From positions 31,294 through 95,293 of the forward strand of contig NZ_CAXTBY010000003.1 in assembly GCF_964242245.1 (NCBI RefSeq): a stretch of 64,000 nt of DNA, in the 5' to 3' direction. Both the position numbers and the translations under genes were made by a program. The notes beneath the pieces are model-generated. The model searched no databases, was not told the origin of the DNA, and saw only the letters and a list, made by a program, of their open reading frames with translations. Of the stretch, positions 1 to 64,000 are shown piece by piece (the first letter of the stretch is position 1; every line of letters begins with the position of its first letter). Origin of the DNA: an uncultured Methylobacterium sp. GTDB taxonomy: Bacteria; Pseudomonadota; Alphaproteobacteria; Rhizobiales; Beijerinckiaceae.

Positions 1-46
1 CGGAGCCTCGTCTCCGTTGCGTCCGAACGGGTGCCTGCCTCGATGA
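1..46 (+). CDS. 3' end of an ORF running off the left window edge (possibly bioF; not verifiable)
   Basis: The frame ending at TGA 44-46 is open from the window edge (..GASSPLRPNGCLPR*). Its stop overlaps the ATG at 43 (ATGA), the usual coupling in bio operons. Too short to identify. Confidence 0.25.
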   Translation, partial: GASSPLRPNGCLPR

Positions 47-711
47 CCCGAACCGTCTTCATCGCCGGCGCCGGCACCGGGATCGGCAAGACCTACGTCA
101 CGGCCGCCCTCGTGCGCCGGCTGCGCGCCGCCGACCGCTCCGTCCGGGCGCTCAAGCCGGTGACGAGCGGCGTACCGGCGCTCGACGATCCGGCCTTCGC
201 CGACAGCGACACCGCGCGTTTGCTCGCGGCGCAGGGGATCGCGCCGACGGCGGAGGCCGTCGCGGCCTGCTCGCCCTGGCGCTTCGCCGCGGCGCTCGCG
301 CCTGATCAGGCCGCCGCGCTCGAGGGACGGAGCCTCGCCCTGTCGGACCTCGCGCGCTGGTGCCGCGCGCGGATCGAGGAGACCAGCAATATCCTGCTGA
401 TCGAGGGCGTCGGCGGGCTGATGAGCCCGGTCACCGCCGACGCCACCGGGCTCGACTGGCTCCGCGCCCTCGCATGCCCCGCGCTCCTCGTCGCGGGCAG
501 CTACCTCGGCGGGATCAGCCATGCGCTAACCGCTTACGAGACCTGCCGCGCCCACGGCGTTCCCGTCCTCGCGCTCGTCGTCAGCGAGAGCCTCGGCGCG
601 CCGGCCCCGGCCGCCGTCGTGGCCGACGCGATCCGGCGCCGGGTCTCGGCTCCGGTGATGGCCCTCGGACGCGGGCAGCCCTGCCCCGAGGCGCTCGCCG
701 CCCTGGTGTGA
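43..711 (+). CDS. bioD: dethiobiotin synthase
   Basis: The N-terminus TVFIAGAGTGIGKTYVTAAL is the BioD P-loop, and size fits. ATG 43 is preferred over the track start GTG 31 because of the ATGA overlap with the upstream ORF. Confidence 0.85.
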   Translation: MTRTVFIAGAGTGIGKTYVTAALVRRLRAADRSVRALKPVTSGVPALDDPAFADSDTARLLAAQGIAPTAEAVAACSPWRFAAALAPDQAAALEGRSLALSDLARWCRARIEETSNILLIEGVGGLMSPVTADATGLDWLRALACPALLVAGSYLGGISHALTAYETCRAHGVPVLALVVSESLGAPAPAAVVADAIRRRVSAPVMALGRGQPCPEALAALV

Positions 712-1032
712 CGCCGGGACGGGTCAGAACCCCGGATCGTCGATCGGATGTGTCACGGCGCGCGCCGGCGATGAGACCTGACCTCTCAGGTCATCCCCGT
801 CGAAACGATTGGACAGGATGCTCAGTCGATCTCGACCATCACGGTCGCGCTCTGCGGGATCGTGCCGCCGCCGACCGAGGTGGCGCAGGCGATGACGTCG
901 CCCGGTTGTCGAGGCCCCCCGGCAGCGGGAACATAAACCCGGCCCGCACCGTTCGACCATGCCGAGGATGATCATGCTTGGCGGCACAGCCGTGAAGCCG
1001 GGCCGCGATGTCGTTCTCGCAGGGAGGATTCC

Positions 1033-1245
1033 ATGAGCAGCACCACCGACAAGATCAAGGGTCTGGCCAACGAGGCCGTGGGCAACGTCAAGCAGGGGGT
1101 CGGCGAGGCTGCCGGCAACGAGAAGCTGCAGGCCGAGGGTAAGGCTCAGGAACTCAAGGGCGATGCCCAGAAGACCGTCGGCGATGCCAAGGATGGCGTG
1201 AAGAACGCCGCGCAGGGTGCGGCCGACGCCGTCAAGAAGATCTGA
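1033..1245 (+). CDS. CsbD-family stress-response protein
   Basis: 70 aa. Sequence [41 protein letters not shown] is typical of CsbD. A GGGAGG Shine-Dalgarno lies just upstream of the ATG. Confidence 0.85.
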
Positions 1246-1611
1246 TGCTCTCCGTGCTCCGGTCGGCGGCGCCCCACAGCGCTTCGGCCGTAGCATTGAG
1301 AGGCCATGGGGCCGGTCTCGCGCCGCGCTCGCGCGGTGCGGTGGAACGTGAGCCGGGATCGGACCTTGGGTGACATCCCCGAGCCTCACGGCCGGCCAAT
1401 TCCGCAGCGCTCCGGAGTTGATCCTCGATCGATTCGCTCGGCCACGGTGGACCGGTTCGGTTTCGGAGAAGCCCCCTTCGCTGCGCCGACCGGCATCGCT
1501 ACGCTCGAAAATGGTCTAGGTAGGCTCGGACCGGGTTCACGCTCTGACTCGACCGATGGTCGAGAGATCAAGGCCCGAGGGACCTGAGACGAAGACACCC
1601 GAGACGAGGCC

Positions 1612-2775
1612 ATGACCGGCTCCAGCACCCCGACCCAGGCCCTGACACGGCCCGCCTCGCAACTCGTGACGATCTTCGGGGGCTCCGGCTTCCTCGGTCG
1701 GCACGTGGTGCGGGCGCTGGCCAAGCGCGGCTACCGCATCCGTGTCGCGGTGCGCCGACCGGACCTCGCCCTGTTCCTCCAGCCCCTCGGCAAGGTCGGG
1801 CAGATCGTGGCGGTCCAGGCCAACCTGCGCTATCCCGACTCCGTCGTCCGTGCCGTCGCCGGGGCGGACGTGGTGATCAACCTCGTGGGCATCCTGCAGG
1901 AGGCCGGCACCCAGAGCTTCTCGCGATTGCAGGCGGATGGCCCGGGCGAGATCGCGCAGGCCGCGGCGTCCGCGGGCGCGGCGATGATCCACGTTTCGGC
2001 GATCGGCGCCGACGCGGCATCCGAGTCGCGATACGCCCGCACGAAGGCCGAGGGCGAGGCCGGCGTCCTCGCCGCGTGCCCCGGCGCCGTGATCTTCCGG
2101 CCATCGCTTGTGTTCGGTCCGGGCGACAGCTTCTTCAACCGCTTCGCCAGCCTCGCCCGCCTGTTGCCGGTGCTGCCGCTCGCCGGGGCGCAGTCGCGCT
2201 TCCAGCCGGTGTTCGTCGGCGACGTGGCCGAGGCGATCGCGCGGGCCGCCGAGGGCCGCGTGCCCGGCGGCAAGGTCTACGAACTCGGCGGACCCGAGAT
2301 CGCGACCCTGGAGCACCTCGTCCGCTATATGCTGAGGACGATCATGCGCCGGCGCGTCGTCCTCTCCCTGCCGCTGCCGCTGGCGAAGATCCAGGCCCGC
2401 GCCATGGAACTCGCCGACACCCTCACGCTCGGGCTCCTGCCGGAGAACCTGAAGCTCACCCGCGATCAGGTTGTCCTGCTCCAGAACGACAACGTCGTGT
2501 CGGACTTGGCGATCGCGGAGGGGCGGACCTTCGCGGGTCTCGGCATCCAGCCGACCGCGGCCGAGGCCGTGGTGCCGGGCTACCTCTGGCCCTTCCGCAA
2601 GGCCGGCCAGTTCGCCGAAGGGCGCGGCGACGAGAGCCAGGCGGAGGTGCCCGACACGATCGCTCCCGTGCCGATGGGCGAGGGCTCGCAGCATCGCCCG
2701 ATGCGCGCTTCCGGGCCGGCGATCGGGGCCGATGCCGGCGCCGGACCGGGCCAACGGTGGGGGACCCGCAAGTAG
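1612..2775 (+). CDS. NAD(P)-binding NDUFA9-like / NmrA-type epimerase-dehydratase family protein
   Basis: 387 aa. N-terminal Rossmann motif VTIFGGSGFLGRHVVRAL. The long antisense ORFs across it are GC artefacts. Confidence 0.75.
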   Translation: MTGSSTPTQALTRPASQLVTIFGGSGFLGRHVVRALAKRGYRIRVAVRRPDLALFLQPLGKVGQIVAVQANLRYPDSVVRAVAGADVVINLVGILQEAGTQSFSRLQADGPGEIAQAAASAGAAMIHVSAIGADAASESRYARTKAEGEAGVLAACPGAVIFRPSLVFGPGDSFFNRFASLARLLPVLPLAGAQSRFQPVFVGDVAEAIARAAEGRVPGGKVYELGGPEIATLEHLVRYMLRTIMRRRVVLSLPLPLAKIQARAMELADTLTLGLLPENLKLTRDQVVLLQNDNVVSDLAIAEGRTFAGLGIQPTAAEAVVPGYLWPFRKAGQFAEGRGDESQAEVPDTIAPVPMGEGSQHRPMRASGPAIGADAGAGPGQRWGTRK

Positions 2776-2790
2776 GCGCGCCCGGACGCT

Positions 2791-3501
2791 CTACCGGATG
2801 CGCTCCCGCGCGACGGGCGACGGAAGACGGCGTGACAGGCCCTTGTGGACGTGGACCATCAGCGCGATTCCGAAGAGCGGGGTCAGGAGGTTGACCACGG
2901 GCACCACCATCATCCCGGCGAGCAGGCATCCCGCCCCCAGGGTCGTCGCCGGGTGCGCACGGCGCATGGCGTTGGCCTCCGCCAGCGGCCGGAACCGGGC
3001 GGCCGCCATCTCGAAGTATTCCCGCGCGAGCAGGTAGGCGTTGGCCGAGAAGAACGCCGCGATGCCGACGACCGGCAGGAAGAACACGACCAGCGCCGCG
3101 AGGTTCACGAGCAGGGTGAGACCGGCAAACCGCAGCGCGTAGAGCATCGCCGTTCCCCAGGGCATGGGCCGGCCGGGCGGCTCGTTCGGGAAGTCGGTGC
3201 CCTCGACGATCGCGGCGGCCTCGTCGAGGAAGAAGCCCGCCACCAGGATCGACACCGCCGGCATGACGTAGGCCAGCGCCACGAACAGTCCGAAGCCGGC
3301 CAGGAAGTAGGCGAGGCCGTCGAGCAGCGGGTACTGCTCGGAGATGTGATGGCTCGCCTGGAACCACTGGATCAGCCGCGTCATTCCGATCCAGGCGAGG
3401 AGCAGGAGGCCGAGCGTGAGGCCGAGCGACTTCCACAGGATCGCCCGCAACGGCGGCGAGAAGGTCTGACGCAGGGCCGCGAGCGCCGCCTGGATGAGCA
3501 T
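2791..3501 (-). CDS. CysZ/EI24-like integral membrane protein
   Basis: 236 aa with multiple hydrophobic helices. N-terminus LRQTFSPPLRAILWKSLGLTLGLLLLAW resembles the CysZ/EI24 (DUF540) family. The family call is from memory. Confidence 0.6.
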   Translation of the reverse strand: MLIQAALAALRQTFSPPLRAILWKSLGLTLGLLLLAWIGMTRLIQWFQASHHISEQYPLLDGLAYFLAGFGLFVALAYVMPAVSILVAGFFLDEAAAIVEGTDFPNEPPGRPMPWGTAMLYALRFAGLTLLVNLAALVVFFLPVVGIAAFFSANAYLLAREYFEMAAARFRPLAEANAMRRAHPATTLGAGCLLAGMMVVPVVNLLTPLFGIALMVHVHKGLSRRLPSPVARERIR

Positions 3502-3657
3502 GCCGAGTTCCCGTATCCCGCCGTCGTGCGGCGCCCCGCGGTTGTGGCGTCGGCCCTGGTCCGCCGCAAGGCTCCCCGAAGCCGCCGCGTCGCGCCGGAA
3601 CGCCCGTGCGGCACCCTGCTCGATGACCGCCCGTCACGCGAGGAGCCCGGCCCGCGC

Positions 3658-4986
3658 ATGAGTCCAGCCTCGCGTAAACCGGCCGCGCATGCCCGCTTCG
3701 CCCCGAGTCTCGTGCCCCGCCTCGCGCCCCTGCCCGCCGCGCCGGAGGTGATCGTGGTGGGCGCGGGTGCGGCGGGAATCGCGGCCGCGCGCACCCTCCT
3801 GGGGCGCGGCGTGTCGGTCGCGGTCCTGGAGGCGCGCGGTCGCGTCGGCGGCCGCACCGTCACGACGATGCTGCGGGGGCACCCCATCGACCTCGGCGCG
3901 CACTGGCTCCACGCCGGGCCGATCAACCCGCTGGTGCATCTCGGCCGGGCCCGGGGCGAGCCCCTGCGCCGGGCCGCCCAGGAGGGCCATGTCTGGGTCG
4001 GCCGCCGGCCCGGCCGCGCGGCGGAGGCCGCGGCGTCGGCGCGGGCCTTCGACCTCGCCGACCGGGCGATGACGCGGGGCGCCGCCACTGAGGGTCCGGA
4101 CCGCGCCGCCGCGCGTGCCCTGCCCCGCAGCCTCGGCCCCTGGGGCGCCCGCGTCGCACGGGTGCACGGGCTCGTTTCGGGCCGGCCGCTGGAGGAGGTC
4201 TCGCTCCACGATTTCCCGAGCATGGAGTACGGCGACAACGTCTTCATTGCGGGCGGCTACGGCGGCTACCTCGCGCGGCTGGCGCAAGGCCTGCCGATCG
4301 CCCTGTCGAGTCCCGTCGCGCGCATCGATTGGACGGGCGTCGGCGTCCGGGTCGAGACGGCGGACGGGCGGCGCCTATCGGCGCGGGCCGTCATCGTCAC
4401 CGCGCCGGTGATGGTCCTGCGCACCGGGCTCGGCTTCACCCCCGCCCTCCCCGAGCCGGTTCGCCGAGCGATCGACGGATTCTCGACCGGGATCTACGAG
4501 CACGCGGTGCTGCACTGGCCGTCGAGCCCCTTCCGGGGCCGGGACCGGCTCGCGTCGCTGGTCGGCGGCCGGCTGAGCCCGCCGGGGCTGCTGACCCGGA
4601 TCGACGGCACGCCGTTTCACTACTTCGAGCTGGATTCCGGCAGCGCCGCGCTGATCGACGCGGCCGGGACCGGCGCGGACGGCGTGCGCCGCCGCGTGCG
4701 GGCGACGCTCGCCGCGCATTTCGGGCCCACGCGCCTGCGCGACCTGTCCATCCCCGCGGTCAGCGAGTGGCGCCACGATCCGTGGTCGCAGGGGTCGTGG
4801 GCGGTCGTGCCGCCGGGCCATGCGCCGGCGCGGCAGGTCCTCCACGCACCGGTCGGCGGGAAGATCTGGTTTGCGGGTGAGGCCCTGTCGCGCCTGCAAT
4901 GGGGCACCACGGGGGGCGCCTATGCGGAGGGCGCGCGGGCGGCCGAGGCGGTCGCCGGGCGTATCCGGATGGGCACAGCCGCCTGA
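3658..4986 (+). CDS. FAD-dependent amine oxidase (flavin monoamine oxidase family)
   Basis: Dinucleotide-binding motif VIVVGAGAAGIAAARTLLGRGVSVAVLEARGRVGGR near the ATG at 3658. The track ORF 2845-4986 has 271 extra N-terminal codons that are antisense to the CysZ-like gene. Confidence 0.75.
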   Translation: MSPASRKPAAHARFAPSLVPRLAPLPAAPEVIVVGAGAAGIAAARTLLGRGVSVAVLEARGRVGGRTVTTMLRGHPIDLGAHWLHAGPINPLVHLGRARGEPLRRAAQEGHVWVGRRPGRAAEAAASARAFDLADRAMTRGAATEGPDRAAARALPRSLGPWGARVARVHGLVSGRPLEEVSLHDFPSMEYGDNVFIAGGYGGYLARLAQGLPIALSSPVARIDWTGVGVRVETADGRRLSARAVIVTAPVMVLRTGLGFTPALPEPVRRAIDGFSTGIYEHAVLHWPSSPFRGRDRLASLVGGRLSPPGLLTRIDGTPFHYFELDSGSAALIDAAGTGADGVRRRVRATLAAHFGPTRLRDLSIPAVSEWRHDPWSQGSWAVVPPGHAPARQVLHAPVGGKIWFAGEALSRLQWGTTGGAYAEGARAAEAVAGRIRMGTAA

Positions 4987-4991
4987 CGAAG

Positions 4992-5714
4992 ATGGCGCGG
5001 GACGCTCTCCTCGCCTTGCGGACGGCGCGAAAACGCGATGCATCAGACGCCACGGCGTTCGCGGCCAGGAGTGGTGTCATGGATTGGGTCGAGGGCATCG
5101 GCTATCTCGGGACGGCGCTGACCATCTCCGCCTCGGCGATGAGCACGATGATCCCCCTGCGGATCATCTCGCTGGTCGCCAGCGCCGCGGTCATCACCTA
5201 CGGGGTCATGATCGGCAGCCTGCCGGTGGTGCTCACCGAGGCGATCCAGATCCCGTTCAACGCCTTCCGTCTCTGGCAGATGGTTCGCCTCGTGCGCGAC
5301 GTGGAGATCGCGGCCGACGGCGATCTCTCCCTGGACTGGCTCAAGCCCTACGGCACCGAGCGTCGCTTCACCGAAGGCGCCAGCCTGTTCGCCAAGGGCG
5401 AGGCGGCGGCTGCGATGTACTACGTGGTGAGCGGCTGCTTCCGCATCCCGGAATACGGGATCGACGTGCGGGCCGGCGGCATCGTCGGCGAACTCGGGCT
5501 GCTCTCGCCGGGCAACAGGCGCACGGCCTCGCTCGTGTGCACGGAGGACGGCCGGGCCCTGGAGGTGCCCTACTCCGCAGTCAAGCAACTCTACTACCAG
5601 AACCCCGAATTCGGGTTCAGCTTCCTGAAGCTCACGAGCGAGCGGCTCTTCCAGAGCGCCGCCGCGTCGGCTGCTGCCGCCCGTCCCCTCCCGGCCGGCG
5701 GCGAGGTGCTGTGA
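4992..5714 (+). CDS. membrane protein with C-terminal cyclic-nucleotide-binding (Crp-like) domain
   Basis: Two to three N-terminal hydrophobic helices, then FAKGEAAAAMYYVVSGCFRI..GGIVGELGLLSPGNRRTASLV, a cNMP-binding beta-roll signature. Start is uncertain (ATG 4992 or ATG 5079). Confidence 0.65.
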   Translation: MARDALLALRTARKRDASDATAFAARSGVMDWVEGIGYLGTALTISASAMSTMIPLRIISLVASAAVITYGVMIGSLPVVLTEAIQIPFNAFRLWQMVRLVRDVEIAADGDLSLDWLKPYGTERRFTEGASLFAKGEAAAAMYYVVSGCFRIPEYGIDVRAGGIVGELGLLSPGNRRTASLVCTEDGRALEVPYSAVKQLYYQNPEFGFSFLKLTSERLFQSAAASAAAARPLPAGGEVL

Positions 5715-5717
5715 TCC

Positions 5718-6722
5718 TCAGAGCATGCTCGGCAGGATGCGGTCGGGCGGGCGGTGACCGTCCATGAAGGTCTTGATGTTGATGATGACCTTCTCGCCCA
5801 TGTCGATCCGGCTCTCGAACGTCGCCGAGCCCATGTGCGGCAGCAGCACGACCTTGCCGGTGCGCGCCAGCTTGATCAGGCGCGGGCTCACCGCCGGCTC
5901 CTGCTCGAACACGTCGAGGCCGGCGGCCGAGATCTCGCCGGCCTCGATCAGGCGGGCGAGCGCGTTCTCGTCGATCACCTCGCCGCGGGCGGTGTTGACC
6001 ACGATCGCCTCGGGCTTCAGCAGCTTGAGGCGCCGGGCCGAGAGCAGGTGGTAGGTCGCCGGCGTGTGCGGGCAGTTCGTCGAGACGATGTCGACGCGGG
6101 CCAGCATCTGGTCGAGCGATTCCCAGTAGGTCGCCTCGAGCCCCGCCTCGATCGCGGCCGGGACCCGGCGGCGATTGTGGTAGTGGATCTGCAGCCCGAA
6201 CGCCTTCGCGCGGCGGGCGAGCGCCTGCCCGATCCGGCCCATGCCGACGATGCCCAGGCGCTTGCCGGTGATGCGGCGCCCGAGCATCCACGTCGGCGAC
6301 CAGCCCGTGGTCCAGTCGTCGTCGGGGATGATGCGGGCGCCCTCCGTCACCCGGCGGGCGACGGCGAGGATCAGCGCCATGGTCATGTCGGCGGTGTCCT
6401 CGGTCAGCACGCCGGGGGTGTTGGTCACGGTGATGCCGCGCTCCAGCGCCCCGCCGACATCGATGTGGTCGACGCCGTTGCCGAAGTTGGCGATCAGCCG
6501 CAGGTTCGGTCCTGCCTGGGCGAGGAGCCCGGAATCGATCTTGTCGGTGACGGTCGGGACCAGCACGTCCGCCTCGCGGATCGCGGCCGTGAGCGCCTCG
6601 CCCGAGAGCGGAGCGTCGTCGTGGTTCAGGCGCGCGTCGAACAGCTCGCGCATGCGCGTCTCGACGGCGTCCGGCAGGCGTCGCGTCACGACGACGAGCG
6701 GCTTGCGCTTCAGCGACATCAT
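5718..6722 (-). CDS. D-isomer-specific 2-hydroxyacid dehydrogenase (glyoxylate/hydroxypyruvate reductase-like)
   Basis: 334 aa. NAD motif GKRLGIVGMGRIGQALARRAKAFG, the RGEVIDE motif and a catalytic His in LLPHMGSAT. Confidence 0.85.
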   Translation of the reverse strand: MMSLKRKPLVVVTRRLPDAVETRMRELFDARLNHDDAPLSGEALTAAIREADVLVPTVTDKIDSGLLAQAGPNLRLIANFGNGVDHIDVGGALERGITVTNTPGVLTEDTADMTMALILAVARRVTEGARIIPDDDWTTGWSPTWMLGRRITGKRLGIVGMGRIGQALARRAKAFGLQIHYHNRRRVPAAIEAGLEATYWESLDQMLARVDIVSTNCPHTPATYHLLSARRLKLLKPEAIVVNTARGEVIDENALARLIEAGEISAAGLDVFEQEPAVSPRLIKLARTGKVVLLPHMGSATFESRIDMGEKVIINIKTFMDGHRPPDRILPSML

Positions 6723-6959
6723 CCCTCCCTACAGACAGTTCCGCCGGTCCGATGCCGCCCGTGGCCGCACCGCGTCGCGGGGCCGGCCCCGGCTTCAAGC
6801 TCCGTTAACCGAGGTCCGCCAGACAGGAGCGGCCGGCATCCGGCCTCTCTAGCAGAGCGAGGCCGGAACACAATCGGGCGCGCCGGACGGCGGACACGAT
6901 CGCCCGGCGCACGGATTTCCCTCAACGGGACATGCGCGATGGGACATGGGAGACGGACG

Positions 6960-7511
6960 ATGCGGATGGCTCGGCTCTTCCTTGCAGGCGCCGCTCTCCT
7001 CGCACTCCCGGCGCAGGCCGCACAGACGGCCGGCGGTCCGCCGGAGACCGGGACGGGCCCGGTCACCAAGCTGCCCCTGCCGCGCTATGCCAGCCTGAAG
7101 ACCGACCGCGTCAACCTGCGCGAGGGTCCGTCGAAGGACCATCGCACCCTGTGGGTGTTCCAGCGTGCCGGGCTTCCGGTGGAGATCGTTGCCGAGTTCG
7201 AGACGTGGCGCCGCATTCGAGACTCGGAGGGGACGGAAGGATGGGTGCTGCACTCGCTCCTCTCCGGCCGCCGCACGGCGGTGGTGACGGCGAGCCAGGG
7301 CCCGAACAAGGGCGCGGTCCCGCTGCGGGCGCGGGCGGACGATGGTGCCGCGGACGAGGCGCGCCTGGAGGCCGGCGTGATCGGCAGCGTCAAGGGCTGT
7401 TCCGGGTCGTGGTGCCGCCTCGTCGTCGCCCTGCCCTCGAAGCAGGACGTCGACGGCTACATCCACCAGGACCGGCTCTGGGGCGTCTATCCGAACGAGC
7501 GGGTGGAGTGA
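6960..7511 (+). CDS. secreted SH3-like (DUF1058-type) domain protein
   Basis: Signal peptide MRMARLFLAGAALLALPAQAA, then LPLPRYASLKTDRVNLREGPSKDHRTLWVF..EGWV. This is only the 3' third of track ORF 5754-7511; the remainder is antisense to the dehydrogenase. Confidence 0.7.
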   Translation: MRMARLFLAGAALLALPAQAAQTAGGPPETGTGPVTKLPLPRYASLKTDRVNLREGPSKDHRTLWVFQRAGLPVEIVAEFETWRRIRDSEGTEGWVLHSLLSGRRTAVVTASQGPNKGAVPLRARADDGAADEARLEAGVIGSVKGCSGSWCRLVVALPSKQDVDGYIHQDRLWGVYPNERVE

Positions 7512-7581
7512 GCGCGGGCCCGAACATCACCGAGCCTGCTCTCGCGGCCCGTACCTGAGCGAAGTCCAGTCCAGCCGAGGC

Positions 7582-8094
7582 TCAGCCCGGACGACGAACG
7601 CCCGGGCGTCGCCGCAGGCGTACGATCACCTCGACGCCGGCAATCTCCATGCCGTCGGGCGCCTCGGGGAGAGATTCCACGGTGATGCCGCAATCGGGCA
7701 TGTCCAGCACCTGTCCCTCATCCTCAAGGAAGAAGTGGTGATGCTCGGATGGGTTGGTGTCGAAGTAGGCCTTGGACCCGTCGAGCGCGAGCTGACGCAG
7801 CAGGCCGGCTTCCGTGAACTGATGCAGCGTGTTGTAGACGGTGGCCAGCGAAACCGGCACCTTCGCGCGCATCGCCTCGTCGTAGAGCATCTCGGCGGTC
7901 AGGTGACGGTCGCCGCGGCCGAAGAGCAGCCAGCCGAGGGAGAGGCGCTGTCGGGTAGGCCGGAGACCAGCCCGGCGCAAGCGATCACGGAGGTCCGAGA
8001 GCGGGCAGCCGCGACGTGCGACGCCGGTCGCGTCTCCCGAGAGGGCCGGGATCCGGGCGTTGAGCGCGGCCTGTAAGGACACGAGTTCGGGCAT
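7582..8094 (-). CDS. irr: Fur-family iron response regulator (Irr-like)
   Basis: Fur-family core LRPTRQRLSLGWLLF..HLTAEMLYDEA..VSLATVYNTLHQFTEAGLL plus the HHH motif (PSEHHHFF). Sits divergent from fabA, as in many Rhizobiales. Confidence 0.75.
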   Translation of the reverse strand: MPELVSLQAALNARIPALSGDATGVARRGCPLSDLRDRLRRAGLRPTRQRLSLGWLLFGRGDRHLTAEMLYDEAMRAKVPVSLATVYNTLHQFTEAGLLRQLALDGSKAYFDTNPSEHHHFFLEDEGQVLDMPDCGITVESLPEAPDGMEIAGVEVIVRLRRRPGVRRPG

Positions 8095-8300
8095 CGGCGG
8101 GGCTGAACGCTCGCGGGAGGGTAACGACTGTCCTCATGTATATGGGATCGGGCAACCGGCCGCAACCCGAGGGCTCCCCGAGGCTCTCGTTCAAGCCTCG
8201 CGCTCAAGCTTGGAACGCGCCGTGCCGCTATGCTAACGAGGCCGCGAAGTGCGTGACTCGCGCCATGACGGACCCAGGAACCGAGGACTGATCCGCCTTC

Positions 8301-8840
8301 ATGCCGCTCGATTCCGAACCGACCGCGCCGCGGGTCCCCGCCCGCGCCTCGCATTACTCCTACGAAGAGCTGCTGGCCTGCGGCAGCGGCGAGCTGTTCG
8401 GTGCGGGCAACGCCCAATTGCCGCTGCCGCCGATGCTGATGTTCGACCGCATCACCTCGATCGGCGCCGAGGGCGGCGCGTACGGCAAGGGTCACGTGCT
8501 GGCCGAGTTCGATATCCGGCCCGACCTCTGGTTCTTCCCATGCCACTTCAAGGGCGATCCGGTGATGCCCGGCTGCCTCGGCCTCGATGCTCTCTGGCAG
8601 CTCGTCGGGTTTCATCTCGGCTGGCTCGGCGCGCCTGGACGGGGCCGTGCGCTCGGCGTCGGCGAGGTGAAGTTCACCGATCAGGTGCTGCCGACCGTGG
8701 AGAAAGTCGTCTACGGCATCGACCTGCGACGGGTGCGGACCGGCAAGCTGGTCCTGGGCATCGCCGACGGCTGGCTGGAGGCGGACGGCAAGCGCATCTA
8801 CGAGGCGAAGGATCTGCGCGTCGCCCTGTTCCAGGCATGA
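8301..8840 (+). CDS. fabA: 3-hydroxydecanoyl-ACP dehydratase/isomerase
   Basis: 179 aa with the active-site region [27 protein letters not shown]. Confidence 0.9.
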
Positions 8841-8975
8841 CGGGCGGACACGATTCGATGGCATCGCAGGCAACGGGACGCGTCGTCGCCGGTTGAGACT
8901 GGGCCCGCCTCATCCTAGCTGACGCATGCGCGACGCGGGATTCCGGGGCGCATCGCGGTGGAGACAAGTTCGTTC

Positions 8976-10202
8976 ATGCGCCGTGTCGTCGTCACCGGGA
9001 TGGGGATCGTCTCGTCGATCGGAAACAACACGCAGGAGGTGCTCGCGTCGCTGCGCGAGGGCCGCTCGGGCATCGCCCGCGACGAGTCCTATGCCGAGCA
9101 CGGTTTCCGCAGCCAAGTCTCGGGGCGGCCCGATCTCGACCCGGAAGGCCTCGTCGACCGCCGCGCCATGCGCTTCCACGGCGGCGGCACGGCCTGGAAC
9201 CACGTCGCGATGGATCAGGCGATCCGCGACGCCGGGCTGGAGGTGGGCGACATCTCGAACCCGCGCACCGGCATCATCATGGGCTCCGGCGGCCCCTCGA
9301 CGCGCGTGATCGTGGATTCCGCGGCGATCGCCCGCGAGAAGGGCGCGAAGCGCGTCGGCCCGTTCGCGGTGCCGAAGGCGATGTCCTCCACCGCGTCCGC
9401 GACGCTCGCCACGTGGTTCAAGATCAAGGGCGTGAACTACTCGATCTCGTCGGCCTGCGCGACTTCGAATCACTGCATCGGCAACGCCGCCGAGGTCATC
9501 CAGGGCGGCCGCCAGGACATCATCTTCGCCGGCGGCTGCGAGGATCTCGACTGGACCTTGTCCGTGCTGTTCGACGCCATGGGCGCCATGTCGGCGAAGT
9601 ACAACGACACCCCGGCGCGGGCCTCGCGCGCCTACGACGCCAACCGCGACGGCTTCGTCATCGCCGGCGGCGCTGGCGTCCTCGTTCTCGAGGAACGCGA
9701 GCACGCCAAGGCCCGCGGCGCGCGCATCTACGGCGAGATCGCCGGCTACGGGGCGACGTCCGACGGGCACGACATGGTCGCGCCCTCGGGCGAGGGCGCG
9801 GTGCGCTGCATGCGGCAGGCGATCGAGGGTCTGAAGGGCGCGCGGATCGACTACATCAATCCGCACGCGACCTCGACGCCGGTCGGCGACGAGAAGGAGA
9901 TCGAGGCGATCCGCGAGGTCTTCGGCCAGGGCGACGCCTGCCCGCCGATCGCCGCGACGAAGTCCCTGACCGGGCATTCGCTGGGGGCCACCGGCGTGCA
10001 GGAGGCGATCTACGCGCTTCTGATGATGAACAACGGCTTCCTCTGCGGCAGCGCCCACATCGACGACCTCGATCCGGCCTTCGGCGACATGCCGATCCTG
10101 CGCGACCGGCGGGATGGGGTTCGGCTCGGCCACGTGCTGTCGAACTCGTTTGGGTTCGGCGGCACCAACGCGACGCTCGTCCTCAAGAACGTCGATGCCT
10201 GA
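8976..10202 (+). CDS. fabB: beta-ketoacyl-ACP synthase I
   Basis: Starts [17 protein letters not shown]. Active-site Cys in [13 protein letters not shown] and C-terminal [17 protein letters not shown] 8976 is preferred to the track start at 8958. Confidence 0.9.
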
Positions 10203-10338
10203 GCGCTCGCGCGGACACGGCATCCGACGGTATCCGCGCGGAGGTGCGACACCGGATCGCGAAAAGCTTTGGTTAACCTTTAGGAACCCATCCTGCCGGC
10301 CTTGGTTCTCGTGAAGATCCGCCGACGGAGATAAGTGG

Positions 10339-10455
10339 ATGACCCTCTTCCTTATCGGACTGGCGATCGCTCTGGTGATCGTCGGCTCGGCTGGCATCTA
10401 CGCCAAGCAGGCTCTCATCGACGACGCCAAGTCTCAGACCGGCGGCTACTTCTGA
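10339..10455 (+). CDS. small hydrophobic ORF (38 aa), unannotated in the track
   Basis: ATG 10339 is preceded by GGAG (10327-10330). Translation is MTLFLIGLAIALVIVGSAGIYAKQALIDDAKSQTGGYF*, one TM helix, and nearly all codons end in G/C. Lies in the fabB-fabI gap. Confidence 0.35.
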   Translation: MTLFLIGLAIALVIVGSAGIYAKQALIDDAKSQTGGYF

Positions 10456-10612
10456 GGCCATCGGCGCGATCGATCCGAGCCGAAGCCACGTCGCGGGATT
10501 TCTCCTCTCAGCATCCGGTCCGGCCACCCGATTGGACACTGCGCCGACCCGCGCCTAAGCCTCCCGGTCGGCATCCGTTGCGGGATCGGGGAGCGCCGGA
10601 GTCGAGGATCGT

Positions 10613-11443
10613 ATGACGGGTTTGATGGCGGGCAAGCGCGGCCTGATCATGGGCGTGGCCAACGACCACTCGATCGGCTGGGGCATCGCCAGGACGCTGC
10701 ACCGGCACGGGGCGAGCCTCGCCTTCACCTACCAGGGCGAGGCACTCGGGCGCCGGGTCACGCCGCTGGCCCGGCAGCTCGATTCGGACATCGTCCTCCC
10801 CTGCGACGTCGAGGACCTCGCCTCCGTCGACGCGACCTTCGCGGCCCTGGATGCGCGCTTCGGCGGAACCCTGGACTTCGTGGTCCACGCCATCGGCTTC
10901 TCGGACAAGGCGCAGTTGAAGGGCCGCTACGTCGACGTGACCACCCGCGAGAACTTCTCGCGCACCATGGCGATCTCATGCTTCTCCTTCACCGAGATCG
11001 CGCAGCGGGCGGCGCGGCGCATGCGGGAGGGCGGCTCGCTGCTGACGCTGACCTACGGCGGCTCGACCCGGGTGATGCCGAACTACAACGTCATGGGCGT
11101 GGCTAAGGCGGCGCTGGAGGCCTCGGTCCGCTACCTCGCCACGGACCTCGGCCCCGACGGCATCCGCGTCAACGCCCTCTCGGCCGGCCCGATGCGGACG
11201 CTGGCCGGCGCCGGCATTGCCGATGCGCGCCTGATGTTCAACCACCAGAAGGCGCACGCCCCCCTGCGGCGCACGGTGACGCTGGACGACGTCGGCGGCT
11301 CGGCCCTCTACCTGCTCTCCGATCTCTCCGGCGGCGTCACCGGCGAGGTGCACTTCGTCGATTCGGGCTACAACATCATCTCGATGCCGCGCCCCGATGT
11401 CCTCCAGGCCCAGGACGAGGCCGGGGTGGTCGGCGACGCCTGA
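10613..11443 (+). CDS. fabI: enoyl-ACP reductase (NADH)
   Basis: GKRGLIMGVANDHSIGWGIA and the catalytic YNVMGVAKAALE (Y-x6-K). Confidence 0.9.
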   Translation: MTGLMAGKRGLIMGVANDHSIGWGIARTLHRHGASLAFTYQGEALGRRVTPLARQLDSDIVLPCDVEDLASVDATFAALDARFGGTLDFVVHAIGFSDKAQLKGRYVDVTTRENFSRTMAISCFSFTEIAQRAARRMREGGSLLTLTYGGSTRVMPNYNVMGVAKAALEASVRYLATDLGPDGIRVNALSAGPMRTLAGAGIADARLMFNHQKAHAPLRRTVTLDDVGGSALYLLSDLSGGVTGEVHFVDSGYNIISMPRPDVLQAQDEAGVVGDA

Positions 11444-11476
11444 CTCCCCCACGGGGTTGCCGGGGCAACCTATCGC

Positions 11477-11716
11477 TCATCGCGGGATGCGGCCCGGCGG
11501 CAGCGGAGCCTGCGTGCGCGGCACGCGCCGCACAAGCCGTCGCGTGCGCGGCTCGACGATCGTCGGCGGCACCGAGGGGTAGTTCGACGCGAACGGGTTC
11601 GAGGGCACGCCGGAGGCGGGAAGCCCCGCGCTGCCGCCGGCAAATCCCGCACCCTGCGCGAGGGCGGGCAGCGGAGCCGCCGCGATCAGGGCTGCGAGGG
11701 CGAAGCGGAACGGCAT
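11477..11716 (-). CDS. small secreted protein (about 79 aa)
   Basis: Internal ATG at 11716 with GGAGAG upstream. Signal peptide MPFRFALAALIAAAPLPALAQG. No recognisable family. Confidence 0.45.
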   Translation of the reverse strand: MPFRFALAALIAAAPLPALAQGAGFAGGSAGLPASGVPSNPFASNYPSVPPTIVEPRTRRLVRRVPRTQAPLPPGRIPR

Positions 11717-11840
11717 GAAGACTCTCCGATGAGGCATCGGCGTCCGGCCGCGCGGGAACGACGGGACGCCGTCGCGGAACCTGCGCCGCGCACGGGGTGT
11801 TCGCGCTGGATCAGGTCTCATCAGCGTTCGGGAGTTTTCG

Positions 11841-12080
11841 ATGTCCGAAGTCACCTACCACATCGTCGAGCACGACGGCGGCTACGCCTACAAAGTTGGC
11901 GATGTCTTCTCCGAGACGTTCCCGAGCCATGCCGACGCGCTTCAGGCCGCGCAGGCGGCCGCCGCCGAGCAGCAGGTTCCCGGATCGACCGAGGGCATCC
12001 GCTACCAGGACGGGGCCGGCGCTTGGCACGACGAGACCGCACCGGGCAACGATCGCCCCACCGCGAAGGTCGAGGACTGA
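11841..12080 (+). CDS. DUF2188-like small protein
   Basis: 79 aa; MSEVTYHIVEHDGGYAYKVGDVFSETFPSHADALQAA matches my memory of DUF2188. Confidence 0.6.
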   Translation: MSEVTYHIVEHDGGYAYKVGDVFSETFPSHADALQAAQAAAAEQQVPGSTEGIRYQDGAGAWHDETAPGNDRPTAKVED

Positions 12081-12112
12081 TCCCGCGCGTCCGAACGGCG
12101 GCACGGTCCGCG

Positions 12113-13648
12113 ATGGCACGCAAGCCGGCCGCATCCGCCCCGAGCCCGCGCCGGACGACATCGTCCGGCGCGGCCAAGCCCCTCAAGGGCGCGCGCCGCA
12201 CGACGCCCTCCCCCGAGACGCTGGCCGCCCTCGGGCCGGATCGGCTGATCGGCCTGATCCTCGGGGAGACGGCGCGCAACCCGGCCTTCAGGAAGCTGGT
12301 GAGCGCGGCACTGGCCGCGCTCCAGGGCCCGGACGCGGTCGCCGCCATCGTCGACCGGCGCCTCGCAGCTCTGGAGGGCGCGCGCGGCTACATCGACTGG
12401 CAGAAGCGCCGGGCCTTCACGACGGACCTCGACGCCACCGTCACGGTGATCCTCTCGGAACTGGGTCCCCTCGACCCGCCGGCCGCCCTCGACCGGCTGC
12501 TGCGCTTCCTCGACGGTGCCGACGCGGTGCTCAACCGGGTCGACGACGGCACGGGCGCGATGCAGGGCGTGTACGAGCGCGCCTCCGACGCCGCGGTCGA
12601 GATCGCCGCCGGCCTCGATGCCGTGCAGGCCGGGCGGTTCGCCCTCGCCCTGCTGCCGCGCGTCGCCGCCGATCCCTACGGTCCGTTCGGCCGCCTGATC
12701 CGCGACCTCGTCCCGCGCCTGCCCGCAGAGGCGCTCGCGCCTCTCGATGCCGGCCTAGCCGAGGCGGCCGAGGCGCTGGCGCCAACCGAGGCGCCGCGGG
12801 CGGGCAAGGGCGGCGAGGCGGTCGCGTTCCGTCGCGACCTGCACCGCGTCCACCTGCTGCGGGTCCGCCAGGACATCGCGGATCGGCGCGGCGACGTCGA
12901 CGGTTACGTCGCGCTGGAGCGCGCGATCATGCCCGAGCGCCCGGACCCCCTGGAGATCGCCCGGCGCCTGCTCGACGCGGACCGCGTGGGCGAAGCGCTG
13001 GACTGGGTCCGCCGTCCGCAGCCGTCCCGCCTGCGCGTGGTGACCCGGGAGATGCTGACGGCCGGCGACTTCGACGCGGCGGCACCGGAGCGCGAGCGAT
13101 TGCATCTCGAGATCCGCATCCTCGACGCGCTGGGACGCGGCGCCGACGCGCAGGCGCTGCGCTGGACGGGCTTCGAGGCGATGCGCGATGCCGGGATGCT
13201 GCGCGACCACCTCGCCAAGCTCCCCGACTTCGAGGACGAGGAGGCGCTGGAGCGCGCCCTCGACCACGTGGGCCGCGACGCGGACCCGCACCGGGCGCTG
13301 GCCTTCCTCGTCGACTGGCCGAGCCTGGACCGGGCGGCGCGCCTCGTCTGCGACCATCGCGATGCGTGGCGGGGCGAGCATTACCGGCTGCTCGGCAGGG
13401 CGGCCGAGGCCCTGGGGGAGGACCATCCGCTCGCGGCGACGCTGCTCTATCGCCGCCTCATCGACGACATCCTCGGCCAGGGACGCAGCACCGCCTACCC
13501 GCACGCCGCCCGCTACCTGCTGGAACTCGACGGCCTCGCGGGGCGCCTCGGTCCCGCCGCGCTCGACCCCGACCCGAACAGCTACCGCGCGGCGCTGCGA
13601 CGAGCGCACGGGCGAAAGCACGGATTTTGGAGCTTGCTGAAGGCATGA
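12113..13648 (+). CDS. conserved hypothetical protein, Ala/Leu-rich helical
   Basis: 511 aa from ATG 12113. G/C-ending codon bias is sustained throughout. The 128 upstream codons of track ORF 11729-13648 overlap the DUF2188 gene and are discarded. Confidence 0.55.
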   Translation: MARKPAASAPSPRRTTSSGAAKPLKGARRTTPSPETLAALGPDRLIGLILGETARNPAFRKLVSAALAALQGPDAVAAIVDRRLAALEGARGYIDWQKRRAFTTDLDATVTVILSELGPLDPPAALDRLLRFLDGADAVLNRVDDGTGAMQGVYERASDAAVEIAAGLDAVQAGRFALALLPRVAADPYGPFGRLIRDLVPRLPAEALAPLDAGLAEAAEALAPTEAPRAGKGGEAVAFRRDLHRVHLLRVRQDIADRRGDVDGYVALERAIMPERPDPLEIARRLLDADRVGEALDWVRRPQPSRLRVVTREMLTAGDFDAAAPERERLHLEIRILDALGRGADAQALRWTGFEAMRDAGMLRDHLAKLPDFEDEEALERALDHVGRDADPHRALAFLVDWPSLDRAARLVCDHRDAWRGEHYRLLGRAAEALGEDHPLAATLLYRRLIDDILGQGRSTAYPHAARYLLELDGLAGRLGPAALDPDPNSYRAALRRAHGRKHGFWSLLKA

Positions 13649-13706
13649 CCACGCTTGGCACGACCGGCGAACGAATCGTTGTCGGATGTACGTGAAGTGG
13701 CACAGC

Positions 13707-15023
13707 TCAGTTCGTTATACGCACGGACGCGAGAGCTGCACTGAAGAGTTGCTGCATAGCTTGGTTGATGTCACCATTTGTCGCAACAGGGAAGTAAAGC
13801 CCGTCCGTAGCGCAACTCTTGAGCAGAGGACCTATATTATTTTCAAACGGCTTTACGTTTGAATTGTAAAAATCGTTGTCGTAGAGTGGCAGATATTGTG
13901 TGTAGATGATTCCGATTTTGATGTTTCTATCCTTCATCGTCTTGCAGGTAGCTGGATTGATTGCACTGATGAAGCGATTGTTATTGATCTTGAATCCTGC
14001 GCTCTGGTTGCTCACGGTGCCGTCGATAGGGGTATCCTGCACGCCATCGGTTACGAAGAACAGGAACCGGATGGGCGTGGCAGCCGTCACACCATTGCCG
14101 CTTGCCGGGACGGTGCTGGTCATCTTGCTGATTGCGCGCTCATAGGCTGTCTGGCTATCGCGCTGATCCTGATAGGAGTAGGCCAGATCGATCTGACCTG
14201 AAGCCGTCTTCACCTGATCGAGATTGGGTGTCAGTTGGATGAGCTGGGTTTGGAAGTCGCTGAAGGTCCACATTTCCATACGGAACTGCTGTGGCAAGCT
14301 CATGCTCGACTTGGCGGAGTCAACAAGGTTGGACACCGCGTCGCGCAGAACCTGGATACGCAGCTTGATGTTGTTCCGCTTGGCAATGTTATAGTTGTCG
14401 TTAACGTTCTCGGTGCCGTTGCTATTGAGAAGATGGCAGGCAAAAGCGCAGCCGCCTGCTACCCGCTGCATGTTGGCAATGTCGTTGGCAGTGGCGGCCA
14501 GCCCCATGGAAGGCGAATTATCGAGAAGCAGGTAGAAGTCGATGTACTGCGCCACGTTGCGCACGCTGCCGGACTGGCCTGCGATGCGCATCGTGGCCAC
14601 GTTCATCATGCTGCTGAGCGTGGTTCGGACGGTCGCCGTGTAGCTGGCAGTCACCCCGACCTGCGTGACACCGGGAACCGGGACAGGGTCGAAAGACGTG
14701 ATCGTCACGCCCTGTACCTTGGCTGCATCCGCCATGAACTGCGTGCGAGCGCTGTTCAGCATATCGGGCGTGATCGTGTTCGTCTTCTGGGCGATGACAC
14801 CGAGGACCGCGGCATCCACGGCCGCGTCGAGCTGAGCTTTGGCGGCGTTGCGCCGGCCATAATCGATGGCCGCCCCCGTGGCGAACAGGATCGGGATACT
14901 GAGCACCGCGAAGGTGATGGCTACGTTTCCGGCTTGTGCGCGCGCAAAGCGGCGGAGACCGGCCTCGCCGCGCTGAGCTTCCGCGGTGAGCCGCGCCAGC
15001 AACCACATCAGAAATTCGGGCAT
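13707..15023 (-). CDS. TadG-like pilus-assembly protein with von Willebrand A domain
   Basis: ATG 15023 with GGGAGG 6 nt upstream. N-terminal Tad motif GNVAITFAVLSIPILFATGAAIDYGR and MIDAS motif LLLDNSPSMG. The 3' half is visibly AT-rich. Confidence 0.8.
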   Translation of the reverse strand: MPEFLMWLLARLTAEAQRGEAGLRRFARAQAGNVAITFAVLSIPILFATGAAIDYGRRNAAKAQLDAAVDAAVLGVIAQKTNTITPDMLNSARTQFMADAAKVQGVTITSFDPVPVPGVTQVGVTASYTATVRTTLSSMMNVATMRIAGQSGSVRNVAQYIDFYLLLDNSPSMGLAATANDIANMQRVAGGCAFACHLLNSNGTENVNDNYNIAKRNNIKLRIQVLRDAVSNLVDSAKSSMSLPQQFRMEMWTFSDFQTQLIQLTPNLDQVKTASGQIDLAYSYQDQRDSQTAYERAISKMTSTVPASGNGVTAATPIRFLFFVTDGVQDTPIDGTVSNQSAGFKINNNRFISAINPATCKTMKDRNIKIGIIYTQYLPLYDNDFYNSNVKPFENNIGPLLKSCATDGLYFPVATNGDINQAMQQLFSAALASVRITN

Positions 15024-15631
15024 TTCGAGCCTCCCGGCATGATGACCTCGCCCTTGTCGAGGCGCTGTGCCCACGAGATCCGCCGGCTGAACACCAAGCC
15101 TCTCGTACCGAAGATCCACCGGTAGAGGTTCGAACCAATGATCGGCGTGTAAGAGAGCGAGACCTCGGCCAGCACGTACCGGGCGCCGTCGTACTGGAAG
15201 GTCGTGGGCGTTACGGGCAGGCCGTTGGTGCCATTGATCGTGAGTACGGGGCGGGCGTTCTGCGGGTAGCTGGAGCAAACGCCGCCATAGAACGTCCCCG
15301 CGACGCTCTCGACGCCCATGGCATGAATGGCAACCTGCAGACTTGCTGTCGGGTAGGGCCGCATGATGGCGCCTGCCGCGTTGAGGATCGTGGCCATGTC
15401 GCCCGTCGTTGGGCTGCCGTTGGTTGCCCGTCCCGAGAGGTCGGCGATCGTGCGTGCGTAGAGCGTGACCTTGCGGCCGGTATCGATGGCGCGCGCGAGC
15501 TCTGTCAGCCCGAAGTAGATCGACACGAGGAGGGGCAGCACCATCGCGAATTCGAGGGCGGCCACGCCGCGTGCGTCAGCTCGGAAGCAAGCTGGGCGGC
15601 CAACATGCCAGGGCTGTCGAAGCGCACTCAT
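15008..15631 (-). CDS. TadE-like protein
   Basis: ATG 15631 overlaps the upstream stop (ATGA). TadE N-terminal motif ARGVAALEFAMVLPLLV. The 3' end overlaps the tadG-like start by 16 nt. Confidence 0.75.
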   Translation of the reverse strand: MSALRQPWHVGRPACFRADARGVAALEFAMVLPLLVSIYFGLTELARAIDTGRKVTLYARTIADLSGRATNGSPTTGDMATILNAAGAIMRPYPTASLQVAIHAMGVESVAGTFYGGVCSSYPQNARPVLTINGTNGLPVTPTTFQYDGARYVLAEVSLSYTPIIGSNLYRWIFGTRGLVFSRRISWAQRLDKGEVIMPGGSKCPNF

Positions 15632-16305
15632 GAGCCGGACGGGCAGGCCGCCGTCGAGTTGAACGGCTCGACCTGGAAGACGGTGGCCGCTTGGAGAACG
15701 CGGCGGCGGTTGGGCAGGGTGGCGTAGGCCGAGCCCAGCAGTGGGAAATAGACTGGTACGTCGATGACCGCCTGGACGACGACCACGTCGTTGGCGCGCG
15801 CGCAGGTGTAGGACTGGAAGCTTGCGTTCCAGTCCGAGACACCGGTTCTCGGGTCCGTCACCGTCGATTGTGAGGGCGTAGCCGCATCGAAGCTGGCAGC
15901 CTTGGTGATGCTGACCCGCACGCTGCCGCAGGGAAAGGTGGTCATGCGCGCCCGCCCGCCGGGGAAGCACATGGCGGTGCGGAAGTTTTTGAGCAACGTC
16001 GTTGTGTCGGTCGTACCGACGTTGGCTGTCTGAAACTGGCCCGTGTAGATCTGGCGCCCTGCCTCAGTCACCGCCTGCTGAAGGATCTCCTGCCCGAAGT
16101 AGGTCAGACCAGCCTCAAGGGAGGCTCCGGCAAGTGCCAGGAAGGGCATCGCCACAAGGGCGAATTCGACGGCCGTTGCACCGCTCTGGGTTCGCGAAAA
16201 GGTCCGAATGGCGCGCCAGAGCGCGCGGTAAACAGGGGACTGGCACACTATCGCAGCTGTCGTTCCGGGGGCCGCTACTCTTGCAGCCTGAGGACACATC
16301 CACAT
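15628..16305 (-). CDS. TadE-like protein
   Basis: TadE motif SGATAVEFALVAMPFLAL. Start is uncertain (ATG 16305 or 16299). Confidence 0.7.
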   Translation of the reverse strand: MWMCPQAARVAAPGTTAAIVCQSPVYRALWRAIRTFSRTQSGATAVEFALVAMPFLALAGASLEAGLTYFGQEILQQAVTEAGRQIYTGQFQTANVGTTDTTTLLKNFRTAMCFPGGRARMTTFPCGSVRVSITKAASFDAATPSQSTVTDPRTGVSDWNASFQSYTCARANDVVVVQAVIDVPVYFPLLGSAYATLPNRRRVLQAATVFQVEPFNSTAACPSGS

Positions 16306-16675
16306 CGTCCGCGCGTCCCATAGCTGTCCGCGAGCCCTCCGCCGAGGCGTGGCAGGTGACGGTCGACGCATGCGTACAGGATGAGCCTTGCTAATCCGTT
16401 GCGTAGGTTGTCGAGATCTCCTACCGACGTTGCCCGACGGCCTTGACGTGGCGGAGCTGCCCGACTGACATCTGCCCAGCGGTGCGACCTGTCGCCGCCC
16501 CTCGGTCGCGCACGCGCGCAACAAGGCGGAGAACTATCCGTTACAGACCTCACGCCTGGGTGCCAAAACATCAGCTTGGCTCTCAGCATTCTGGCATACG
16601 CCGACCCCTACAGGCCGGCACCCCTGATAACCTGGGGGTGACCAGTCTCCTGACCCTCGAACGGCTGGCGATCAT

Positions 16676-17133
16676 GAGCAATCCTCGCCAAATCCTGTTG
16701 AGCACGCGCATCCGTTCATCGGCCTTCTTCGGGGGTGTAACCGGCGTCACACGGATGAACCCCGCCGCCTCGGCGCGTTGCGCCACGCCCATCCCGAAGA
16801 CCTTCGAGATCGCGCTCGTGCTCGACAACACCGGATCGATGGCCGACGCGGGCGGCGACGGTGTGACGAAGATTGCGGCGCTGAAGAGCGCCGCCAAGAC
16901 CTTCGTCAACTACGTGTTCAAGAACCCGGCCTCCGCGGCGGGCACGAAGATGTCCATCGTCCCGTTCGCGGCTGCCGTCGCGGTCGATCCCGGGACCTAC
17001 CGCACCGCCTCCTGGGTCGATCAGAGCGGCAAGTCAGCCTATCGCTGGACGAACGTGACGGGCGCCTCCGTGGCCGGATTCACCGGCCGCTTTGACATCT
17101 TCAGCAAGCTCCAGGCTGAGCGATCTGGAGCAT
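16676..17133 (+). pseudogene. truncated TadG-related vWA fragment
   Basis: Has the MIDAS-like FEIALVLDNTGSMADAGGDGVTKIAALKSAAKTFV and KMSIVPFAAAVAV. It lacks the N-terminal Tad/TM segment and everything after about 17130, where the reading frame degenerates. Confidence 0.5.
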
Positions 17134-17166
17134 CTTCCATGATCTTCGGATCACGGAAGATGCTCC
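17127..17166. repeat. long inverted repeat / hairpin (17 of 18 bp stem, TTCG loop)
   Basis: GGAGCATCTTCCATGATC-TTCG-GATCACGGAAGATGCTCC. Lies 80 nt downstream of the glycoside hydrolase stop and exactly at the breakpoint of the vWA fragment. Confidence 0.6.
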
Positions 17167-17245
17167 AATTCCTTGTGCGGTCGCATTTTCTTCATGCGAG
17201 CCGGCATCCACCTCGCTGGAAAATGCTCCAGCGCATCGCCATCGA

Positions 17246-19918
<2,673 letters not shown>

Positions 19919-20189
19919 GTCCGGGAAGGCCTCCGTTCAGGCACGCGATCCGGCCACGCCGTCTCCGACCCGAGACGACGTGTCAGCTTGGCCGGCGGCG
20001 CGCACCTGCAAGGGACGAGCCGGGATCGGTCGTCGCCCCCGCGCCACCCTGTGCTCCAGCCCCTTCCGACGGTTCGGTCCCTGTGAGTCCGCGGGTGTAA
20101 CCGCGTCATGCGGCGCGCGAAGACGTCACGCGATGATTGCCTGATCCGGGGCAAACCTTGCCCGGCATCCTTCAGGGACCGTTCGACGC

Positions 20190-20912
20190 ATGATCCTGAA
20201 TCGCCGAACCGTCCTGCATGCGCTCGCGATGCCGCTGCTCGTCGCGGCGCCGGCCGCCGAGGCGGCCACCACCGACCTCGTCCTGGCCTGCGACACCGCC
20301 CTGGCGCCGGTGCTGAGCGCCGCAGCGGAGCGGTACTTCGAGACCGCGCGCCTCCGGGTCCGGGTGTTTCCGACCGGGCCGGGCCTGCTGATCCCGCAGA
20401 TCGCGCGGGCCGTGCAGAACGACCTGCTGTTCACGCAGACGCACATCATGAACGCCGCCGCGACGGCGAAGCTGCTCGCGGGCGCGCCGCGGGGGACGTG
20501 GCGCAACCCCCTGGTCCTGGCCGCAGCCCGCGGCGCAGGGGCGCCTGCGCTGCGGGGCCGGATCGCGGTGTCGGACCCGACGCCGGGCTCCGACATGGAC
20601 GGCCCGGCGATCATCACGGCGATGAACCTCGGTGAGCGCGCGATCCTCGGGGTGATCGACACCGAGGAGGTCGCCTTCCTGATCGCCCGCGGCGAGGCCG
20701 AGGCCGGGCTGCTGCACGTGAGCGACGTGAGGCGCCGCCCGGACCTGGAGGTCATCAGGACCGTGCCGGCCGCGGTCGCGCCGCCCCCGACCTACGCGGT
20801 CGCGCCGACGGTGCTGGCGCGGCGGCCGAACCCGGCCGGCTTCATCGACTTCCTGATCTCCCCCGAGGGACGGGCCGCGCTCGCGGCGCAGGGGCTGGAG
20901 ACCGACGCATGA
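20190..20912 (+). CDS. ModA-like periplasmic substrate-binding protein (no cognate permease/ATPase nearby)
   Basis: Signal peptide MILNRRTVLHALAMPLLVAAPAAEA. PBP type-2 features similar to molybdate-binding proteins. The stop overlaps the next ATG (ATGA 20909-20912). Confidence 0.6.
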   Translation: MILNRRTVLHALAMPLLVAAPAAEAATTDLVLACDTALAPVLSAAAERYFETARLRVRVFPTGPGLLIPQIARAVQNDLLFTQTHIMNAAATAKLLAGAPRGTWRNPLVLAAARGAGAPALRGRIAVSDPTPGSDMDGPAIITAMNLGERAILGVIDTEEVAFLIARGEAEAGLLHVSDVRRRPDLEVIRTVPAAVAPPPTYAVAPTVLARRPNPAGFIDFLISPEGRAALAAQGLETDA

Positions 20913-21619
20913 GCACGACGCGCGGCGGCGTAACGGAGCACCCGACCGGCGTCCAGACCCACGCGCTTCCCGTGCGCATCGCGCACTGGGGCATGGCGGC
21001 GGCCATCCTGGTCATGATCGGCAGCGGCTGGCGGATCTACAACGCCGAGCCGATCTTCCCCTTCACCTTTCCGGACTGGGCGACGCTGAGCGGCGATGTC
21101 GACCAATCGCTCGCCATCCACGGCGATCCGGGCGTCGCGACCGCGATCGCGTGGCACTTCTCCGGGATGTGGCTGCTGGTCGCGAGCGTCCTGCTGTTTG
21201 TCGGCTACGGCGTGGTCTCCGGCCACTTCCGCAGGGACTTCCTGCCCGTGGGTCCGGTCTCGTTCCTGCGCGACTTCATCGCTGCGGCACGCTTCCGTCT
21301 GGAGCACCGGCTCGGCGCGTACAACGCGGTGCAGAAGGCGTTCTACTGGGGCGTGCTGGTAATGCTGGTCGTGGTCATCGTCTCCGGCATCGCGCTCTGG
21401 AAGCCGGTGCAGACCTACCCGCTGGAGGCCGCTTTGGGCGGCTTCCAGGGCGCGCGCGTCGTCCACTTCCTGGCGATGGCGGCGATCACGCTGTTCCTCG
21501 TCGTCCACCTCGCCCTCGTCGCCCTGGTGCCGAGCACGCTGATCGCGATGATCACCGGCCGCTACGGGCACGCCGCGCCCGCCGCTGAGCCGATCCCACC
21601 GGCCGGAGCGCCCCGATGA
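20909..21619 (+). CDS. b-type dihaem cytochrome membrane subunit (cytochrome b561 / YedZ-like)
   Basis: Four TM segments, each with a His (RIAHWGM, IAWHFSG, VVHFLAM, VVHLALV). ATGA overlaps at both ends. Confidence 0.75.
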   Translation: MSTTRGGVTEHPTGVQTHALPVRIAHWGMAAAILVMIGSGWRIYNAEPIFPFTFPDWATLSGDVDQSLAIHGDPGVATAIAWHFSGMWLLVASVLLFVGYGVVSGHFRRDFLPVGPVSFLRDFIAAARFRLEHRLGAYNAVQKAFYWGVLVMLVVVIVSGIALWKPVQTYPLEAALGGFQGARVVHFLAMAAITLFLVVHLALVALVPSTLIAMITGRYGHAAPAAEPIPPAGAPR

Positions 21620-22320
21620 CGCTTGCCCGCCGCAACCTGCTCCGGGGCGGCCTGTCGCTGGGCGCCCTGACTACCCTGACCGGCTGCGACGTCAGCGACG
21701 GCGACGCGGTGCAGGGCGCGCTCGCCCGGGTCTCGCGCTGGAACGACCGGGTTCAGGCCGCCCTGTTCCGCAGCGGGCGGCTCGCCCCGACCTTCCCCGA
21801 GGCGATGGCGGTGAAGGATTTTCGCTACAACGCGTGGTACGGAGCCGAACAGGCGCCGCGCCTCGACCCGGCCGACTATCGCCTACTTCTGTCGGGCAAG
21901 ATCGCCGACAAGCGGCCCTGGACGGTCGCGGCGCTGCACGCCCTGCCGCAGGAAACGCAGATCACCCGCCACGTCTGCGTCGAGGGCTGGAGCATGATCG
22001 GCAAGTGGACCGGCACGCCGCTCTCCGCGTTCCTGCAGCGGGTCGGCGCCGACACCACGGCCGGTTACGTCGGCTTCGCGTGCGCCGACGGCTACTACGA
22101 GGGGCTCGACATGGCCACCGCCCTGCACCCGCAGACCCTGATGGCGTTCAGGCTTCACGATGAACTTCTCCCGCACAAGCACGGCTTCCCGTTCAAGCTG
22201 CGGGTCCCGACCAAGCTCGGCTTCAAGAACCCGAAATTCGTGACCACGATCTACGTCACCGACAAGGAGCCTCGCGGCTACTGGCCCGACCGCGGCTACA
22301 ACTGGTTCAGCGGGTTGTGA
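21616..22320 (+). CDS. molybdopterin-dependent oxidoreductase, Tat/lipoprotein signal
   Basis: RRNLLRGG twin-Arg followed by lipobox LTGC. Oxidored_molyb motif ITRHVCVEGWSMIGKWTG and FPFKLRVPTKLGFKNPKF. Confidence 0.8.
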   Translation: MTLARRNLLRGGLSLGALTTLTGCDVSDGDAVQGALARVSRWNDRVQAALFRSGRLAPTFPEAMAVKDFRYNAWYGAEQAPRLDPADYRLLLSGKIADKRPWTVAALHALPQETQITRHVCVEGWSMIGKWTGTPLSAFLQRVGADTTAGYVGFACADGYYEGLDMATALHPQTLMAFRLHDELLPHKHGFPFKLRVPTKLGFKNPKFVTTIYVTDKEPRGYWPDRGYNWFSGL

Positions 22321-23069
22321 GCGTGGACGGTCGACCGCCAGCCACCTGCGCCATCGGCATCATGGCCAAGGCGCCGCAGCCCGGCCGCTCGAAGACGCGG
22401 CTCTGCCCGCCGCTGACGCCGGAGCAGGCGGCCGCCCTGAGCGCGGCCTTCCTGCGCGACACCGCGCGCAACATCGCCGAGGCCGCGCGCCGCGCGCCGA
22501 TTACCGCCTACGCCGCCTACGCGCCGCGGGGGACGGAGGACGTGCTCGCGGCGCTGCTCGCCGACGAGACCGCGCTGATCCTCGCCGATGGCAACGGGCC
22601 TGTGCCCGACGCCGTCCGGGGCTTCGGCCGCTGCCTGCTCCAGGCGGTCGAGGGCATGCTCGGGCGCGGCCACGAAGCCGCGATCGTCCTGAGTTCCGAC
22701 ACCCCGACCCTGCCGACCCGTATCCTGGTCCAGGCCGCCAGCCTGCTCCTCGCGCCCGGCGATCGCGCCGTACTCGGGGCCTGCGGGGACGGCGGCTACT
22801 ACCTGCTCGGCCTCAAGCGGGCGCATGCGGACATGTTCTCCGACATCGCCTGGAGCACCGAGACCGTGGCCGCGGCGACGCGGGAGCGGGCGTGCGGCCT
22901 CGGGCTGGACCTGGTCGAGCTCGAGCCCTGGTCCGACGTGGACGACGCCGACGCGCTCAGGGCCCTGCTCGCCGAGGCCGGCGGCTACGCGGCGCCCGAG
23001 ACGCGGGCGGTGCTCGCCCAATTCGGCCTGAGCGCCGGCCGCATCGCCTGGGACGTTATCCCCGCATGA
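22317..23069 (+). CDS. DUF2064 (TIGR04282-like) nucleotidyl/glycosyl-transferase-like protein
   Basis: GTG 22317 overlaps the upstream TGA. Motif AIGIMAKAPQPGRSKTRLCPPLTPEQAAAL is the DUF2064 signature as I remember it. Confidence 0.7.
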   Translation: MSVDGRPPATCAIGIMAKAPQPGRSKTRLCPPLTPEQAAALSAAFLRDTARNIAEAARRAPITAYAAYAPRGTEDVLAALLADETALILADGNGPVPDAVRGFGRCLLQAVEGMLGRGHEAAIVLSSDTPTLPTRILVQAASLLLAPGDRAVLGACGDGGYYLLGLKRAHADMFSDIAWSTETVAAATRERACGLGLDLVELEPWSDVDDADALRALLAEAGGYAAPETRAVLAQFGLSAGRIAWDVIPA

Positions 23070-24427
23070 GGGCCGCGTTCCGAAGTCCGACGGCGCGTCT
23101 GGCCAGCCTCGGCGGTGCGCTGGCGCTGCTGATGATCGGCGCGCTCGCGCTGCACGTTCCCGGCGCCGACACCGTCGGGACGCCGACCCGCGCCAACCTG
23201 TTCGTCGCGGTGCTCGCCCTGGGCGTGGCCCTCTACCTCGCAGCAATCCGCCTCGTGCTGCGGGCCGACCTCCCCCGCTCCGCGCTCTGGCTCGTGCTCG
23301 GCCTCGCGGTGCTGATGCGAATGGCGCTGCTGCCGTCGCTGCCGTTCCTGTCGAGCGACATCTACCGCTACGTCTGGGACGGACAGGTCCAGGCCGCTGG
23401 TATCAACCCCTACCGCTACCTGCCCGTCGATCCCGCGCTGGAGCACTTACGCGATCCGGCCGTGTTCCCGCTGATCAACCGGGCGACCTACGCGCGGACG
23501 ATCTATCCGCCGGCCGCCGAGGCCGTGTTCGGCCTGGTCGGCCGGGCAAGCGCGAGCGTCACCGGCATGAAGGTTGCGATGCTGGGCTTCGAGGTCGTCG
23601 CGGTGATGTGCCTGCTGCGCCTGCTGTCGCTCTCGGGGCTGCCGCGCGAACGCATCGCGATCTACGCCTGGAATCCGCTGGTGCTCTGGTCCTTCGCCTG
23701 CGACGGCCACGTGGACGCTGTGGCGATCGGGCTCCTCGGCCTCGCCCTGCTGGTCCGTGCCCGCCGCAGGGACGGATGGGCCGGCGCGATCCTGGCCGGC
23801 GCGGTCCTCGTCAAGTTCCTGCCGATCGTCGTCGCCCCGGCCTTCCTGCGGCGCGGCCGCTTCCGGGCGCCGGCGCTGGCGGGCGCCGCGGTCGTGGCGG
23901 CGCTCTACCTGCCCTACCTCTCGGCGGGACGCGACCTGTTCGGGTTCCTCGGCGCCTACGGCAGCGAGGAGGGCTACGACACCGGTGCCGGCTTCTGGCT
24001 GGTGGCCGGCCTGTCCCACCTCGTGCCTCTGCCGGCCTTCGCGGGCCGCGCCTACGCGCTCGCCGTCGCGGTCGGATTCGGTGCCCTGGCCCTGTGGATC
24101 GTCCGGCGCAGGACCGCCGACGCCAGCCCGGCCGCGGTCGCCCTCTGCCGCGACACCGCGATCCTGGCGGCCTGCGCCACCGCGGCGGCCAACCCGCACT
24201 ACGCGTGGTACTACGCGTGGCTCGCGGTCCCTGCGACCGTCGCGCCGATCCCCGCCGTGATCTGGCTCTCCGCGGCCCCGGTGCTGTTCCTGATCGACCC
24301 GTTCAACGAGCGCTTCCTGTGGCCGGCCCTGGTCTTCGTTCCGGCCGCCGCGCTCGCGCTGCGCTCCGTCGTGCGCCATCGGCCGGCCGTCCCGATCCCC
24401 GCCAAAGCCCTGGAAGGAACCGCCTGA
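23066..24427 (+). CDS. polytopic membrane protein, GT-C-like glycosyltransferase (DUF2029/GT87-like)
   Basis: ATG 23066 (ATGA overlap). More than 9 hydrophobic helices. First-loop motif LPFLSSDIYRYVWDGQVQAAGINPY is typical of polyprenyl-phosphate-sugar-dependent GT-C enzymes. Confidence 0.6.
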   Translation: MRAAFRSPTARLASLGGALALLMIGALALHVPGADTVGTPTRANLFVAVLALGVALYLAAIRLVLRADLPRSALWLVLGLAVLMRMALLPSLPFLSSDIYRYVWDGQVQAAGINPYRYLPVDPALEHLRDPAVFPLINRATYARTIYPPAAEAVFGLVGRASASVTGMKVAMLGFEVVAVMCLLRLLSLSGLPRERIAIYAWNPLVLWSFACDGHVDAVAIGLLGLALLVRARRRDGWAGAILAGAVLVKFLPIVVAPAFLRRGRFRAPALAGAAVVAALYLPYLSAGRDLFGFLGAYGSEEGYDTGAGFWLVAGLSHLVPLPAFAGRAYALAVAVGFGALALWIVRRRTADASPAAVALCRDTAILAACATAAANPHYAWYYAWLAVPATVAPIPAVIWLSAAPVLFLIDPFNERFLWPALVFVPAAALALRSVVRHRPAVPIPAKALEGTA

Positions 24428-25482
24428 TGCAGGCCTCGGTCGCCCTGAAGGACCCCCGCCGCTACTTCGAGGAGATCGGCGCCCGGCGCGGCGCCACGGC
24501 GGAGGCGCCGCCGGTCTGCCTCTACCTGGAGGTGACGAACCGCTGCAACCTCCTGTGCGAGACCTGCCCGCGCACCTTCGAGACCCTGGAGCCTCCGGCC
24601 GACATGAGCTGGGAGCTGTTCACGGGAATCGTCGACCAAGTGCCCAACGTCGCCCGCGTGGTGCTGCACGGGGTCGGCGAGCCGATGCTGGTCGAGGCGC
24701 TGCCGCGGATGATCCGCTACCTGAAGGACCGCGGCACCTACGTGCTGTTCAACACCAACGGCACCCTGATGCAGCCCAGGCGCTTCGGGGAGCTGATCGA
24801 CAGCGGCCTCGACGAGCTGCGCGTCTCGCTCGATGCGGCCGACCGCGCCTCCTACGCGCGGGTGCGCGGCAAGGACTTCTTCGACCGCATCGTGCGCGAC
24901 GTCGGCAAGTTCATCGCCTTCCAGAAGCAGGCCGGCGCCACGACGCCCCGCGTCTCCCTGTGGCTGACCGGCCTGAAGGAGACCGTCGACCAGTTGCCGG
25001 CCTTCGTGCGGCTTGCCGCCTCCATGGGCGTGGGCGAGGTCCACCTGCAGCGGCTCGTCTTCGACGAGGGCGGCTACGGCATGGCGCGGGCCGACCTGTC
25101 GCTGTTCGAGAGCACGCAGGCCGACGAGCACGCGGCGATCGCGGCGGCGCAGGCGCTGGGCTCCGAGCTCGGCGTCAGCCTCGACGCGTCGGGCGCCACC
25201 GAGCCGGGCATGAGCCTCAAGCGCCAGTCCGAAGACCAGCCCTGGGCGACCTGCCGCCGGCCCTGGTCGCTGATGTACTTCACCGCCCACGGGCGGGCGC
25301 TGCCCTGCTGCATCGCGCCGTTCTCCGTGCGGGGCTACGGCAACTACACGCTGGGCGACGCCACCCAGTCGACGCTCCGCGAGATCTGGGACAGCCCGGC
25401 CTACCGCGACTTCCGCACCGCGCTCCTCTCCGACGCGCCCCCCGCCCCATGCCAGAATTGCGGGATGCGATGGAGCCTGTGA
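24427..25482 (+). CDS. radical SAM / SPASM domain protein
   Basis: CX3CX2C in EVTNRCNLLCETCPR. C-terminal Cys-rich SPASM-like CRRPWSLMYFTAHGRALPCCIAPF...PCQNCGMRW. The start shares 1 nt with the upstream TGA (TGATG). Confidence 0.85.
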   Translation: MQASVALKDPRRYFEEIGARRGATAEAPPVCLYLEVTNRCNLLCETCPRTFETLEPPADMSWELFTGIVDQVPNVARVVLHGVGEPMLVEALPRMIRYLKDRGTYVLFNTNGTLMQPRRFGELIDSGLDELRVSLDAADRASYARVRGKDFFDRIVRDVGKFIAFQKQAGATTPRVSLWLTGLKETVDQLPAFVRLAASMGVGEVHLQRLVFDEGGYGMARADLSLFESTQADEHAAIAAAQALGSELGVSLDASGATEPGMSLKRQSEDQPWATCRRPWSLMYFTAHGRALPCCIAPFSVRGYGNYTLGDATQSTLREIWDSPAYRDFRTALLSDAPPAPCQNCGMRWSL

Positions 25483-26183
25483 GCCGGGAGCCCGTCAGCG
25501 TGGTCATCCCGACCCTGAACGAGGCCGACACGATCGGCGCGGTGATCCGCGAGATCCCGCGCGCCTACGCCGCCGACATCATCGTCGCCGACAGCGGCAG
25601 CACCGACGGGACGCAAGGCGCGGCGCGGGCGGCCGGCGCACGGGTCATCGAAGCCGGCCGCGGTTACGGGCGCGCCTGCGCCCTCGGGGCGGCTGCGGCT
25701 TTCCCCGTAAACCGCGTCGTGGCGTTCCTCGACGGCGACGGCGCCGACCGCGGCGACCTGATCGGGCAGATCGCCGGCCCGGTGCTCGCCGGCACGCACG
25801 ACTTCGTCATCGCCTCGCGGACGCGAGGGAAGCGCGAGCCGGGCTCGATGCTCTGGCACCAGATCCTCGCAGGCCGCCTCGCGGGCTGGGGCATCGGGGC
25901 GCTGACCCGCGTGCGCTACAGCGACATGTGCGCCTTCCGCGCCATCGACCGGGCCGCCCTGGAACGATTGTCGCTCCGGGAAATGACCTACGGCTGGAAC
26001 ATCGAGATGCAGATGCAGGCCGCCCGCGCGTCCTTGCGCATCCTGGAGGTGCCGATGCCCTACCGCCGCCGCGCCGGCGGCGCGTCGAAGGTCGCGGGCT
26101 CGCTCAAGGGGACGCTGCGGGCCGCGTCGCGGATCGGGGCGACGTTCGTGCGCGTGGCGGCCGGGCCGGCACCCGGCCCGTGA
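25470..26183 (+). CDS. family 2 glycosyltransferase
   Basis: VSVVIPTLNEADTIGAVI, IVADSGSTDGT and the DxD-like FLDGDGAD. Overlaps the radical SAM gene by 13 nt. Confidence 0.8.
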   Translation: MEPVSREPVSVVIPTLNEADTIGAVIREIPRAYAADIIVADSGSTDGTQGAARAAGARVIEAGRGYGRACALGAAAAFPVNRVVAFLDGDGADRGDLIGQIAGPVLAGTHDFVIASRTRGKREPGSMLWHQILAGRLAGWGIGALTRVRYSDMCAFRAIDRAALERLSLREMTYGWNIEMQMQAARASLRILEVPMPYRRRAGGASKVAGSLKGTLRAASRIGATFVRVAAGPAPGP

Positions 26184-27436
26184 GCGAACCCTTCGCCCTC
26201 GGCGCCTACCTCGCGCGCTGGAATCATGCCGGCCGGCACGAACTTGCGGCCTCGGATTCCGAGACCCTGCCGCTCGCGGGTCTCCTCGCGCTGGCCGAGC
26301 CGGACGACCTCGCCCGGTGGAACGACCTCGCGCTGGGCTACGCCGACCCGAGCGGCGCGCCGGGCCTGCGCGCGCTGATCGCCGCGCGCCACGCGGATGC
26401 GACCCCCGGCGACGTGCTGTGCTGCGCGGGCGCGCAGGAGGCCGTGGCCTGCGTCGTGCGCGCCGTCCTCACGCCGGCCGACCACGCGGTCGTCGTACTG
26501 CCGATCTACCAGCCCTCCGAGCAGGCGGTGACGGGCTCGTGCGCGGCGAGCGGCGTGCCGCTGGAGGACGACGGCGCCTGGTCCCTCGACATCGACCGCG
26601 TCGCCGCCGCGATCCGGCCGAACACGCGGCTCGTGCTGACGAACTTCCCCAACAGCCCGACGGGCGCCGCGATCGACGCAGCCCGGCTCGGCGCGCTGGT
26701 CGATCTGTGCCGCCGCCACGGCCTGTGGCTCGTCAACGACGAGGTCTACCGGCAGACCGATTGCGGCCTGTCCGGGGACGTGCCGACGGTGGCCGATCTC
26801 TACGAGCGCGGCGTCTCGATCAACGGCCTGTCCAAGGGGTTCGGCCTGCCGGGCCTGCGCGTCGGCTGGGCGGTGTGCCGCGATTCCGGCCTGCTCGCGA
26901 GGGCGCTCGGCGCCAAGAGCGTGCTGTCGAGCTGCCTCTCGGCCCCGAGCGAGGTGCTGGCCCGGGTGGCGCTCCGGGCCGAGGCGCAGATCCTCGCCCG
27001 GACGCGGGCGATCGGACAGCGCAACCACGCCGTCCTGCGGGCGCTCATCGCGCGGCGCCCGGATCTCTTCGAGCCTGAGCCGACGCGCAACCTCGCTTTC
27101 GCCTTCCCGCGCCTGCGCGGCCCGGAGGGCGCCGATCGCTTCGCCCTGCGGCTTGCCCGCGATGCCGACCTGCTGGTCCTCCCCGCCGCTCTGTGGCGCT
27201 CTCCGCTCGCGCCGATACCGACGGACCGGCTGCGGATCGGCCTCGGCCACGCCGCCTGCGAGGCCGCCCTCGCCACCCTGGAGCACCACCTCGACCCGAT
27301 ACCGGCCGGCACCGCTCGGTCCCCGCGGGACCTGCACGCGGTCGATGCGGCGCAGCCGGCGCGATCCGCGGCAGCCCCCATCGCGGGAGCCCGGATGCGA
27401 TCGGAGTCGATCGGCGTCGACACGGCGTCGACGTAG
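26180..27436 (+). CDS. class I/II PLP-dependent aminotransferase
   Basis: GTG 26180 (GTGA overlap). LVLTNFPNSPTGAAI and the PLP-Lys motif SINGLSKGFGLPGLRVGW. Confidence 0.8.
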   Translation: MSEPFALGAYLARWNHAGRHELAASDSETLPLAGLLALAEPDDLARWNDLALGYADPSGAPGLRALIAARHADATPGDVLCCAGAQEAVACVVRAVLTPADHAVVVLPIYQPSEQAVTGSCAASGVPLEDDGAWSLDIDRVAAAIRPNTRLVLTNFPNSPTGAAIDAARLGALVDLCRRHGLWLVNDEVYRQTDCGLSGDVPTVADLYERGVSINGLSKGFGLPGLRVGWAVCRDSGLLARALGAKSVLSSCLSAPSEVLARVALRAEAQILARTRAIGQRNHAVLRALIARRPDLFEPEPTRNLAFAFPRLRGPEGADRFALRLARDADLLVLPAALWRSPLAPIPTDRLRIGLGHAACEAALATLEHHLDPIPAGTARSPRDLHAVDAAQPARSAAAPIAGARMRSESIGVDTAST

Positions 27437-27498
27437 ACGCGGCGGCGCGCTGCGCCCGCCAAGTTCCATCGCACGAAGGCGGTCGCGGCAGGCCCCGG

Positions 27499-28686
27499 TC
27501 AGATCAGGGCAAGGTCGGCAGGCTCCGCGTCGGCGAAGATGCGGCGTAGGCTCGGCTGATCGAGGCCGTAGAGGCGCCGGAGCAGGCCGGCGAGCAGCGC
27601 CCGGTAATCGGTGAGCACGGGATGGTCGCGGTTCTGGCACAGGTTCGCCTCGTCGGCGGCGACCTGCCGCCCGGCGATGCGGCCGCCGCGCACGCCGCCG
27701 CCGAGCACCCAGTAGACGCTGCCGTGGCCGTGATCGGTGCCGCGGCTGCCGTTCTCGCGGAAGGTGCGGCCGAACTCCGAGAGCACCACCACCACGGTGT
27801 CGCTCCAGGCCGGCCCGATCTCCTGGACGAAGCCGGCCAGGCCGCGACCGAGCTCCCCGACGCGGTCGGCAAGGTAGCCGGTGCCGGCCCCCTGGTTGAC
27901 GTGCGTGTCCCAGCCGCCGACATCGACGAAGCCGAGGTTGAACTGCTCGCGCATCAGGCGGCCGATGCGGCGGGCCGAGAGCTCGAAGCCCTTCGGCGAC
28001 ACGGCGCCGCGGTCGGCCTCGGCCGGGTGGTCCGAGATCGCGTGGTAGACCTCATCGCGCACCCGGAACCCCTCGCTCACCGCCTGCGCGAGCGGCGTGT
28101 CGCGGTACATCGCCGTGATCAGCTTGGCCTGCCGCTCGTCGATGCCGGGCTTGCCGACGCCGTTGATCGCGATGTTGGGCACGGTCTCGGTTCCGCGGAA
28201 GATCAGCGGCACCTGCTCCGTGAAGGTGATCGGGCGCACCCGCGTCAGCTCGGCGGCGAGCCGCGCCATGAAGCCCGAATTGTAGTCGCGCGACCGGCCC
28301 ACGGTCTGGCCGAGCTCGATCGTGTCCTGCGTCTCGAAGTGGCTGCGGGTGAGGTCGTCGGTGCCCGCGAACGGGACGAAGGCGGCCTGCCCCCGGGCGT
28401 AGAGCGGCAGGATGGTCTCGCGCAGCGCCGGGTGCAGGCTCCAGTCGGCATCGAGCGCCAGCGCCGCAGCGGGGTTGCCCGGATCGGGCCGCGCGACGGC
28501 GAGGTTCGGCCGGGCGCGGTAGTAGAAATCGCTGCCCGTCGGGATGATGACGTTGGCCGCGTCGTAGGCGCCGCGCAGGAACACGACGAGGAGGCGCGCA
28601 TCGGCCTTCGGCGCCGCCCAGACCCGGCCGGCGACGGTGGAGAGGCCCAGGGCGAGGGAGGCTCGGAGGAGGTCGCGACGGTCCAC
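27499..28686 (-). CDS. DUF1501 family protein (Tat signal)
   Basis: MDRRDLLRASLALGL twin-Arg leader, then LLVVFLRGAYDAANVIIP and GTDHGHGS motifs. Confidence 0.85.
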   Translation of the reverse strand: MDRRDLLRASLALGLSTVAGRVWAAPKADARLLVVFLRGAYDAANVIIPTGSDFYYRARPNLAVARPDPGNPAAALALDADWSLHPALRETILPLYARGQAAFVPFAGTDDLTRSHFETQDTIELGQTVGRSRDYNSGFMARLAAELTRVRPITFTEQVPLIFRGTETVPNIAINGVGKPGIDERQAKLITAMYRDTPLAQAVSEGFRVRDEVYHAISDHPAEADRGAVSPKGFELSARRIGRLMREQFNLGFVDVGGWDTHVNQGAGTGYLADRVGELGRGLAGFVQEIGPAWSDTVVVVLSEFGRTFRENGSRGTDHGHGSVYWVLGGGVRGGRIAGRQVAADEANLCQNRDHPVLTDYRALLAGLLRRLYGLDQPSLRRIFADAEPADLALI

Positions 28687-28699
28687 GGCAAGCCTCGCG

Positions 28700-30214
28700 T
28701 CACCGCATGAATTCGGGGGCGGACAGGAACAGCGTGTTCCAGTCCTGCGGGGAGACGGCGCGGGCGAGCGCCGCGCGGGTCGCCTCGCTCAGGGTCGCCG
28801 ACAGCGTCGAGAAGTAGAGGGCGTTCTGCAGGAGGGGGAAGGCCGGCTCCTCGACCGCGTCAGGTGCCGGCTTGAACAGGCCGGCCGGCCCGGAGCCGAT
28901 CTGGCGCGCGACCTCGAAGCGCGTCGTCATCTGTCCCGGCCCGTTCCAGGCGCCCTGCGCGAGCGGGTATCCGTCGGGCGTCGAGCGGTTGAACAGGCCC
29001 TCGCCGAGCCGGTTGAGCCAGCCCTGCACCGGCGCGGTGCTGCGCACGACCCGGCCATCGTAGGCGAGGCGCACTGCCGACAGCACGTAGCGCACCGGGT
29101 CCTTGAACCCGCCGCCGAGGGCGGCCTCGAATTCCGGCGCGCGGAACAGGGCGTCGAGGACCGCAACGATGTCGCCGTCGCTGCGGGCGAAGGCGGCGGC
29201 GAGGCGGTCGGTCAGGGCGTCCGGCGGTGCCGTCCCCATGAAGTACGTCGCCAGCGCGCCCGACACGCTGCGGGCGGTGGCCGGATGGCGGACGATCAGG
29301 TCGAGCGCCTCCTCGATCTCCGGCCAGCCGCGCCCGCGGATCGCGTGCCCGAGGAAGGTCTTGTCTCCGTAATCGTGCCGGTTCGGGTTGAACGTGAACA
29401 GGCCGGCCCGGACGAGATCGGCCTGCCGCTCGGGTCTCACCTTCGGGTCGTCCGGGCGGGCGTCGATGCCGATCCCGGTGAGGATGCGGGCGAGGCTCTC
29501 GACGTCGTCCTGCGCGTAGCCGGAGCCGACGCCCATCGTGTGCAGTTCCATCAGCTCGCGGGCATAGTTCTCGTTGAGGTGACCGGCGGCGTTCTCGGCG
29601 TTGTCGAGGTAGCGCAGCATCGCCGGATGCCGGAGCGTCGCCGCCAGCAGGTCGCGGAAGCGCCCGAGCGCGTGCGGCCGGATCGCGTCGTCGACGTAGT
29701 CGCCCACCATCGCGCGCAGGTTCGCCTTGCCCTGGTGGACGTTGAAGCGGTTGAACCAGAACCACGTCAGCCGCTCGCGCACCTGATCGGGAGCTGAGAG
29801 TGCACGCAGGATCGTCGCGGCGGCCGCGTCCCGTGCCGCCGCGGAGAGGGTGGCCTGATAGGCCTGCTGGGCGGCCTTCTTCGTGTCCGGATCGGACTCC
29901 GCGTTGGCCGCCTTCGCCTGCGCCTCGAAGGCCGCGACGCGCTCGAGCAGCGAGGTGTGCGGACGCAGCGCGTCGACCTGCGCCTGGGCCGCGTCCGGCA
30001 GCGCCGGGGTCGGCTGCGGATGCAGTTGCTCGTGCAGCCAGCGCCCGCGGCCCATGCCGCGGAGCTCGGCGAAGCTCGACGGGGTGACGCCCCAGGTCAG
30101 CGCGTCGAGGAACCGGGCGTCATCGGCCGGCGAGCCGGCGGCGGCATTCGCGATCGTGGCGCCGAAGGCCAGGACGGCGGCGAGACGGCGCAGGACGGAA
30201 AGCGCTGGCGGCAC
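28700..30214 (-). CDS. DUF1800 family protein
   Basis: 504 aa, signal peptide, DDARFLDALTWG motif. Canonical pairing with the downstream DUF1501 gene (13-nt gap). Confidence 0.8.
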   Translation of the reverse strand: MPPALSVLRRLAAVLAFGATIANAAAGSPADDARFLDALTWGVTPSSFAELRGMGRGRWLHEQLHPQPTPALPDAAQAQVDALRPHTSLLERVAAFEAQAKAANAESDPDTKKAAQQAYQATLSAAARDAAAATILRALSAPDQVRERLTWFWFNRFNVHQGKANLRAMVGDYVDDAIRPHALGRFRDLLAATLRHPAMLRYLDNAENAAGHLNENYARELMELHTMGVGSGYAQDDVESLARILTGIGIDARPDDPKVRPERQADLVRAGLFTFNPNRHDYGDKTFLGHAIRGRGWPEIEEALDLIVRHPATARSVSGALATYFMGTAPPDALTDRLAAAFARSDGDIVAVLDALFRAPEFEAALGGGFKDPVRYVLSAVRLAYDGRVVRSTAPVQGWLNRLGEGLFNRSTPDGYPLAQGAWNGPGQMTTRFEVARQIGSGPAGLFKPAPDAVEEPAFPLLQNALYFSTLSATLSEATRAALARAVSPQDWNTLFLSAPEFMR

Positions 30215-30343
30215 CCTCGGATCTCCCCCTCGCTCGGGCCGGCTGCGCCATACGGCACTCGGATTGTGGCACCGGTGCGGTTCCCCGGACGCTGTGCGGT
30301 CCGCGACGCCCCGGGCGCGTCTCGGTGTCCCGTGCGGTGCCGC

Positions 30344-31798
30344 TCAGGTCCCGCGATCCGGGAGGTCCGCCGGCAGACCGATCACCACGCGCAGGCCCGG
30401 CGCATTGTCCTCCAGGGTGAGGCTGCCCTGGTGAAGGCGGACCACCGCGCTGACGAGGCTCAGCCCGAGGCCGAAGCCCGGCCGCGAGCGGGCCTCTTCC
30501 AGCCGCACGAAGCGGTCGAGCACGCGCCCGCGCTCGGCCTCCGGGATGCCCGGGCCGTGGTCGGCCACGGTGAGCACGATGTTCGAGCCTGCGCGCGCTG
30601 CCGCCACCGCGATCCCGCCGCCCGGCGGCTCGGCGGGCGCGTACTTGATGGCGTTGTCGATCAGGTTGGCCAGCGCCTGCCCGATCAGCTCGCGGTTGCC
30701 GTCGAGAACGAGGCCGTCCGGCGCGGAGACGGCGAGGTGCAGGCCGCGCGCCTCCGCCAGCGCCTCGTAGAGCTCGCCGACGCCGCGGACCGCCGGCCCA
30801 AGATCGAAGGGCGCCCGGCTCTCGCGGGCGCCGGCTTCCAGCCGCGCGATCATCAGGAGGGCGTTGAACACCCGGATCAGGCCGTCGCTGTCGTCGATCA
30901 CGCCCTCCAGGGCGCCGCGCAGGGCGTCCGGCGCGCCGTCCGCGCGCAGGGCCGCGTCGGCGCGGTTGCGCAGGCGAGTCAGCGGCGTCTTCAGGTCGTG
31001 GGCGATGTTGTCGGAGACCTCGCGCAGGCCGCGCATCAGCTCGCCGATCCGCTCCAGCATCAGGTTGAGGCTCTCCGCCAAGCGGTCGAGTTCGTCGCCG
31101 TTGCCGGCGACGGGGAGCCGGCCGTCGAGGTCGCCCGCCATGATCGTGCGGGCGGTGCCGGTCATCGCGTCGACCCGCTTGAGGACGCGGCCGGCCACGA
31201 CCCAGCCGCCGACGACGCCGAGCAGCACGACGAGGGCGAGCGAGGCGCCGAAGGTCCGGCCGATCACCCCGCGCAGGCGGTCGCGCTCCTCGACATCGCG
31301 TCCGACCAGCAGCCGGAACCCGCCCGGCAGGGTGAAGATCCGCGCGATCGCGCGGCGGTCCCCGCCGTCGTCGGTCTCGCGGCTGCGGCCGTAGACGGTC
31401 TCGGCCAAGCCCGGCAGGGCCAGCAAAGCCGCCGGCACGTCGCCGACGTTGCCGACCACGTGCTCGCCGCCCGCCGTCGTCACGAGGTAGAGCGAGGCGC
31501 CGGGCTCGCGGGCGCGCCGCTCCACCGCCGCGATCAGCCGGCGCAGGCCGCCGGCATTGTACTGCTCGGCCAACCCGTTGATCTCGGCATCGATCGTCGA
31601 GACGATCTGATCGTCGAGCACCCGGCGGGCACTCCAGGCGATGGTGCCGAGCGCGACCACGGCGCAGGCGGAAAAGACCGCGAGGTAGGCGATCGACAGC
31701 TTGAACGCCGTGGTCCGGAACAGCTTCTGCAGCTTGGAGAGCGGGCTCTCGGACGCCGACGGGGGTGGGGTCACGGTAACCGGATATGCGCGCATCAC
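30344..31798 (-). CDS. HAMP-domain sensor histidine kinase
   Basis: Two TM segments, H-box SDNIAHDLKTPLTRL, N/G boxes NLIDNAIKYA and DHGPGIP. The start (GTG 31798 or ATG 31795) overlaps the response-regulator stop. Confidence 0.85.
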   Translation of the reverse strand: MMRAYPVTVTPPPSASESPLSKLQKLFRTTAFKLSIAYLAVFSACAVVALGTIAWSARRVLDDQIVSTIDAEINGLAEQYNAGGLRRLIAAVERRAREPGASLYLVTTAGGEHVVGNVGDVPAALLALPGLAETVYGRSRETDDGGDRRAIARIFTLPGGFRLLVGRDVEERDRLRGVIGRTFGASLALVVLLGVVGGWVVAGRVLKRVDAMTGTARTIMAGDLDGRLPVAGNGDELDRLAESLNLMLERIGELMRGLREVSDNIAHDLKTPLTRLRNRADAALRADGAPDALRGALEGVIDDSDGLIRVFNALLMIARLEAGARESRAPFDLGPAVRGVGELYEALAEARGLHLAVSAPDGLVLDGNRELIGQALANLIDNAIKYAPAEPPGGGIAVAAARAGSNIVLTVADHGPGIPEAERGRVLDRFVRLEEARSRPGFGLGLSLVSAVVRLHQGSLTLEDNAPGLRVVIGLPADLPDRGT

Positions 31799-32490
31799 GC
31801 CGAGCGGGGCTCGTCGGCGCGAACCATGTAGCCCGCGCCGCGGATCGTGTGGATCATCGGACGCTCGAAGCCCCGGTCGAGCTTGGCCCGCAGGCGCGAG
31901 ACGTGCACGTCGATGACGTTGGTCTGCGGATCGAAGTGGTAGTCCCAGACGTGCTCCAGCAGCATCGTGCGGGTGACGACCTGCCCCGCGTGCCGCATCA
32001 GGTACTCCAGCAGCCGGAACTCGCGCGGCTGGAGGGCGACCTCCCGGCCGGCCCGATGCACCCGGTGCGACAGCCGGTCGAGTTCGAGGTCGCCGACGCG
32101 GTAGGCGGTCGCCTCGGCGGCCTCGGGCGCCGTGCGGCGCCGGGCCAGCACCTCGGCGCGGGCGAGCAGCTCGGAGAAGGCGTAGGGCTTGGGCAGGTAA
32201 TCGTCGCCGCCGGCGCGAAGGCCCTTCACCCGGTCGTCGACCTGACCGAGCGCGGAGAGGATCAGCACCGGCGTCGCCACCGCCTGCGCGCGCAAGCTAC
32301 GGATCAGGGAGAGTCCGTCGAGCTTCGGCAGCATCCGGTCGACGATCAGCACGTCGTAGGCGCCCTCTCGGGCGAGCGCGTAGCCGTCGAGGCCGTCCGT
32401 CGCGTGGTCGGCGCGGTGTCCGGCCTCCCGGAACGCCTTGACGAGGTAGGCGACCGCCTCGGGATCGTCCTCGATGATCAGGAGCCGCAT
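31795..32490 (-). CDS. OmpR-family response regulator
   Basis: MRLLIIEDD, DVLIVDRMLPKLDG, and a winged-helix C-terminus (LEYLMRHAGQVVTR..IHTIRGAGYMV). ATG 32490 is preferred to the track start at 32550. Confidence 0.9.
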   Translation of the reverse strand: MRLLIIEDDPEAVAYLVKAFREAGHRADHATDGLDGYALAREGAYDVLIVDRMLPKLDGLSLIRSLRAQAVATPVLILSALGQVDDRVKGLRAGGDDYLPKPYAFSELLARAEVLARRRTAPEAAEATAYRVGDLELDRLSHRVHRAGREVALQPREFRLLEYLMRHAGQVVTRTMLLEHVWDYHFDPQTNVIDVHVSRLRAKLDRGFERPMIHTIRGAGYMVRADEPRSA

Positions 32491-32589
32491 GGATGGGGTG
32501 CATAGCGCGGAGCGGCGCGGCGGGAAACGGGTCTCGCCGACCACGGGCACGGGCGCCTCATCCGCCGGCGGTTGCAGGCGGCGCCCGAT

Positions 32590-32895
32590 TCACCCGCCGA
32601 TGACCCGCACCCGGTGCCACGCGGCGCTGAGACAGCCCTCGTCGCTCCAGGTGTTGTCGGGTGCGGCGGCCTGGGTCTGGCCGGCTGCGTCCCAGGCCCG
32701 CACCGCGAGTTCGTGCTCGCCGCGTGTGAGGTCGCGCTCGATCCGGGCCTGGGCCCAGGTGCGGCCGCCGTCGGCGGAGACGTCGACGCGGGCGACCGCG
32801 CGGTCGCCCGCGATGGCGTAGCCGCGGACCGGCTGCCGGCCCGCCTTCAGTGCGGCGGCGCGCGCGGGCTCGCAGATCGCGCCGTTGAGCGGCAT
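32590..32895 (-). CDS. stand-alone sulfite-oxidase-type Mo-co dimerisation (Ig-like) domain; possibly a gene remnant
   Basis: 101 aa from ATG 32895. VRGYAIAGDRAVARVDVSADGGRTWAQARIE..LAVRAWDAAGQTQ matches the C-terminal dimerisation domain of sulfite-oxidase-family enzymes. No catalytic Mo domain precedes it. Confidence 0.4.
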   Translation of the reverse strand: MPLNGAICEPARAAALKAGRQPVRGYAIAGDRAVARVDVSADGGRTWAQARIERDLTRGEHELAVRAWDAAGQTQAAAPDNTWSDEGCLSAAWHRVRVIGG

Positions 32896-32899
32896 CGCC

Positions 32900-33949
32900 T
32901 CAGCCCCCGATGATCCGCTCGCCGAGCTTCCGATCCACGGTCTGAACCGTACGGTCGATCTCGGCGTCGGGCTCACCGAGCTGATGCGAGATCAGCTTGA
33001 CCAACAGGTCGACCCGCTCGATGAAAGGCGCCCCGTTCGCCACCGCCCGGGCCGCCGACGAGGGTTTGAGGAGGCTCTCCGCAGCCTTGGCGTACTTCTC
33101 GAACGGCACCTGATCCTGTGGATCGGCGCCCAAACGCCGGGCGATGGTGTCGATGTGCTCGTAGATCGCGCGTGAACGTGCCAGATCGCCGTGGACCGCG
33201 TCGCGGATCGACTGCGGCTCGTGCAGCGTGATGCAGCGGTAATTCCCGGTCAGCAGCATCGACCATTTCGCCAGCGGGACGAAGAGCGACTCGAACACCT
33301 TCAGCTTCACCGGGACGTCCTGGCCGTCGAGCCGCACCGCGTCGATGTCCGCCTCCAGTTCCCGGAGCAGCCGGTTGTGCGTCTCGTCCGCGAACGGCGC
33401 CGCCTTGAAGTTCGTCGGCAACCCGACGTGGAGGATGTTCGCCCCTTCGTCCGCCGGGCGGAAGGCCTGCGGATCGGGTGAGCAGAGCGATATCAATCCC
33501 GGCTGAAACCGGTCCCAAACGCCAGCATTGGTGTAGGCATCCTCCAAGTCCATCTCCGCGAGCGCCGGGATTCGTTTGAGATACGGCAGGGGCGGCATGT
33601 TCATGATCGAGAGACACGGCAGCTTCGCCTCGGCGATCTTGATCATCAGGACGCGGATGGTGTGGTTGGTGTATTGCGGCTCCTGCATGGCGAGACCGAC
33701 CAGATCGTAGCGGTTCAGGTCGACGTCTTCGGGCGGCCTCGCGTCCAAGGTTCCAGGCAGATCGCGCGACTGGATCGACCGATGGACCGCTTCGTCGCGC
33801 AACTTGATGCGGACTTCGGTACCTTCACGATTGATGAGGTCTGCGGTCTTCTTGCGACAGACAAGGGTCACGTCGTGACCAGCCATCAGCAGCTTCGTCG
33901 CGAGCAAAGAGCCATATGAGGCTCCCAGGATCAGAATTTTGCGTGGCAT
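32900..33949 (-). CDS. ketopantoate-reductase (ApbA/PanE)-family NAD(P)-dependent oxidoreductase
   Basis: ATG 33949 with GAGAGGGAAG upstream. N-terminal Rossmann motif MPRKILILGASYGSLLATKLLMAGHDVTLV. The 5' part is AT-shifted. Confidence 0.65.
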   Translation of the reverse strand: MPRKILILGASYGSLLATKLLMAGHDVTLVCRKKTADLINREGTEVRIKLRDEAVHRSIQSRDLPGTLDARPPEDVDLNRYDLVGLAMQEPQYTNHTIRVLMIKIAEAKLPCLSIMNMPPLPYLKRIPALAEMDLEDAYTNAGVWDRFQPGLISLCSPDPQAFRPADEGANILHVGLPTNFKAAPFADETHNRLLRELEADIDAVRLDGQDVPVKLKVFESLFVPLAKWSMLLTGNYRCITLHEPQSIRDAVHGDLARSRAIYEHIDTIARRLGADPQDQVPFEKYAKAAESLLKPSSAARAVANGAPFIERVDLLVKLISHQLGEPDAEIDRTVQTVDRKLGERIIGG

Positions 33950-34235
33950 GCTTCCCTCTCGGTGATTATGTCGCTGATTTCTTGGAGCGCTGATACAAGT
34001 CGGTGTTGAATTTCTCCGATACGTTCGGATAGCAAATAACGAATCGGACAAGATTTTGCACTATGCGGCAATTCTTCTAAAAACGGAGTGTGTTTGTGCC
34101 TATCTCTAGGATCCGCAGCGAATGGAGATATTGCTAAGGCTTCGGTTTCATGACTTACAGCCGTCTTCGTGCCGTCGCGGGCGGCAGTGAAGCAGAGAAC
34201 ACTAGGCAAGCCAACAGTTTGGTTCGGTTCATACG

Positions 34236-34655
34236 CTAACGGAGCCCTTCCCGCGCCCTGAACGCCTTCCGCGCCTCCTGGACATCGTCGTAGTAGGTCT
34301 CCGCCCAGGTCCGGACGCCGCAGAGCGCCGCGCTCAGGCTCTCGCCGAGTCCGGTCAGGCGGTAATCGACGTGGGGTGGGATCACCGGGTGGACGGTCCG
34401 CATGACCAAGCCGTCGCATTCCATCTGACGCACGGTCTTGGTGAGCATCTCCTGGCTGATGCCGCCCACCACCTTGCCGAGCTGGGTGAAGCGCAGCGCG
34501 CCTTGCTGCTGCAACGCTTCCAGGATCAGCATCGTCCACTTGTCGGCCGCCTGTCCGATCACGTCCTGGACCAGGGCCTCGATCGCGGGATCGACCGCGC
34601 GCGGCACCGGGTCCGCGTGCCGCCTGTCGATCGCCGCTGCGCGCTTCATGATCAC
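34236..34655 (-). CDS. HxlR-family winged-helix transcriptional regulator
   Basis: DKWTMLILEALQQQGALRFTQLGKVVGGISQEMLTKTVRQMECDGLVMRTVHPVIPPHVDYRLT. Confidence 0.85.
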   Translation of the reverse strand: MIMKRAAAIDRRHADPVPRAVDPAIEALVQDVIGQAADKWTMLILEALQQQGALRFTQLGKVVGGISQEMLTKTVRQMECDGLVMRTVHPVIPPHVDYRLTGLGESLSAALCGVRTWAETYYDDVQEARKAFRAREGLR

Positions 34656-34664
34656 TCTCCGTCA

Positions 34665-34691
34665 GGTGCCTATAACACTTCATGGTGCCTA
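34665..34691 (-). promoter_or_regulatory. direct repeat GGTGCCTA x2 immediately upstream of hxlR (candidate operator)
   Basis: GGTGCCTA occurs at 34665-34672 and 34684-34691, 10-36 nt upstream of the hxlR start codon. The function is a guess. Confidence 0.2.
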
Positions 34692-34812
34692 CTTACCGAA
34701 TTGCAGGCAATCTCACACGCAGGTGGTCATATCGCGCGCGGAAGGTTGTACCGGACATTGTCCGGCCCGGTGGAACGCCGATCAAAGCCGTTGATCAATT
34801 TCGGGAAATTCG

Positions 34813-34880
34813 GTTGGAGTGGCAGGATCTGAACCTGCGACCCTCACGTCCCGAACGCCGGGGCGTACCGCCTGCGCCCT
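34813..34880 (-). other. tRNA 3'-half-like fragment (variable loop, T-arm, 3' acceptor strand); not a functional tRNA gene
   Basis: The minus strand reads ..GAGGGTC-GCAGG-TTCAGAT-CCTGC-CACTCCA-ACC, i.e. a canonical T-stem/T-loop (GGTTCAGATCC). No complementary 5' acceptor strand (TGGAGTG) or D-arm was found upstream. Confidence 0.45.
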
Positions 34881-34899
34881 CGCGATCGCTCAGGAATTC

Positions 34900-35023
34900 G
34901 TGCCGGCCGCCCGCTCGCGATCAGGCCGCCATCGGGATAGGCGAGCGCGGCAGTGATGGCGAGCCGCAGCGGGGTGGTTTCGGTAACCGCCGACCGGTCC
35001 GCGATGCGTGGCCTACGCGCCAT
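34900..35023 (-). pseudogene. truncated small island-associated DNA-binding protein
   Basis: ATG 35023: MARRPRIADRSAVTETTPLRLAITAALAYPDGGLIASG. This resembles (from memory) small proteins next to integrases in Rhizobiales (..AFPDGSMTASGLRREA..). Similarity ends where the tRNA-like fragment starts. Confidence 0.3.
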
Positions 35024-35050
35024 CGACGGCTCCGAATGCGCGATCCGTGA

Positions 35051-35766
35051 TTGCAAACCTGTTACTTCCCGCGCTTCTCCTGCGCCGCGATCCGGGCCAG
35101 CATGACCGAGCAGTGCGCGCAGAACTGCGCGCCGAGCCGGAGAGCGATCGTCGCCGCGCACGCGCTGGGCAGCCCGTCCCTGGCGCTCTGCTACGCCGTC
35201 CAGTTCGAGACGGCGCTCCGGCAGTGGGACGCCGCCGGGCAGTGGTATCCGCTTGCCGGTCCGGCGATCTGCCCGGTGGTCGACGGCTCGTCCAAGTGGG
35301 CGGGGCTCGAATGGCGCCACATCGGCCAAGACCTGCTGCTTGCGCGACCTGCCGTCCGCGACCTGCCGTCGAAGACGCGCGGGTCGACCAGCGCCGAGAT
35401 CCTGATCGACCTGTCCCTCTGCCCGATGGGGCTCGACGAAGTCGTGCAGATGCCGCCCGAGGCGCGCTCCGCGCTCATCGTGAACGAGCACACCGGGTTG
35501 CCCGACACCGACATGCAGTTCCGGCGCGCCTTGCGCCAAGTGCGGGCCGCGGCCGGCCGGCCGCGCGGGCTGTGGAGCCGGGACGTGCGCGCCCCGGCCA
35601 TCACCGAAGGGCGCCGCGGCGGGCCGTCAACGACGACGCGGCGAAGGTCGCCGGGCACATCAACAGCCGGATCACGGCTGAGGTCTACGACCGGCAGCGC
35701 CTGGAGGCCCGGCGGCGCTTCGCCACCGCGCGCCTCGATCGGTGCGGCGGCGCCGAGCCCGCCTGA
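35051..35766 (+). pseudogene. tyrosine integrase remnant (N-terminally truncated and frameshifted)
   Basis: Catalytic-domain-like LALCYAVQFETALRQWDAAGQW..WAGLEWRHI..SKTRG..LIVNEHTGLP..FRRALRQVRAAAG..RDVRAPAITEG in the frame of ORF 35051. The C-terminal DDAAKVAGHINSRITAEVYDRQRLEARRRF continues in the frame of ORF 35008. The frame switch is near 35620-35640. Confidence 0.6.
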
Positions 35767-35952
35767 ACGCTCCGGGAGCGTACCGAGGAAGGACCTCGGA
35801 ACGCGCGGCGCAAGCTCCTGCGTTGCCTATGGAAAAAGAACGGCCTGTTAACGAAGACTTAACGAAGATTGCCCGCGGCGCGGCGCGGCGTGATAGTGGG
35901 GCGTTCGCGTTGCGTAGGGCCCGGCGGGCTCGTGAGAGCGAGAGTTTCAGCC

Positions 35953-37161
35953 TTGCAATGGTTGCAGTCCGTGTTCGGATCTGACGGCTCTCCGGTCGTG
36001 CAGTACGTCAGCATCTTCGCCGTGATCTTCGCGGTGCTGACCGTGATCGTGCTGGCGGTGCGCCGCCTCGGTGGCGGCGGCCTCGCCCAGGCCGGCCGAG
36101 GCGGTCAGCGCGGGCGCCAGCCGCGACTCGGCATCGTCGACGTGTACGAGCTCGACCGGCAGCGCCAGCTCATCCTGCTGCGGCGCGACAACGTCGAGCA
36201 CCTGCTCCTCGTCGGCGGCCCGAACGACGTGGTGATCGAACGCCACATCCAGCGCGGCCAGCGCGACCCGGGCTTGCGGCCCGAGGCGATGGCCGAGCCC
36301 CGTCCCGACGCGATCCCGGGGGCATCCGACGCCGCGCTTCCCGGCCTGGAGGAGCAGCGGCCCGAGCCGTTCTTCCCGCCGAGCTTCGAGATGCCGGTGG
36401 TGCTGGGGCCGACCGCGCCGGGATCGAGCGCGGCTCCGCCGGTGACGCATCCCCTCGACGCGGCCGCCCTCGACCTCGCCGCCGCGACCGAGCGCGCCGA
36501 CGCGGTCGTGCCCGCTTCCCGTCCGGACCCCGCCGCGCGGCGGCCGCTGCGACGGACCGCGCCGCCGCTGCTCAGCCCGCATCCGGACGTGGCCTCCGAG
36601 CGCGAGCGCCCCGACGCGGCCCCGGCCGACCCGATTCCCGCGCTGCCGCCGGCCGAGCGCCGTGCGATCGACCCCGCGATCCTGGCGGACATGGCTCGCC
36701 AGCTCGAGGAGGCGCTCGCCCGTCCCGCCTCGGCGGTGACCCCGCCCCCCGCGGCGCGCCAAGCTCCCGCGACGGAAAGCCCCGCGGAGCACGCCGCGAC
36801 CGACCCGGTCGCCGACGCCACGGCCTCGACACCGGTCGAACCCGCGCCTCGGGACGGCGAGCCCGACGACGCGCTGTTCGAGGAGCCGCCGCAAGAACCC
36901 GAACCGTTCCTGCCCGATCCGCCCGAGCCGGCCGCTCCCGTGGCCGAGGCGCCTCCGCCCGTGCCGGAGCCTCCCCCTCACGTCGCACCGGCCGCGGATC
37001 CGGTTGCTCAGGCCGAGCCCCCGCGCGCGGAGCCGCCTTCGCAGCCGGAACCGCCGCCGTCAGCGCCTGCCCAGAAATCGTCCGCAAATCCGTTCTCGGT
37101 TGAGGAGATCGAGGCCGAGTTCGCCAGGCTCCTCGGTCGCCCCCTCGACAAGCGGAACTGA
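35953..37161 (+). CDS. FliO/MopB-like membrane protein with long Pro/Ala/Glu-rich tail
   Basis: Probable TTG start at 35953 (MQWLQSVFGSDGSPVVQYVSIFAVIFAVLTVIVLAV), then RLGIVDVYELDRQRQLILLRRDNVEHLLLVGGPNDVVIE, which is FliO-like. About 250 aa of low-complexity tail follow. The family call is from memory. Confidence 0.5.
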   Translation: MQWLQSVFGSDGSPVVQYVSIFAVIFAVLTVIVLAVRRLGGGGLAQAGRGGQRGRQPRLGIVDVYELDRQRQLILLRRDNVEHLLLVGGPNDVVIERHIQRGQRDPGLRPEAMAEPRPDAIPGASDAALPGLEEQRPEPFFPPSFEMPVVLGPTAPGSSAAPPVTHPLDAAALDLAAATERADAVVPASRPDPAARRPLRRTAPPLLSPHPDVASERERPDAAPADPIPALPPAERRAIDPAILADMARQLEEALARPASAVTPPPAARQAPATESPAEHAATDPVADATASTPVEPAPRDGEPDDALFEEPPQEPEPFLPDPPEPAAPVAEAPPPVPEPPPHVAPAADPVAQAEPPRAEPPSQPEPPPSAPAQKSSANPFSVEEIEAEFARLLGRPLDKRN

Positions 37162-37258
37162 CGGGTTCGGGTCTCTCGCGGGTTGAACGATCGCGGATGC
37201 CGCTTCGGATCGCGTGCGGATCCGTTCCTCCGAACCCGAGAGGACGGGTGGCCGGGTG

Positions 37259-38542
37259 TCACACCGGCTCGCGCAGCGTCTCCGGCATCAGCAGCACCGC
37301 CACGAAGCTGATCGCTGCGGCGATGGCAAGGTAGGCGCCGACCCATGCGATCCCGCCCCAGTCGACGAGGCGCTGGGCGAGGTAGGGGGCGCCCGAGGCG
37401 CCGATGATGCCGGCAAGGTTGTAGGTCACCGAGGCGCCGGTGTAGCGCACCCGGGTTGGAAACAGCTCCGGCAGCAGCGCCCCCATCGGCCCGAACAGCC
37501 AGCCCATCAGGAACAGGCCGAGGCAGAGGAAGCCCAGCACCAGGGGCGCCTGCCCGCTGCCGAGCATCGGCCCGAGGAGGAACCCGAGGAGGACGGTGAG
37601 GGCCGTCCCGAGCAGGATCACCGGTCGGCGCCCGAAGCGATCGGCGGCGGCCCCCGAAAGCGGGATGCCCGCGGCCATGAAGCAGACCGCGACGCACTCG
37701 AACAGCAGGAAGGTCGGGCGCGAAAAGCCCAGCGTCGCGGTGCCGTAGCCGAGCGCGAACACCGTCGAGAGGTAGAACGCCGCGTAGCAGGCCACCATCG
37801 AGAGCGTGCCGAGCAGCGTGGCGCGGCCATGCTGCGTCAGCATCGTCACGAACGGCACGCGCTCCGGCGCCTCGACGGCGAGGGCGGCCTTGAACAGCGG
37901 CGTCTCGGTGAGCCTCAGCCGGACGTAGAGCCCGACCCCCACAAGGGCGGCCGATGCGAGGAACGGCAGGCGCCAGCCCCAGCTCTGGAAGCTCTCGGGC
38001 GAGAGGCCGTAGCTCAGCGCCAGGAAGCCGAGATTGGCCAGGATGAACCCGACCGGCGCGCCGAGCTGCGGGAAGATGCCGTACCACGCCCGCCGCCCCG
38101 GCGGCGCGTTCTCGACGGCCAGCAGGGCTGCCCCGCCCCACTCGCCGCCGAAGCCGAGGCCCTGGCCGAAGCGCAGCGCGCAGAGCGCCGCGGGCGCCAG
38201 CCATCCGGCGGCGCTGTACGTCGGCAGGCAGCCGATCAGCACCGTCGAGACGCCCATGATCATCAGGGAGGCGACGAGCGTGCGCTTGCGCCCGATCCGG
38301 TCGCCGAAATGCCCGAACACGGCCGCCCCGATCGGCCGCGCGACGAAGGCGATGGCGAAGGTGGCGAACGCCGCCAGGAGCTGCACGCCCGGCTCGCCCG
38401 ACGGGAAGAACACCGGCCCGATCACCAGGGCGGCGGCGGTGGCGTAGATGTAGAAGTCGTAGAACTCGATCGCGGTGCCCACGAAGCTCGCCGTCAGGAT
38501 GCGGCGGGCCGAGAGCGCGGTCGGCGGTGCGGTCTGGAGCAT
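37259..38542 (-). CDS. MFS transporter (metabolite:H+ symporter family)
   Basis: ATG 38542; 12 predicted helices. Motifs FVGTAIEFYDFYIY and GHFGDRIGRKRTL. Confidence 0.85.
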   Translation of the reverse strand: MLQTAPPTALSARRILTASFVGTAIEFYDFYIYATAAALVIGPVFFPSGEPGVQLLAAFATFAIAFVARPIGAAVFGHFGDRIGRKRTLVASLMIMGVSTVLIGCLPTYSAAGWLAPAALCALRFGQGLGFGGEWGGAALLAVENAPPGRRAWYGIFPQLGAPVGFILANLGFLALSYGLSPESFQSWGWRLPFLASAALVGVGLYVRLRLTETPLFKAALAVEAPERVPFVTMLTQHGRATLLGTLSMVACYAAFYLSTVFALGYGTATLGFSRPTFLLFECVAVCFMAAGIPLSGAAADRFGRRPVILLGTALTVLLGFLLGPMLGSGQAPLVLGFLCLGLFLMGWLFGPMGALLPELFPTRVRYTGASVTYNLAGIIGASGAPYLAQRLVDWGGIAWVGAYLAIAAAISFVAVLLMPETLREPV

Positions 38543-38994
38543 GGGCCTGCAGGATCGTGCGCGTGCGGTGCGCCTCGGTAGTGCAGAGCAGGTCCTTTGC
38601 CCAGCGCGATGTTCGTGAGCACGGGGCGAGCCGGCGCGTTCCGCATGCGGCGGTCCATCCTGGGAGGCGGCGTTCCGGCCAGCCGGGCACGTTCGTTGCG
38701 CCGTCCATAATCCTGGACGCATGCGCACATTTTTTGTGCAATGCACGCGCCGATCTGCTTCCCAGTCGCGCTGTTCGGGCGGCCGGTGGACGCCGGGGCG
38801 CCGCCACGGCCTCGCCCGCCATGCCCAAGATATTGGCACGGAATCTGCTGAGGGACGGGTGCCCGTCAATGCCGACGGCACCGCCTCCGCCAGCAACGCC
38901 GCTGATGCGATCCGCTCCGTCTCGCTCCGTCCAGCGACCGGCGGGTTCCGTCGTCGTGCGGATCGGCGGATTTCGGTGTGTTCGTGATGTGAGG

Positions 38995-40314
38995 ATGCGA
39001 TCGGCGATGCGAAACGGCGAGACGAAGACCCCTCCCGGCGCGGGCACCCGCCGCGGCCTGCTCAAGGGCGCCGCCGGCGCCCTCTCGCTCGCCGCCGCTG
39101 CGCGGCTCGCCCTACCGGGCGGCGCCTTCGCGCAAGGGGCCGGCCCGGAGGTGAAGGGGGCCAAGCTCGGCTTCATCGCGCTCACCGATGCCGGTCCGCT
39201 CTTCGTCGCCAAGGAGAAAGGCTTCTTCGCGCGTCACGGCATGCCCGACGTCGAGGTGCTGAAGCAGGCCTCCTGGGGCACGACGCGGGACAACCTCGTG
39301 CTCGGCTCAGAGGGCAACGGCATCGACGGGGCCCACATCCTCACGCCGATGCCCTACCTGATCAGCGCCGGCCGCGTGACGCAGAACAGCGTCCCCGTGC
39401 CGATGAACATCCTGGCGCGCCTGAACATCAACGGCCAGTGCATCTCGGTCGCCAAGGAATACCTCGATCAGAAGGTCGGCCTCGATGCCAAGGTGTTCAA
39501 GGCGGCCATCGACAGGAAGAAGGCGTCGGGCAAGTCGGTGAAGGCCGCGATGACCTTCCCCGGCGGCACCCACGACCTCTGGCTCCGCTACTGGTTGGCG
39601 GCCGGCGGCATCGACCCCGACAAGGACATCGAGACGATCGTCGTGCCGCCGCCGCAGATGGTGGCGAACATGAAGGTCGGCACGATGGACTGCTTCTGCG
39701 TCGGCGAGCCGTGGAACGCGCAGCTCGTGCAGCAGGGCCTCGGCTACACCGCGCTGACCACCGGCGAATTGTGGAAGGACCACCCCGAGAAGGCCTTCGC
39801 GATGCGCGCCTCGTGGGTGGAGAAGAACCCGGTCGCCACGAAGGCGCTGCTGATGGCGGTGCTGGAAGCGCAAGCTTGGTGCGACAGACCTGAGAACCGC
39901 GACGAGTTCGCGGCCATCGTCGCCAAGCGCCAGTGGATCAACATCCCGCCGGCCGACGTCGCCGGCCGGATGAAGGGCACGATCGACTACGGCGACGGCC
40001 GCGTCGTCGAGAACAGCCCCCACGTCATGAAGTTCTGGGCCGACAACGCCTCCTACCCGTACCAGTCGCACGACCTGTGGTTCCTCACCGAGGACATCCG
40101 CTGGGGCAAGTACGACGCGCAGACCGACACCAAGGCGCTGATCGCCAAGGTGAACCGCGAGGACCTGTGGCGCGAGGCGGCCAAGGCGCTCGGCGGCGTC
40201 GCCATCCCGGCGAGCACATCGCGCGGTAAGGAGACGATGTTCGACGGCAAGGTCTTCGACCCGGCCGACCCGGCCGCCTACCTCGCCAGCCTCGGCATCA
40301 AGAAGGTCTCGTGA
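38995..40314 (+). CDS. NrtA/CmpA-type (NitT/TauT family) ABC transporter substrate-binding protein
   Basis: Tat-like leader GTRRGLLKGAAGALSLAAAARLALPGGAFA, then KLGFIALTDAGPLFVAKEKGFF. ATG 39007 is an alternative start with better SD spacing. Confidence 0.85.
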   Translation: MRSAMRNGETKTPPGAGTRRGLLKGAAGALSLAAAARLALPGGAFAQGAGPEVKGAKLGFIALTDAGPLFVAKEKGFFARHGMPDVEVLKQASWGTTRDNLVLGSEGNGIDGAHILTPMPYLISAGRVTQNSVPVPMNILARLNINGQCISVAKEYLDQKVGLDAKVFKAAIDRKKASGKSVKAAMTFPGGTHDLWLRYWLAAGGIDPDKDIETIVVPPPQMVANMKVGTMDCFCVGEPWNAQLVQQGLGYTALTTGELWKDHPEKAFAMRASWVEKNPVATKALLMAVLEAQAWCDRPENRDEFAAIVAKRQWINIPPADVAGRMKGTIDYGDGRVVENSPHVMKFWADNASYPYQSHDLWFLTEDIRWGKYDAQTDTKALIAKVNREDLWREAAKALGGVAIPASTSRGKETMFDGKVFDPADPAAYLASLGIKKVS

Positions 40315-41195
40315 TGGCCGCCTCGTCGAGCGTCGACGCCAAGGTCCCCCTCGAAACGGCGTCGCGCGACGCCGCCGGCGCGAAGAGCCGCCGGCCCTTC
40401 GTCACGGCCAAGACCCTGAAGGGACTCGCCGCCAACCTGATCCCGCCCCTCGTCGTGCTGGCGGTCTTCCTGCTGTTCTGGGAGATCGCCTGCTCGCGGC
40501 CGACAGCCGGCCTGCCGCCGCCCTCGCGCGTCGTCACCGAGGCCTGGGACATCATCGCCCACCCGTTCTACGACAACGGCGGCACCGACAAGGGGTTGTT
40601 CTGGCACATCTCGGCGAGCCTCCAGCGCGTCGCCTTCGGCTTCACCCTGGCCGCCATCGTCGGCATCCTGACCGGCACGCTCATCGGCCAGTCCGACTGG
40701 GCGATGCGCGGGCTCGACCCGATCTTCCAGGTGCTGCGCACGATCCCGCCGCTGGCGTGGTTGCCCCTGTCGCTGGCCGCCTTCCGCGACGGCCAGCCCT
40801 CGGCGATCTTCGTGATCTTCATCACCTCGATCTGGCCGATCATCATCAACACCGCGGTCGGCATCCGCAACATCCCGCAGGATTACCGCAACGTCGCCGC
40901 CGTGATCCGGCTGAACCCGATCGAGTTCTTCATGAAGGTGATGCTGCCGGCCGCCGCCCCGTACATCTTCACGGGTTTGCGCATCGGCGTCGGCTTGTCG
41001 TGGCTCGCGATCGTGGCCGCCGAGATGCTGATCGGCGGCGTCGGCATCGGCTTCTTCATCTGGGACGCCTGGAACTCGTCGCACATCAGCGAGATCATCG
41101 TGGCGCTGGTCTATGTCGGCGTGATCGGCTTCATCCTCGACCGCTTGGTGGCGGCCGTCGGCAGCCTCGTCACCCGCGGCACCAGCGCAGCCTGA
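40311..41195 (+). CDS. NitT/TauT-family ABC transporter permease
   Basis: 294 aa, about 6 TM helices, and the EAA-like loop AVIRLNPIEFFMKVMLPAAAPYIFTGLRIG. ATGA overlap with the binding-protein gene. Confidence 0.85.
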   Translation: MMAASSSVDAKVPLETASRDAAGAKSRRPFVTAKTLKGLAANLIPPLVVLAVFLLFWEIACSRPTAGLPPPSRVVTEAWDIIAHPFYDNGGTDKGLFWHISASLQRVAFGFTLAAIVGILTGTLIGQSDWAMRGLDPIFQVLRTIPPLAWLPLSLAAFRDGQPSAIFVIFITSIWPIIINTAVGIRNIPQDYRNVAAVIRLNPIEFFMKVMLPAAAPYIFTGLRIGVGLSWLAIVAAEMLIGGVGIGFFIWDAWNSSHISEIIVALVYVGVIGFILDRLVAAVGSLVTRGTSAA

Positions 41196-41206
41196 GGAGG
41201 ACGAGC

Positions 41207-42007
41207 ATGTCGAAGGCCCATCTCGACCTCTCGCAGGTCGGCATCAGCTTCACCCGCGGCGGCACCACGACGGAGGTCTTACGCGACGTGAACCTCAAGG
41301 TCGCCAAGGGCGAGTTCGTGTCGATCATCGGGCATTCCGGCTGCGGCAAGTCGACGGTGCTGAACATCGTCGCCGGGCTGCTGAAGAGCTCCACCGGCGT
41401 GACGCTGCTGGACGGCAAGGAGGTCTCGAGCCCCGGCCCCGAGCGGGCAGTGGTGTTCCAGAACCACTCGCTGTTGCCGTGGCTCACCGTGCGCGAGAAC
41501 GTGGCGCTCGCCGTCGACAAGGTGCTGGCGGGCAAGAAGTCCAAGGCCGAGCGCAGCGCCTGGATCGAGCACAACCTCGCCCTCGTGAACATGGTGCATG
41601 CCGCCGACAAGCGGCCGAACGAGATCTCGGGCGGCATGAAGCAGCGCGTCGGCATCGCCCGCGCGCTGGCCATGGAGCCGACCGTCATGCTCATGGACGA
41701 GCCGTTCGGGGCGCTCGATGCGCTGACCCGCGCCCACCTCCAGGACCAGCTCATGGAGATCCAGGTCCGGCTGAAGAACACCGTGATGATGATCACCCAT
41801 GACGTGGACGAGGCGGTTCTGCTCTCCGACCGGATCGTGATGATGACCAACGGCCCCTCGGCCACCATCGGCGAGGTGCTGACCGTGCCGATGCCGCGCC
41901 CGCGCCGCCGGCTCGAACTTGTCGAGGACAAGGCCTACGTCCACTGCCGCGCCGAGGTCCTGGAGTTCCTCTACGCCCGCCACGCCCGGCCGGCGATCGC
42001 GGCCTAA
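41207..42007 (+). CDS. ABC transporter ATP-binding protein
   Basis: GAGGAGG SD. Walker A GHSGCGKST, signature ISGGMKQRVGIARAL and Walker B MLMDEPFGALD. Confidence 0.9.
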   Translation: MSKAHLDLSQVGISFTRGGTTTEVLRDVNLKVAKGEFVSIIGHSGCGKSTVLNIVAGLLKSSTGVTLLDGKEVSSPGPERAVVFQNHSLLPWLTVRENVALAVDKVLAGKKSKAERSAWIEHNLALVNMVHAADKRPNEISGGMKQRVGIARALAMEPTVMLMDEPFGALDALTRAHLQDQLMEIQVRLKNTVMMITHDVDEAVLLSDRIVMMTNGPSATIGEVLTVPMPRPRRRLELVEDKAYVHCRAEVLEFLYARHARPAIAA

Positions 42008-42024
42008 GGCAGGGCCGGGGCAGC

Positions 42025-42969
42025 GTGTCGAAGACAGCGTTCATCCGCGCCGCCGAGATCTGGCTGCCGACCGCCGACGGTACGGAACTGGTCCTCGGCA
42101 GCGGCCTCTACGGCCCGCTGCACGCGTTCGCGGAGCTGAGCCGGGACACCCGGTTCCGCAAGGGCGAGGGCCTGCCCGGCGAGGCCTGGGCGGCGCGCCA
42201 CCCGATCGTGATGCGCAGCCTCGCGACCTCGACCTTCCGGCGCATCGCGGCGGCGGCCGAGGCCGGGCTGACCTCGGGCATCGCCATGCCGATCTTCTCC
42301 GGCGATGCGATCCGGGCCGTCGTGGTCCTGTTCTGCGGCGACGCCGCCGATCAGGTCGGCGCGATCGAGGTTTGGTCGAACGATCCCGAGACGGACGCGC
42401 AGATCGGCCTGCACGACGGCTATTACGGCGGCGCCGAGCTGTTCGAGATGACGTCTCGGATGAAGCGGTTCGGCAAGGGCTTCGGACTGCCCGGCACGGT
42501 CTGGGCCGCGGAGATGCCGATGGTATTCCGCGAGATCTACCGCTCCGAGCGCTTCCTGCGCCAGGAGGAGGCTCGCCAAGTCGGACTCACCCTCGGCCTC
42601 GGCCTGCCCTTCGACGGCGATCCGGGCAAGACCTGGATCATGGTGTTCCTCTCCGCGCTCGGCACGCCGATCGCCGGCCGCTTCGAGGTCTGGGTGCCCG
42701 ACGGCAGCGGCGGCCTGATCTACGAAACCGGCCTGTCGGAGGCGGCGACCGACGTCTCCGCCGCGGGGCGCCCGACCCGGATCGCGGCCGGCGATGGGCT
42801 CCTTGGCGCGGTGCTCGCCTCGGGGCTTCCGGTCGCGAGCGCCGATTGTGCGGCGGACGCCGCGTGGCTGGTCGATCCCGGCGAACCCGCCGAGGCGCAT
42901 TCGGCGCTTGCCATGCCGTGCCTCGACGCGGCCGGAGCCCTGAAGGCGGTGACCGCTTGGCGGTTCTGA
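42025..42969 (+). CDS. protein of three tandem GAF-like repeats
   Basis: GTG start. Three modules of about 100 aa recur: AEIWLP..GEGLPGEAWA..GIAMPIF, then IEVWSN..GFGLPGTVWA..GLGLPF, then FEVWVP..GDGLLGAVLA..ALAMPCL. Confidence 0.6.
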   Translation: MSKTAFIRAAEIWLPTADGTELVLGSGLYGPLHAFAELSRDTRFRKGEGLPGEAWAARHPIVMRSLATSTFRRIAAAAEAGLTSGIAMPIFSGDAIRAVVVLFCGDAADQVGAIEVWSNDPETDAQIGLHDGYYGGAELFEMTSRMKRFGKGFGLPGTVWAAEMPMVFREIYRSERFLRQEEARQVGLTLGLGLPFDGDPGKTWIMVFLSALGTPIAGRFEVWVPDGSGGLIYETGLSEAATDVSAAGRPTRIAAGDGLLGAVLASGLPVASADCAADAAWLVDPGEPAEAHSALAMPCLDAAGALKAVTAWRF

Positions 42970-43047
42970 CGCCTTCCGACCGGCGTGTCACGGAACCCTC
43001 GGTGGAGGCTGCGCCTTGAGTGTTCCGATCAGGGGAGGATGTTTCCG

Positions 43048-43515
43048 ATGAGCGATGGTTTTCCGTCCATGACCGCCCTGCTGGGGCTGCTCGCGCTGGC
43101 GGGCTTTCAGAACCGGGACAAGATCGCGGAGATGCTGGGCAACGCCGGCCAAGCCGGTCCTACCCCCACGCGCGGACCGGCCCCCGGACCCGTGGCCGGA
43201 CAGGGCATGGACCTCGGCCGCATCCTCGGGGGCGTCCCCGCCACGAGCGCGGGCGGCTTCCTGAACAGCGGTCTCGGCGAGATGCTGTCGCGGTTCACGC
43301 AGGCCGGCCACGGCGAGGCCGCGTCCTCGTGGGTGGACCGCGGCCCGAACCGGGAACTGCCCGCGCCGGACCTCGAGAAGGCCATCGGACCCGACGTGAT
43401 CCAAGTGCTGACGCAGCGCACCGGCCTGTCGCGGGACGAATTGCTGGCCCGCCTCGCGCGCGAATTGCCCGCGGCGGTGGACCGCTACACGCCGGACGGC
43501 CGTATCCCCGCCTGA
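43048..43515 (+). CDS. YidB/DUF937 family protein
   Basis: SWVDRGPNRELPAPDLEKAIGPDVIQVLTQRTGLSRDELLARLARELPAAVDRYTPDGRIP. ATG 43048 has GGGGAGG 9 nt upstream. Confidence 0.75.
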   Translation: MSDGFPSMTALLGLLALAGFQNRDKIAEMLGNAGQAGPTPTRGPAPGPVAGQGMDLGRILGGVPATSAGGFLNSGLGEMLSRFTQAGHGEAASSWVDRGPNRELPAPDLEKAIGPDVIQVLTQRTGLSRDELLARLARELPAAVDRYTPDGRIPA

Positions 43516-43548
43516 CCGGCCGCAGCACCGCTGCGGATTGTATCCGGC

Positions 43549-43585
43549 AAAAGGCCCGGCGCTCCATCAGAGCGCCGGGCCTTTT
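43549..43585. terminator. bidirectional rho-independent terminator
   Basis: AAAA-GGCCCGGCGCT-ccatcag-AGCGCCGGGCC-TTTT: an 11-bp perfect stem flanked by an A-run and a T-run. Confidence 0.7.
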
Positions 43586-43648
43586 CGTTCACGGCAGGGC
43601 AGGACGAATGCCTCATACGCCGCGCTTCACCGAAGAAATCTCGGTCTG

Positions 43649-43789
43649 CATCCTCCCTCCCCCCTCTGCGGGGGAGGATGCCCCTCGCGTGAGCGAGGGT
43701 CGGGAGAGTGGAGCACCGGTTCCGGCCCCGTCGCTCCCCTCTCCCGACTTAGCTCGCGGGCCGCCCTTTCCCGCAGAGGGGAGAGGGGA
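43649..43789. repeat. cluster of GC-rich intergenic palindromes (REP-like)
   Basis: CCTCCCCC-ctctgc-GGGGGAGG (43656-43677), nested in CATCCTCCC/GGGAGGATG. Also TCCCCTCTCCC (43735-43745) paired with GGGAGAGGGGA (43779-43789). Confidence 0.45.
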
Positions 43790-43846
43790 AACTCGCGTCG
43801 CGGTATCTTCGGCGGATGATCGGCGCCTCGCAGTCGAGGCTTGGTG

Positions 43847-44761
43847 TCAGCGGCTCTTCTTGTAGAGCTTGCTCGCGATCTCGAAGATCTCCTGCGGGGC
43901 GTAGTCCGGGGCGAAGGCGCCGTAATTGCCGTCGAGCTCCGCCATCTTGCCGCCCTCGGGCATGCCGTCGACGATCTCCAGATTGCCCGGCGGGTCGCCG
44001 GGCAGCGCGACCTCGTCGTTCGACCAGACGCCCGCCATCTCCGGATAATCGGGCGAACCGAAGGTGTAGAGCCGGCGGTGGCTGCCCTCGTCGAGGTATT
44101 TCTGGCACTCGGGCACGCGCGAGAGATCGATGTTGGGCGTCGGCAGCATCTTCTCGATCTCGACGCCGGTGAGCTTCTTCAGGGCCAGGGCGTAGGCGTG
44201 GGCGTGAACCGAGCCGCGCACCAGCAGGTAGCCGCAGACCTCGCGGCCGGTGGCGTCCTTCAGGGTCTCGTAGACGCGCAGCTTGTGGATGCGGGCGCCG
44301 CATTCGAGGTGGAAGTTGTGCAGCAGGTCGATGATCAGGTTGCCCGTGGTCGTGACCATGTCCATGTTCCAGGACGCGGCGTTGCTGTTCATCGGCATGG
44401 CGCCGCCGCCGTTGGAGAGGAAGCTTCCGGCGAGGCGGATGTCCTTCATGTCGGCAAACGGCGCCTTGGAGATATCGACGTCCTCGGTCGGATCGCCCGG
44501 GCCGTTGTTCAGCATGGCGACGCCGGTCGAGACCAGCTCGACGTGGCCGAGCTCTTCGGCGAAGATGCTCGACACGAGGCTGTAGAACGGCCGCAGCTTG
44601 GTCTTGTTGCGGAAGTTGAAGCTCTGGAACATGTAGTTGCCGAGCGTCGACATCTCGCCGTACTTGCCGCCGAGCAGCTCCTGAAGGGCCGCGGCCGCGT
44701 TCGGGTCCGGTCGCTTGGGCTGCGGAAGCTCGGCCTGGAGCTTGTCGATGCGCATGAACAT
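43847..44761 (-). CDS. manganese catalase
   Basis: MFMRIDKLQAELPQP..LLGGKYGEMSTLGNYMFQSFNFR..EELGHVELV. ATG 44761 has AAGAGGA upstream. Confidence 0.9.
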   Translation of the reverse strand: MFMRIDKLQAELPQPKRPDPNAAAALQELLGGKYGEMSTLGNYMFQSFNFRNKTKLRPFYSLVSSIFAEELGHVELVSTGVAMLNNGPGDPTEDVDISKAPFADMKDIRLAGSFLSNGGGAMPMNSNAASWNMDMVTTTGNLIIDLLHNFHLECGARIHKLRVYETLKDATGREVCGYLLVRGSVHAHAYALALKKLTGVEIEKMLPTPNIDLSRVPECQKYLDEGSHRRLYTFGSPDYPEMAGVWSNDEVALPGDPPGNLEIVDGMPEGGKMAELDGNYGAFAPDYAPQEIFEIASKLYKKSR

Positions 44762-44883
44762 TAGGAAATCCTCTTGGGTGATGAACACCTGAGAGGGCTA
44801 CCGCCCAGCCGACAGCCAAGTTCCGGATTCGCCGGGGCGTGGGCCGTTTGGCCGCGCGCGGGTTGCCGTTACGGCCCTCCGGT

Positions 44884-46164
44884 CTACGCGCCGAGCGCGC
44901 CGTCGAGATCCTCGATCAGATCCTCCGGGTCCTCGAGCCCGATCGAGAGGCGCACGACCTCCGGGCCGGCGCCGGCTGCGGTCTTCTGCGCATCGGTGAG
45001 CTGGCGGTGCGTGGTCGAGGCCGGATGGATCACCAGCGAGCGCGTGTCGCCGATATTGGCCACGTGCGAGAAGAGCTGCAGGTCGGCGACGAGCTTGACG
45101 CCGGCCTCGTAGCCGCCCTTGAGGCCGATGGTGAACACCGCGCCGGAGCCCAGCGGCGTGTAGCGCCGGGCGAGCTGGTGGTATCTGTCGGTCTCCAGGC
45201 CCGGATAGCTCACCCAGGACACGGCCGGGTGCGTCTCGAGGTGGGTCGCCACGGCGAGCGCGTTGTCGCAGTGGCGCTGCATCCGCAGCGGCAGGGTCTC
45301 GATGCCGTTGAGGATCAGGAAGGCGTTGAACGGCGACAGCGCCGGCCCGAGGTCGCGCAGGCCCAGCACCCGGATCGCGATGGCGAAGCCGAAATTGCCG
45401 AAGGTCTCGGCCAGCACCATGCCGGAGTATTCCGGCCGCGGCTGGCTCAGCATCGGGTAGCGCGCGTCGCCCGCCCACTGGAACGAGCCGCCGTCGACCA
45501 CGAGACCGCCGATCGAGTTGCCGTGGCCGCCCAGGAACTTGGTCGCCGAGTGCACGACGATGTCGGCCCCGTGCTCGAAGGGGCGGATCAGGTACGGCGT
45601 CGCCATGGTGTTGTCGACGATGAGGGGGATGTTGTGGCGGCGGGCGATCACCGAGAGGGCCGCGATGTCGGTGATCACGCCGCCGGGGTTGGCGATCGAC
45701 TCGCAGAAGATCGCCTTGGTGCGCGGGGTGATGGCGCGCTCGAACGAGGACGGGTCGTCGGTGTCGGCCCAGACGACGCCCCAGCCGAAGTTCTTGTAGC
45801 TGTGGTTGAACTGGTTGATCGAGCCGCCGTAGAGCTTGTTGGCCGCGATGAACTCGTCGCCCGGCTGCATCAGGGCGTGCATCGTCAGGAACTCGGCCGC
45901 GTGGCCCGAGGCCACCGCCACCGCGGCGGTGCCGCCTTCGAGGGCGGCGATGCGCTCCTCCAGCACCGCGTTCGTCGGGTTGGTGATGCGCGAGTAGATG
46001 TTGCCGAAGGCCTGGAGCCCGAACAGCGAGGCGGCGTGATCGACGTCGTCGAACACGAAGCTCGTGGTCTGATAGATCGGCGTCGCCCGCGCGCCGGTCG
46101 TCGCGTCGGGGCTGGCGCCGGCGTGGATCGCGAGGGTGTTGAAGCCGGGCAGCCGGTCGGTCAT
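44884..46164 (-). CDS. metY: O-acetylhomoserine sulfhydrylase (aminocarboxypropyltransferase)
   Basis: ATG 46164 with [52 protein letters not shown] and the PLP-Lys motif [11 protein letters not shown]. Confidence 0.85.
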
Positions 46165-46331
46165 CGTCGTCTCCTCGGGCACTGGCCGCGATGTAGCCGT
46201 GTACGCCCCGGCGGGAGAGCGGCGCAAGGCGCGCCGTCCCGCATCGCGCGATCCGCGCCGACCCTAAAAAAGACCCGATGCTCGTGCTGTCCGGATCGAT
46301 CCTTCTCCGTTCGCACGGATCGACCCGCGCT

Positions 46332-47963
46332 ATGCTCAAAACCGCCTTCGTTGCTGCGCGCGACCGTCAGCGGCTGTCGGAGATCGCCACGATCCTGATC
46401 GGCTTCGGCGTGACCAAGGTCGTGGACCGGCTGGGGCTGCGCTACATCCCGATGATCCCGCGGCGGAAGCCCAGGGTCGACGTCACCCGCCTATCGGAGC
46501 CCGAGCGCCTGCGGCGCGCGATCGAGGCGCTGGGGCCGACCTTCATCAAGTTCGGGCAGGTACTGGCGAGCCGCCCGGACCTGCTCTCGCCGGTGTGGAC
46601 GGAGGAACTGGCCAAGCTCCACAGCCAGGTGTCGCCGGTCTCCTGGGAGACGATCCGGCCCCAGCTCGAAGCCGATCTCGGGGCGCCGCCGCAGGAGGTC
46701 TTCGCCGAGTTCGACACCGACGCGATCGCCTCGGCCTCGATCGCCCAGGTCTACCGGGCGCGGCTGCACTCGGGCGAGGACGTCATCGTCAAGGTGCTGC
46801 GGCCGGGCCTGCGCAAGGTCATCGACGCGGACCTGCGCCTGATGGCCCACGGCGCCCGCATCGTCGAGACCGAATGGCCGGACATGGCCCGCTACCAGCC
46901 GCGCGAGCAGATGCGCCACCTCGCCGCCGGACTGAACGGCGAGCTCGACCTGCTGAACGAGGCCCGCAACTGCGAGCTCTTGGCCGCGCTCTTCGAGGGG
47001 CGGGACGACATCGTGTTCCCGAAGATCCACTGGGAGTGGTGCTCCGAGCGGGTGCTGGTGCAGGAGTTCATCCACGGCATCCCCCCCAACGACGAGGCGC
47101 GCCTCGCGGTCGCGGGCCTCGACAAGAAGCTGCTCGCCCAGAAGGGCACCGACGCATTCCTGAAGATGGCGCTGATCGAGGGCGTGTTCCACGCCGACCC
47201 GCATCCCGGCAACATGCTGGCGATGTCCGGCAACCGGATCGGCTTCATCGACTTCGGCATCATCGGCCGGCTGTCGCAGAAGCGGCGCAACCAGCTCCTC
47301 GTGCTGATCGGCGCGATGCTGAAGCAGGACGCCGACGGGCTGATGGCGGTGCTGCTCGACTGGACCGGGACCAGCAACCCCGACCTGACACGGCTCGAAG
47401 GCTCGGCCCAGGCCTTCGTCGAGAGCCATTCCTCGATCCCGCTCAACCTCGGCCTCGTGCTCACCGACTTCATGACCATGGCCCGCGAGAACGACCTCGC
47501 GATGCCGACCGACCTCGCGATCCTGTTCAAGGGGCTCGTCACCGCCGACGGCGTGATGCGCCACCTCGACCCGAACTTCGACCTGTTCGCGGCCGCCGGG
47601 CCGACGGTGCGGGCGAGCATGCGCACGCAGTTCTCCCTCGACGGCCTCAAATCCAAGGCCGAGGCCCTCGGCGTCGGCCTCTACGGGGCGGCGTCCGAAT
47701 TGCCGACCCTGATCCACCTGATGCTGGTACGGCTCAAGCAGGGCCGCGTCACCGTCGAGATCGAGGTCAAGGGCCTCGACAAGGTGACCCGCGGCATCGA
47801 GCGGGCGGCGGCCCGCGTCGCCGTCGCGCTGGTGGTCGCGGCCTTCGCCACGCAGCTCGCGCCGCGGCTGATCGACCTCGGCACGCCGGCCTTCGTGACG
47901 ATCGGCCTCATGGTCTTCACCCTGGGCGTCGGCTGGCTGGTTCTGCTCGGCCGGAAGAAGTGA
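46332..47963 (+). CDS. ABC1/UbiB-family atypical kinase
   Basis: LGPTFIKFGQVLASRPDLLSP..ASIAQVYRARL..VFHADPHPGNM, plus two C-terminal TM helices. Confidence 0.85.
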   Translation: MLKTAFVAARDRQRLSEIATILIGFGVTKVVDRLGLRYIPMIPRRKPRVDVTRLSEPERLRRAIEALGPTFIKFGQVLASRPDLLSPVWTEELAKLHSQVSPVSWETIRPQLEADLGAPPQEVFAEFDTDAIASASIAQVYRARLHSGEDVIVKVLRPGLRKVIDADLRLMAHGARIVETEWPDMARYQPREQMRHLAAGLNGELDLLNEARNCELLAALFEGRDDIVFPKIHWEWCSERVLVQEFIHGIPPNDEARLAVAGLDKKLLAQKGTDAFLKMALIEGVFHADPHPGNMLAMSGNRIGFIDFGIIGRLSQKRRNQLLVLIGAMLKQDADGLMAVLLDWTGTSNPDLTRLEGSAQAFVESHSSIPLNLGLVLTDFMTMARENDLAMPTDLAILFKGLVTADGVMRHLDPNFDLFAAAGPTVRASMRTQFSLDGLKSKAEALGVGLYGAASELPTLIHLMLVRLKQGRVTVEIEVKGLDKVTRGIERAAARVAVALVVAAFATQLAPRLIDLGTPAFVTIGLMVFTLGVGWLVLLGRKK

Positions 47964-48244
47964 CGCCGGGTCGAAGCGGGCCTTCGACTGAATTCCGGTG
48001 AATCCGGCCGTGCGGTAACTGCAATCGTGGCTTGCGGTCCCGAATCGATATGGTAGGTTTTGTCACCCATCGTATCGCGAGGTTGCGAGCCGGGGCGCGG
48101 GGCCAGAAGCGGATCGATCCGCCGACCCTGCCCGAGGTTCTCGACATCCTGTCGCCGCGTCGCGCTCCGGCGGGTCGACGCTCCGTCGCGCGCCCCCGGA
48201 TCGATTCCGTAGGCGCGCCGCGCGGCGCGCGAAGGGGGGCTGTG

Positions 48245-49555
48245 ATGCACACGCGCGCCTTGTTCGAGGCTCCGGTCTTCGAGAGCACCGCACCCGAGCG
48301 GCGGATGGCCGCGCTCGAAGCCGAGAACATGCACCTGCGGACCCTGCTGGTGCAGGCGACCCGGCAGGCGGACGCGGAAGCCGAGCGCAGCGAGCGCCTC
48401 GGGCGGATCTTCATCTCGGAGCACAGCGCCAACCGCGTCGAGGCGAGCCGCGTCTTGTCGGAGGCGGCGCGCCTTCGCGCCGAGGCGGACGCCGTCGTCG
48501 CCCATTGCCGGCGCGACCTCGCGGACGGGGCCGCCCGCCTCGCCGGTGCCGAGGATCTCAACACGCAACTGCGCGCGAGTGAGGAATTCACCCGCCGAAT
48601 CCTCTGGACCACGACCGACTTCGTGAAGATCCTCGACCTCGGCGGCCGGCTCATCACGGTGAGCGAGAGCGGGCCGGCGGTGCTCGGCGTCGCCAGTTCC
48701 GCGAGCCTCATCGGTCGGCCGTGGCTGGAGTTCTGGTCCTGCCCGGACAGCCGCGCCGGCATCCTGCGCGCCCTCGACGAGGCGCGGGCGGGACGGCCGT
48801 GCCGGTTCCAGGCGCGGCTGAAGACTGGCATGAGCGAGGATGCGGCGACGTGGTGGGACATCGCCGTGACGCCCATCGATGGCGCCGATGGTCGCCCCGA
48901 GCGCATCCTCGCGGTGTCGCGGGACATCACCGAACTCAAGCGGAACGAGGCGCGTCAGACCCTGCTGATGCAGGAACTCGCGCATCGCGTGAAGAACACC
49001 CTCGCCATGGTGCAGGCGGTGGCGACGCAGACGCTGCGCAACGCGGTGTCCCTGGAGGCCGCGGGCGAGGCGCTGGGCGCGCGCCTTCTCGCCCTCGCGC
49101 AGGCCCACGACGTGCTGATGCAGGGTTCATGGTCCAGCGCCTCGCTCTCCGGCCTCGTCGCCGGGGCGGTGGCACTCCACGGGGACGGCGTGCCTGGGCG
49201 CTTCCGGGTGAGCGGGCCGGCCGTGACCCTCGAGGCCCGTCACGGCCTGACGCTGGCGCTGATGCTGCACGAACTCGGCACCAACGCGGCCAAGTACGGC
49301 GCGCTCTCGACCGCCGCCGGGCACGTCGTGATCGCGTGGGACGTCGTCGGCGCGGATGCGGACGCCCGCCTTCGCTTCCGCTGGCAGGAGGTCGGGGGTC
49401 CGCCCGTCGCGCCGCCCACCCGGACCGGCTTCGGCACCCGCCTGATCGCGCGAAGCCTCCGCCACAGCTTCGGTGGCGCCGTCGATCTCGGCTTCCCGCC
49501 GAGCGGCGCCGTGCTGACCCTGGAAGCCCCGCTCGCGGTGGTCGCCACCGCTTGA
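48245..49555 (+). CDS. PAS-domain HWE/HisKA_2-type sensor histidine kinase
   Basis: N-terminal coiled coil, a PAS-like segment (FTRRILWTTTDFVKILD..), H-box LMQELAHRVKNTLAMVQAV, and HELGTNAAKYGA. Confidence 0.8.
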   Translation: MHTRALFEAPVFESTAPERRMAALEAENMHLRTLLVQATRQADAEAERSERLGRIFISEHSANRVEASRVLSEAARLRAEADAVVAHCRRDLADGAARLAGAEDLNTQLRASEEFTRRILWTTTDFVKILDLGGRLITVSESGPAVLGVASSASLIGRPWLEFWSCPDSRAGILRALDEARAGRPCRFQARLKTGMSEDAATWWDIAVTPIDGADGRPERILAVSRDITELKRNEARQTLLMQELAHRVKNTLAMVQAVATQTLRNAVSLEAAGEALGARLLALAQAHDVLMQGSWSSASLSGLVAGAVALHGDGVPGRFRVSGPAVTLEARHGLTLALMLHELGTNAAKYGALSTAAGHVVIAWDVVGADADARLRFRWQEVGGPPVAPPTRTGFGTRLIARSLRHSFGGAVDLGFPPSGAVLTLEAPLAVVATA

Positions 49556-49635
49556 GGGGACTTGCCTGCCCGTGCCTCCACCCAGCCGTCCGGCCACGGG
49601 TTGGCATTGGCGTCGCCTCGTGAGACGGCAGGGGC

Positions 49636-49959
49636 GTGTCCACCATCCTCCTCTACGTCGCGGCGGCGCTCGCCGAGATCGCCGGCTGCTTCTCGGCCTG
49701 GGCGTGGCTGCGGCTGGGCCGCTCGCCGCTCTGGCTGGTTCCGGGCTCCCTGGCGCTCGCCCTGTTCGCCGTGCTGCTGACCCGTGTCGGGAGCGGGGCC
49801 GCCGGCCGGACCTACGCGGCCTACGGCGGCGTCTACGTCGCGCTCTCGCTCGGATGGCTCTGGCTGGTCGAGGGACAGAGACCCGATCGCTGGGACCTGT
49901 CGGGCGCGATGATCTGCCTCGCCGGGGCCGCCGTGATCCTCTGGGGACCGCGCCCGTGA
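49636..49959 (+). CDS. YnfA/UPF0060 family small membrane protein
   Basis: 107 aa with four helices. [42 protein letters not shown]. Confidence 0.8.
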
Positions 49960-50045
49960 GGCGGGCCGCCGCGACGCCGCCGCCTTGACGGGGGGGAGCC
50001 CGGAGAATACGCCCCGGGCTCCACGAGACATCGTCCGCAGGCCCG

Positions 50046-50432
50046 ATGACCGATAGTCCGACAGAGCACCCCGTCGTCCTCCTCGTGGAAGACGACGGCC
50101 TTCTCCTGATGGAGGCCGCCGACACGCTCTCGGATGCGGGCTTCACGGTGCTGGAGGCGAGCCACGCGGACAAGGCCCTGAAGGTGCTGGAGAACCGCGA
50201 CGACGTCGAGGTCCTGATGACCGACGTCGACATGCCGCAAGGCTCGATGGACGGGTTCGCGCTGGCCCGGCTCGTCGCCGACCGCTGGCCCGCGATCCCG
50301 GTCCTCGTCGTGTCGGGGATGGGCACGCCCGGACCCTACGACATGCCGGACGGGGCGCGCTTCATCCCGAAGCCCTACGAGCCCAACACCCTGGTGCGGA
50401 CCCTGCGCGCCTTCATCAACCGCGCCGCCTGA
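50046..50432 (+). CDS. single-domain (CheY-like) response regulator
   Basis: VVLLVEDDGLL..VEVLMTDVDMPQGSMDG..IPVLVVSG..FIPKPY. Confidence 0.85.
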   Translation: MTDSPTEHPVVLLVEDDGLLLMEAADTLSDAGFTVLEASHADKALKVLENRDDVEVLMTDVDMPQGSMDGFALARLVADRWPAIPVLVVSGMGTPGPYDMPDGARFIPKPYEPNTLVRTLRAFINRAA

Positions 50433-50434
50433 CT

Positions 50435-50469
50435 CCCTCCCGCCCGTCGTCCGGGCGGCCGCGGGAGGG
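50435..50469 (+). terminator. GC-rich stem-loop after the receiver gene (probable terminator, no U-tract)
   Basis: CCCTCCCGC (50435-50443) pairs with GCGGGAGGG (50461-50469). There is also an inner GCCCG/CGGGC pair. Confidence 0.35.
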
Positions 50470-50494
50470 CCGGACGGAGGACCGATCCGAGATC

Positions 50495-51796
50495 ATGTCA
50501 GACACCCCGCACAAGCCCCGCTTCGCCACGCAGGCCATCCACGCCGGCGCGGCCCCCGATCCGGCCACCGGCGCGCGGGTGCAGCCGATCTACTTCACCA
50601 ACGGCTTCGTGTTCGACTCGACCGAGCAGGCGGCCGATATCTTCAACATGCGCCGCACCGGGTTCTCGTATTCCCGCGGCTCGAACCCGACGGTGGCCGC
50701 CCTGGAACGGCGGGTCGCGGCGCTGGAGGGTGCCAAGGCTGCCGTCGCGGTGGCCTCGGGCCAGTCCGCGGTCATGCTCGTGCTGCTGACGCTGATGCGC
50801 AGCGGCGACGCCTACGTCGCATCGCCGCGCCTGTTCGGCGGCTCGCTCGGCCTGATGCGGCGCCTCGACGGCCGCTACGACCTGAAGCCGCACTTCGCCA
50901 AGGGCCTGACGCCGGCCGACTTCGAGGCGGCGATCACCCCCGACACCCGCGCCATCATCTGCGAGTCGATCGTCAACCCGTGCGCCACGGTGATGGACCT
51001 CGCGGGCATCGCCGAGGTGGCCAAGCGCCACGGCCTGCCGCTGGTCGTCGACAACACGCTGGCGTCGCCTGCCCTGATCCGCCCGATCGAGCACGGCGCC
51101 GACATCGTCGTCCATTCGACCTCGAAGTTCCTGGGCGGCTCGGGCCAGACCATCGGCGGGGTGATCTGCGATGCCGGCAACTTCGACTGGACCAGGACCG
51201 ACCACTACGACCTGATCACCGGGGCGTGGCCCGACTACGACGGCCTCGTCATCACCGAGCGGTTCCCCGAGACCCCGTTCGCGGTGGCCTGCCGCCTGTT
51301 CGGCCTGCGCGACCTCGGCCCCGGCCTCTCACCGATGAACGCCTTCCTGACGCTGACCGGCATCGAGACCCTGCCGCTGCGCATGGAGCGGCACTGCGCC
51401 AACGCGCGCGTCGTCGCCGCCTACCTGAAGGACCATCCGGCGGTGGCCTGGGTCAGCTATCCGGGCCTGCCGGGTCAGCCCGGCGAGGCGATGGCCAAGC
51501 GCTACGTGCCGGGTGGGCCGGGATCGATCTTCACCTTCGCCCTGAAGGGCGGCGAGCCGGCGGCGCTGCAGTTCATCACCGGGCTGGAGTTGTTCTCGCA
51601 CCTCGTGAACCTCGGCGAGATCAAGTCGCTGGCGATCCATCCCGCCACGACCACGCACCGCCAGCTTCCCGATTCCGAGAAGGCCGCGGCCTGCGTCGGG
51701 CGCGAGGCGGTGCGCCTGTCGATCGGCCTGGAGAACGTCGAGGACCTGATCGCCGACCTCGCGCAGGCGCTGGCCAAGGTCGGGTCGCCGGCATGA
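50495..51796 (+). CDS. PLP-dependent O-acetylhomoserine/O-acetylserine sulfhydrylase paralog
   Basis: FATQAIHAGAAPDPATGARVQPIY..SNPTVAALE and the PLP-Lys motif HSTSKFLGGSG. Clearly diverged from the copy at 44884-46164. Confidence 0.85.
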   Translation: MSDTPHKPRFATQAIHAGAAPDPATGARVQPIYFTNGFVFDSTEQAADIFNMRRTGFSYSRGSNPTVAALERRVAALEGAKAAVAVASGQSAVMLVLLTLMRSGDAYVASPRLFGGSLGLMRRLDGRYDLKPHFAKGLTPADFEAAITPDTRAIICESIVNPCATVMDLAGIAEVAKRHGLPLVVDNTLASPALIRPIEHGADIVVHSTSKFLGGSGQTIGGVICDAGNFDWTRTDHYDLITGAWPDYDGLVITERFPETPFAVACRLFGLRDLGPGLSPMNAFLTLTGIETLPLRMERHCANARVVAAYLKDHPAVAWVSYPGLPGQPGEAMAKRYVPGGPGSIFTFALKGGEPAALQFITGLELFSHLVNLGEIKSLAIHPATTTHRQLPDSEKAAACVGREAVRLSIGLENVEDLIADLAQALAKVGSPA

Positions 51797-51962
51797 TGCG
51801 TGGCCTTCATCCGGCGCCGCCGCGCTGAAGCGCGGCACGATCGGGGCGGATGGCCGGCTATGCCCATCCCTATCTCCGGGGTCAGCGCACAGGACGGCCC
51901 CGCAAGCGGATCAATCGGAACGGAACTGCTCGCCTGCGGTGCCTTACCGATCCGCGGCCTTC

Positions 51963-52102
51963 TGTGCGTCGACCCATAAACCCGGACTGACCCGCCCTTA
52001 GGTCGCTGGGCGAGGCCTCGCAGCCTCTCAGGGTTACCCGGAACGCACCAACCCATAAAGCCGGAATGCGCCTCTGGCTCCCTCGCCATAAAGCCGAACA
52101 GG
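51963..52102. repeat. putative transposon left-end: TGTG terminus plus three direct transposase-binding-site-like repeats
   Basis: TGTGCGTCGACCCATAAACCCGGACTGA (51963-51990). Repeats are GACCCATAAACCCGGA (51971), AACCCATAAAGCCGGA (52050) and TCGCCATAAAGCCGAA (52083), all in the same orientation. Confidence 0.45.
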
Positions 52103-52228
52103 GAGGCGCATACGCCCTCTCTGACCGCGCAGGATATCAGGCAATCCACATCGAGCAGCGCACGCACGCCCTAAGGACTGAAAGGAGCAGGATCGAATGG
52201 TCTTGCCTCAGCCAGCCTGTGGAGAAGG

Positions 52229-52257
52229 GAGCCGGCGGCGAACGACACCGCCGGCTC
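52229..52257 (-). terminator. GC-rich hairpin just after the last cargo gene
   Basis: GAGCCGGCGG-cgaacgaca-CCGCCGGCTC, a perfect 10-bp stem. It starts 5 nt past the TAA of the 114-aa ORF. No U-tract. Confidence 0.45.
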
Positions 52258-52261
52258 TGGC

Positions 52262-52606
52262 TTAGGCGGCCGAGTAGGCCAGGCGCGGCCCGCGCTCGCG
52301 CGGGTAGCCGGGCGTGACCGGCACGCTCACCGGCGCCTCAACGCGCAGTTTGACCTTATGATGGGTGCTGCACTTCTGGATGGTCACAAACACTCCAGCG
52401 AACAGTTCACGGCGTTCGCCGAGCGGAATGCAGGCGCCCCGAAGGAAATGCGCCCCGTGCTGTGATGGCCGGCTCGGGTCACGGTAAGCAACCACCGCCC
52501 CCTTCCCGTCCTCATCCTCGTAGATATGCTCCACGCTGAGCCATGCGTCCCCAACAGAAAGCGGGCGATGGCACTGCGTCGTGCGATGCAGGGAAGTCGT
52601 CTTCAT
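52262..52606 (-). CDS. hypothetical protein (114 aa), last gene inside the transposon
   Basis: ATG 52606 with GGAG 6 nt upstream. No TM segment and no motif I recognise. G/C-ending codon bias is moderate. Confidence 0.45.
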   Translation of the reverse strand: MKTTSLHRTTQCHRPLSVGDAWLSVEHIYEDEDGKGAVVAYRDPSRPSQHGAHFLRGACIPLGERRELFAGVFVTIQKCSTHHKVKLRVEAPVSVPVTPGYPRERGPRLAYSAA

Positions 52607-52978
52607 GGTTAGCTCCATAGAACGGATTGAGGTCTATGGGGCTTAGCGGCCCGTTCATGGGCCACGCTCGGCTGAGGTGAGAAGGCCCCGTCGGCTCGTC
52701 AAGGAGGCCGCCGACGGAAATCGGCGACTAAGATCGCTTGCACGCTGCTCAAGAGCGGACCTCCCTATCCCGCCTCTAGGCCTTCAGCCTCTCGATCTCA
52801 GCGTTCGCCGCGAGCTCCTTGCGGATCGCCTCCAAACCTACGAGCTACCGAAGCACGTTCCCCGCCTAGGCCAAATGCCGGCAAGAGGCTGTAGGCGAGG
52901 CCGAACACCTACATCGCAAAGCCCGCCCCCATGCCGATCAGGAGGGCATCGGGCATCGGGCATCGAGACCGGCACCCC

Positions 52979-55663
52979 TCAGGAGGTCACGGCCCGTCCG
53001 AGCAGCTGAAGCTCATGGAGGGGAAACGGCAGCCGCGTGTCGCCTCCGTACTGGGTGTGGACCTGCCGGAGTCGGTGGGCGGCCATCCTAACGGCTGCGA
53101 GGTCGTCATCCGGCTGGCAGAATACGGCGCAGATCTCGTCCATGGCGGCGAGGCGCCGGGGCTTGTCGTCACGCACCTTGTTGTCGCCGGGCGCGAGGTG
53201 GCGCGAGATCAGGGCGTTCGGGATAAACTTGGACATGGGCTTCGGCTTGCGCTTCAGGCCGTAGGCGGTCCTGGCTCCATCGTCCCAAGCGAACAGCCCG
53301 CCTGGCCAGGCTGTGTCCTCCAGGTGGTAGTAGGTGGGCAGCTTTTCGTCGTCGGAGACGAAGCGGACCATCCGGACGTTGGGCAGGTCGGCCGGCCTGA
53401 AGCTCCGGTTGCCGACCTGGAGGTTGTCGAGGGCGAGGTTGCCGTTCTGAAGCGACTTGATGATCGTCCCGAGGCGATCCCCGTCGAGGAGCACGACGCC
53501 GCCGCCTTTGCTCGCGCCGGCCGCGTCGTCGATCTGCTCCAGAGCCGTGTCGTAGAACATGTGGAATCGGCCGAGGTTCTCCTCGTCGCGGCCGCGGTTG
53601 AAGCGTCCGTATTCCCCGGCGAAGATGGCGAGCGCCGCGAGGCCGTAGGGTTGCCAGTTCGGCTCGCCCTCGTCGGTCGGGACGGCGCATTCCAGGATGC
53701 CTTCCTTCACGCGGGCTGCGAGTGGGAAGGACTGCTTCTCGACCCCATTGCTGGCGTTGCGCTGAATCACCGACAGGGCAGCCGGGGCGTAACGCAGGTC
53801 CTCTTCGTAGGGCGGGAGCACCCCGAGCATGCGCAAGCAGTCGCCGATTGCGGCCTTGTACTTGTCGTCAACGACCCCTTCGTCGTCCCAGAGGACGACC
53901 TGGGGCAGGACACGTTGCCGGGCGAGTTCGCGCCGGGCGAAGGTATAGGGGTCTCCCCTCTGACCCTGCAGGTTCGCGGCCATTTCCAGGATCGTGCACG
54001 CAACGCCCGTGCGCCCGACCCGAATGCCTCTCACCCAGGCGGCCATGCGCCGGGCCGCCTCGACGCCGATCTCGTTTTCGCGAGCTCGGAGCATCTCGCC
54101 GATCTGGCGCTCCGTCCGCCCGGCCCGCTCGGCATCCGTAAGGGCTGCCGGCCGGAGCGCCTCGGCGAGGATCCCGGCCGGGGCCTCCACGATGTTGATG
54201 GTGAGACCATCCTCCCAGGTCATGGTCCCGTCGCGGCGCGCCGGCTCGCCCAGGATCACGGCGAGCTTGTCCCGGACAGTGGCGGGCGTGCCCTCCAAGC
54301 CATGGAGCACGAGGAAATCGAGCTCCTTGCCGTTTCCGAGGACGCCCAGAGTCTTGATCAGGGCGGCGCGACGGGCTTCGAGGACGCCAGCGTTGACCGC
54401 AGCCTCGCTGAAGGGGCTCTCGACCGACATGGTCTTCGAGATGCGCCGCATGGTTGGTGCGCGCTCCAGCAACATGTCGCCGAGCGGGGCATCGAGGGAG
54501 TTGGAAATGTCGAGGCGATCCGGCCACCCGACGCCCGTCCCACCGGCGAGATAGCGGTCGCCGCTGCCGGGGGCGAGCCTCGGCAGCACCCAGAGCCCAT
54601 CGCGGCCGCTAACCATCTGGATGCCGTCGCCGTCCGCGAGGGACCCGGGGGAAACAAGTCGCCTGAGTAGGTCGTAGATGCGATGGTCGCGGTGCGACTC
54701 CCACCGGGCCACTATCCGCCTGTCCTCGCGACGCTGGCGCACCCCCTCCCAGTTCTCGACGAGGGCCTTGAAGGGAAAGGACGTGTGCCGGTAGTCGTCG
54801 AGGCCGCCCGACGCTTTCTCCGAGGGCATGAACAGGTCGAGGGAACGCGCCGGGCTGCCTGTGAGGTCGTAGCCGACGGGGACCGCCCAGTTGCGGATCG
54901 AGGGCCGCGCCAGGATGTGGATGCCCGCTTCCTTGCGCTCCGGGAAGGTCGCGGCCTTGATGGTGACGACCTCGGAATAGTAGGCGTCGCGGCTCGGATG
55001 CTTCTTCGGGGGGAAGGCGACGAGGTCGATGCCCTCGAAGGGCGAGGAATGCGGCGTGCGGGCGACAAGGGTCCGTTCCTCGCCCGACGCGAAGCGGATC
55101 GAGCGCCCGGAGAGGTGGTCGACGGCGTGGGCGACGAGAGCGTCGTAGAGCAGCCGGTTCTCCGGGATCGCGCAGATGCCGTCGTGGGCCTGGAGGCGGG
55201 TGTGCACCTCGATGGAGACCCAGTTCTCGTCGTCGCCCGCGGAACGGGCAACGTCGTCCCGCACCTCGGGGTCCTTGTTCCCGTAGATGGTGCCGAGCCA
55301 TAGGTTGATGGCGGCCACCACACGCCGGCGCAGGTCCCGGTCGCCCGTCCGGTCGCCGACCATGTATAGGGCGAGCCGTATGCCGGCGCCGGGGACGGAC
55401 CGGGCGCGTGGGTCCATGTAGGCGATTTCCGGGACCAGGAAGGCCAGGATCTCGGACAAGCCGGCGAGCACGATATAGGTGGGCTGGTTGGCTCGACCGG
55501 TCCGCTCGACGCACCATTGCAGCAGTGTCGTGTGGGCGTGCTCCGGCAGCATGAAGCGGGTCAAGAGGAGCGCCTCGTCGAGGCCAGTGGTGGTCCACGC
55601 GGCGACGTGTAGCTCGTCGGTCGATCTAGCCAAGGCGAAGCCCCTCTGTGTTGGCGAGCGCAT
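52979..55663 (-). CDS. large pPIWI-RE-like protein (third gene of the nuclease-helicase-PIWI-RE module)
   Basis: About 890 aa. The C-terminus ..RRLAAMDEICAVFCQPDDD..AHRLRQVHTQYGGDTRLPFPLHELQLL, the size and the gene context match my memory of the pPIWI_RE (DUF3962/DUF3893) family. Start is uncertain: ATG 55663, or TTG 55633 with AGAGGGG SD. The track start 55993 overlaps the helicase by 368 nt and is rejected. Confidence 0.55.
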   Translation of the reverse strand: MRSPTQRGFALARSTDELHVAAWTTTGLDEALLLTRFMLPEHAHTTLLQWCVERTGRANQPTYIVLAGLSEILAFLVPEIAYMDPRARSVPGAGIRLALYMVGDRTGDRDLRRRVVAAINLWLGTIYGNKDPEVRDDVARSAGDDENWVSIEVHTRLQAHDGICAIPENRLLYDALVAHAVDHLSGRSIRFASGEERTLVARTPHSSPFEGIDLVAFPPKKHPSRDAYYSEVVTIKAATFPERKEAGIHILARPSIRNWAVPVGYDLTGSPARSLDLFMPSEKASGGLDDYRHTSFPFKALVENWEGVRQRREDRRIVARWESHRDHRIYDLLRRLVSPGSLADGDGIQMVSGRDGLWVLPRLAPGSGDRYLAGGTGVGWPDRLDISNSLDAPLGDMLLERAPTMRRISKTMSVESPFSEAAVNAGVLEARRAALIKTLGVLGNGKELDFLVLHGLEGTPATVRDKLAVILGEPARRDGTMTWEDGLTINIVEAPAGILAEALRPAALTDAERAGRTERQIGEMLRARENEIGVEAARRMAAWVRGIRVGRTGVACTILEMAANLQGQRGDPYTFARRELARQRVLPQVVLWDDEGVVDDKYKAAIGDCLRMLGVLPPYEEDLRYAPAALSVIQRNASNGVEKQSFPLAARVKEGILECAVPTDEGEPNWQPYGLAALAIFAGEYGRFNRGRDEENLGRFHMFYDTALEQIDDAAGASKGGGVVLLDGDRLGTIIKSLQNGNLALDNLQVGNRSFRPADLPNVRMVRFVSDDEKLPTYYHLEDTAWPGGLFAWDDGARTAYGLKRKPKPMSKFIPNALISRHLAPGDNKVRDDKPRRLAAMDEICAVFCQPDDDLAAVRMAAHRLRQVHTQYGGDTRLPFPLHELQLLGRAVTS

Positions 55664-58600
55664 CGTGGAACGGCCGGTACAGCAGGTCCGCCACCTCGTG
55701 CTCCTTGGGATTGATGTTCGGGTCCATGGCCATCTCAAGTTGGCGCAGGATCTGGACCAGTGCGCTCGATTCCGGCGTATCGCTCTTATTGTCTCCATCG
55801 AACGACAAGGGCGCGAACGAGTAGTCGACGAACCCAATCCGCACGGGGGAGCCGCCGCGGATGCCGCGGCCGATGGTCTGCCAGAGCGGGGTGAGCATGT
55901 CCCAGGCGAACTGGGCCTGAAATTCATGTGGCAGGCTGCGGTAGCCGAAACGTCCCGCCTCAAGTCCGTACCTGACGATGTTGCTGGCGGCATGCCTCAC
56001 GCGGCGAGTCCGGCGTGCGAGGTCCTCATCCCCGTCCTCCGGCTTGACGCCCTTGTCGTAGCGTTCCTGCGCGAAGCGGTTCAGGCGACCGATGGTGGGC
56101 CCGAGGTCGTCGGGACGGGGATGGGGCCGGTGCAGAAAGTAGATCGAGGAGATCGCAGCCTTTCCGTCGCCGTTGAGGATGTTGTGCCCGCGGGCGACGA
56201 CCTGCATGGGGGCGACGAGTACCGACCTCTCGGGCTCGCGCCCGAAGCGCTCGATGAGTGAGCGAGGCATGGGTTTAGCCTGGGCGAGGCGGATGTGCTC
56301 GACGGCGGTGCCCGCATCGTCCCGGTCGCGGACGAGACAGTGCACCTTCCAGCCCGCGTAGCCCGCTCCGTCGAGTGCGGCCGAGAGGGCGTCGGCGACA
56401 ATCGCGGCGTCCGCGTAGCTGTTCGTCACCAGGAGGGCCCGCTGGCGGCCGGTGATGTCACCGGGCTCCCAGCGCCGCTCCATCTTGTGCCAGTCGTCTT
56501 CTAACCGATTGCGGCCGTCGCGCCGGGCCGCGAGGCGCTCGGCGATGATTGCAAGGTTGGCCCGACGCTCGTTCTGCGGCCGCCCCGAGACGCGGATCTG
56601 GTGGCCTTCGCCGTCTTTCACATGGACCAGGCCGAAGACGGACCTCTTGATCGCCTTGAGCTCGGCCTCTGGCTGGACCAGCACGCCCCTCACGGGCACC
56701 TGCACGTCGAAGGAGGGGGATGCCGCGTCGATGGGCCGGCCCGACCTCGGGTCCTTACGGCGCACGCTGCCACCGGCCCAGCTCGTCCCTGAGAGCATGA
56801 GGACGTGCGGCCCGGCCTGGCCCTCCGCGGCGAGAAGGTCGTGCAAGTGGGTGAGGAGGTGGCGCCCGACGCCCAGGTGGCTGATGAGGGTGAGCTTGCC
56901 GCCCATGGAGGTGCGCTGCTCGTTTTCGGGCTCGTCGTAGAACAAGCCGAAGGCGGCGCCGGCCGGGTTCGCCGGCAGGAGTGTCCTGTAGTTCTTGATG
57001 AGGCTGTTGGCTTGGCCGAGCAGATGGCCGTCGTCGATCTTGAAGTCGCGGGCAACGGCCGACTGGGTCTTGATTAGCCAGTTGTAGTGCGAGAGCGCCA
57101 GATCGGTGACGACGGCGAGCAAGAGCGCGAGCGCGTTGGCCTGAGCGTCAAGGACCAGCTTCTTCGGCCCCTCCTCGCAAACAGCGTTGAAGATCTCCAA
57201 CTCGTGGTCGAGGGCGTCCTGCACTAGCGGCACGACCGCGTCGTAGTAGTCGGCGACGAGAATCTGACGGGCAATCTCCTGCAGGTGAAGGGCGGCAGTC
57301 CCGTAAGCCGGGTCCGAGAAGGAGGGGGCGTCGTCCTCGGTCTCCTCCTCGCCGACGGACGCCGCCCGGGAATAACCCTTGATGGAGCCGGCTACCCGGA
57401 CAACGTCGAGGAAGCCCTCCGCGAAGGCGGGGTTGTCGAAGGTCATGCTCTCGCGCGCGGTCCCGAGGACGAGGCTGCGGCGGCGCCAGAGGTCGTAGAG
57501 GATGCTGCCCGCCGTGAACGGGGTGTTCTTGAAGAAGGGACCAAGGATTTCGCGCTCGTTCTGCAGGATCGCGTAGATCGTCCCGATCAACCGGAAGAAC
57601 GTGAAAAAATTCGATTGCCACTTGGCGTTTACGGGCTTGCGGAACTGGACGCCCGAGCGCTCCCGCAGGGCCTCAGACGAGCGCAGGCCGATGCTGGGCG
57701 CGTAGACGTTCCGCTCGTCGCCCATGATCGGCGAGCGAGGCGCGAAGACGTCGTCGAGGGCCTTCTGGACGCCGTCTACCTCGTCGACGATCACGAGGTC
57801 ATACTCGTACTGCAGGAGCTCCGGGATGCTGAGGTGGTGCTCCGTCGTCCACTTGTCCGGGGTGATGTGGACAAAGGCCGGCGGGGTCATGATGAGGACC
57901 TGGGCGTCGACCGCATCGCGCTGCTGCTGCTGGGCCGGGCAGACGGTCCAGAGCGGGCACGAGCGAGCCTTCACATTGTCGCCGACGTCGTCGGGGTTGG
58001 TGCCCTCCTCGTCATCCTCGGTAGGTGGCGTCTGGTAGATTCGGTGGCACTGCTTCTCCGGGAAGGTGGGGAAGCGGCGGCCCTCGGGCTCGCCCTTGAC
58101 CACCTCGGGGTCGGGCTGGGCGCCGTCGAGGGGGCAGGCGGTGCTGAAGCCGTCAGCGAGGTCACCCAGGGCCGACAGCTTCCAGCCCGTGGCGTCGAGG
58201 CTGCGCTGCCAGTGGATCGACTGAAGGTGGGCCTCGCGGTTGCGCAGGCTGGAGAGCACCGTTGCCTTGATCCCATGCCGGCGCAGGCGCGAGGCGAAGG
58301 TGGCGCCCTGGATGGTGTCGCTGACGAGGATGGCGATGCGCTTGCCGCTGCCGCCCAGGGTTAGGGCCATGAGCAGCGCCCAGACGAGGGTGGACTTCCC
58401 CGAGGAGAGCATGCCGACGACGTGGGTGGCGCCGTCCAGGTTGAAGGTACCGTCCTCGTAGAACCCGTCGAGCCCCTTGGGCTGGAGATTGGCGATGCGT
58501 GAGGCAAGACGGAGCGGGGGAAGGCTCTCGGCGGGCCAGTCGTCCAGGGTCTCGCGAGTATCGACCTTGAGGGCGACTTCCCGCATCTGCTCGAAGGTGA

Positions 58601-59186
58601 TTTGGATAGGCGGGTTGGAGGCGCGCGGCCGAAGGGCGTGCTCACGGCGCGCCCGGCGCTCCGCCGGCACTGCAGGGATCGTGTAGGCGAGTGTGGTACG
58701 CGTCCTATCGAGGACGACGGTGGCGTCGCCGGGCAAGGCCACGTTGAGCTCACGGCGTGTCCACGGGACGGTGGCGTCCAGCCAGGTGTCGAGGAGCTCG
58801 CGCATCACGGCCGGCGCAGCCCGCCGCGGTGACACGGCGGTCCCGCGGACCTCGAAGCAGCGCAGGGCCTCAGGCGTACGGCCGTACTGGAGGATGGCGT
58901 CTACCCAGGCCGAGATCGATCCGAAGCGCGAGCAGAGGTGCCGGACGGTCATGAGGGAGCGTATGGCCCCCGGGCCGCCTGCCCCATCGAGGAGTTTGGG
59001 ATAACCCATCATGAGGAACGGCACCGACCGATGTGGCTCGTCCGGCAGGTAGCGGTGGAGGTAGGCGAGGCAGAGCTCAGTCTGGGCCAGGGTGCGTACG
59101 CGCTCGCCATCGAGGTCCCGCGTGTCCGGATCGATGGCCGAGAGGGCATCGCGGTAGGCGGCGAGGTATTCGCGGTCGGACCTCAT
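55626..59186 (-). CDS. SF2 DinG/XPD-like helicase (1186 aa)
   Basis: ATG 59186 overlaps the upstream TGA (ATGA). Walker A VVGMLSSGKSTL (58389-58415) and DExD box LVIVDEVDG (57774-57785). Four Cys lie between them, and a motif-VI-like MQVVARGHNI follows. Confidence 0.75.
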   Translation of the reverse strand: MRSDREYLAAYRDALSAIDPDTRDLDGERVRTLAQTELCLAYLHRYLPDEPHRSVPFLMMGYPKLLDGAGGPGAIRSLMTVRHLCSRFGSISAWVDAILQYGRTPEALRCFEVRGTAVSPRRAAPAVMRELLDTWLDATVPWTRRELNVALPGDATVVLDRTRTTLAYTIPAVPAERRARREHALRPRASNPPIQITFEQMREVALKVDTRETLDDWPAESLPPLRLASRIANLQPKGLDGFYEDGTFNLDGATHVVGMLSSGKSTLVWALLMALTLGGSGKRIAILVSDTIQGATFASRLRRHGIKATVLSSLRNREAHLQSIHWQRSLDATGWKLSALGDLADGFSTACPLDGAQPDPEVVKGEPEGRRFPTFPEKQCHRIYQTPPTEDDEEGTNPDDVGDNVKARSCPLWTVCPAQQQQRDAVDAQVLIMTPPAFVHITPDKWTTEHHLSIPELLQYEYDLVIVDEVDGVQKALDDVFAPRSPIMGDERNVYAPSIGLRSSEALRERSGVQFRKPVNAKWQSNFFTFFRLIGTIYAILQNEREILGPFFKNTPFTAGSILYDLWRRRSLVLGTARESMTFDNPAFAEGFLDVVRVAGSIKGYSRAASVGEEETEDDAPSFSDPAYGTAALHLQEIARQILVADYYDAVVPLVQDALDHELEIFNAVCEEGPKKLVLDAQANALALLLAVVTDLALSHYNWLIKTQSAVARDFKIDDGHLLGQANSLIKNYRTLLPANPAGAAFGLFYDEPENEQRTSMGGKLTLISHLGVGRHLLTHLHDLLAAEGQAGPHVLMLSGTSWAGGSVRRKDPRSGRPIDAASPSFDVQVPVRGVLVQPEAELKAIKRSVFGLVHVKDGEGHQIRVSGRPQNERRANLAIIAERLAARRDGRNRLEDDWHKMERRWEPGDITGRQRALLVTNSYADAAIVADALSAALDGAGYAGWKVHCLVRDRDDAGTAVEHIRLAQAKPMPRSLIERFGREPERSVLVAPMQVVARGHNILNGDGKAAISSIYFLHRPHPRPDDLGPTIGRLNRFAQERYDKGVKPEDGDEDLARRTRRVRHAASNIVRYGLEAGRFGYRSLPHEFQAQFAWDMLTPLWQTIGRGIRGGSPVRIGFVDYSFAPLSFDGDNKSDTPESSALVQILRQLEMAMDPNINPKEHEVADLLYRPFHDALANTEGLRLG

Positions 59187-60475
59187 CGCGCGACGTCCAG
59201 GTCGGAGAGGAGGGCCGAGATGGTGCGCAAGGCAACTGGCGTCTTGGCGTGGGCGCGGCGGACCGCCTCGAAGCGGCGTTCGTACCCGCGAGCGATCTCG
59301 GGCATGTAGTCGGGCACGACCAGGAAGCATTCGTGGTCGGCGGCGTATTCCTTGAAGCCCTCGAAGCGAGCCGCGAGGTTCTCGGGCGAGAGATGTTCCT
59401 TGACGTCGACCGCTATGCGTCGGCCCGCGGGGGAAACGGCCGCGATGTCGACGCGGTCAAGCCGCGGCCAGAGCTCGACGGTCCAGCGCGCCTTCCGAAG
59501 CCGCTCCGCGAGCAGGAGCTCGGTCTTGCCCGGCAGGCACCAGTAGAGCCGGAAGGCGCGGCGTAGTTGCATGGTGCCGTGCCGCCATTTGACGCCCGCG
59601 GAATCGCCTGATCTCGCGCGCCGGATGGCCTCCGGATCGCGGCTCTCGGTGTGGAAGCCGATACCCTGCCGCCGCAGCACGGTGCCGCTCACGACGCAGG
59701 TGGGCAGGAAGCCGTCGAGCGTGAGGGACTCGGGAACGCGCTGGTAGAAGGCCTCAACGATCTCGTCGACGCGCTCGACCGTGGCGAGGATTGGGTCGGT
59801 GAGTATGGTCGTGGTCCAGCTCCCCAGGACAGGATGCTCGACAACGGCGCGGCGGAAGGCGGCGTAGACCTTCTGGCCATCGCGGCGGTCGACGCAGACG
59901 GACCGTAGCAAGCCGAAGCCGGCCCGCTCGATCAGCTCCGTCTCGGGATCTCTGCCCGGCATGGCCAACTCGACGCAGGCGGGGGTAATCTCGCCATCCT
60001 CGATGAGCTTGGCGGCCGTGAACTCGCCGTCGGGATCCCAATTGAGATCCGTTACCCAGTCGAAGAGCGGTTGCTCGGCGACCGCGGCGAGGGCACGCAA
60101 GTCGGTGGGCCAGAGGGCGCCCGGCTCCATGATGTTGCGGGCCGCGGCTAGATCGAAGGACCGCTGTAGCACGGGCGGGTAGCCATCCTTGAGCCAACCC
60201 TGGGCGTCGACCTGTTGCTGGACCTCCATGAGTCCGCGAGCGAACAGTGTGACCATGTCGCGGTCGCTGCGAACGGGCTTAGCGTCCCCGGCGAGCTCGT
60301 CGAGCCGGGCGCGGATGTCAGGGGCGACCGCATCCTCGTCCTCGAAGTAGCGGTAGAGGGTGGCTCGCCCAATTCCGAGGGCCTGTGCAGCCGCCGTTTT
60401 CCAACGCCGCCCGTACCCAAGCTTATGGCCGAACAGAGCTTCGCAATCCTGATGAAACTTGCTCGCGGCGGACAT
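59183..60475 (-). CDS. HTH-containing PD-(D/E)xK (restriction-endonuclease-fold) protein
   Basis: ATG 60475 preceded by GGAGGG. N-terminal HTH AAAQALGIGRATLYRYF. C-terminal nuclease motif WTVELW..LDRVDIAAV..RIAVDVKEH (E..D..DxK). Confidence 0.7.
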   Translation of the reverse strand: MSAASKFHQDCEALFGHKLGYGRRWKTAAAQALGIGRATLYRYFEDEDAVAPDIRARLDELAGDAKPVRSDRDMVTLFARGLMEVQQQVDAQGWLKDGYPPVLQRSFDLAAARNIMEPGALWPTDLRALAAVAEQPLFDWVTDLNWDPDGEFTAAKLIEDGEITPACVELAMPGRDPETELIERAGFGLLRSVCVDRRDGQKVYAAFRRAVVEHPVLGSWTTTILTDPILATVERVDEIVEAFYQRVPESLTLDGFLPTCVVSGTVLRRQGIGFHTESRDPEAIRRARSGDSAGVKWRHGTMQLRRAFRLYWCLPGKTELLLAERLRKARWTVELWPRLDRVDIAAVSPAGRRIAVDVKEHLSPENLAARFEGFKEYAADHECFLVVPDYMPEIARGYERRFEAVRRAHAKTPVALRTISALLSDLDVAR

Positions 60476-60495
60476 AGCACCCTCCAACGAGACAG

Positions 60496-60524
60496 ACGAT
60501 ACACGTGTGTCTCATCTGTATCAA
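60496..60524 (-). promoter_or_regulatory. sigma70-like promoter with embedded palindrome upstream of the three-gene operon
   Basis: The minus strand reads TTGATA-N17-TATCGT (-35 at 60519-60524, -10 at 60496-60501). The spacer contains the perfect palindrome ACACGTGT. GAGACA/TGTCTC arms flank the -10. Confidence 0.4.
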
Positions 60525-60585
60525 GAGGGTTAACCTCACGTTCCGTTGGGCGAGTTGGTTAGCTGCCACACACCTGAGCTACCTC

Positions 60586-62500
60586 TCACGCTTGGGCTGA
60601 TAATCGACCATGCCTCCTACATGCCGCACGCCTACGATGAGCCGCCAGGACAGCTTCCACCCGCGCCCGCTCGTAGAACGTCATCTGGCACCGGTCGCGT
60701 CCGATGGCCGGCTCGACCCCAAACCTGGCAAGCCGCCCCGGCACTGACAGGGCATGGACGCCCAAGCGTGCGGCCACGTCGGGTCCGCGCACGAAACGCG
60801 CCTCGAAAGCATGGACGTCCTCCGTCCTGATCCAGTGCACGCCGGAATGGTTTTCCGCCCGAAGATAACCGAGCTCAATGAGCTGCCGGACGGCCTCCCG
60901 CTTCGTCCCGAGCCGCTCCGCGGCCTCCTTCTTGGTCATGCCGGACGCGTCTGGCATGCGGGCGCGGCTCACGTCGGCGGTCAGCACCATCAGGCGCCGC
61001 AGACCGACCGCTTGCGCGTCCACCCCGACGACGGGCACCCTCCCCTCCCTGACCCAGCGCAAGACCTCCACCAAGCTTGCCCCGGCCGCGGTCGCGGCCC
61101 TCATGACCGGGCGGGCATCGTCGGGCCGGGCGCCGGTCTCGCGGGCTGGCTCGAAGCCGGCCACGAAGGCCGCCACGGCCGTCCGCTCCACCGTGTATTC
61201 CCCTCGCGCCCTTCGCTCCGGGTCGAGGGAGGGGGGAAACAGGTCCGAGGCGATGATCTCGGCGGCGGCCGAGCGATGGACGCCCAGCAGCAGGGCGGCG
61301 CCCCCGCAATCGACGCGGTCGTCAAGGCGGGCCTGGATCTGGCGGGCGACCGCGTCGCTCAAGCGTACCGGGCGTCCCTGCTGCGAGCCCTCGGTCGAGT
61401 GGCCCATTCCGCGTACCAGCCGCCGAAACCGACCGTAGGTCAGGCCGGCGAGGTTGCTTCCGGCCTCCAGATTAGTTCCGCCCGGGCGCATCTCGCGCCC
61501 GAACACGACGGAGCCCGTCTTGAGGACGACGTTGCGTTCGGCGTGGTCTGCGGCGGTCGCGGCGACGATTGCCAGGCGGCCCTTCCTGGCCGCGGACGTC
61601 ATCCACGTCCCGAAGGCGCCATAGGCCAGGCCGGCGCCCCAATGGTTCGCGCCCCTTTTGCCGATCGCCATCCGCTCGGGCTGATGGGCGACAAGCCGAT
61701 CCAGGAAGGCGTCAAGGGACGGGCGGCCCCCCCGATGCGATGCCGAAACCCTCACGCACGATGGACGCGGCTTCGTCACGCCGCCATGCCTCGGCGTAGG
61801 TCGCCGTCGGATGAAGGGCGTGCGCACCCAGCCGTTCGCAGAGCGTCAGTGCCTCGGCGAGCGGTAAGCCGGCCAGCAGGCCGTCCTCCGCCACCGGGCC
61901 ATGGCCGACGCGTCCGAGAAGCCAGCGGTCGACGACAAGCGCACCCTCTTCGACGGGTTCGCAGGTCGGGCGGGTCAGGCGTGCCCGGCAGTGGCATCGC
62001 GTAAGATCGAGCTTGTCGTAATGCAGCATGCGCCGGCATCCCGGGCAGCGATGCTCAAGGGGGCGGGCATGACGCACGCAGTGCGCCATCGCCGTCAGAT
62101 CCCAGACCGTCCGGTGATAGGCCGCCTCGGACAGGCAATCGGGACACCAGCGCCGCATGAGGCGGTGGAGGGCGCCATTGGGCAAGTCGTGACCCAGCAA
62201 CTGGGTCTGTCGCTCTGCTCCGTCGATGGGAGAGGCATGGGCGAGTACGACGGGGTCGACCCCGCACGCCTCCGCGATGGCGGCAAGGTGCCGACCCTGC
62301 CTGACGTCCCCTGCCCCGCTGACCCCGAGGAAGCGCCAGAGGCGCCGGGGCGTTCTCAGGCCGGCCTCATGACCGCGACGAAGCACCAACCCGAGAGCAG
62401 GCTCGTCCGCATAGGCGCCGAGGCGGTGGGTGAACCTCCGAGGCATGGCATCGGTCCTCCGTGAATGTCGGGGTGTTCGCGGCTTCGCAGGTCGGGTCAC
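60586..62500 (-). pseudogene. tniQ: TniQ/TnsD-like target-selection protein, split by a frameshift in a G7 run
   Basis: N-terminal TniQ domain (YADEPALGLVLRRGHEAGL; Zn-ribbon RWCPDCL..HCVRH..RCPGCRR) in ORF 61712-62500. It continues as SLDAFLDRLVAHQ.. in ORF 60586-61827. The switch is at the C7 (plus-strand) run 61727-61733. The GTG start overlaps the tniB stop. Confidence 0.7.
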
Positions 62501-63622
62501 CTCTTCGAGAAGTCGGGGGTGTCATTCCGCTTCTTGCCCTTGATGCGCGTTTTTCTCGATGGATCGGGCGCCGGGGCGTTCATGATCCCCGGCTCGTGGT
62601 TCTTCTCGCGCCAGGGATTGGGGCGGGCGTAGAAATCGTCCGATCCGATCTCCCAGAGGAGTTCGTCGAACGCCTGTTCGAAGAGGTTGGGGGTGATGTT
62701 GGGCTGGCCGAGGTCGAGGGCCTTGAAACCGGCAAGCTGGGTGATGGCGGCGATGCGCGAGATCACCGCGTCGGTGGCGCGGTGGAGGTCGAAGCGGATG
62801 GCGTCGCCCGTGAAGGAGGCCTCGGGGAACGGCAGCATGCGGTCGATCTTGTCGAGCGTCTGGCCGAACAGCGCGCGCTCCGCCGGATCGACCCAATCGT
62901 ACGGCCTGAAAGGATGGACGCCCCGCCCGCGCCGGGCGAGCTGACCGTTCCCGACGAACATGGCGTTCATCGTTTGCGTGCCGAAGAAGACCGCGTGGAC
63001 GAAGAACCCGGAGCCGTCCCGCTTCCACTCGGGGGTGGCATCCTCCTCGTTGAGAAGCCCCTTGAGCCAGTCGGCGGCCGCATAGGCGAACTTGTCGGTC
63101 CGGTGGTCCGTGAGGTGCTGGAATTCGTCGATCAGGATGATCCGAACCCGTTGCTCCATGAGCTTCGCCAGGATCCGGCGCGTCTTCTCGCCCTTGTCGC
63201 CGTACTCGGGATCCTCGTCGGCCAGGGCTCTCAGCATGGCGGTGGCCATGCTCGCGATGGTGACCTCGGGTGGTGTCGCGACGCGCAGGATCGGGCGCCA
63301 GTCGCCCCAGGGTGCCTGGAGGGCATAACCCTCAATCCGGTAGCCCGACGCCTCCGCCTCGCGGTCGAGCACCTGGCGTCGGATCTTGCGCAGCAACTGG
63401 CTCTTGCCGACGCCAGGCCTTCCCGGGATGGAGATGTGGATAACCCTCCAGTGCCGACTTGGTCATTCTCTCGAAGAAGTCGAACTGCCCCACCAGGGCC
63501 AATGTCCGCGGGTGCCATGCCTTGAGGCGCATGATGCGGCGCTCGCGCTCGCGCTCGTCCTTCGGCAGGAGGTCGCCGGCGGCGTCGAGGTGAGCGGTAC
63601 GCGGCCCCGTCTGCTCAGTCAT
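62497..63622 (-). pseudogene. tniB: TniB/TnsC-like AAA+ ATPase, frameshifted before the Walker A motif
   Basis: The N-terminus MTEQTG..FFERMTKSALEG is in ORF 63332-63622. Walker A VIHISIPGRPGVGKSQLL and Walker B RVRIILIDEFQHL are in the frame of ORF 62497-63396. The switch is near 63440-63450. Confidence 0.7.
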
Positions 63623-64000
63623 AATCGGCCTCCATGTCGAGGGGGGCGGAGACCGGCGTGGCGGGCGCCGGCACGGGCTCGGAGGGCGTGCGTTCGTTGG
63701 CCGGCTTCGGCTGCTTCCTCGGCGCGACGCGCGGCTTGGCCTGGCGCGGCGCCTGACCCAGACCTGGCTCCGGTGCCGGATCGGGATCAGGCGTGGTCAC
63801 AGGATCAGAGAGCGCCGCGACCTTGGTTGCCCCAGGTGCCTCCAGGATCGCCTCGGGCTTGGCGTCAACCTCGCCGTCATCGTCCTCGTCGTCGAAAACG
63901 CCCTCCATCCGGAAGCTGGCGGGTGGCCGTGCGGCTGCGGGATCGATCCCAAGAGCGAAGAGACGACCGAGCCGCTTGAGGGTCTTGCGACGCCCGTTGC
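63615..64000 (-). CDS. C-terminal end of an ORF entering from the right window edge (presumed TniA/TnsB-type transposase)
   Basis: The frame is open from position 64000 down to TGA 63615-63617. It has an acidic/Pro-rich tail, and its stop overlaps the tniB ATG by 8 nt. Identity is inferred only from its position upstream of tniB. Confidence 0.35.
   Translation of the reverse strand, partial: NGRRKTLKRLGRLFALGIDPAAARPPASFRMEGVFDDEDDDGEVDAKPEAILEAPGATKVAALSDPVTTPDPDPAPEPGLGQAPRQAKPRVAPRKQPKPANERTPSEPVPAPATPVSAPLDMEADYD

Follow-up and report, generated by a model that had tools for sequence, protein, structure and literature searches.

Defence systems are recorded among the cargo of Tn7-like transposons, as an initial annotation of this locus, made from the letters alone, had noted. 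The survey of Benler et al. 2021 (mBio, PMC8649781) lists the PIWI REase (pfam18154) in 19 of 6,549 Tn7-like transposons, these 19 being found in Proteobacteria, Actinobacteria and Firmicutes; a pPIWI-RE cargo on a Tn7-like transposon is a combination already known from surveys. The pPIWI-RE genes have been described as three-gene islands by Burroughs, Iyer and Aravind 2013 (PMC3702460), in the order Y+REase, Z+DinG-type helicase and X+MID+PIWI-RE. Among the transposons, Tn7 (TnsABC+D) inserts at attTn7 downstream of glmS, while TniQ directs the insertion of Tn7017 next to parE (PMC11406308).

The window analysed here, a stretch of 64,000 nucleotides of a Methylobacterium chromosome, ends within such an element. 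Its final 12 kb form the left portion of a Tn7-like transposon carrying a complete pPIWI-RE operon, and the region from 51963 to beyond 64000 is explained, with a probability of about 0.9, as the left two-thirds of a decaying transposon of the TnsA-TnsB-TnsC-TniQ family with pPIWI-RE cargo. The left end, the cargo status of the operon, the identities of tnsC, tniQ and the C-terminus of tnsB, and the frameshifts are direct observations. The window stops at 64000; most of tnsB falls outside it, as presumably do tnsA, the 5-bp target duplication and the right end, the last expected as an inverted ...CCGGSTTTATGGGTCNNCNCACA within about 3-8 kb. GC content is 0.70-0.75 in the flank and drops to 0.645-0.69 over most of the element, with 0.72 over tniQ. 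Every testable part of the earlier Tn7-like reading of 51963-64000 held; the sequence features reported then lie where they had been placed, but tniB and tniQ are not the continuous reading frames they had been taken for.

The left end (51963..52101, unstranded) consists of the TGTGCGTC terminus and three direct repeats of the TnsB-binding type. It opens with TGTG at 51963, where TGTGCGTCGACCCATAAA begins, in agreement with the initial annotation, and three ACCCATAAASCCGGA repeats (repeat family D1; 51972-51989, 52051-52068 and 52084-52101) follow with spacings of 79 and 33 bp. CCATAAASCCG is present in three exact copies inside 123 bp, as compared to 0.82 one-mismatch matches expected per whole 64 kb; the repeat-bearing terminus exceeds chance. 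The same motif bounds related elements (L003, L012, L022, L023 and L024) on either side. Their right ends have two sites 20 bp apart, directly after the stop codon of a host gene, and their left ends three sites spaced by 79 and 32/33 bp, with the 79 and 33 bp of the window recurring in L003, L012 and L022. A side-by-side comparison with these relatives revealed the left-end sites of the window to be intact.

The closest relative is a metagenome locus, L012. Comparison by blastn aligned window 51963-52298 with 13511-13176 of L012 (80%) and 60640-64000 with 12974-9623 (90%). The first of these segments, proximal to the left end and unstranded, includes the last 37 bp of a 118-aa ORF and the perfect 10-bp hairpin (52229-52238/52248-52257, inverted repeat I3) noticed earlier. 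The homology begins exactly at 51963 and the three-site layout matches that of the relatives, which confirms this position as a true end of a Tn7-like element. Between the two blocks no blastn match to L012 was found for 52299-60639 (8.3 kb, minus strand), in place of which L012 has ∼200 bp; this segment is variable cargo because it is absent from L012 between two matching blocks.

The last gene syntenic with relatives, on the chromosomal flank, encodes an O-acetylhomoserine sulfhydrylase (50495..51796, plus strand; Pfam Cys_Met_Meta_PP). When this gene was compared with close relatives, as had been proposed, synteny was lost exactly at its 3' end and no element was present there. In three Methylobacterium genomes (L009-L011; 92% aa identity of the sulfhydrylase) the synteny stops at window position 51783, and a convergent gapR follows 58 bp after the sulfhydrylase gene. 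From the sulfhydrylase stop to the left end there are 166 bp, which gave no alignment to this 58-bp intergenic region, and the empty site is therefore not rebuilt base for base. The right end of L012 begins 7 bp after a gapR stop; the last ∼45 nt of this gapR are nearly identical to chromosomal Methylobacterium gapR, and its gene neighbourhood differs from that of the chromosomal gene. The flanks of L012 show no clean 5-bp duplication (CCAGG vs CCTCA), and of L003 and L012 only the former has one, GCGCG, in a GC-repeat context.

By comparison with L012, the target gene of the window element is most likely gapR, which would lie past the right end at ∼68.7 kb in window coordinates. Following the logic of Tn7, the neighbour of the right end rather than the sulfhydrylase gene would probably define the site. 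Insertion downstream of gyrB, or at another site after chromosomal rearrangement, would be consistent with the position of the more distant relatives directly behind gyrB (in four of them, L001/L002, L003 and L024, the right end follows the gyrB stop by 3-28 bp), and with a 166-bp left flank unlike the sulfhydrylase-gapR intergenic region of relatives. This is nevertheless unlikely, as the window TniQ shares 85-93% identity with TniQ of L012, which is associated with gapR, and only 52-60% with TniQ1 of L003, which is associated with gyrB, and in close relatives the sulfhydrylase gene is followed by gapR, in exactly the orientation expected of a right-end-proximal target; gapR is thus preferred. 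The gene gyrB, target of the more distant members of the family, is a paralog of parE, the target of Tn7017.

The transposition genes are all read from the minus strand. A DDE transposase gene had been predicted upstream of tniB, and the 3' end of tnsB (tniA) is found there (63615..64000), cut by the window edge. Its 127 amino acids match the C-terminus of a rve/Mu-transpos_C TnsB end to end, as evident from BLASTP to TnsB of M. oryzae L003 (aa 831-960, E 2e-14, both ending in MEADYD) and tblastn to TnsB of L012 (aa 618-740, 77% identity), both of which bear rve and Mu-transpos_C. The stop of this edge frame at 63615-63617 overlaps the ATG at 63622, as had been read. The gene of the AAA+ regulator, tnsC (tniB; 62497..63622; Pfam TniB/AAA_22), contains a 1-nt insertion at 63442/63443, and its sequence, once repaired, is covered to 98-100% by homologs of 369-387 aa (in full by P0002-P0009). 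The tnsD-type target selector gene tniQ (60586..62446) displays Pfam TniQ (N-terminal zinc finger) and HTH_17 (C-terminal) on two halves, with a 1-nt insertion in a G7 run, and TniQ1 of L003 and TniQ of L012 align across its two frames. The tniB stop (62497-62499) does meet a GTG at 62500, but this GTG, earlier read as the tniQ start, does not appear to be one; the way the ortholog is called and a GGAGGA Shine-Dalgarno sequence both point to ATG 62446 as the most likely start of tniQ.

Alignment at the DNA level located both frame switches. That of tnsC at 63442/63443 is due to one extra T (GAGGGTTATC vs GAGGG-CATC in two orthologs) immediately ahead of the Walker A motif (GRPGVGKS), and the intact 372-aa ortholog P0156 reads SSLEGIHISIPGRPGVGKS; that of tniQ falls in the G7 run 61727-61733, which is G6 in L012 and CGGGGG in L003. 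Since tnsC and tniQ each hold a 1-nt insertion frameshift, the window copy is probably immobile on its own. If both frameshifts were sequencing or assembly errors, the element would be fully functional and still move with its pPIWI-RE cargo; one insertion does lie in a G7 homopolymer, a typical site of sequencing error, tnsC and tniQ are otherwise 85-94% identical to L012 at the aa level and show no additional disruption, and the left-end sites are intact. Such a functional element is doubtful, as the other insertion lies outside a homopolymer run (GGTTATC), the eight adjacent chromosomal housekeeping genes, in one frame each, and the three long cargo genes comprise ∼17 kb of coding sequence with no frame breaks, and independent Logan and ENA records of this contig likewise contain a truncated TnsC. 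A decaying copy therefore remains the preferred reading.

The three-gene operon is complete and intact on the minus strand, and both its presence and the 110-bp gap between the tniQ stop (60586) and the REase ATG (60475) agree with the first description. It encodes an HTH + pPIWI_RE_Y + REase protein of 434 aa (59183..60487; Pfam pPIWI_RE_REase and pPIWI_RE_Y; PADLOC PprRE 2.7e-30), and a DinG-like helicase of 1186 aa with an N-terminal pPIWI_RE_Z domain (55626..59186; Pfam pPIWI_RE_Z; PADLOC PprDinG 1e-133, 5-925 of 930), whose ATG overlaps the REase stop (ATGA) and whose orthologs align across residues 1-1186. The third product is a pPIWI-RE protein of 894 aa from ATG 55663 (52979..55663; Pfam pPIWI_RE_X, MID_pPIWI_RE and RNaseH_pPIWI_RE; PADLOC PprPIWI 7.7e-63), which aligns full-length to metagenome orthologs and whose open frame reaches 55993, beyond that ATG. 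The small orphan ORF (52262..52618, minus strand) measures 114 aa, as annotated, from its second ATG and 118 aa from its first; it has no Pfam, NCBIfam or PADLOC match and no homolog in any comparison locus examined, and L012, read by eye, retains just its last ∼11 codons.

Placed between tniQ and the left end and absent from L012, the operon is cargo of the element, as had been proposed, and it may be regarded as a candidate defence operon. Related metagenome pPIWI-RE operons (L015-L021), whose flanks do not contain this transposon family, would suit an independent island standing by chance beside a transposon remnant, with the 51963 repeats unrelated, but this is very improbable, as the operon is bracketed by tniQ and a left end whose homology to that of L012 runs base for base from 51963, and chromosomal synteny resumes nowhere within 51784-64000.

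The gene order in relatives is tnsA-like, tnsB, tnsC, tniQ and cargo. In all those whose DNA extends far enough (10/10), the gene immediately preceding tnsB encodes a TnsA-like endonuclease, as indicated by a profile match to the PseTnsAB structure (5e-7), NCBIfam TnsA_like (3.5e-11) and a conserved E...D...EVK motif. Since the relatives encode TnsA, the window element is assigned to TnsA/B/C+TniQ and not to the Tn5053 type; of the original TniA-TniB-TniQ label, the Tn7-like affiliation stands and the gene set does not. A Tn5053/Tn402-type TniA-TniB-TniQ element, without TnsA, replicative with a resolvase and targeting res sites, is hardly credible even though the window shows only tniA (C-terminus)-tniB-tniQ and Pfam names TniB and TniQ, given the TnsA-like endonuclease of the relatives, no resolvase gene after tniQ in the window or L012, TGT termini that carry asymmetric multi-site arrays, and the fixed insertion positions of four relatives behind gyrB or gapR.

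If the TnsA-TnsB-TnsC-TniQ element follows the steps established for Tn7 and its relatives, TnsB would bind the repeated sites of both ends and cut the 3' strands, TnsA would cut the 5' strands, and TnsC would bridge the transposase and TniQ. TniQ would recognise a single conserved host gene at its 3' end, and insertion would therefore occur a few bp downstream, always in the same orientation and with the right end, the one proximal to tnsA, beside the gene. Everything between tniQ and the left end would travel as cargo, which in the window is the intact three-gene pPIWI-RE candidate defence operon and the 118-aa orphan ORF; the window copy, probably no longer self-mobile, would persist as a fixed defence island.

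Among known systems, Tn5053/Tn402 (TniA-TniB-TniQ-TniR) shares with the window element the TniB and TniQ Pfam families and a Mu/rve-type DDE transposase, but the relatives of the window element have TnsA, no resolvase is present, and the family inserts site-specifically behind chromosomal genes, not at res sites. Tn7 resembles it in gene order, TGT termini, asymmetric TnsB-site arrays (close together at the right end, more dispersed at the left), a 5-bp duplication, which L003 shows, and insertion a few bp behind a conserved gene to which the right end lies nearest; it differs in distant sequence kinship (Tn7 TnsB 3e-7), in tnsE, which is not found here, and in the target gene. The closest solved homologs of TnsC, TnsB, TnsA and TniQ belong to Tn6677 (VchCAST), PseCAST and the I-F3-related branch of Tn7-like elements, as evident from the match of VchTnsC to TnsC (2e-30) and of Pse and Tn6677 TnsB (2e-40 and 7e-37), as compared to that of Tn7 TnsB. 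Unlike this branch, including the parE-targeting Tn7017 and Tn6230, the window element is without a CRISPR-Cas module and has just one TniQ, which is long (∼600 aa), TnsD-like and furnished with HTH domains at the C-terminus, and its family targets gyrB or gapR, not parE, yhiN or guide-RNA-defined sites. Compared by genes and domains, the operon shows nothing distinctive against the islands of Burroughs et al., whose genes, domains and order it shares. With the PIWI-RE elements of Benler et al. the window element has in common the placement of pPIWI-RE in the interval from the target-selector gene to the far end; the frameshifts in tnsC and tniQ set the window copy apart.

The transposition and cargo genes that the initial annotation had described on the minus strand between 51963 and 64000 were all located there. 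The open frame entering from the window edge (63615-64000) stops at 63615 and overlaps by 8 nt the ATG (63622) of the following gene, tnsC (tniB; 62497-63622), whose stop at 62497 overlaps in turn a GTG at 62500. The tniQ stop (60586) is separated by a gap of 110 bp from the REase ATG (60475), after which come three long genes, a small ORF adjoining the left end (52262-52618, minus strand), a perfect 10-bp hairpin (52229-52257) and TGTGCGTCGACCCATAAA at 51963. Pfam assigns, on the same strand, TniB/AAA_22 to 62497-63396, a TniQ domain to 61712-62500 and HTH_17 to the second half of tniQ (60586-61827).

The window encodes only the last 127 aa of TnsB, the catalytic core being predicted beyond 64000. 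Across its full extent, what is encoded shows homology to the C-terminal part of TnsB proteins with rve and Mu-transpos_C domains. This segment aligns end to end with the TnsB C-terminus of the Methylobacterium oryzae locus (L003; E 2e-14), including NGRRKTLKRLGRLFALG... and a terminal MEADYD, and matches that of the closest relative, the metagenome locus L012, at 77%; rve and Mu-transpos_C domains are both present in the TnsB of these two loci. As in other Tn7-like elements, a TnsC/TniB gene lies directly downstream of tnsB, with a profile match to VchTnsC of 2e-30 and the motifs GRPGVGKS (Walker A) and ILIDEF (Walker B), and a target selector of the TniQ/TnsD kind, recognized by Pfam as TniQ plus HTH_17, is also encoded. 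A TnsC profile search of genome contigs retrieved the M. oryzae locus only.

All relatives whose sequence extends upstream of tnsB have a TnsA-like gene there. The encoded proteins, of about 230-260 aa, have a common CESTLE...ARDFWVE...EVK motif; their profile matches the PseTnsAB structure at 5e-7, and the NCBIfam model TnsA_like recognizes them at 3.5e-11, a score that does not reach its curated cut-off. On these sequence grounds we assign them as TnsA. The presence of TnsA in the relatives places the family in the TnsABC+TniQ group, and the TniA-TniB-TniQ typing of the initial annotation has therefore to be replaced. A Tn5053/Tn402-type element, which would be TnsA-less and would have a TniR resolvase and a res site downstream of tniQ, is rejected on the same ground and because neither the window nor L012 has a gene for a resolvase after tniQ.

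The genes annotated as tniB and tniQ are present and supported by Pfam, but neither of them is one continuous frame. In tnsC, the first 60 codons, counted from 63622, and the Walker-A-bearing remainder (to 62497) lie in different frames, the break being a single extra base at 63442/63443 as evident from DNA alignment. The repaired product is covered to 98-100% by homologs of 369-387 aa (fully in the case of P0002-P0009), and the intact ortholog P0156, at least 90% identical to the window TnsC, reads SSLEGIHISIPGRPGVGKS across the frame junction. The alignment of tniQ to TniQ1 of M. oryzae and TniQ of L012 runs in frame -1 until 61727 and in frame -2 from 61731. The split results from a run of G7 at 61727-61733 where L012 has G6, the M. 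oryzae sequence at this place being CGGGGG. The TniQ proteins of L012 and M. oryzae (603-618 aa) are collinear with that of the window, whose gene probably starts at the ATG at 62446, which has GGAGGA ahead of it and agrees with the L012 gene call. Sequencing error, by which both inserted bases would be artefacts in otherwise intact genes, is an unlikely explanation: frame breaks are absent from eight neighbouring chromosomal genes and from the three cargo genes, and both insertions are therefore read as real decay. Programmed frameshifting is set aside as an explanation, since the reading frame of intact orthologs is continuous across both sites.

The three long genes display the organization of a pPIWI-RE system in one operon, namely a REase with the +Y domain (from the ATG at 60475 to 59183), a DinG-type helicase with +Z (55626-59186) and a PIWI-RE protein with +X and MID (52979-55663). 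All six pPIWI-RE-specific Pfam domains are found in them above gathering cut-offs, the PADLOC profiles PprRE, PprDinG and PprPIWI match at near full length, and each gene is full length against its orthologs. In L020, a metagenome pPIWI-RE operon, the alignment of the REase gene (191-1484) falls into two segments that overlap (residues 4-259 and 248-433), pointing to a frameshift there.

The proposal that this operon travels with the transposon is borne out by comparison with L012, which was reached via a 372-aa TnsC sharing a 90% cluster with the window TnsC. The order in L012 is gapR, right end, a 333-aa gene, a 228-aa TnsA-like gene, TnsB (744 aa), TnsC (372 aa), TniQ (603 aa) and left end. 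The 333-aa gene (5433-6434), between the right end and tnsA, has a weak NTP_transf_8 (nucleotidyltransferase) match, and its position is unusual for cargo. When the whole window was compared to L012 by blastn, exactly two blocks were obtained, 60640-64000 (90%) and 51963-52298 (80%), the second of which has its start exactly at the terminus that had been proposed. Between them lie 8.3 kb (52299-60639) that are missing from L012, where the equivalent stretch measures about 200 bp; this segment comprises the pPIWI-RE operon and the greater part of the small ORF of 118 aa. The last ~11 codons of the ORF are still retained in L012, which therefore looks as if it had arisen by deletion from an ancestor with cargo; the ORF is accordingly older than the divergence of the two elements. 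No family was found for the 118-aa ORF in Pfam (up to E = 10), NCBIfam or PADLOC, or by tblastn against all fetched loci. Neither the 166-bp flank (51797-51962) nor the intergenic region 52619-52978 matched any fetched locus above chance; a third intergenic region compared (one of the two cargo intergenic regions) matched only within the already known tniQ homology.

The cargo differs among members of the family: an AAA_15/21 ATPase in L001/L002, a DUF4011 helicase with a PD-(D/E)xK protein in L005-L008, Gp49/HTH_37 in L022, Fic/VbhA in L024, and none in the M. oryzae element. In the flanks of related metagenome pPIWI-RE operons, the transposon family of the window element was looked for and found to be absent. 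Such variation of cargo within the family, together with the occurrence of pPIWI-RE operons outside it, shows that the module is exchangeable transposon cargo.

The assignment of 51963 as the true terminus is confirmed by three copies of ACCCATAAASCCGGA and by the L012 homology beginning precisely there. The terminus has the form expected of a Tn7-like end, a 5'-TGT followed by multiple repeats of the TnsB-binding type, with TGTG and three sites starting at 51972, 52051 and 52084. No further exact CCATAAASCCG occurs in the 64-kb window, and the motif search found no right-end copy within it, the sole other match (at 931) being isolated and having one mismatch. The right ends of L003, L012, L023 and L024 consist of TGT and two sites 20 bp apart. 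In the M. oryzae element (L003) this right end starts 10 bp past the gyrB stop, the left end has three inverted sites spaced by 79 and 32 bp with a TGT terminus just past tniQ, and GCGCG is found on both flanks; the same asymmetric architecture is repeated in L012, L022, L023 and L024. The window element is predicted to continue on the minus strand beyond 64000 with the remainder of tnsB (about 744 aa for the whole protein), a tnsA of about 228 aa and possibly a 333-aa NTP_transf_8-like gene. Its right end is predicted at roughly 68.7 kb, reading ...CCGGGTTTATGGGTCNNNNTCCGGCTTTATGGGTCAACCCACA on the plus strand with two sites 20 bp apart; its target duplication is predicted to be CCTTC (51958-51962), and a gapR stop codon on the minus strand is expected no more than about 10 bp further on. 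At L012 a 5-bp duplication was looked for and is absent (CCAGG vs CCTCA); a convergent gene of 173 aa, without a family match, has its stop codon 2 bp from the left end of this element (13511-13516).

At 51879-51892, 70 bp beyond the left end of the window element, the terminus recurs in inverted form as GGGTCAGCGCACAG. Read as its reverse complement, TGTGCGCTGACCC, this copy agrees with the left-end terminus of L012 in 12 of 13 positions. A 7-mer, GGCCTTC, abuts the left end (51956-51962) and recurs just past the sulfhydrylase stop (51806-51812). Both may be left over from a previous insertion here, or may be the product of chance, for which a rough post hoc estimate is p of about 0.01 each.

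The suggested comparison with relatives for an empty site beyond the O-acetylhomoserine sulfhydrylase gene (50495-51796, plus strand) gave a partial answer. Several Methylobacterium proteins share 92-93% identity with the sulfhydrylase, which identifies the window as Methylobacterium DNA. Synteny with three Methylobacterium genomes extends over 41107-51783 and then breaks. No match in any fetched locus was obtained for the 166 bp that separate the sulfhydrylase stop from the left end. Within this neighbourhood, a 1.8-kb segment (42020-43846) between ABC transporter ATPase and Mn-catalase genes is missing from the three syntenic genomes and contains two ORFs, one coding for 314 aa (42025-42969) and one for 176 aa (42985-43515). 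The sulfhydrylase gene and a second gene for a Cys/Met-metabolism PLP enzyme (44887-46161, minus strand) are paralogs of about 54% amino acid identity, 4 kb apart in opposite orientation, an arrangement also kept in relatives.

The three genomes carry a convergent gapR 58 bp past the sulfhydrylase gene. The right end of L012 starts 7 bp past a gapR stop codon, and over its last ~45 nt this gapR is nearly identical in sequence to the chromosomal one. The window TniQ is 85-93% identical to TniQ of L012, as compared to 52-60% for the gyrB-associated TniQ1 of M. oryzae, and the window tns genes point away from the expected gapR position, as Tn7 logic requires. From the TniQ identity, the tns orientation and gapR as next gene in the relatives, we infer that the window element would lie downstream of gapR and be about 16.7 kb long, a placement weakened by the unmatched 166-bp flank and by L012 having no clean duplication. 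In the more distant relatives L001/L002, L003 and L024, the right end lies 3-28 bp past the gyrB stop. The gyrB-proximal ends occupy 6217-6260 in L001, 5389-5400 in L003 and 1-65 in L024, and are also seen in L002 and possibly L023. Just beyond the left end of the cargo-less M. oryzae element, a second TniQ-family gene (648 aa, TniQ and HTH; 13440-15386) and a DpnII/MboI-type REase (15560-17170) are present, which may be what is left of an older element inserted in tandem at gyrB.

A further reading, with a probability of about 0.5, is that of a previously undescribed Tn7-like lineage whose TnsD-like TniQ targets DNA-topology genes at their 3' ends, gyrB in most members and, after a switch in the branch of the window element and L012, gapR; in the window copy the transposition genes would be decaying around an intact pPIWI-RE operon. 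If true, this is a snapshot of a mobile defence system turning into a fixed chromosomal island. Independently of this reading, the cargo status of the module explains the origin of pPIWI-RE at this Methylobacterium position, where it arrived as exchangeable transposon cargo. There are two modest additions, a well-delimited Tn7-like family with conserved ends inserting behind gyrB or gapR, and an example of a transposon apparently decaying around an intact defence operon. The TniQ-target pairing of the family might serve for site-specific integration in Alphaproteobacteria.

The central finding of the initial annotation, a pPIWI-RE-like module as cargo of a Tn7-like transposon, is correct and well supported, and ordinary; the details that the element adds are the decay of its core genes, a gene that is probably a new attachment site, and ends of well-defined architecture. 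Among the defence systems carried by Tn7-like elements, Benler et al. 2021 (PMC8649781) count PIWI (PIWI REase, pfam18154), in 19 transposons, so that the combination of Tn7-like element and PIWI-RE is already documented. The present case fits the published picture of Tn7-like elements spreading defence systems and adds no new principle. No paper describing gapR or gyrB as a Tn7-like attachment site was found in the searchable literature. As parE is a paralog of gyrB, the gyrB sites of the family are a small step from those of Tn7017. In the latter, parE is the known TniQ-targeted site (PMC11406308). The nearest solved relatives of the family are the proteins of Tn6677 and of the Pse I-F3 CAST, which are far closer to it than those of Tn7. 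In Tn7, TnsB sites are clustered at the right end and dispersed at the left end, and the clustered right-end and dispersed left-end sites of the related elements reproduce this classic arrangement.

Follow-up and report, generated by a model that had tools for sequence, protein, structure and literature searches.

Three-gene islands encoding a PIWI-RE protein, a DinG-type helicase and an REase were described in 2013, together with the hypothesis that they serve in defence (Burroughs, Iyer and Aravind, 2013; PMC3702460). PADLOC includes them, and what it lists as type III pAgo corresponds, according to another group, to PIWI-RE systems (PMC11333966). The sole experimental paper which we found on the family treats one protein in isolation, i.e., PsPIWI-RE from a triad of Pseudomonas stutzeri, characterised in 2022 (PMC10991935). 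A first-pass annotation of the DNA analysed here, according to which no biochemical characterisation had been published, was outdated in this respect. In vivo, the only phenotype published for the family is that a deletion mutant is sensitive to ciprofloxacin (PMC10991935). The searched literature contains no phage-challenge data for the family, and no in vivo defence test, structure or whole-module mechanism for the triads. PIWI-RE triads are the sole named class of prokaryotic Argonaute systems for which we found none of the latter three.

The window, i.e., the entire stretch of 64,000 nucleotides which we analysed, carries three minus-strand genes at 52979-60475 which are, with near certainty, a pPIWI-RE triad (Table 1). 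Pfam models of the pPIWI_RE series match all three proteins. This had been anticipated, including the placement of models on gene 3, of Z on the helicase and of REase on gene 1; the Y domain, expected on the helicase, actually sits on the nuclease. On gene 3 the RNaseH_pPIWI_RE (6.4e-25) and MID_pPIWI_RE (2.6e-8) matches are both above the curated cut-offs. The same protein matches pPIWI_RE_X (2.7e-11; its 43.7 bits exceed the cut-off of 30.5), and this region X replaces PAZ/APAZ. PADLOC recognises gene 1 as PprRE (3e-30), gene 2 as PprDinG (1e-133) and gene 3 as PprPIWI (8e-63). Sequence models, predicted fold and co-occurrence all agree, and the central claim of the first-pass annotation, an island of the type defined by Burroughs and colleagues, is supported. 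The triad is complete and apparently functional and belongs to a class which is handled in PADLOC as one of the prokaryotic Argonaute systems. Since the prediction of the family dates from 2013 and both Pfam and PADLOC have models for it, the locus is one more copy of a known candidate defence family, the mechanism of which is still a proposal. New are a PIWI domain which lacks at least the last catalytic carboxylate, a conserved operator and the probable carriage by a transposon.

Table 1. Features of the PIWI-RE locus and its surroundings (positions within the window).
Feature	Position	Strand	Description
Gene 1	59183-60475	-	430 aa; HTH, Y, putative degenerate Zn-ribbon, PD-(D/E)xK nuclease; Pfam PF18156, PF18154; PADLOC PprRE
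Gene 1, HTH	residues 20-47 (60335-60418)	-	contains GIGRATLYRYF
Gene 1, Y domain	residues 75-217 (59825-60253)	-	Pfam pPIWI_RE_Y, 3e-16
Gene 1, REase domain	residues 316-424 (59204-59530)	-	Pfam pPIWI_RE_REase, 1.8e-22
Gene 2	55626-59186	-	1186 aa; Z domain and DinG/XPD-type SF2 helicase; Pfam PF18155; PADLOC PprDinG
Gene 2, Z domain	residues 29-184 (58635-59102)	-	Pfam pPIWI_RE_Z, 2.8e-17
Gene 2, Walker A	residues 258-266 (58389-58415)	-	GMLSSGKST
Gene 2, Fe-S cysteines	C351, C380, C410, C416 (57939-58136)	-	invariant columns
Gene 2, DEVD box	residues 468-471	-
Gene 2, motif VI	residues 998-1002	-	ARGHN
Gene 3	52979-55633	-	884 aa PIWI-RE; Pfam PF13111, PF18157, PF13032; AF2 model; Foldseek
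Gene 3, domain X	residues 26-427 (54353-55558)	-	Pfam pPIWI_RE_X
Gene 3, MID	residues 475-608 (53810-54211)	-	Pfam MID_pPIWI_RE
Gene 3, PIWI/RNase H	residues 619-882 (52988-53779)	-	Pfam RNaseH_pPIWI_RE
Promoter	60524-60496	-	-35 TTGATA 60524-60519, 17 nt, -10 TATCGT 60501-60496; promoter scan and 18-locus alignment
Operator	60489-60522	-	GATACA 60522-60517, GAGACA 60513-60508, TGTATC 60503-60498, TGTCTC 60494-60489
HTH_17 protein	60586-61827	-	413 aa, excisionase/MerR-like; Pfam HTH_17, 6e-9
TniQ	61712-62500	-	262 aa; Pfam TniQ, 2.9e-13
TniB-family AAA+ ATPase	62497-63462	-	Pfam TniB, 1.8e-8; tblastn to annotated TniB-family genes
Orphan ORF	52262-52606	-	114 aa, between gene 3 and putative transposon end
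Putative transposon end	51963-52101	+	starts 5'-TGTGCGTCG, 167 bp past the stop (51796) of a Cys/Met-metabolism gene
End repeats, ACCCATAAA(C/G)CCGGA	51972-51989, 52051-52068, 52084-52101	+	three direct copies, repeat family D1

Gene 3 is predicted to fold as a full-length Argonaute. In a Foldseek search with the AF2 model (pLDDT 87.9, pTM 0.87) all 50 best PDB matches are Argonaute/PIWI proteins with TtAgo at the top (E 9e-14), as the proposed comparison with Argonaute had led one to expect. Profile searches against PDB sequences matched neither an Argonaute nor any other relative. The signature residues of the family are present, i.e., R757 (Arg in 87/90 representatives) and E833 (Glu in 89/90). 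In the model, strands at 616-625, 634-643 and 646-652, plus a short one at 658-662, are followed by a helix at 663-671, an arrangement which agrees with the 2013 description of the family.

The C-terminus had been quoted correctly (...MDEICAVF...LPFPLHELQLL) and contains one of the catalytic positions. D660 of TtAgo is located within PAPLHLAD, with which the family motif P-x-P-L-H-(L/E)-(A/L)-x aligns; the counterpart in gene 3, PFPLHELQ, has Q876 at this position. Q624 occupies the β1 position and D717 the end of β4; these counterparts of D478 and D546 were placed from predicted secondary structure alone. Across the subfamily these positions read Q-(D/E)-R, and D/D/D occurs in none of the 90 family representatives. 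At least the last catalytic carboxylate is thus absent from the PIWI domain. The gene 3 product is probably a binder and not a slicer. Alternatively, the PIWI-RE protein itself might be a guide-directed nuclease, with helicase and REase mainly making or loading guides from processed invader or R-loop nucleic acids. PsPIWI-RE, which also comes from a triad, cuts DNA when guided by RNA and RNA when guided by DNA, activities which require D525 and D610 (PMC10991935). Since that protein is active and D717 is retained here at the end of β4, an unconventional active site may exist in gene 3. Nevertheless, the substitutions at Q876 and Q624 and the Q-(D/E)-R reading throughout the subfamily argue against cleavage, as does the fact that catalytic residues are kept in merely a subset of the PIWI-RE family (Burroughs et al., PMC3702460). 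We regard a cutting PIWI-RE protein as improbable at this locus.

The identity of the helicase is likewise established computationally. The best Foldseek matches of the gene 2 model (AF2, pLDDT 86) are CasDinG (8s35_M, 7e-8), E. coli DinG (6fwr) and XPD. The motifs read initially, Walker A, DEVD and ARGHN, are all in place, and among 42 homologues neither the four cysteines nor Walker A nor the DExD box vary. The stretch ahead of the ATPase core was overestimated at about 300 aa; approximately 257 residues precede Walker A.

The nuclease protein was assigned to its family by sequence models alone. Its HTH motif had been recognised properly. In the E..D..DxK motif as read there, the Glu of WTVELW (E334) is not conserved, being kept in just 2 of 19 homologues. 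Conserved in 18-19 of the 19 are E319, D340, D343, D357 and K359. Between the Y and REase domains, where a Zn-ribbon would be expected, the subfamily has C260-x2-S263 ... H275-x2-C278. The window protein has S278, which, judged from the sequence, leaves at most 2-3 ligands.

All three ORFs are co-oriented on the minus strand and overlap. Codon-position GC is of the coding type in each of them (GC3 0.83-0.88, GC2 0.46-0.48). Gene 1 starts with ATG, preceded by GGAGGG at 60485-60480. The first-pass annotation had described both junctions accurately, the ATGA at 59183-59186 between genes 1 and 2 and an overlap of 8-38 nt at 55626-55663 between genes 2 and 3; its length of about 890 aa for gene 3 is now revised to 884 aa. 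Two starts are available for gene 3, an ATG at 55663 with a 38-nt overlap and without RBS, and a TTG at 55633 with an 8-nt overlap (55626-55633) and the RBS GAGGGG at 55646-55641. In homologous loci a 4-nt overlap followed by an 8-nt overlap is the most frequent arrangement, and for this reason TTG 55633 is most likely the start. The entry for this very protein in a public protein collection has 884 aa. The predicted co-occurrence is borne out: the order REase, helicase, PIWI-RE is found in 19/19 related loci with enough upstream DNA, in most of them with the same overlaps. Beyond 52979-60487 no sequence is shared with the related loci.

The operon appears to have its own σ70-like promoter, as had been claimed. 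The site is the sole match in 10 kb, with 0.7 expected by chance. It gains support from the layout of -35, boxes and -10 upstream of gene 1, which is kept in 17 other loci, i.e., in 18 aligned promoters. The boxes are four copies of GA(G/T)ACA, two direct and two inverted, which overlap -35 and -10. When both strands of 552 kb were scanned the tandem box motif gave 16 matches, every one of them at a gene 1 promoter. Exact boxes occur in 18 of 20 loci in which the nuclease bears an HTH. Of the other two, in L029 the boxes are degenerate, and in L031 a different HTH sequence is paired with a different repeat, GTTTAC/GTAAAC, in an unchanged layout. The boxes are absent from the three loci in which the nuclease is without HTH (L008, L030, L032). 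This HTH-linked occurrence suggests autorepression, i.e., that the HTH of gene 1 represses its own operon at the operator. A conserved operator is mentioned in neither of two papers on the family (Burroughs 2013; PsPIWI-RE 2022).

Such an operator, if repressive, would fit a toxic effector, and the question arises whether guide-directed recognition by the PIWI-RE protein might unleash indiscriminate DNA degradation by helicase and nuclease which kills or arrests the cell in place of a selective attack on the invader. Short and long-B pAgo systems, in which catalytically dead Argonautes are paired with effector enzymes, would be the model. The PIWI domain predicted to be inactive and the near-invariant residues of the effector nuclease (18-19/19) point in the same direction, and those long-B, short and SiAgo-like pAgo systems which have been characterised are classed as abortive (PMC11333966). 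However, a helicase partner fits processive, target-linked degradation, as by Cas3 and CasDinG, better, and no NADase, membrane protein or other classical suicide effector is present. On balance abortive infection is an unlikely explanation.

The surroundings of the operon point to its probable vehicle. On one side reside transposition genes of the Tn7/Tn5053 type (61712-63462, minus strand; PHROG match 'DNA transposition protein'). The TniQ ORF may be frameshifted, since the ORF which follows it begins within it in a different frame. On the other side is a putative transposon end in which the repeat motif has three exact matches, compared to 0.42 expected in the whole window. Its 5'-TGT start and the three spaced repeats resemble the organization of the left end of Tn7. 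Positioned between tniB-tniQ and a putative Tn7-like end, the operon is probably the cargo of a Tn7-like transposon inserted beside housekeeping genes of a high-GC, probably alphaproteobacterial chromosome; the earlier suggestion of a mobile element is thus supported. A transposase gene and a second end would be expected past position 64000, and Pfam gives no match for the partial ORF at 63615-63998. The HTH_17 protein has no homologue in any related locus examined; it is outside the conserved triad and either a transposon gene or cargo. The orphan ORF has no match in Pfam or PHROG and no homologue beside any other triad.

Does the module serve the transposon? A nuclease-dead, guide-loaded PIWI-RE protein could, together with TniQ, pick insertion sites complementary to the guide, much as CRISPR-associated transposons do with their own guides. 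Between tniQ and the putative end nothing but the triad and two small genes is present, the prediction for the PIWI domain is that it is inactive, and a second, distant triad locus, L031, also has a neighbouring TniQ gene. Yet none of 28 related loci examined possesses homologues of the TniB, TniQ or HTH_17 of this element, and the same triad occurs elsewhere in ordinary defence-island contexts. Further, the active site of the REase is intact, and an active nuclease would destroy the target site. Targeted transposition is thus highly improbable.

The distribution of the triad is patchy, comprising Alpha- and Gammaproteobacteria, Acidobacteria and Latescibacterota. The family has 504 representatives at 50% identity; the closest sequenced PIWI-RE protein is 61% identical and the closest helicase 76%. 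Relatives were not found in phage or viral collections. At other loci the neighbours include a restriction-modification-like pair of a DEAD/DEAH-box helicase and a DNA methyltransferase, and further defence-type proteins, i.e., an NYN-domain protein, an OLD-like nuclease and McrBC. In the window no methyltransferase domain is present among the flanking genes (HTH_17 protein, TniQ and TniB on one side, the orphan ORF and housekeeping genes on the other). The GC3 of the triad is below that of the flanking host genes. Patchiness, transposon carriage, neighbours and GC3 indicate an accessory, horizontally moving module. These features argue against a housekeeping role in replication completion, R-loop resolution or tolerance of topoisomerase poisons. 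In favour of such a role, P. stutzeri deprived of piwi-re is more sensitive to ciprofloxacin and shows altered cell division (PMC10991935; review PMC11555693), and it would agree with the action of DinG helicases on R-loops (cited in PMC3702460). We consider it very unlikely.

A PIWI-RE operon on a probable transposon, with consecutive sensor, helicase and nuclease steps, is the explanation which we favour with moderate confidence. The stepwise mechanism as a whole is more tentative; we infer the nature of the guide, the formation of a complex, the succession of steps and a role in defence. The latter has contextual support from the PADLOC models, the probable transposon carriage and the defence-type neighbours at other loci. 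A single σ70-type promoter would transcribe the three genes, with translation coupled by the overlapping stop and start codons. The HTH of gene 1 would bind the four boxes over -35 and -10 and keep the operon repressed. Gene 3, with its Argonaute fold, conserved MID pocket and incomplete tetrad, would hold a short guide and sense a complementary strand of the invader without cutting it. The guide would be RNA directed against DNA, by analogy with PsPIWI-RE, the action of which is confined to RNA/DNA hybrids (PMC10991935). Sensing would recruit or license the Fe-S DinG-type helicase, which would unwind or move from the hybrid or R-loop. The PD-(D/E)xK nuclease would then cut the exposed DNA.

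The 7.6-kb operon is self-contained, apparently intact and equipped with its native promoter. This makes it a usable experimental substrate, although comparable loci number in the hundreds. Its expression appears to be governed by an HTH-operator circuit which is directly assayable, and the module probably moves as transposon cargo. In this large subfamily the PIWI-RE protein is probably a non-cutting sensor; DinG and REase would then be the effectors, much like a split Cas3.

How does the locus compare to known systems? With the pPIWI-RE islands it shares the proteins and domains, i.e., X-MID-PIWI(RE), Z-DinG carrying a Cys-rich insert and Y-REase, in some members preceded by an HTH, as well as strict gene order, overlapping termini and the lack of an adjacent methyltransferase. 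It differs by its distance from the closest relatives, the degenerate ligands of the putative Zn-ribbon (C260, S263, H275, S278) and its probable carriage in a Tn7-like element. PsPIWI-RE is by published description an active nuclease (PMC10991935), whereas the window protein has Q624, D717 and Q876. From slicing Argonautes it differs in Q876, the counterpart of TtAgo D660. In tniB and tniQ, adjacent and co-oriented, and in a putative end with 5'-TGT and three repeats, the element resembles Tn7/Tn5053-type transposons.

The inactive long-B and short pAgo systems are similar insofar as an Argonaute fold without the full DEDX tetrad is combined with a nuclease-type effector in the operon, and the presumed logic, guide-dependent sensing followed by activation of an effector, is the same. 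PIWI-RE proteins nevertheless form a separate clade with a domain X of their own, an extra helix after the β-meander and the R/E pair. The long-B and short pAgo effectors are SIR2, TIR, Mrr and other fused domains; here a DinG helicase and an REase take their place. Type IV-A CasDinG and type I Cas3 systems likewise combine guide-bearing, non-cutting recognition with a helicase which starts from a hybrid or R-loop, and no structure matches gene 2 better than CasDinG. Gene 2 additionally has the Z domain of the family and is about 1.7-2 times as long as the matched DinG/CasDinG chains (594-699 residues). No CRISPR array and no Cas proteins accompany the triad, and recognition would proceed via an Argonaute-fold protein. 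The resemblance of helicase plus nuclease to a split Cas3 is a functional analogy, not membership.

Three long minus-strand ORFs fill the interval 52979-60487. They encode a nuclease with an HTH, a Y and an REase domain (gene 1), a Z-domain protein with a DinG-type helicase (gene 2) and a PIWI-RE protein (gene 3). Their GC content by codon position is coding-like (GC3 0.83-0.88, GC2 0.46-0.48). In a window of about 70% G+C the neighbouring host genes reach GC3 values of up to 0.92-0.95, and those of the triad are slightly lower. The first-pass annotation had ascribed to the operon a sigma70-like promoter of its own, and a promoter-like site of this kind is indeed located directly upstream of gene 1 (TTGATA-17-TATCGT, 60524-60496), the single one in 10 kb. 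The motifs quoted earlier for the three genes are all present in the translated ORFs. Homologous loci conserve the 4-nt overlap between gene 1 and gene 2; in these loci an 8-nt overlap, as results from the TTG start of gene 3, is likewise the commonest arrangement, and therefore we take the gene 3 product to be 884 aa long.

Features of the PIWI-RE locus and its flanks, in window coordinates
Feature	Position	Strand	Remarks
Gene 1	59183-60475	minus	430 aa; ATG at 60475, preceded by GGAGGG (60485-60480)
Gene 2	55626-59186	minus	1186 aa; start inside ATGA (59186-59183)
Gene 3	end at 52979	minus	start ATG 55663 (without RBS) or TTG 55633 (GAGGGG ahead)
Orphan ORF	52262-52606		114 aa, GC3 0.76; between gene 3 and the putative transposon end
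Putative transposon end	51963-52101		5'-TGTGCGTCG terminus (5'-TGT), then three spaced direct copies of ACCCATAAA(C/G)CCGGA
HTH_17 protein	right flank, after TniQ	minus, as triad	413 aa
TniQ	61712-62500	minus, as triad	262 aa; right flank
TniB-family ATPase	62497-63462	minus, as triad	right flank

All six pPIWI-RE-specific Pfam domains are found on the triad with scores that exceed the respective curated cut-offs: Y and REase on gene 1, Z on gene 2, and X, MID and RNaseH_pPIWI_RE on gene 3. The REase, Z and RNaseH domains are where they had been anticipated; Y, expected on the helicase, resides on gene 1. The PADLOC comparison suggested at that time matches the entire triad (PprRE; PprDinG, 1e-133; PprPIWI, 8e-63), and the PADLOC type III pAgo has been equated with PIWI-RE systems (PMC11333966). 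NCBIfam holds a model for none of the three proteins. An AlphaFold2 model of gene 3, built with 36 homologues (pLDDT 87.9, pTM 0.87), has exclusively Argonaute and PIWI proteins as best PDB matches, i.e., TtAgo (9e-14) followed by RsAgo, animal PIWIs and human AGO1-3, in accord with the proposed Argonaute kinship. The model further predicts a family-specific helix (663-671) after the first beta-meander.

The best structure matches of the gene 2 model (pLDDT 86.1) are CasDinG from a type IV-A CRISPR complex, the DinG proteins of E. coli and S. aureus, and XPD. Walker A, DEVD, motif VI and four cysteines (C351, C380, C410, C416) are invariant in 42 homologues, in line with an Fe-S helicase of the DinG/XPD type. 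Among 19 homologues of gene 1 none deviates at E319, D340, D343 or K359, and 18 share the aspartate D357, the remaining one having a glutamate. The nuclease glutamate picked initially, E334, is not conserved among gene 1 homologues. The zinc-ribbon ligands are degenerate (C260, S263, H275, S278). The identity and the architecture of the triad are established; the initial finding of a pPIWI-RE island is real and its interpretation correct.

Among about 5.8 billion proteins the closest PIWI-RE is 61% identical and the closest helicase 76%. At E <= 1e-3, a profile recovers 504 PIWI-RE family members from 1.84 billion cluster representatives. When genomes were scanned with the gene 3 protein alone as query, no confirmed relative was returned; an alignment-based scan returned 26 loci, mostly from Alphaproteobacteria (Bradyrhizobium, Azospirillum, Magnetospirillum, Pelagibius and various Rhodospirillales), the other hosts including Oceanimonas, one Bryobacterales MAG and one Latescibacterota MAG. 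A second, word-indexed homologue search with the alignment added nothing to the 66 proteins already retrieved; distant named members, e.g., PsPIWI-RE, were not among them. The predicted co-occurrence of the three genes is upheld throughout: in 19 of 19 loci whose upstream DNA is long enough, gene 1 and gene 2 homologues directly precede the PIWI-RE gene in the same order and orientation. No DNA outside 52979-60487 is common to the window and the related loci; thus, the conserved module consists of exactly the triad and its promoter. The 114-aa ORF, the HTH_17 protein, TniQ and TniB were considered as extra components and rejected, as none is conserved beside other triads.

In every one of the related loci L001-L021 the PIWI-RE is markedly the most divergent of the three proteins (identities in L005 are 70%, 71% and 51%), as it is in the closest relative (61% versus 76% for the helicase). 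This could reflect a faster evolution of the sensing component. In the metagenomic locus L029 (7791-10334) the PIWI-RE gene is split into three ORFs of 248, 324 and 245 aa next to intact nuclease and helicase genes; its neighbours, Fic and Mob_Pre, are plasmid-like. Either the Argonaute component decayed or the assembly is in error. L023-L026 have partial PIWI-RE matches without partner genes, among them a 64-residue stretch of 64% identity on a Methanosarcinaceae MAG contig (L026). Probably, these are gene fragments or binning contaminants.

Upstream of gene 1, four boxes overlap the -35 and -10 elements (60522-60489, GATACA-gat-GAGACA-cacg-TGTATC-gtc-TGTCTC). The tandem GA(G/T)ACA-N3-GA(G/T)ACA occurs 16 times on both strands of 552 kb (the window and 26 loci), and all 16 occurrences precede a gene 1 start by no more than about 55 nt. 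Eighteen aligned promoters display a -35, two boxes, a -10 and then a third or fourth box, often inverted; the closest relative has the same layout. The HTH segment GRRWKTAAAxxLGIGRATLYRYF is highly conserved in gene 1. The boxes are absent from the three loci in which gene 1 is devoid of the N-terminal HTH (L008, L030, L032). A distant triad, L031 (2600-2711 and 11141-11492), has a different HTH sequence (…WLGISRPTLNRYLAH), and its promoter carries GTTTAC/GTAAAC repeats instead, again as two direct plus two inverted copies. From this co-occurrence, the simplest reading is that the HTH of the gene 1 product autorepresses the operon. The operator centre (60503-60508) is a perfect palindrome, CACGTG, so that the four boxes make up a quasi-palindrome of 34 bp, a hint that a dimer of dimers may bind there.

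Is the PIWI domain catalytically competent? PIWI-RE proteins are reported to have kept the catalytic residues in a subset only (PMC3702460). R757 and E833, nearly invariant in 90 full-length family representatives, are both present in gene 3. The fourth catalytic residue of TtAgo, D660, is within L-P-A-P-L-H-L-A-D, a motif shared by the PIWI-RE family and literally PLPLHLAD in some members. Gene 3 reads P869-F-P-L-H-E-L-Q876, i.e., a glutamine replaces the aspartate; in its subfamily this position is mostly arginine. Profile searches against PDB sequences with the full-length family alignment and with a PIWI-only alignment of 16 diverse members returned no Argonaute, hence the equivalents of D478 and D546 have no sequence anchor. 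According to predicted secondary structure, the beta1 catalytic position would be Q624 (Q, K, R or N in 74 of 90 representatives, D in 3) and the end of beta4 D717 (D, H or E across the family). The three carboxylates are combined in 0 of 90 representatives. With moderate confidence, alignment and model suggest that the gene 3 PIWI-RE binds without slicing.

The left flank, up to 51796, consists of housekeeping genes; they code for a Mn catalase, two Cys/Met PLP enzymes, an ABC1 kinase, an HWE histidine kinase and a response regulator. An actinobacterial origin of the DNA, conceivable at 70% G+C, was rejected, as this HWE-type kinase and the relatives of the triad point to Alphaproteobacteria. 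The putative transposon end begins 167 bp past the stop of a Cys/Met-metabolism gene (51796); its ACCCATAAA(C/G)CCGGA repeat has 3 matches in the whole window versus 0.42 expected. Its layout is like that of a Tn7-type left end. With tniB and tniQ at the right and this Tn7-like end at the left, the triad looks like cargo of a Tn7/Tn5053-type element, the transposase gene and other end of which would be beyond position 64000. If it is of Tn7-type, the inverted other end, with an ...ACA terminus, would hold copies of CCGG(G/C)TTTATGGGT. No tRNA genes or Rfam families are detected in the whole window, so there is no integrase-type attachment site or known RNA at the locus.

The TniQ and HTH_17 ORFs overlap by 116 nt in different frames (61712-61827), and the GC3 signal switches frame at about 61750-61950; a single TnsD-like gene with a frameshift or two genes that overlap could account for this. 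The orphan ORF matches nothing in Pfam or PHROG, lacks homologues next to other triads and contains a terminator-like hairpin (52422-52395). Elsewhere in the window, 14001-16000 (G+C 0.63) and 32001-36000 (0.66-0.68) are clearly below the background of 0.70-0.75, possibly further acquired DNA unrelated to the triad.

The neighbours of other triads vary: a DEAD/DEAH-box helicase paired with a site-specific DNA methyltransferase, an NYN-domain protein and an IS630 transposase (L027); an SF1 helicase and a methyltransferase-like gene (L028, the closest relative); an OLD-like nuclease; McrBC, a PDDEXK/RNase_H_2 protein and a TniQ gene (L031). Such surroundings would suit a defence module that is accessory and mobile. 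IMG/VR viral contigs and GenBank phages contained no relatives, and the 9-kb locus had no megablast match among plasmids; a protein search of plasmids gave a single one, on a 728-kb Azospirillum replicon.

The triad was defined by Burroughs, Iyer and Aravind (2013), who described a strict gene order, overlapping termini and the N-terminal HTH that the REase protein occasionally carries. In their proposal it is an RNA-dependent restriction system directed at DNA-RNA hybrids (PMC3702460). The locus is a further copy of a catalogued system, not a new one. The earlier statement that the family lacks biochemical characterization does not hold, as one member, PsPIWI-RE, has been studied (PMC10991935). 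This protein belongs to a P. stutzeri triad and binds guides of both kinds, DNA and RNA. With an RNA guide it cuts DNA, with a DNA guide it cuts RNA, and it requires D525 and D610; its deletion sensitizes cells to ciprofloxacin (PMC10991935). In the PIWI-RE literature we found no phage or plasmid challenge, structure or joint study of the three proteins. The value of the locus is that the family is still open to experiment, and it adds three testable details: a presumably dead PIWI active site, a putative HTH-operator circuit and transposon carriage.

The best-supported model, favoured over other readings, comprises five steps. The operon would be autorepressed and translationally coupled. A guide-loaded, non-cutting PIWI-RE would sense complementary invader nucleic acid, probably an RNA-DNA hybrid. 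This event would engage the Fe-S DinG helicase, the helicase would expose DNA, and the PD-(D/E)xK nuclease would cut it. Guide type, complex formation and the outcome, i.e., targeted interference or abortive infection, are what we infer. Such a logic would be analogous to that of Cas3 or CasDinG acting behind a CRISPR surveillance complex.
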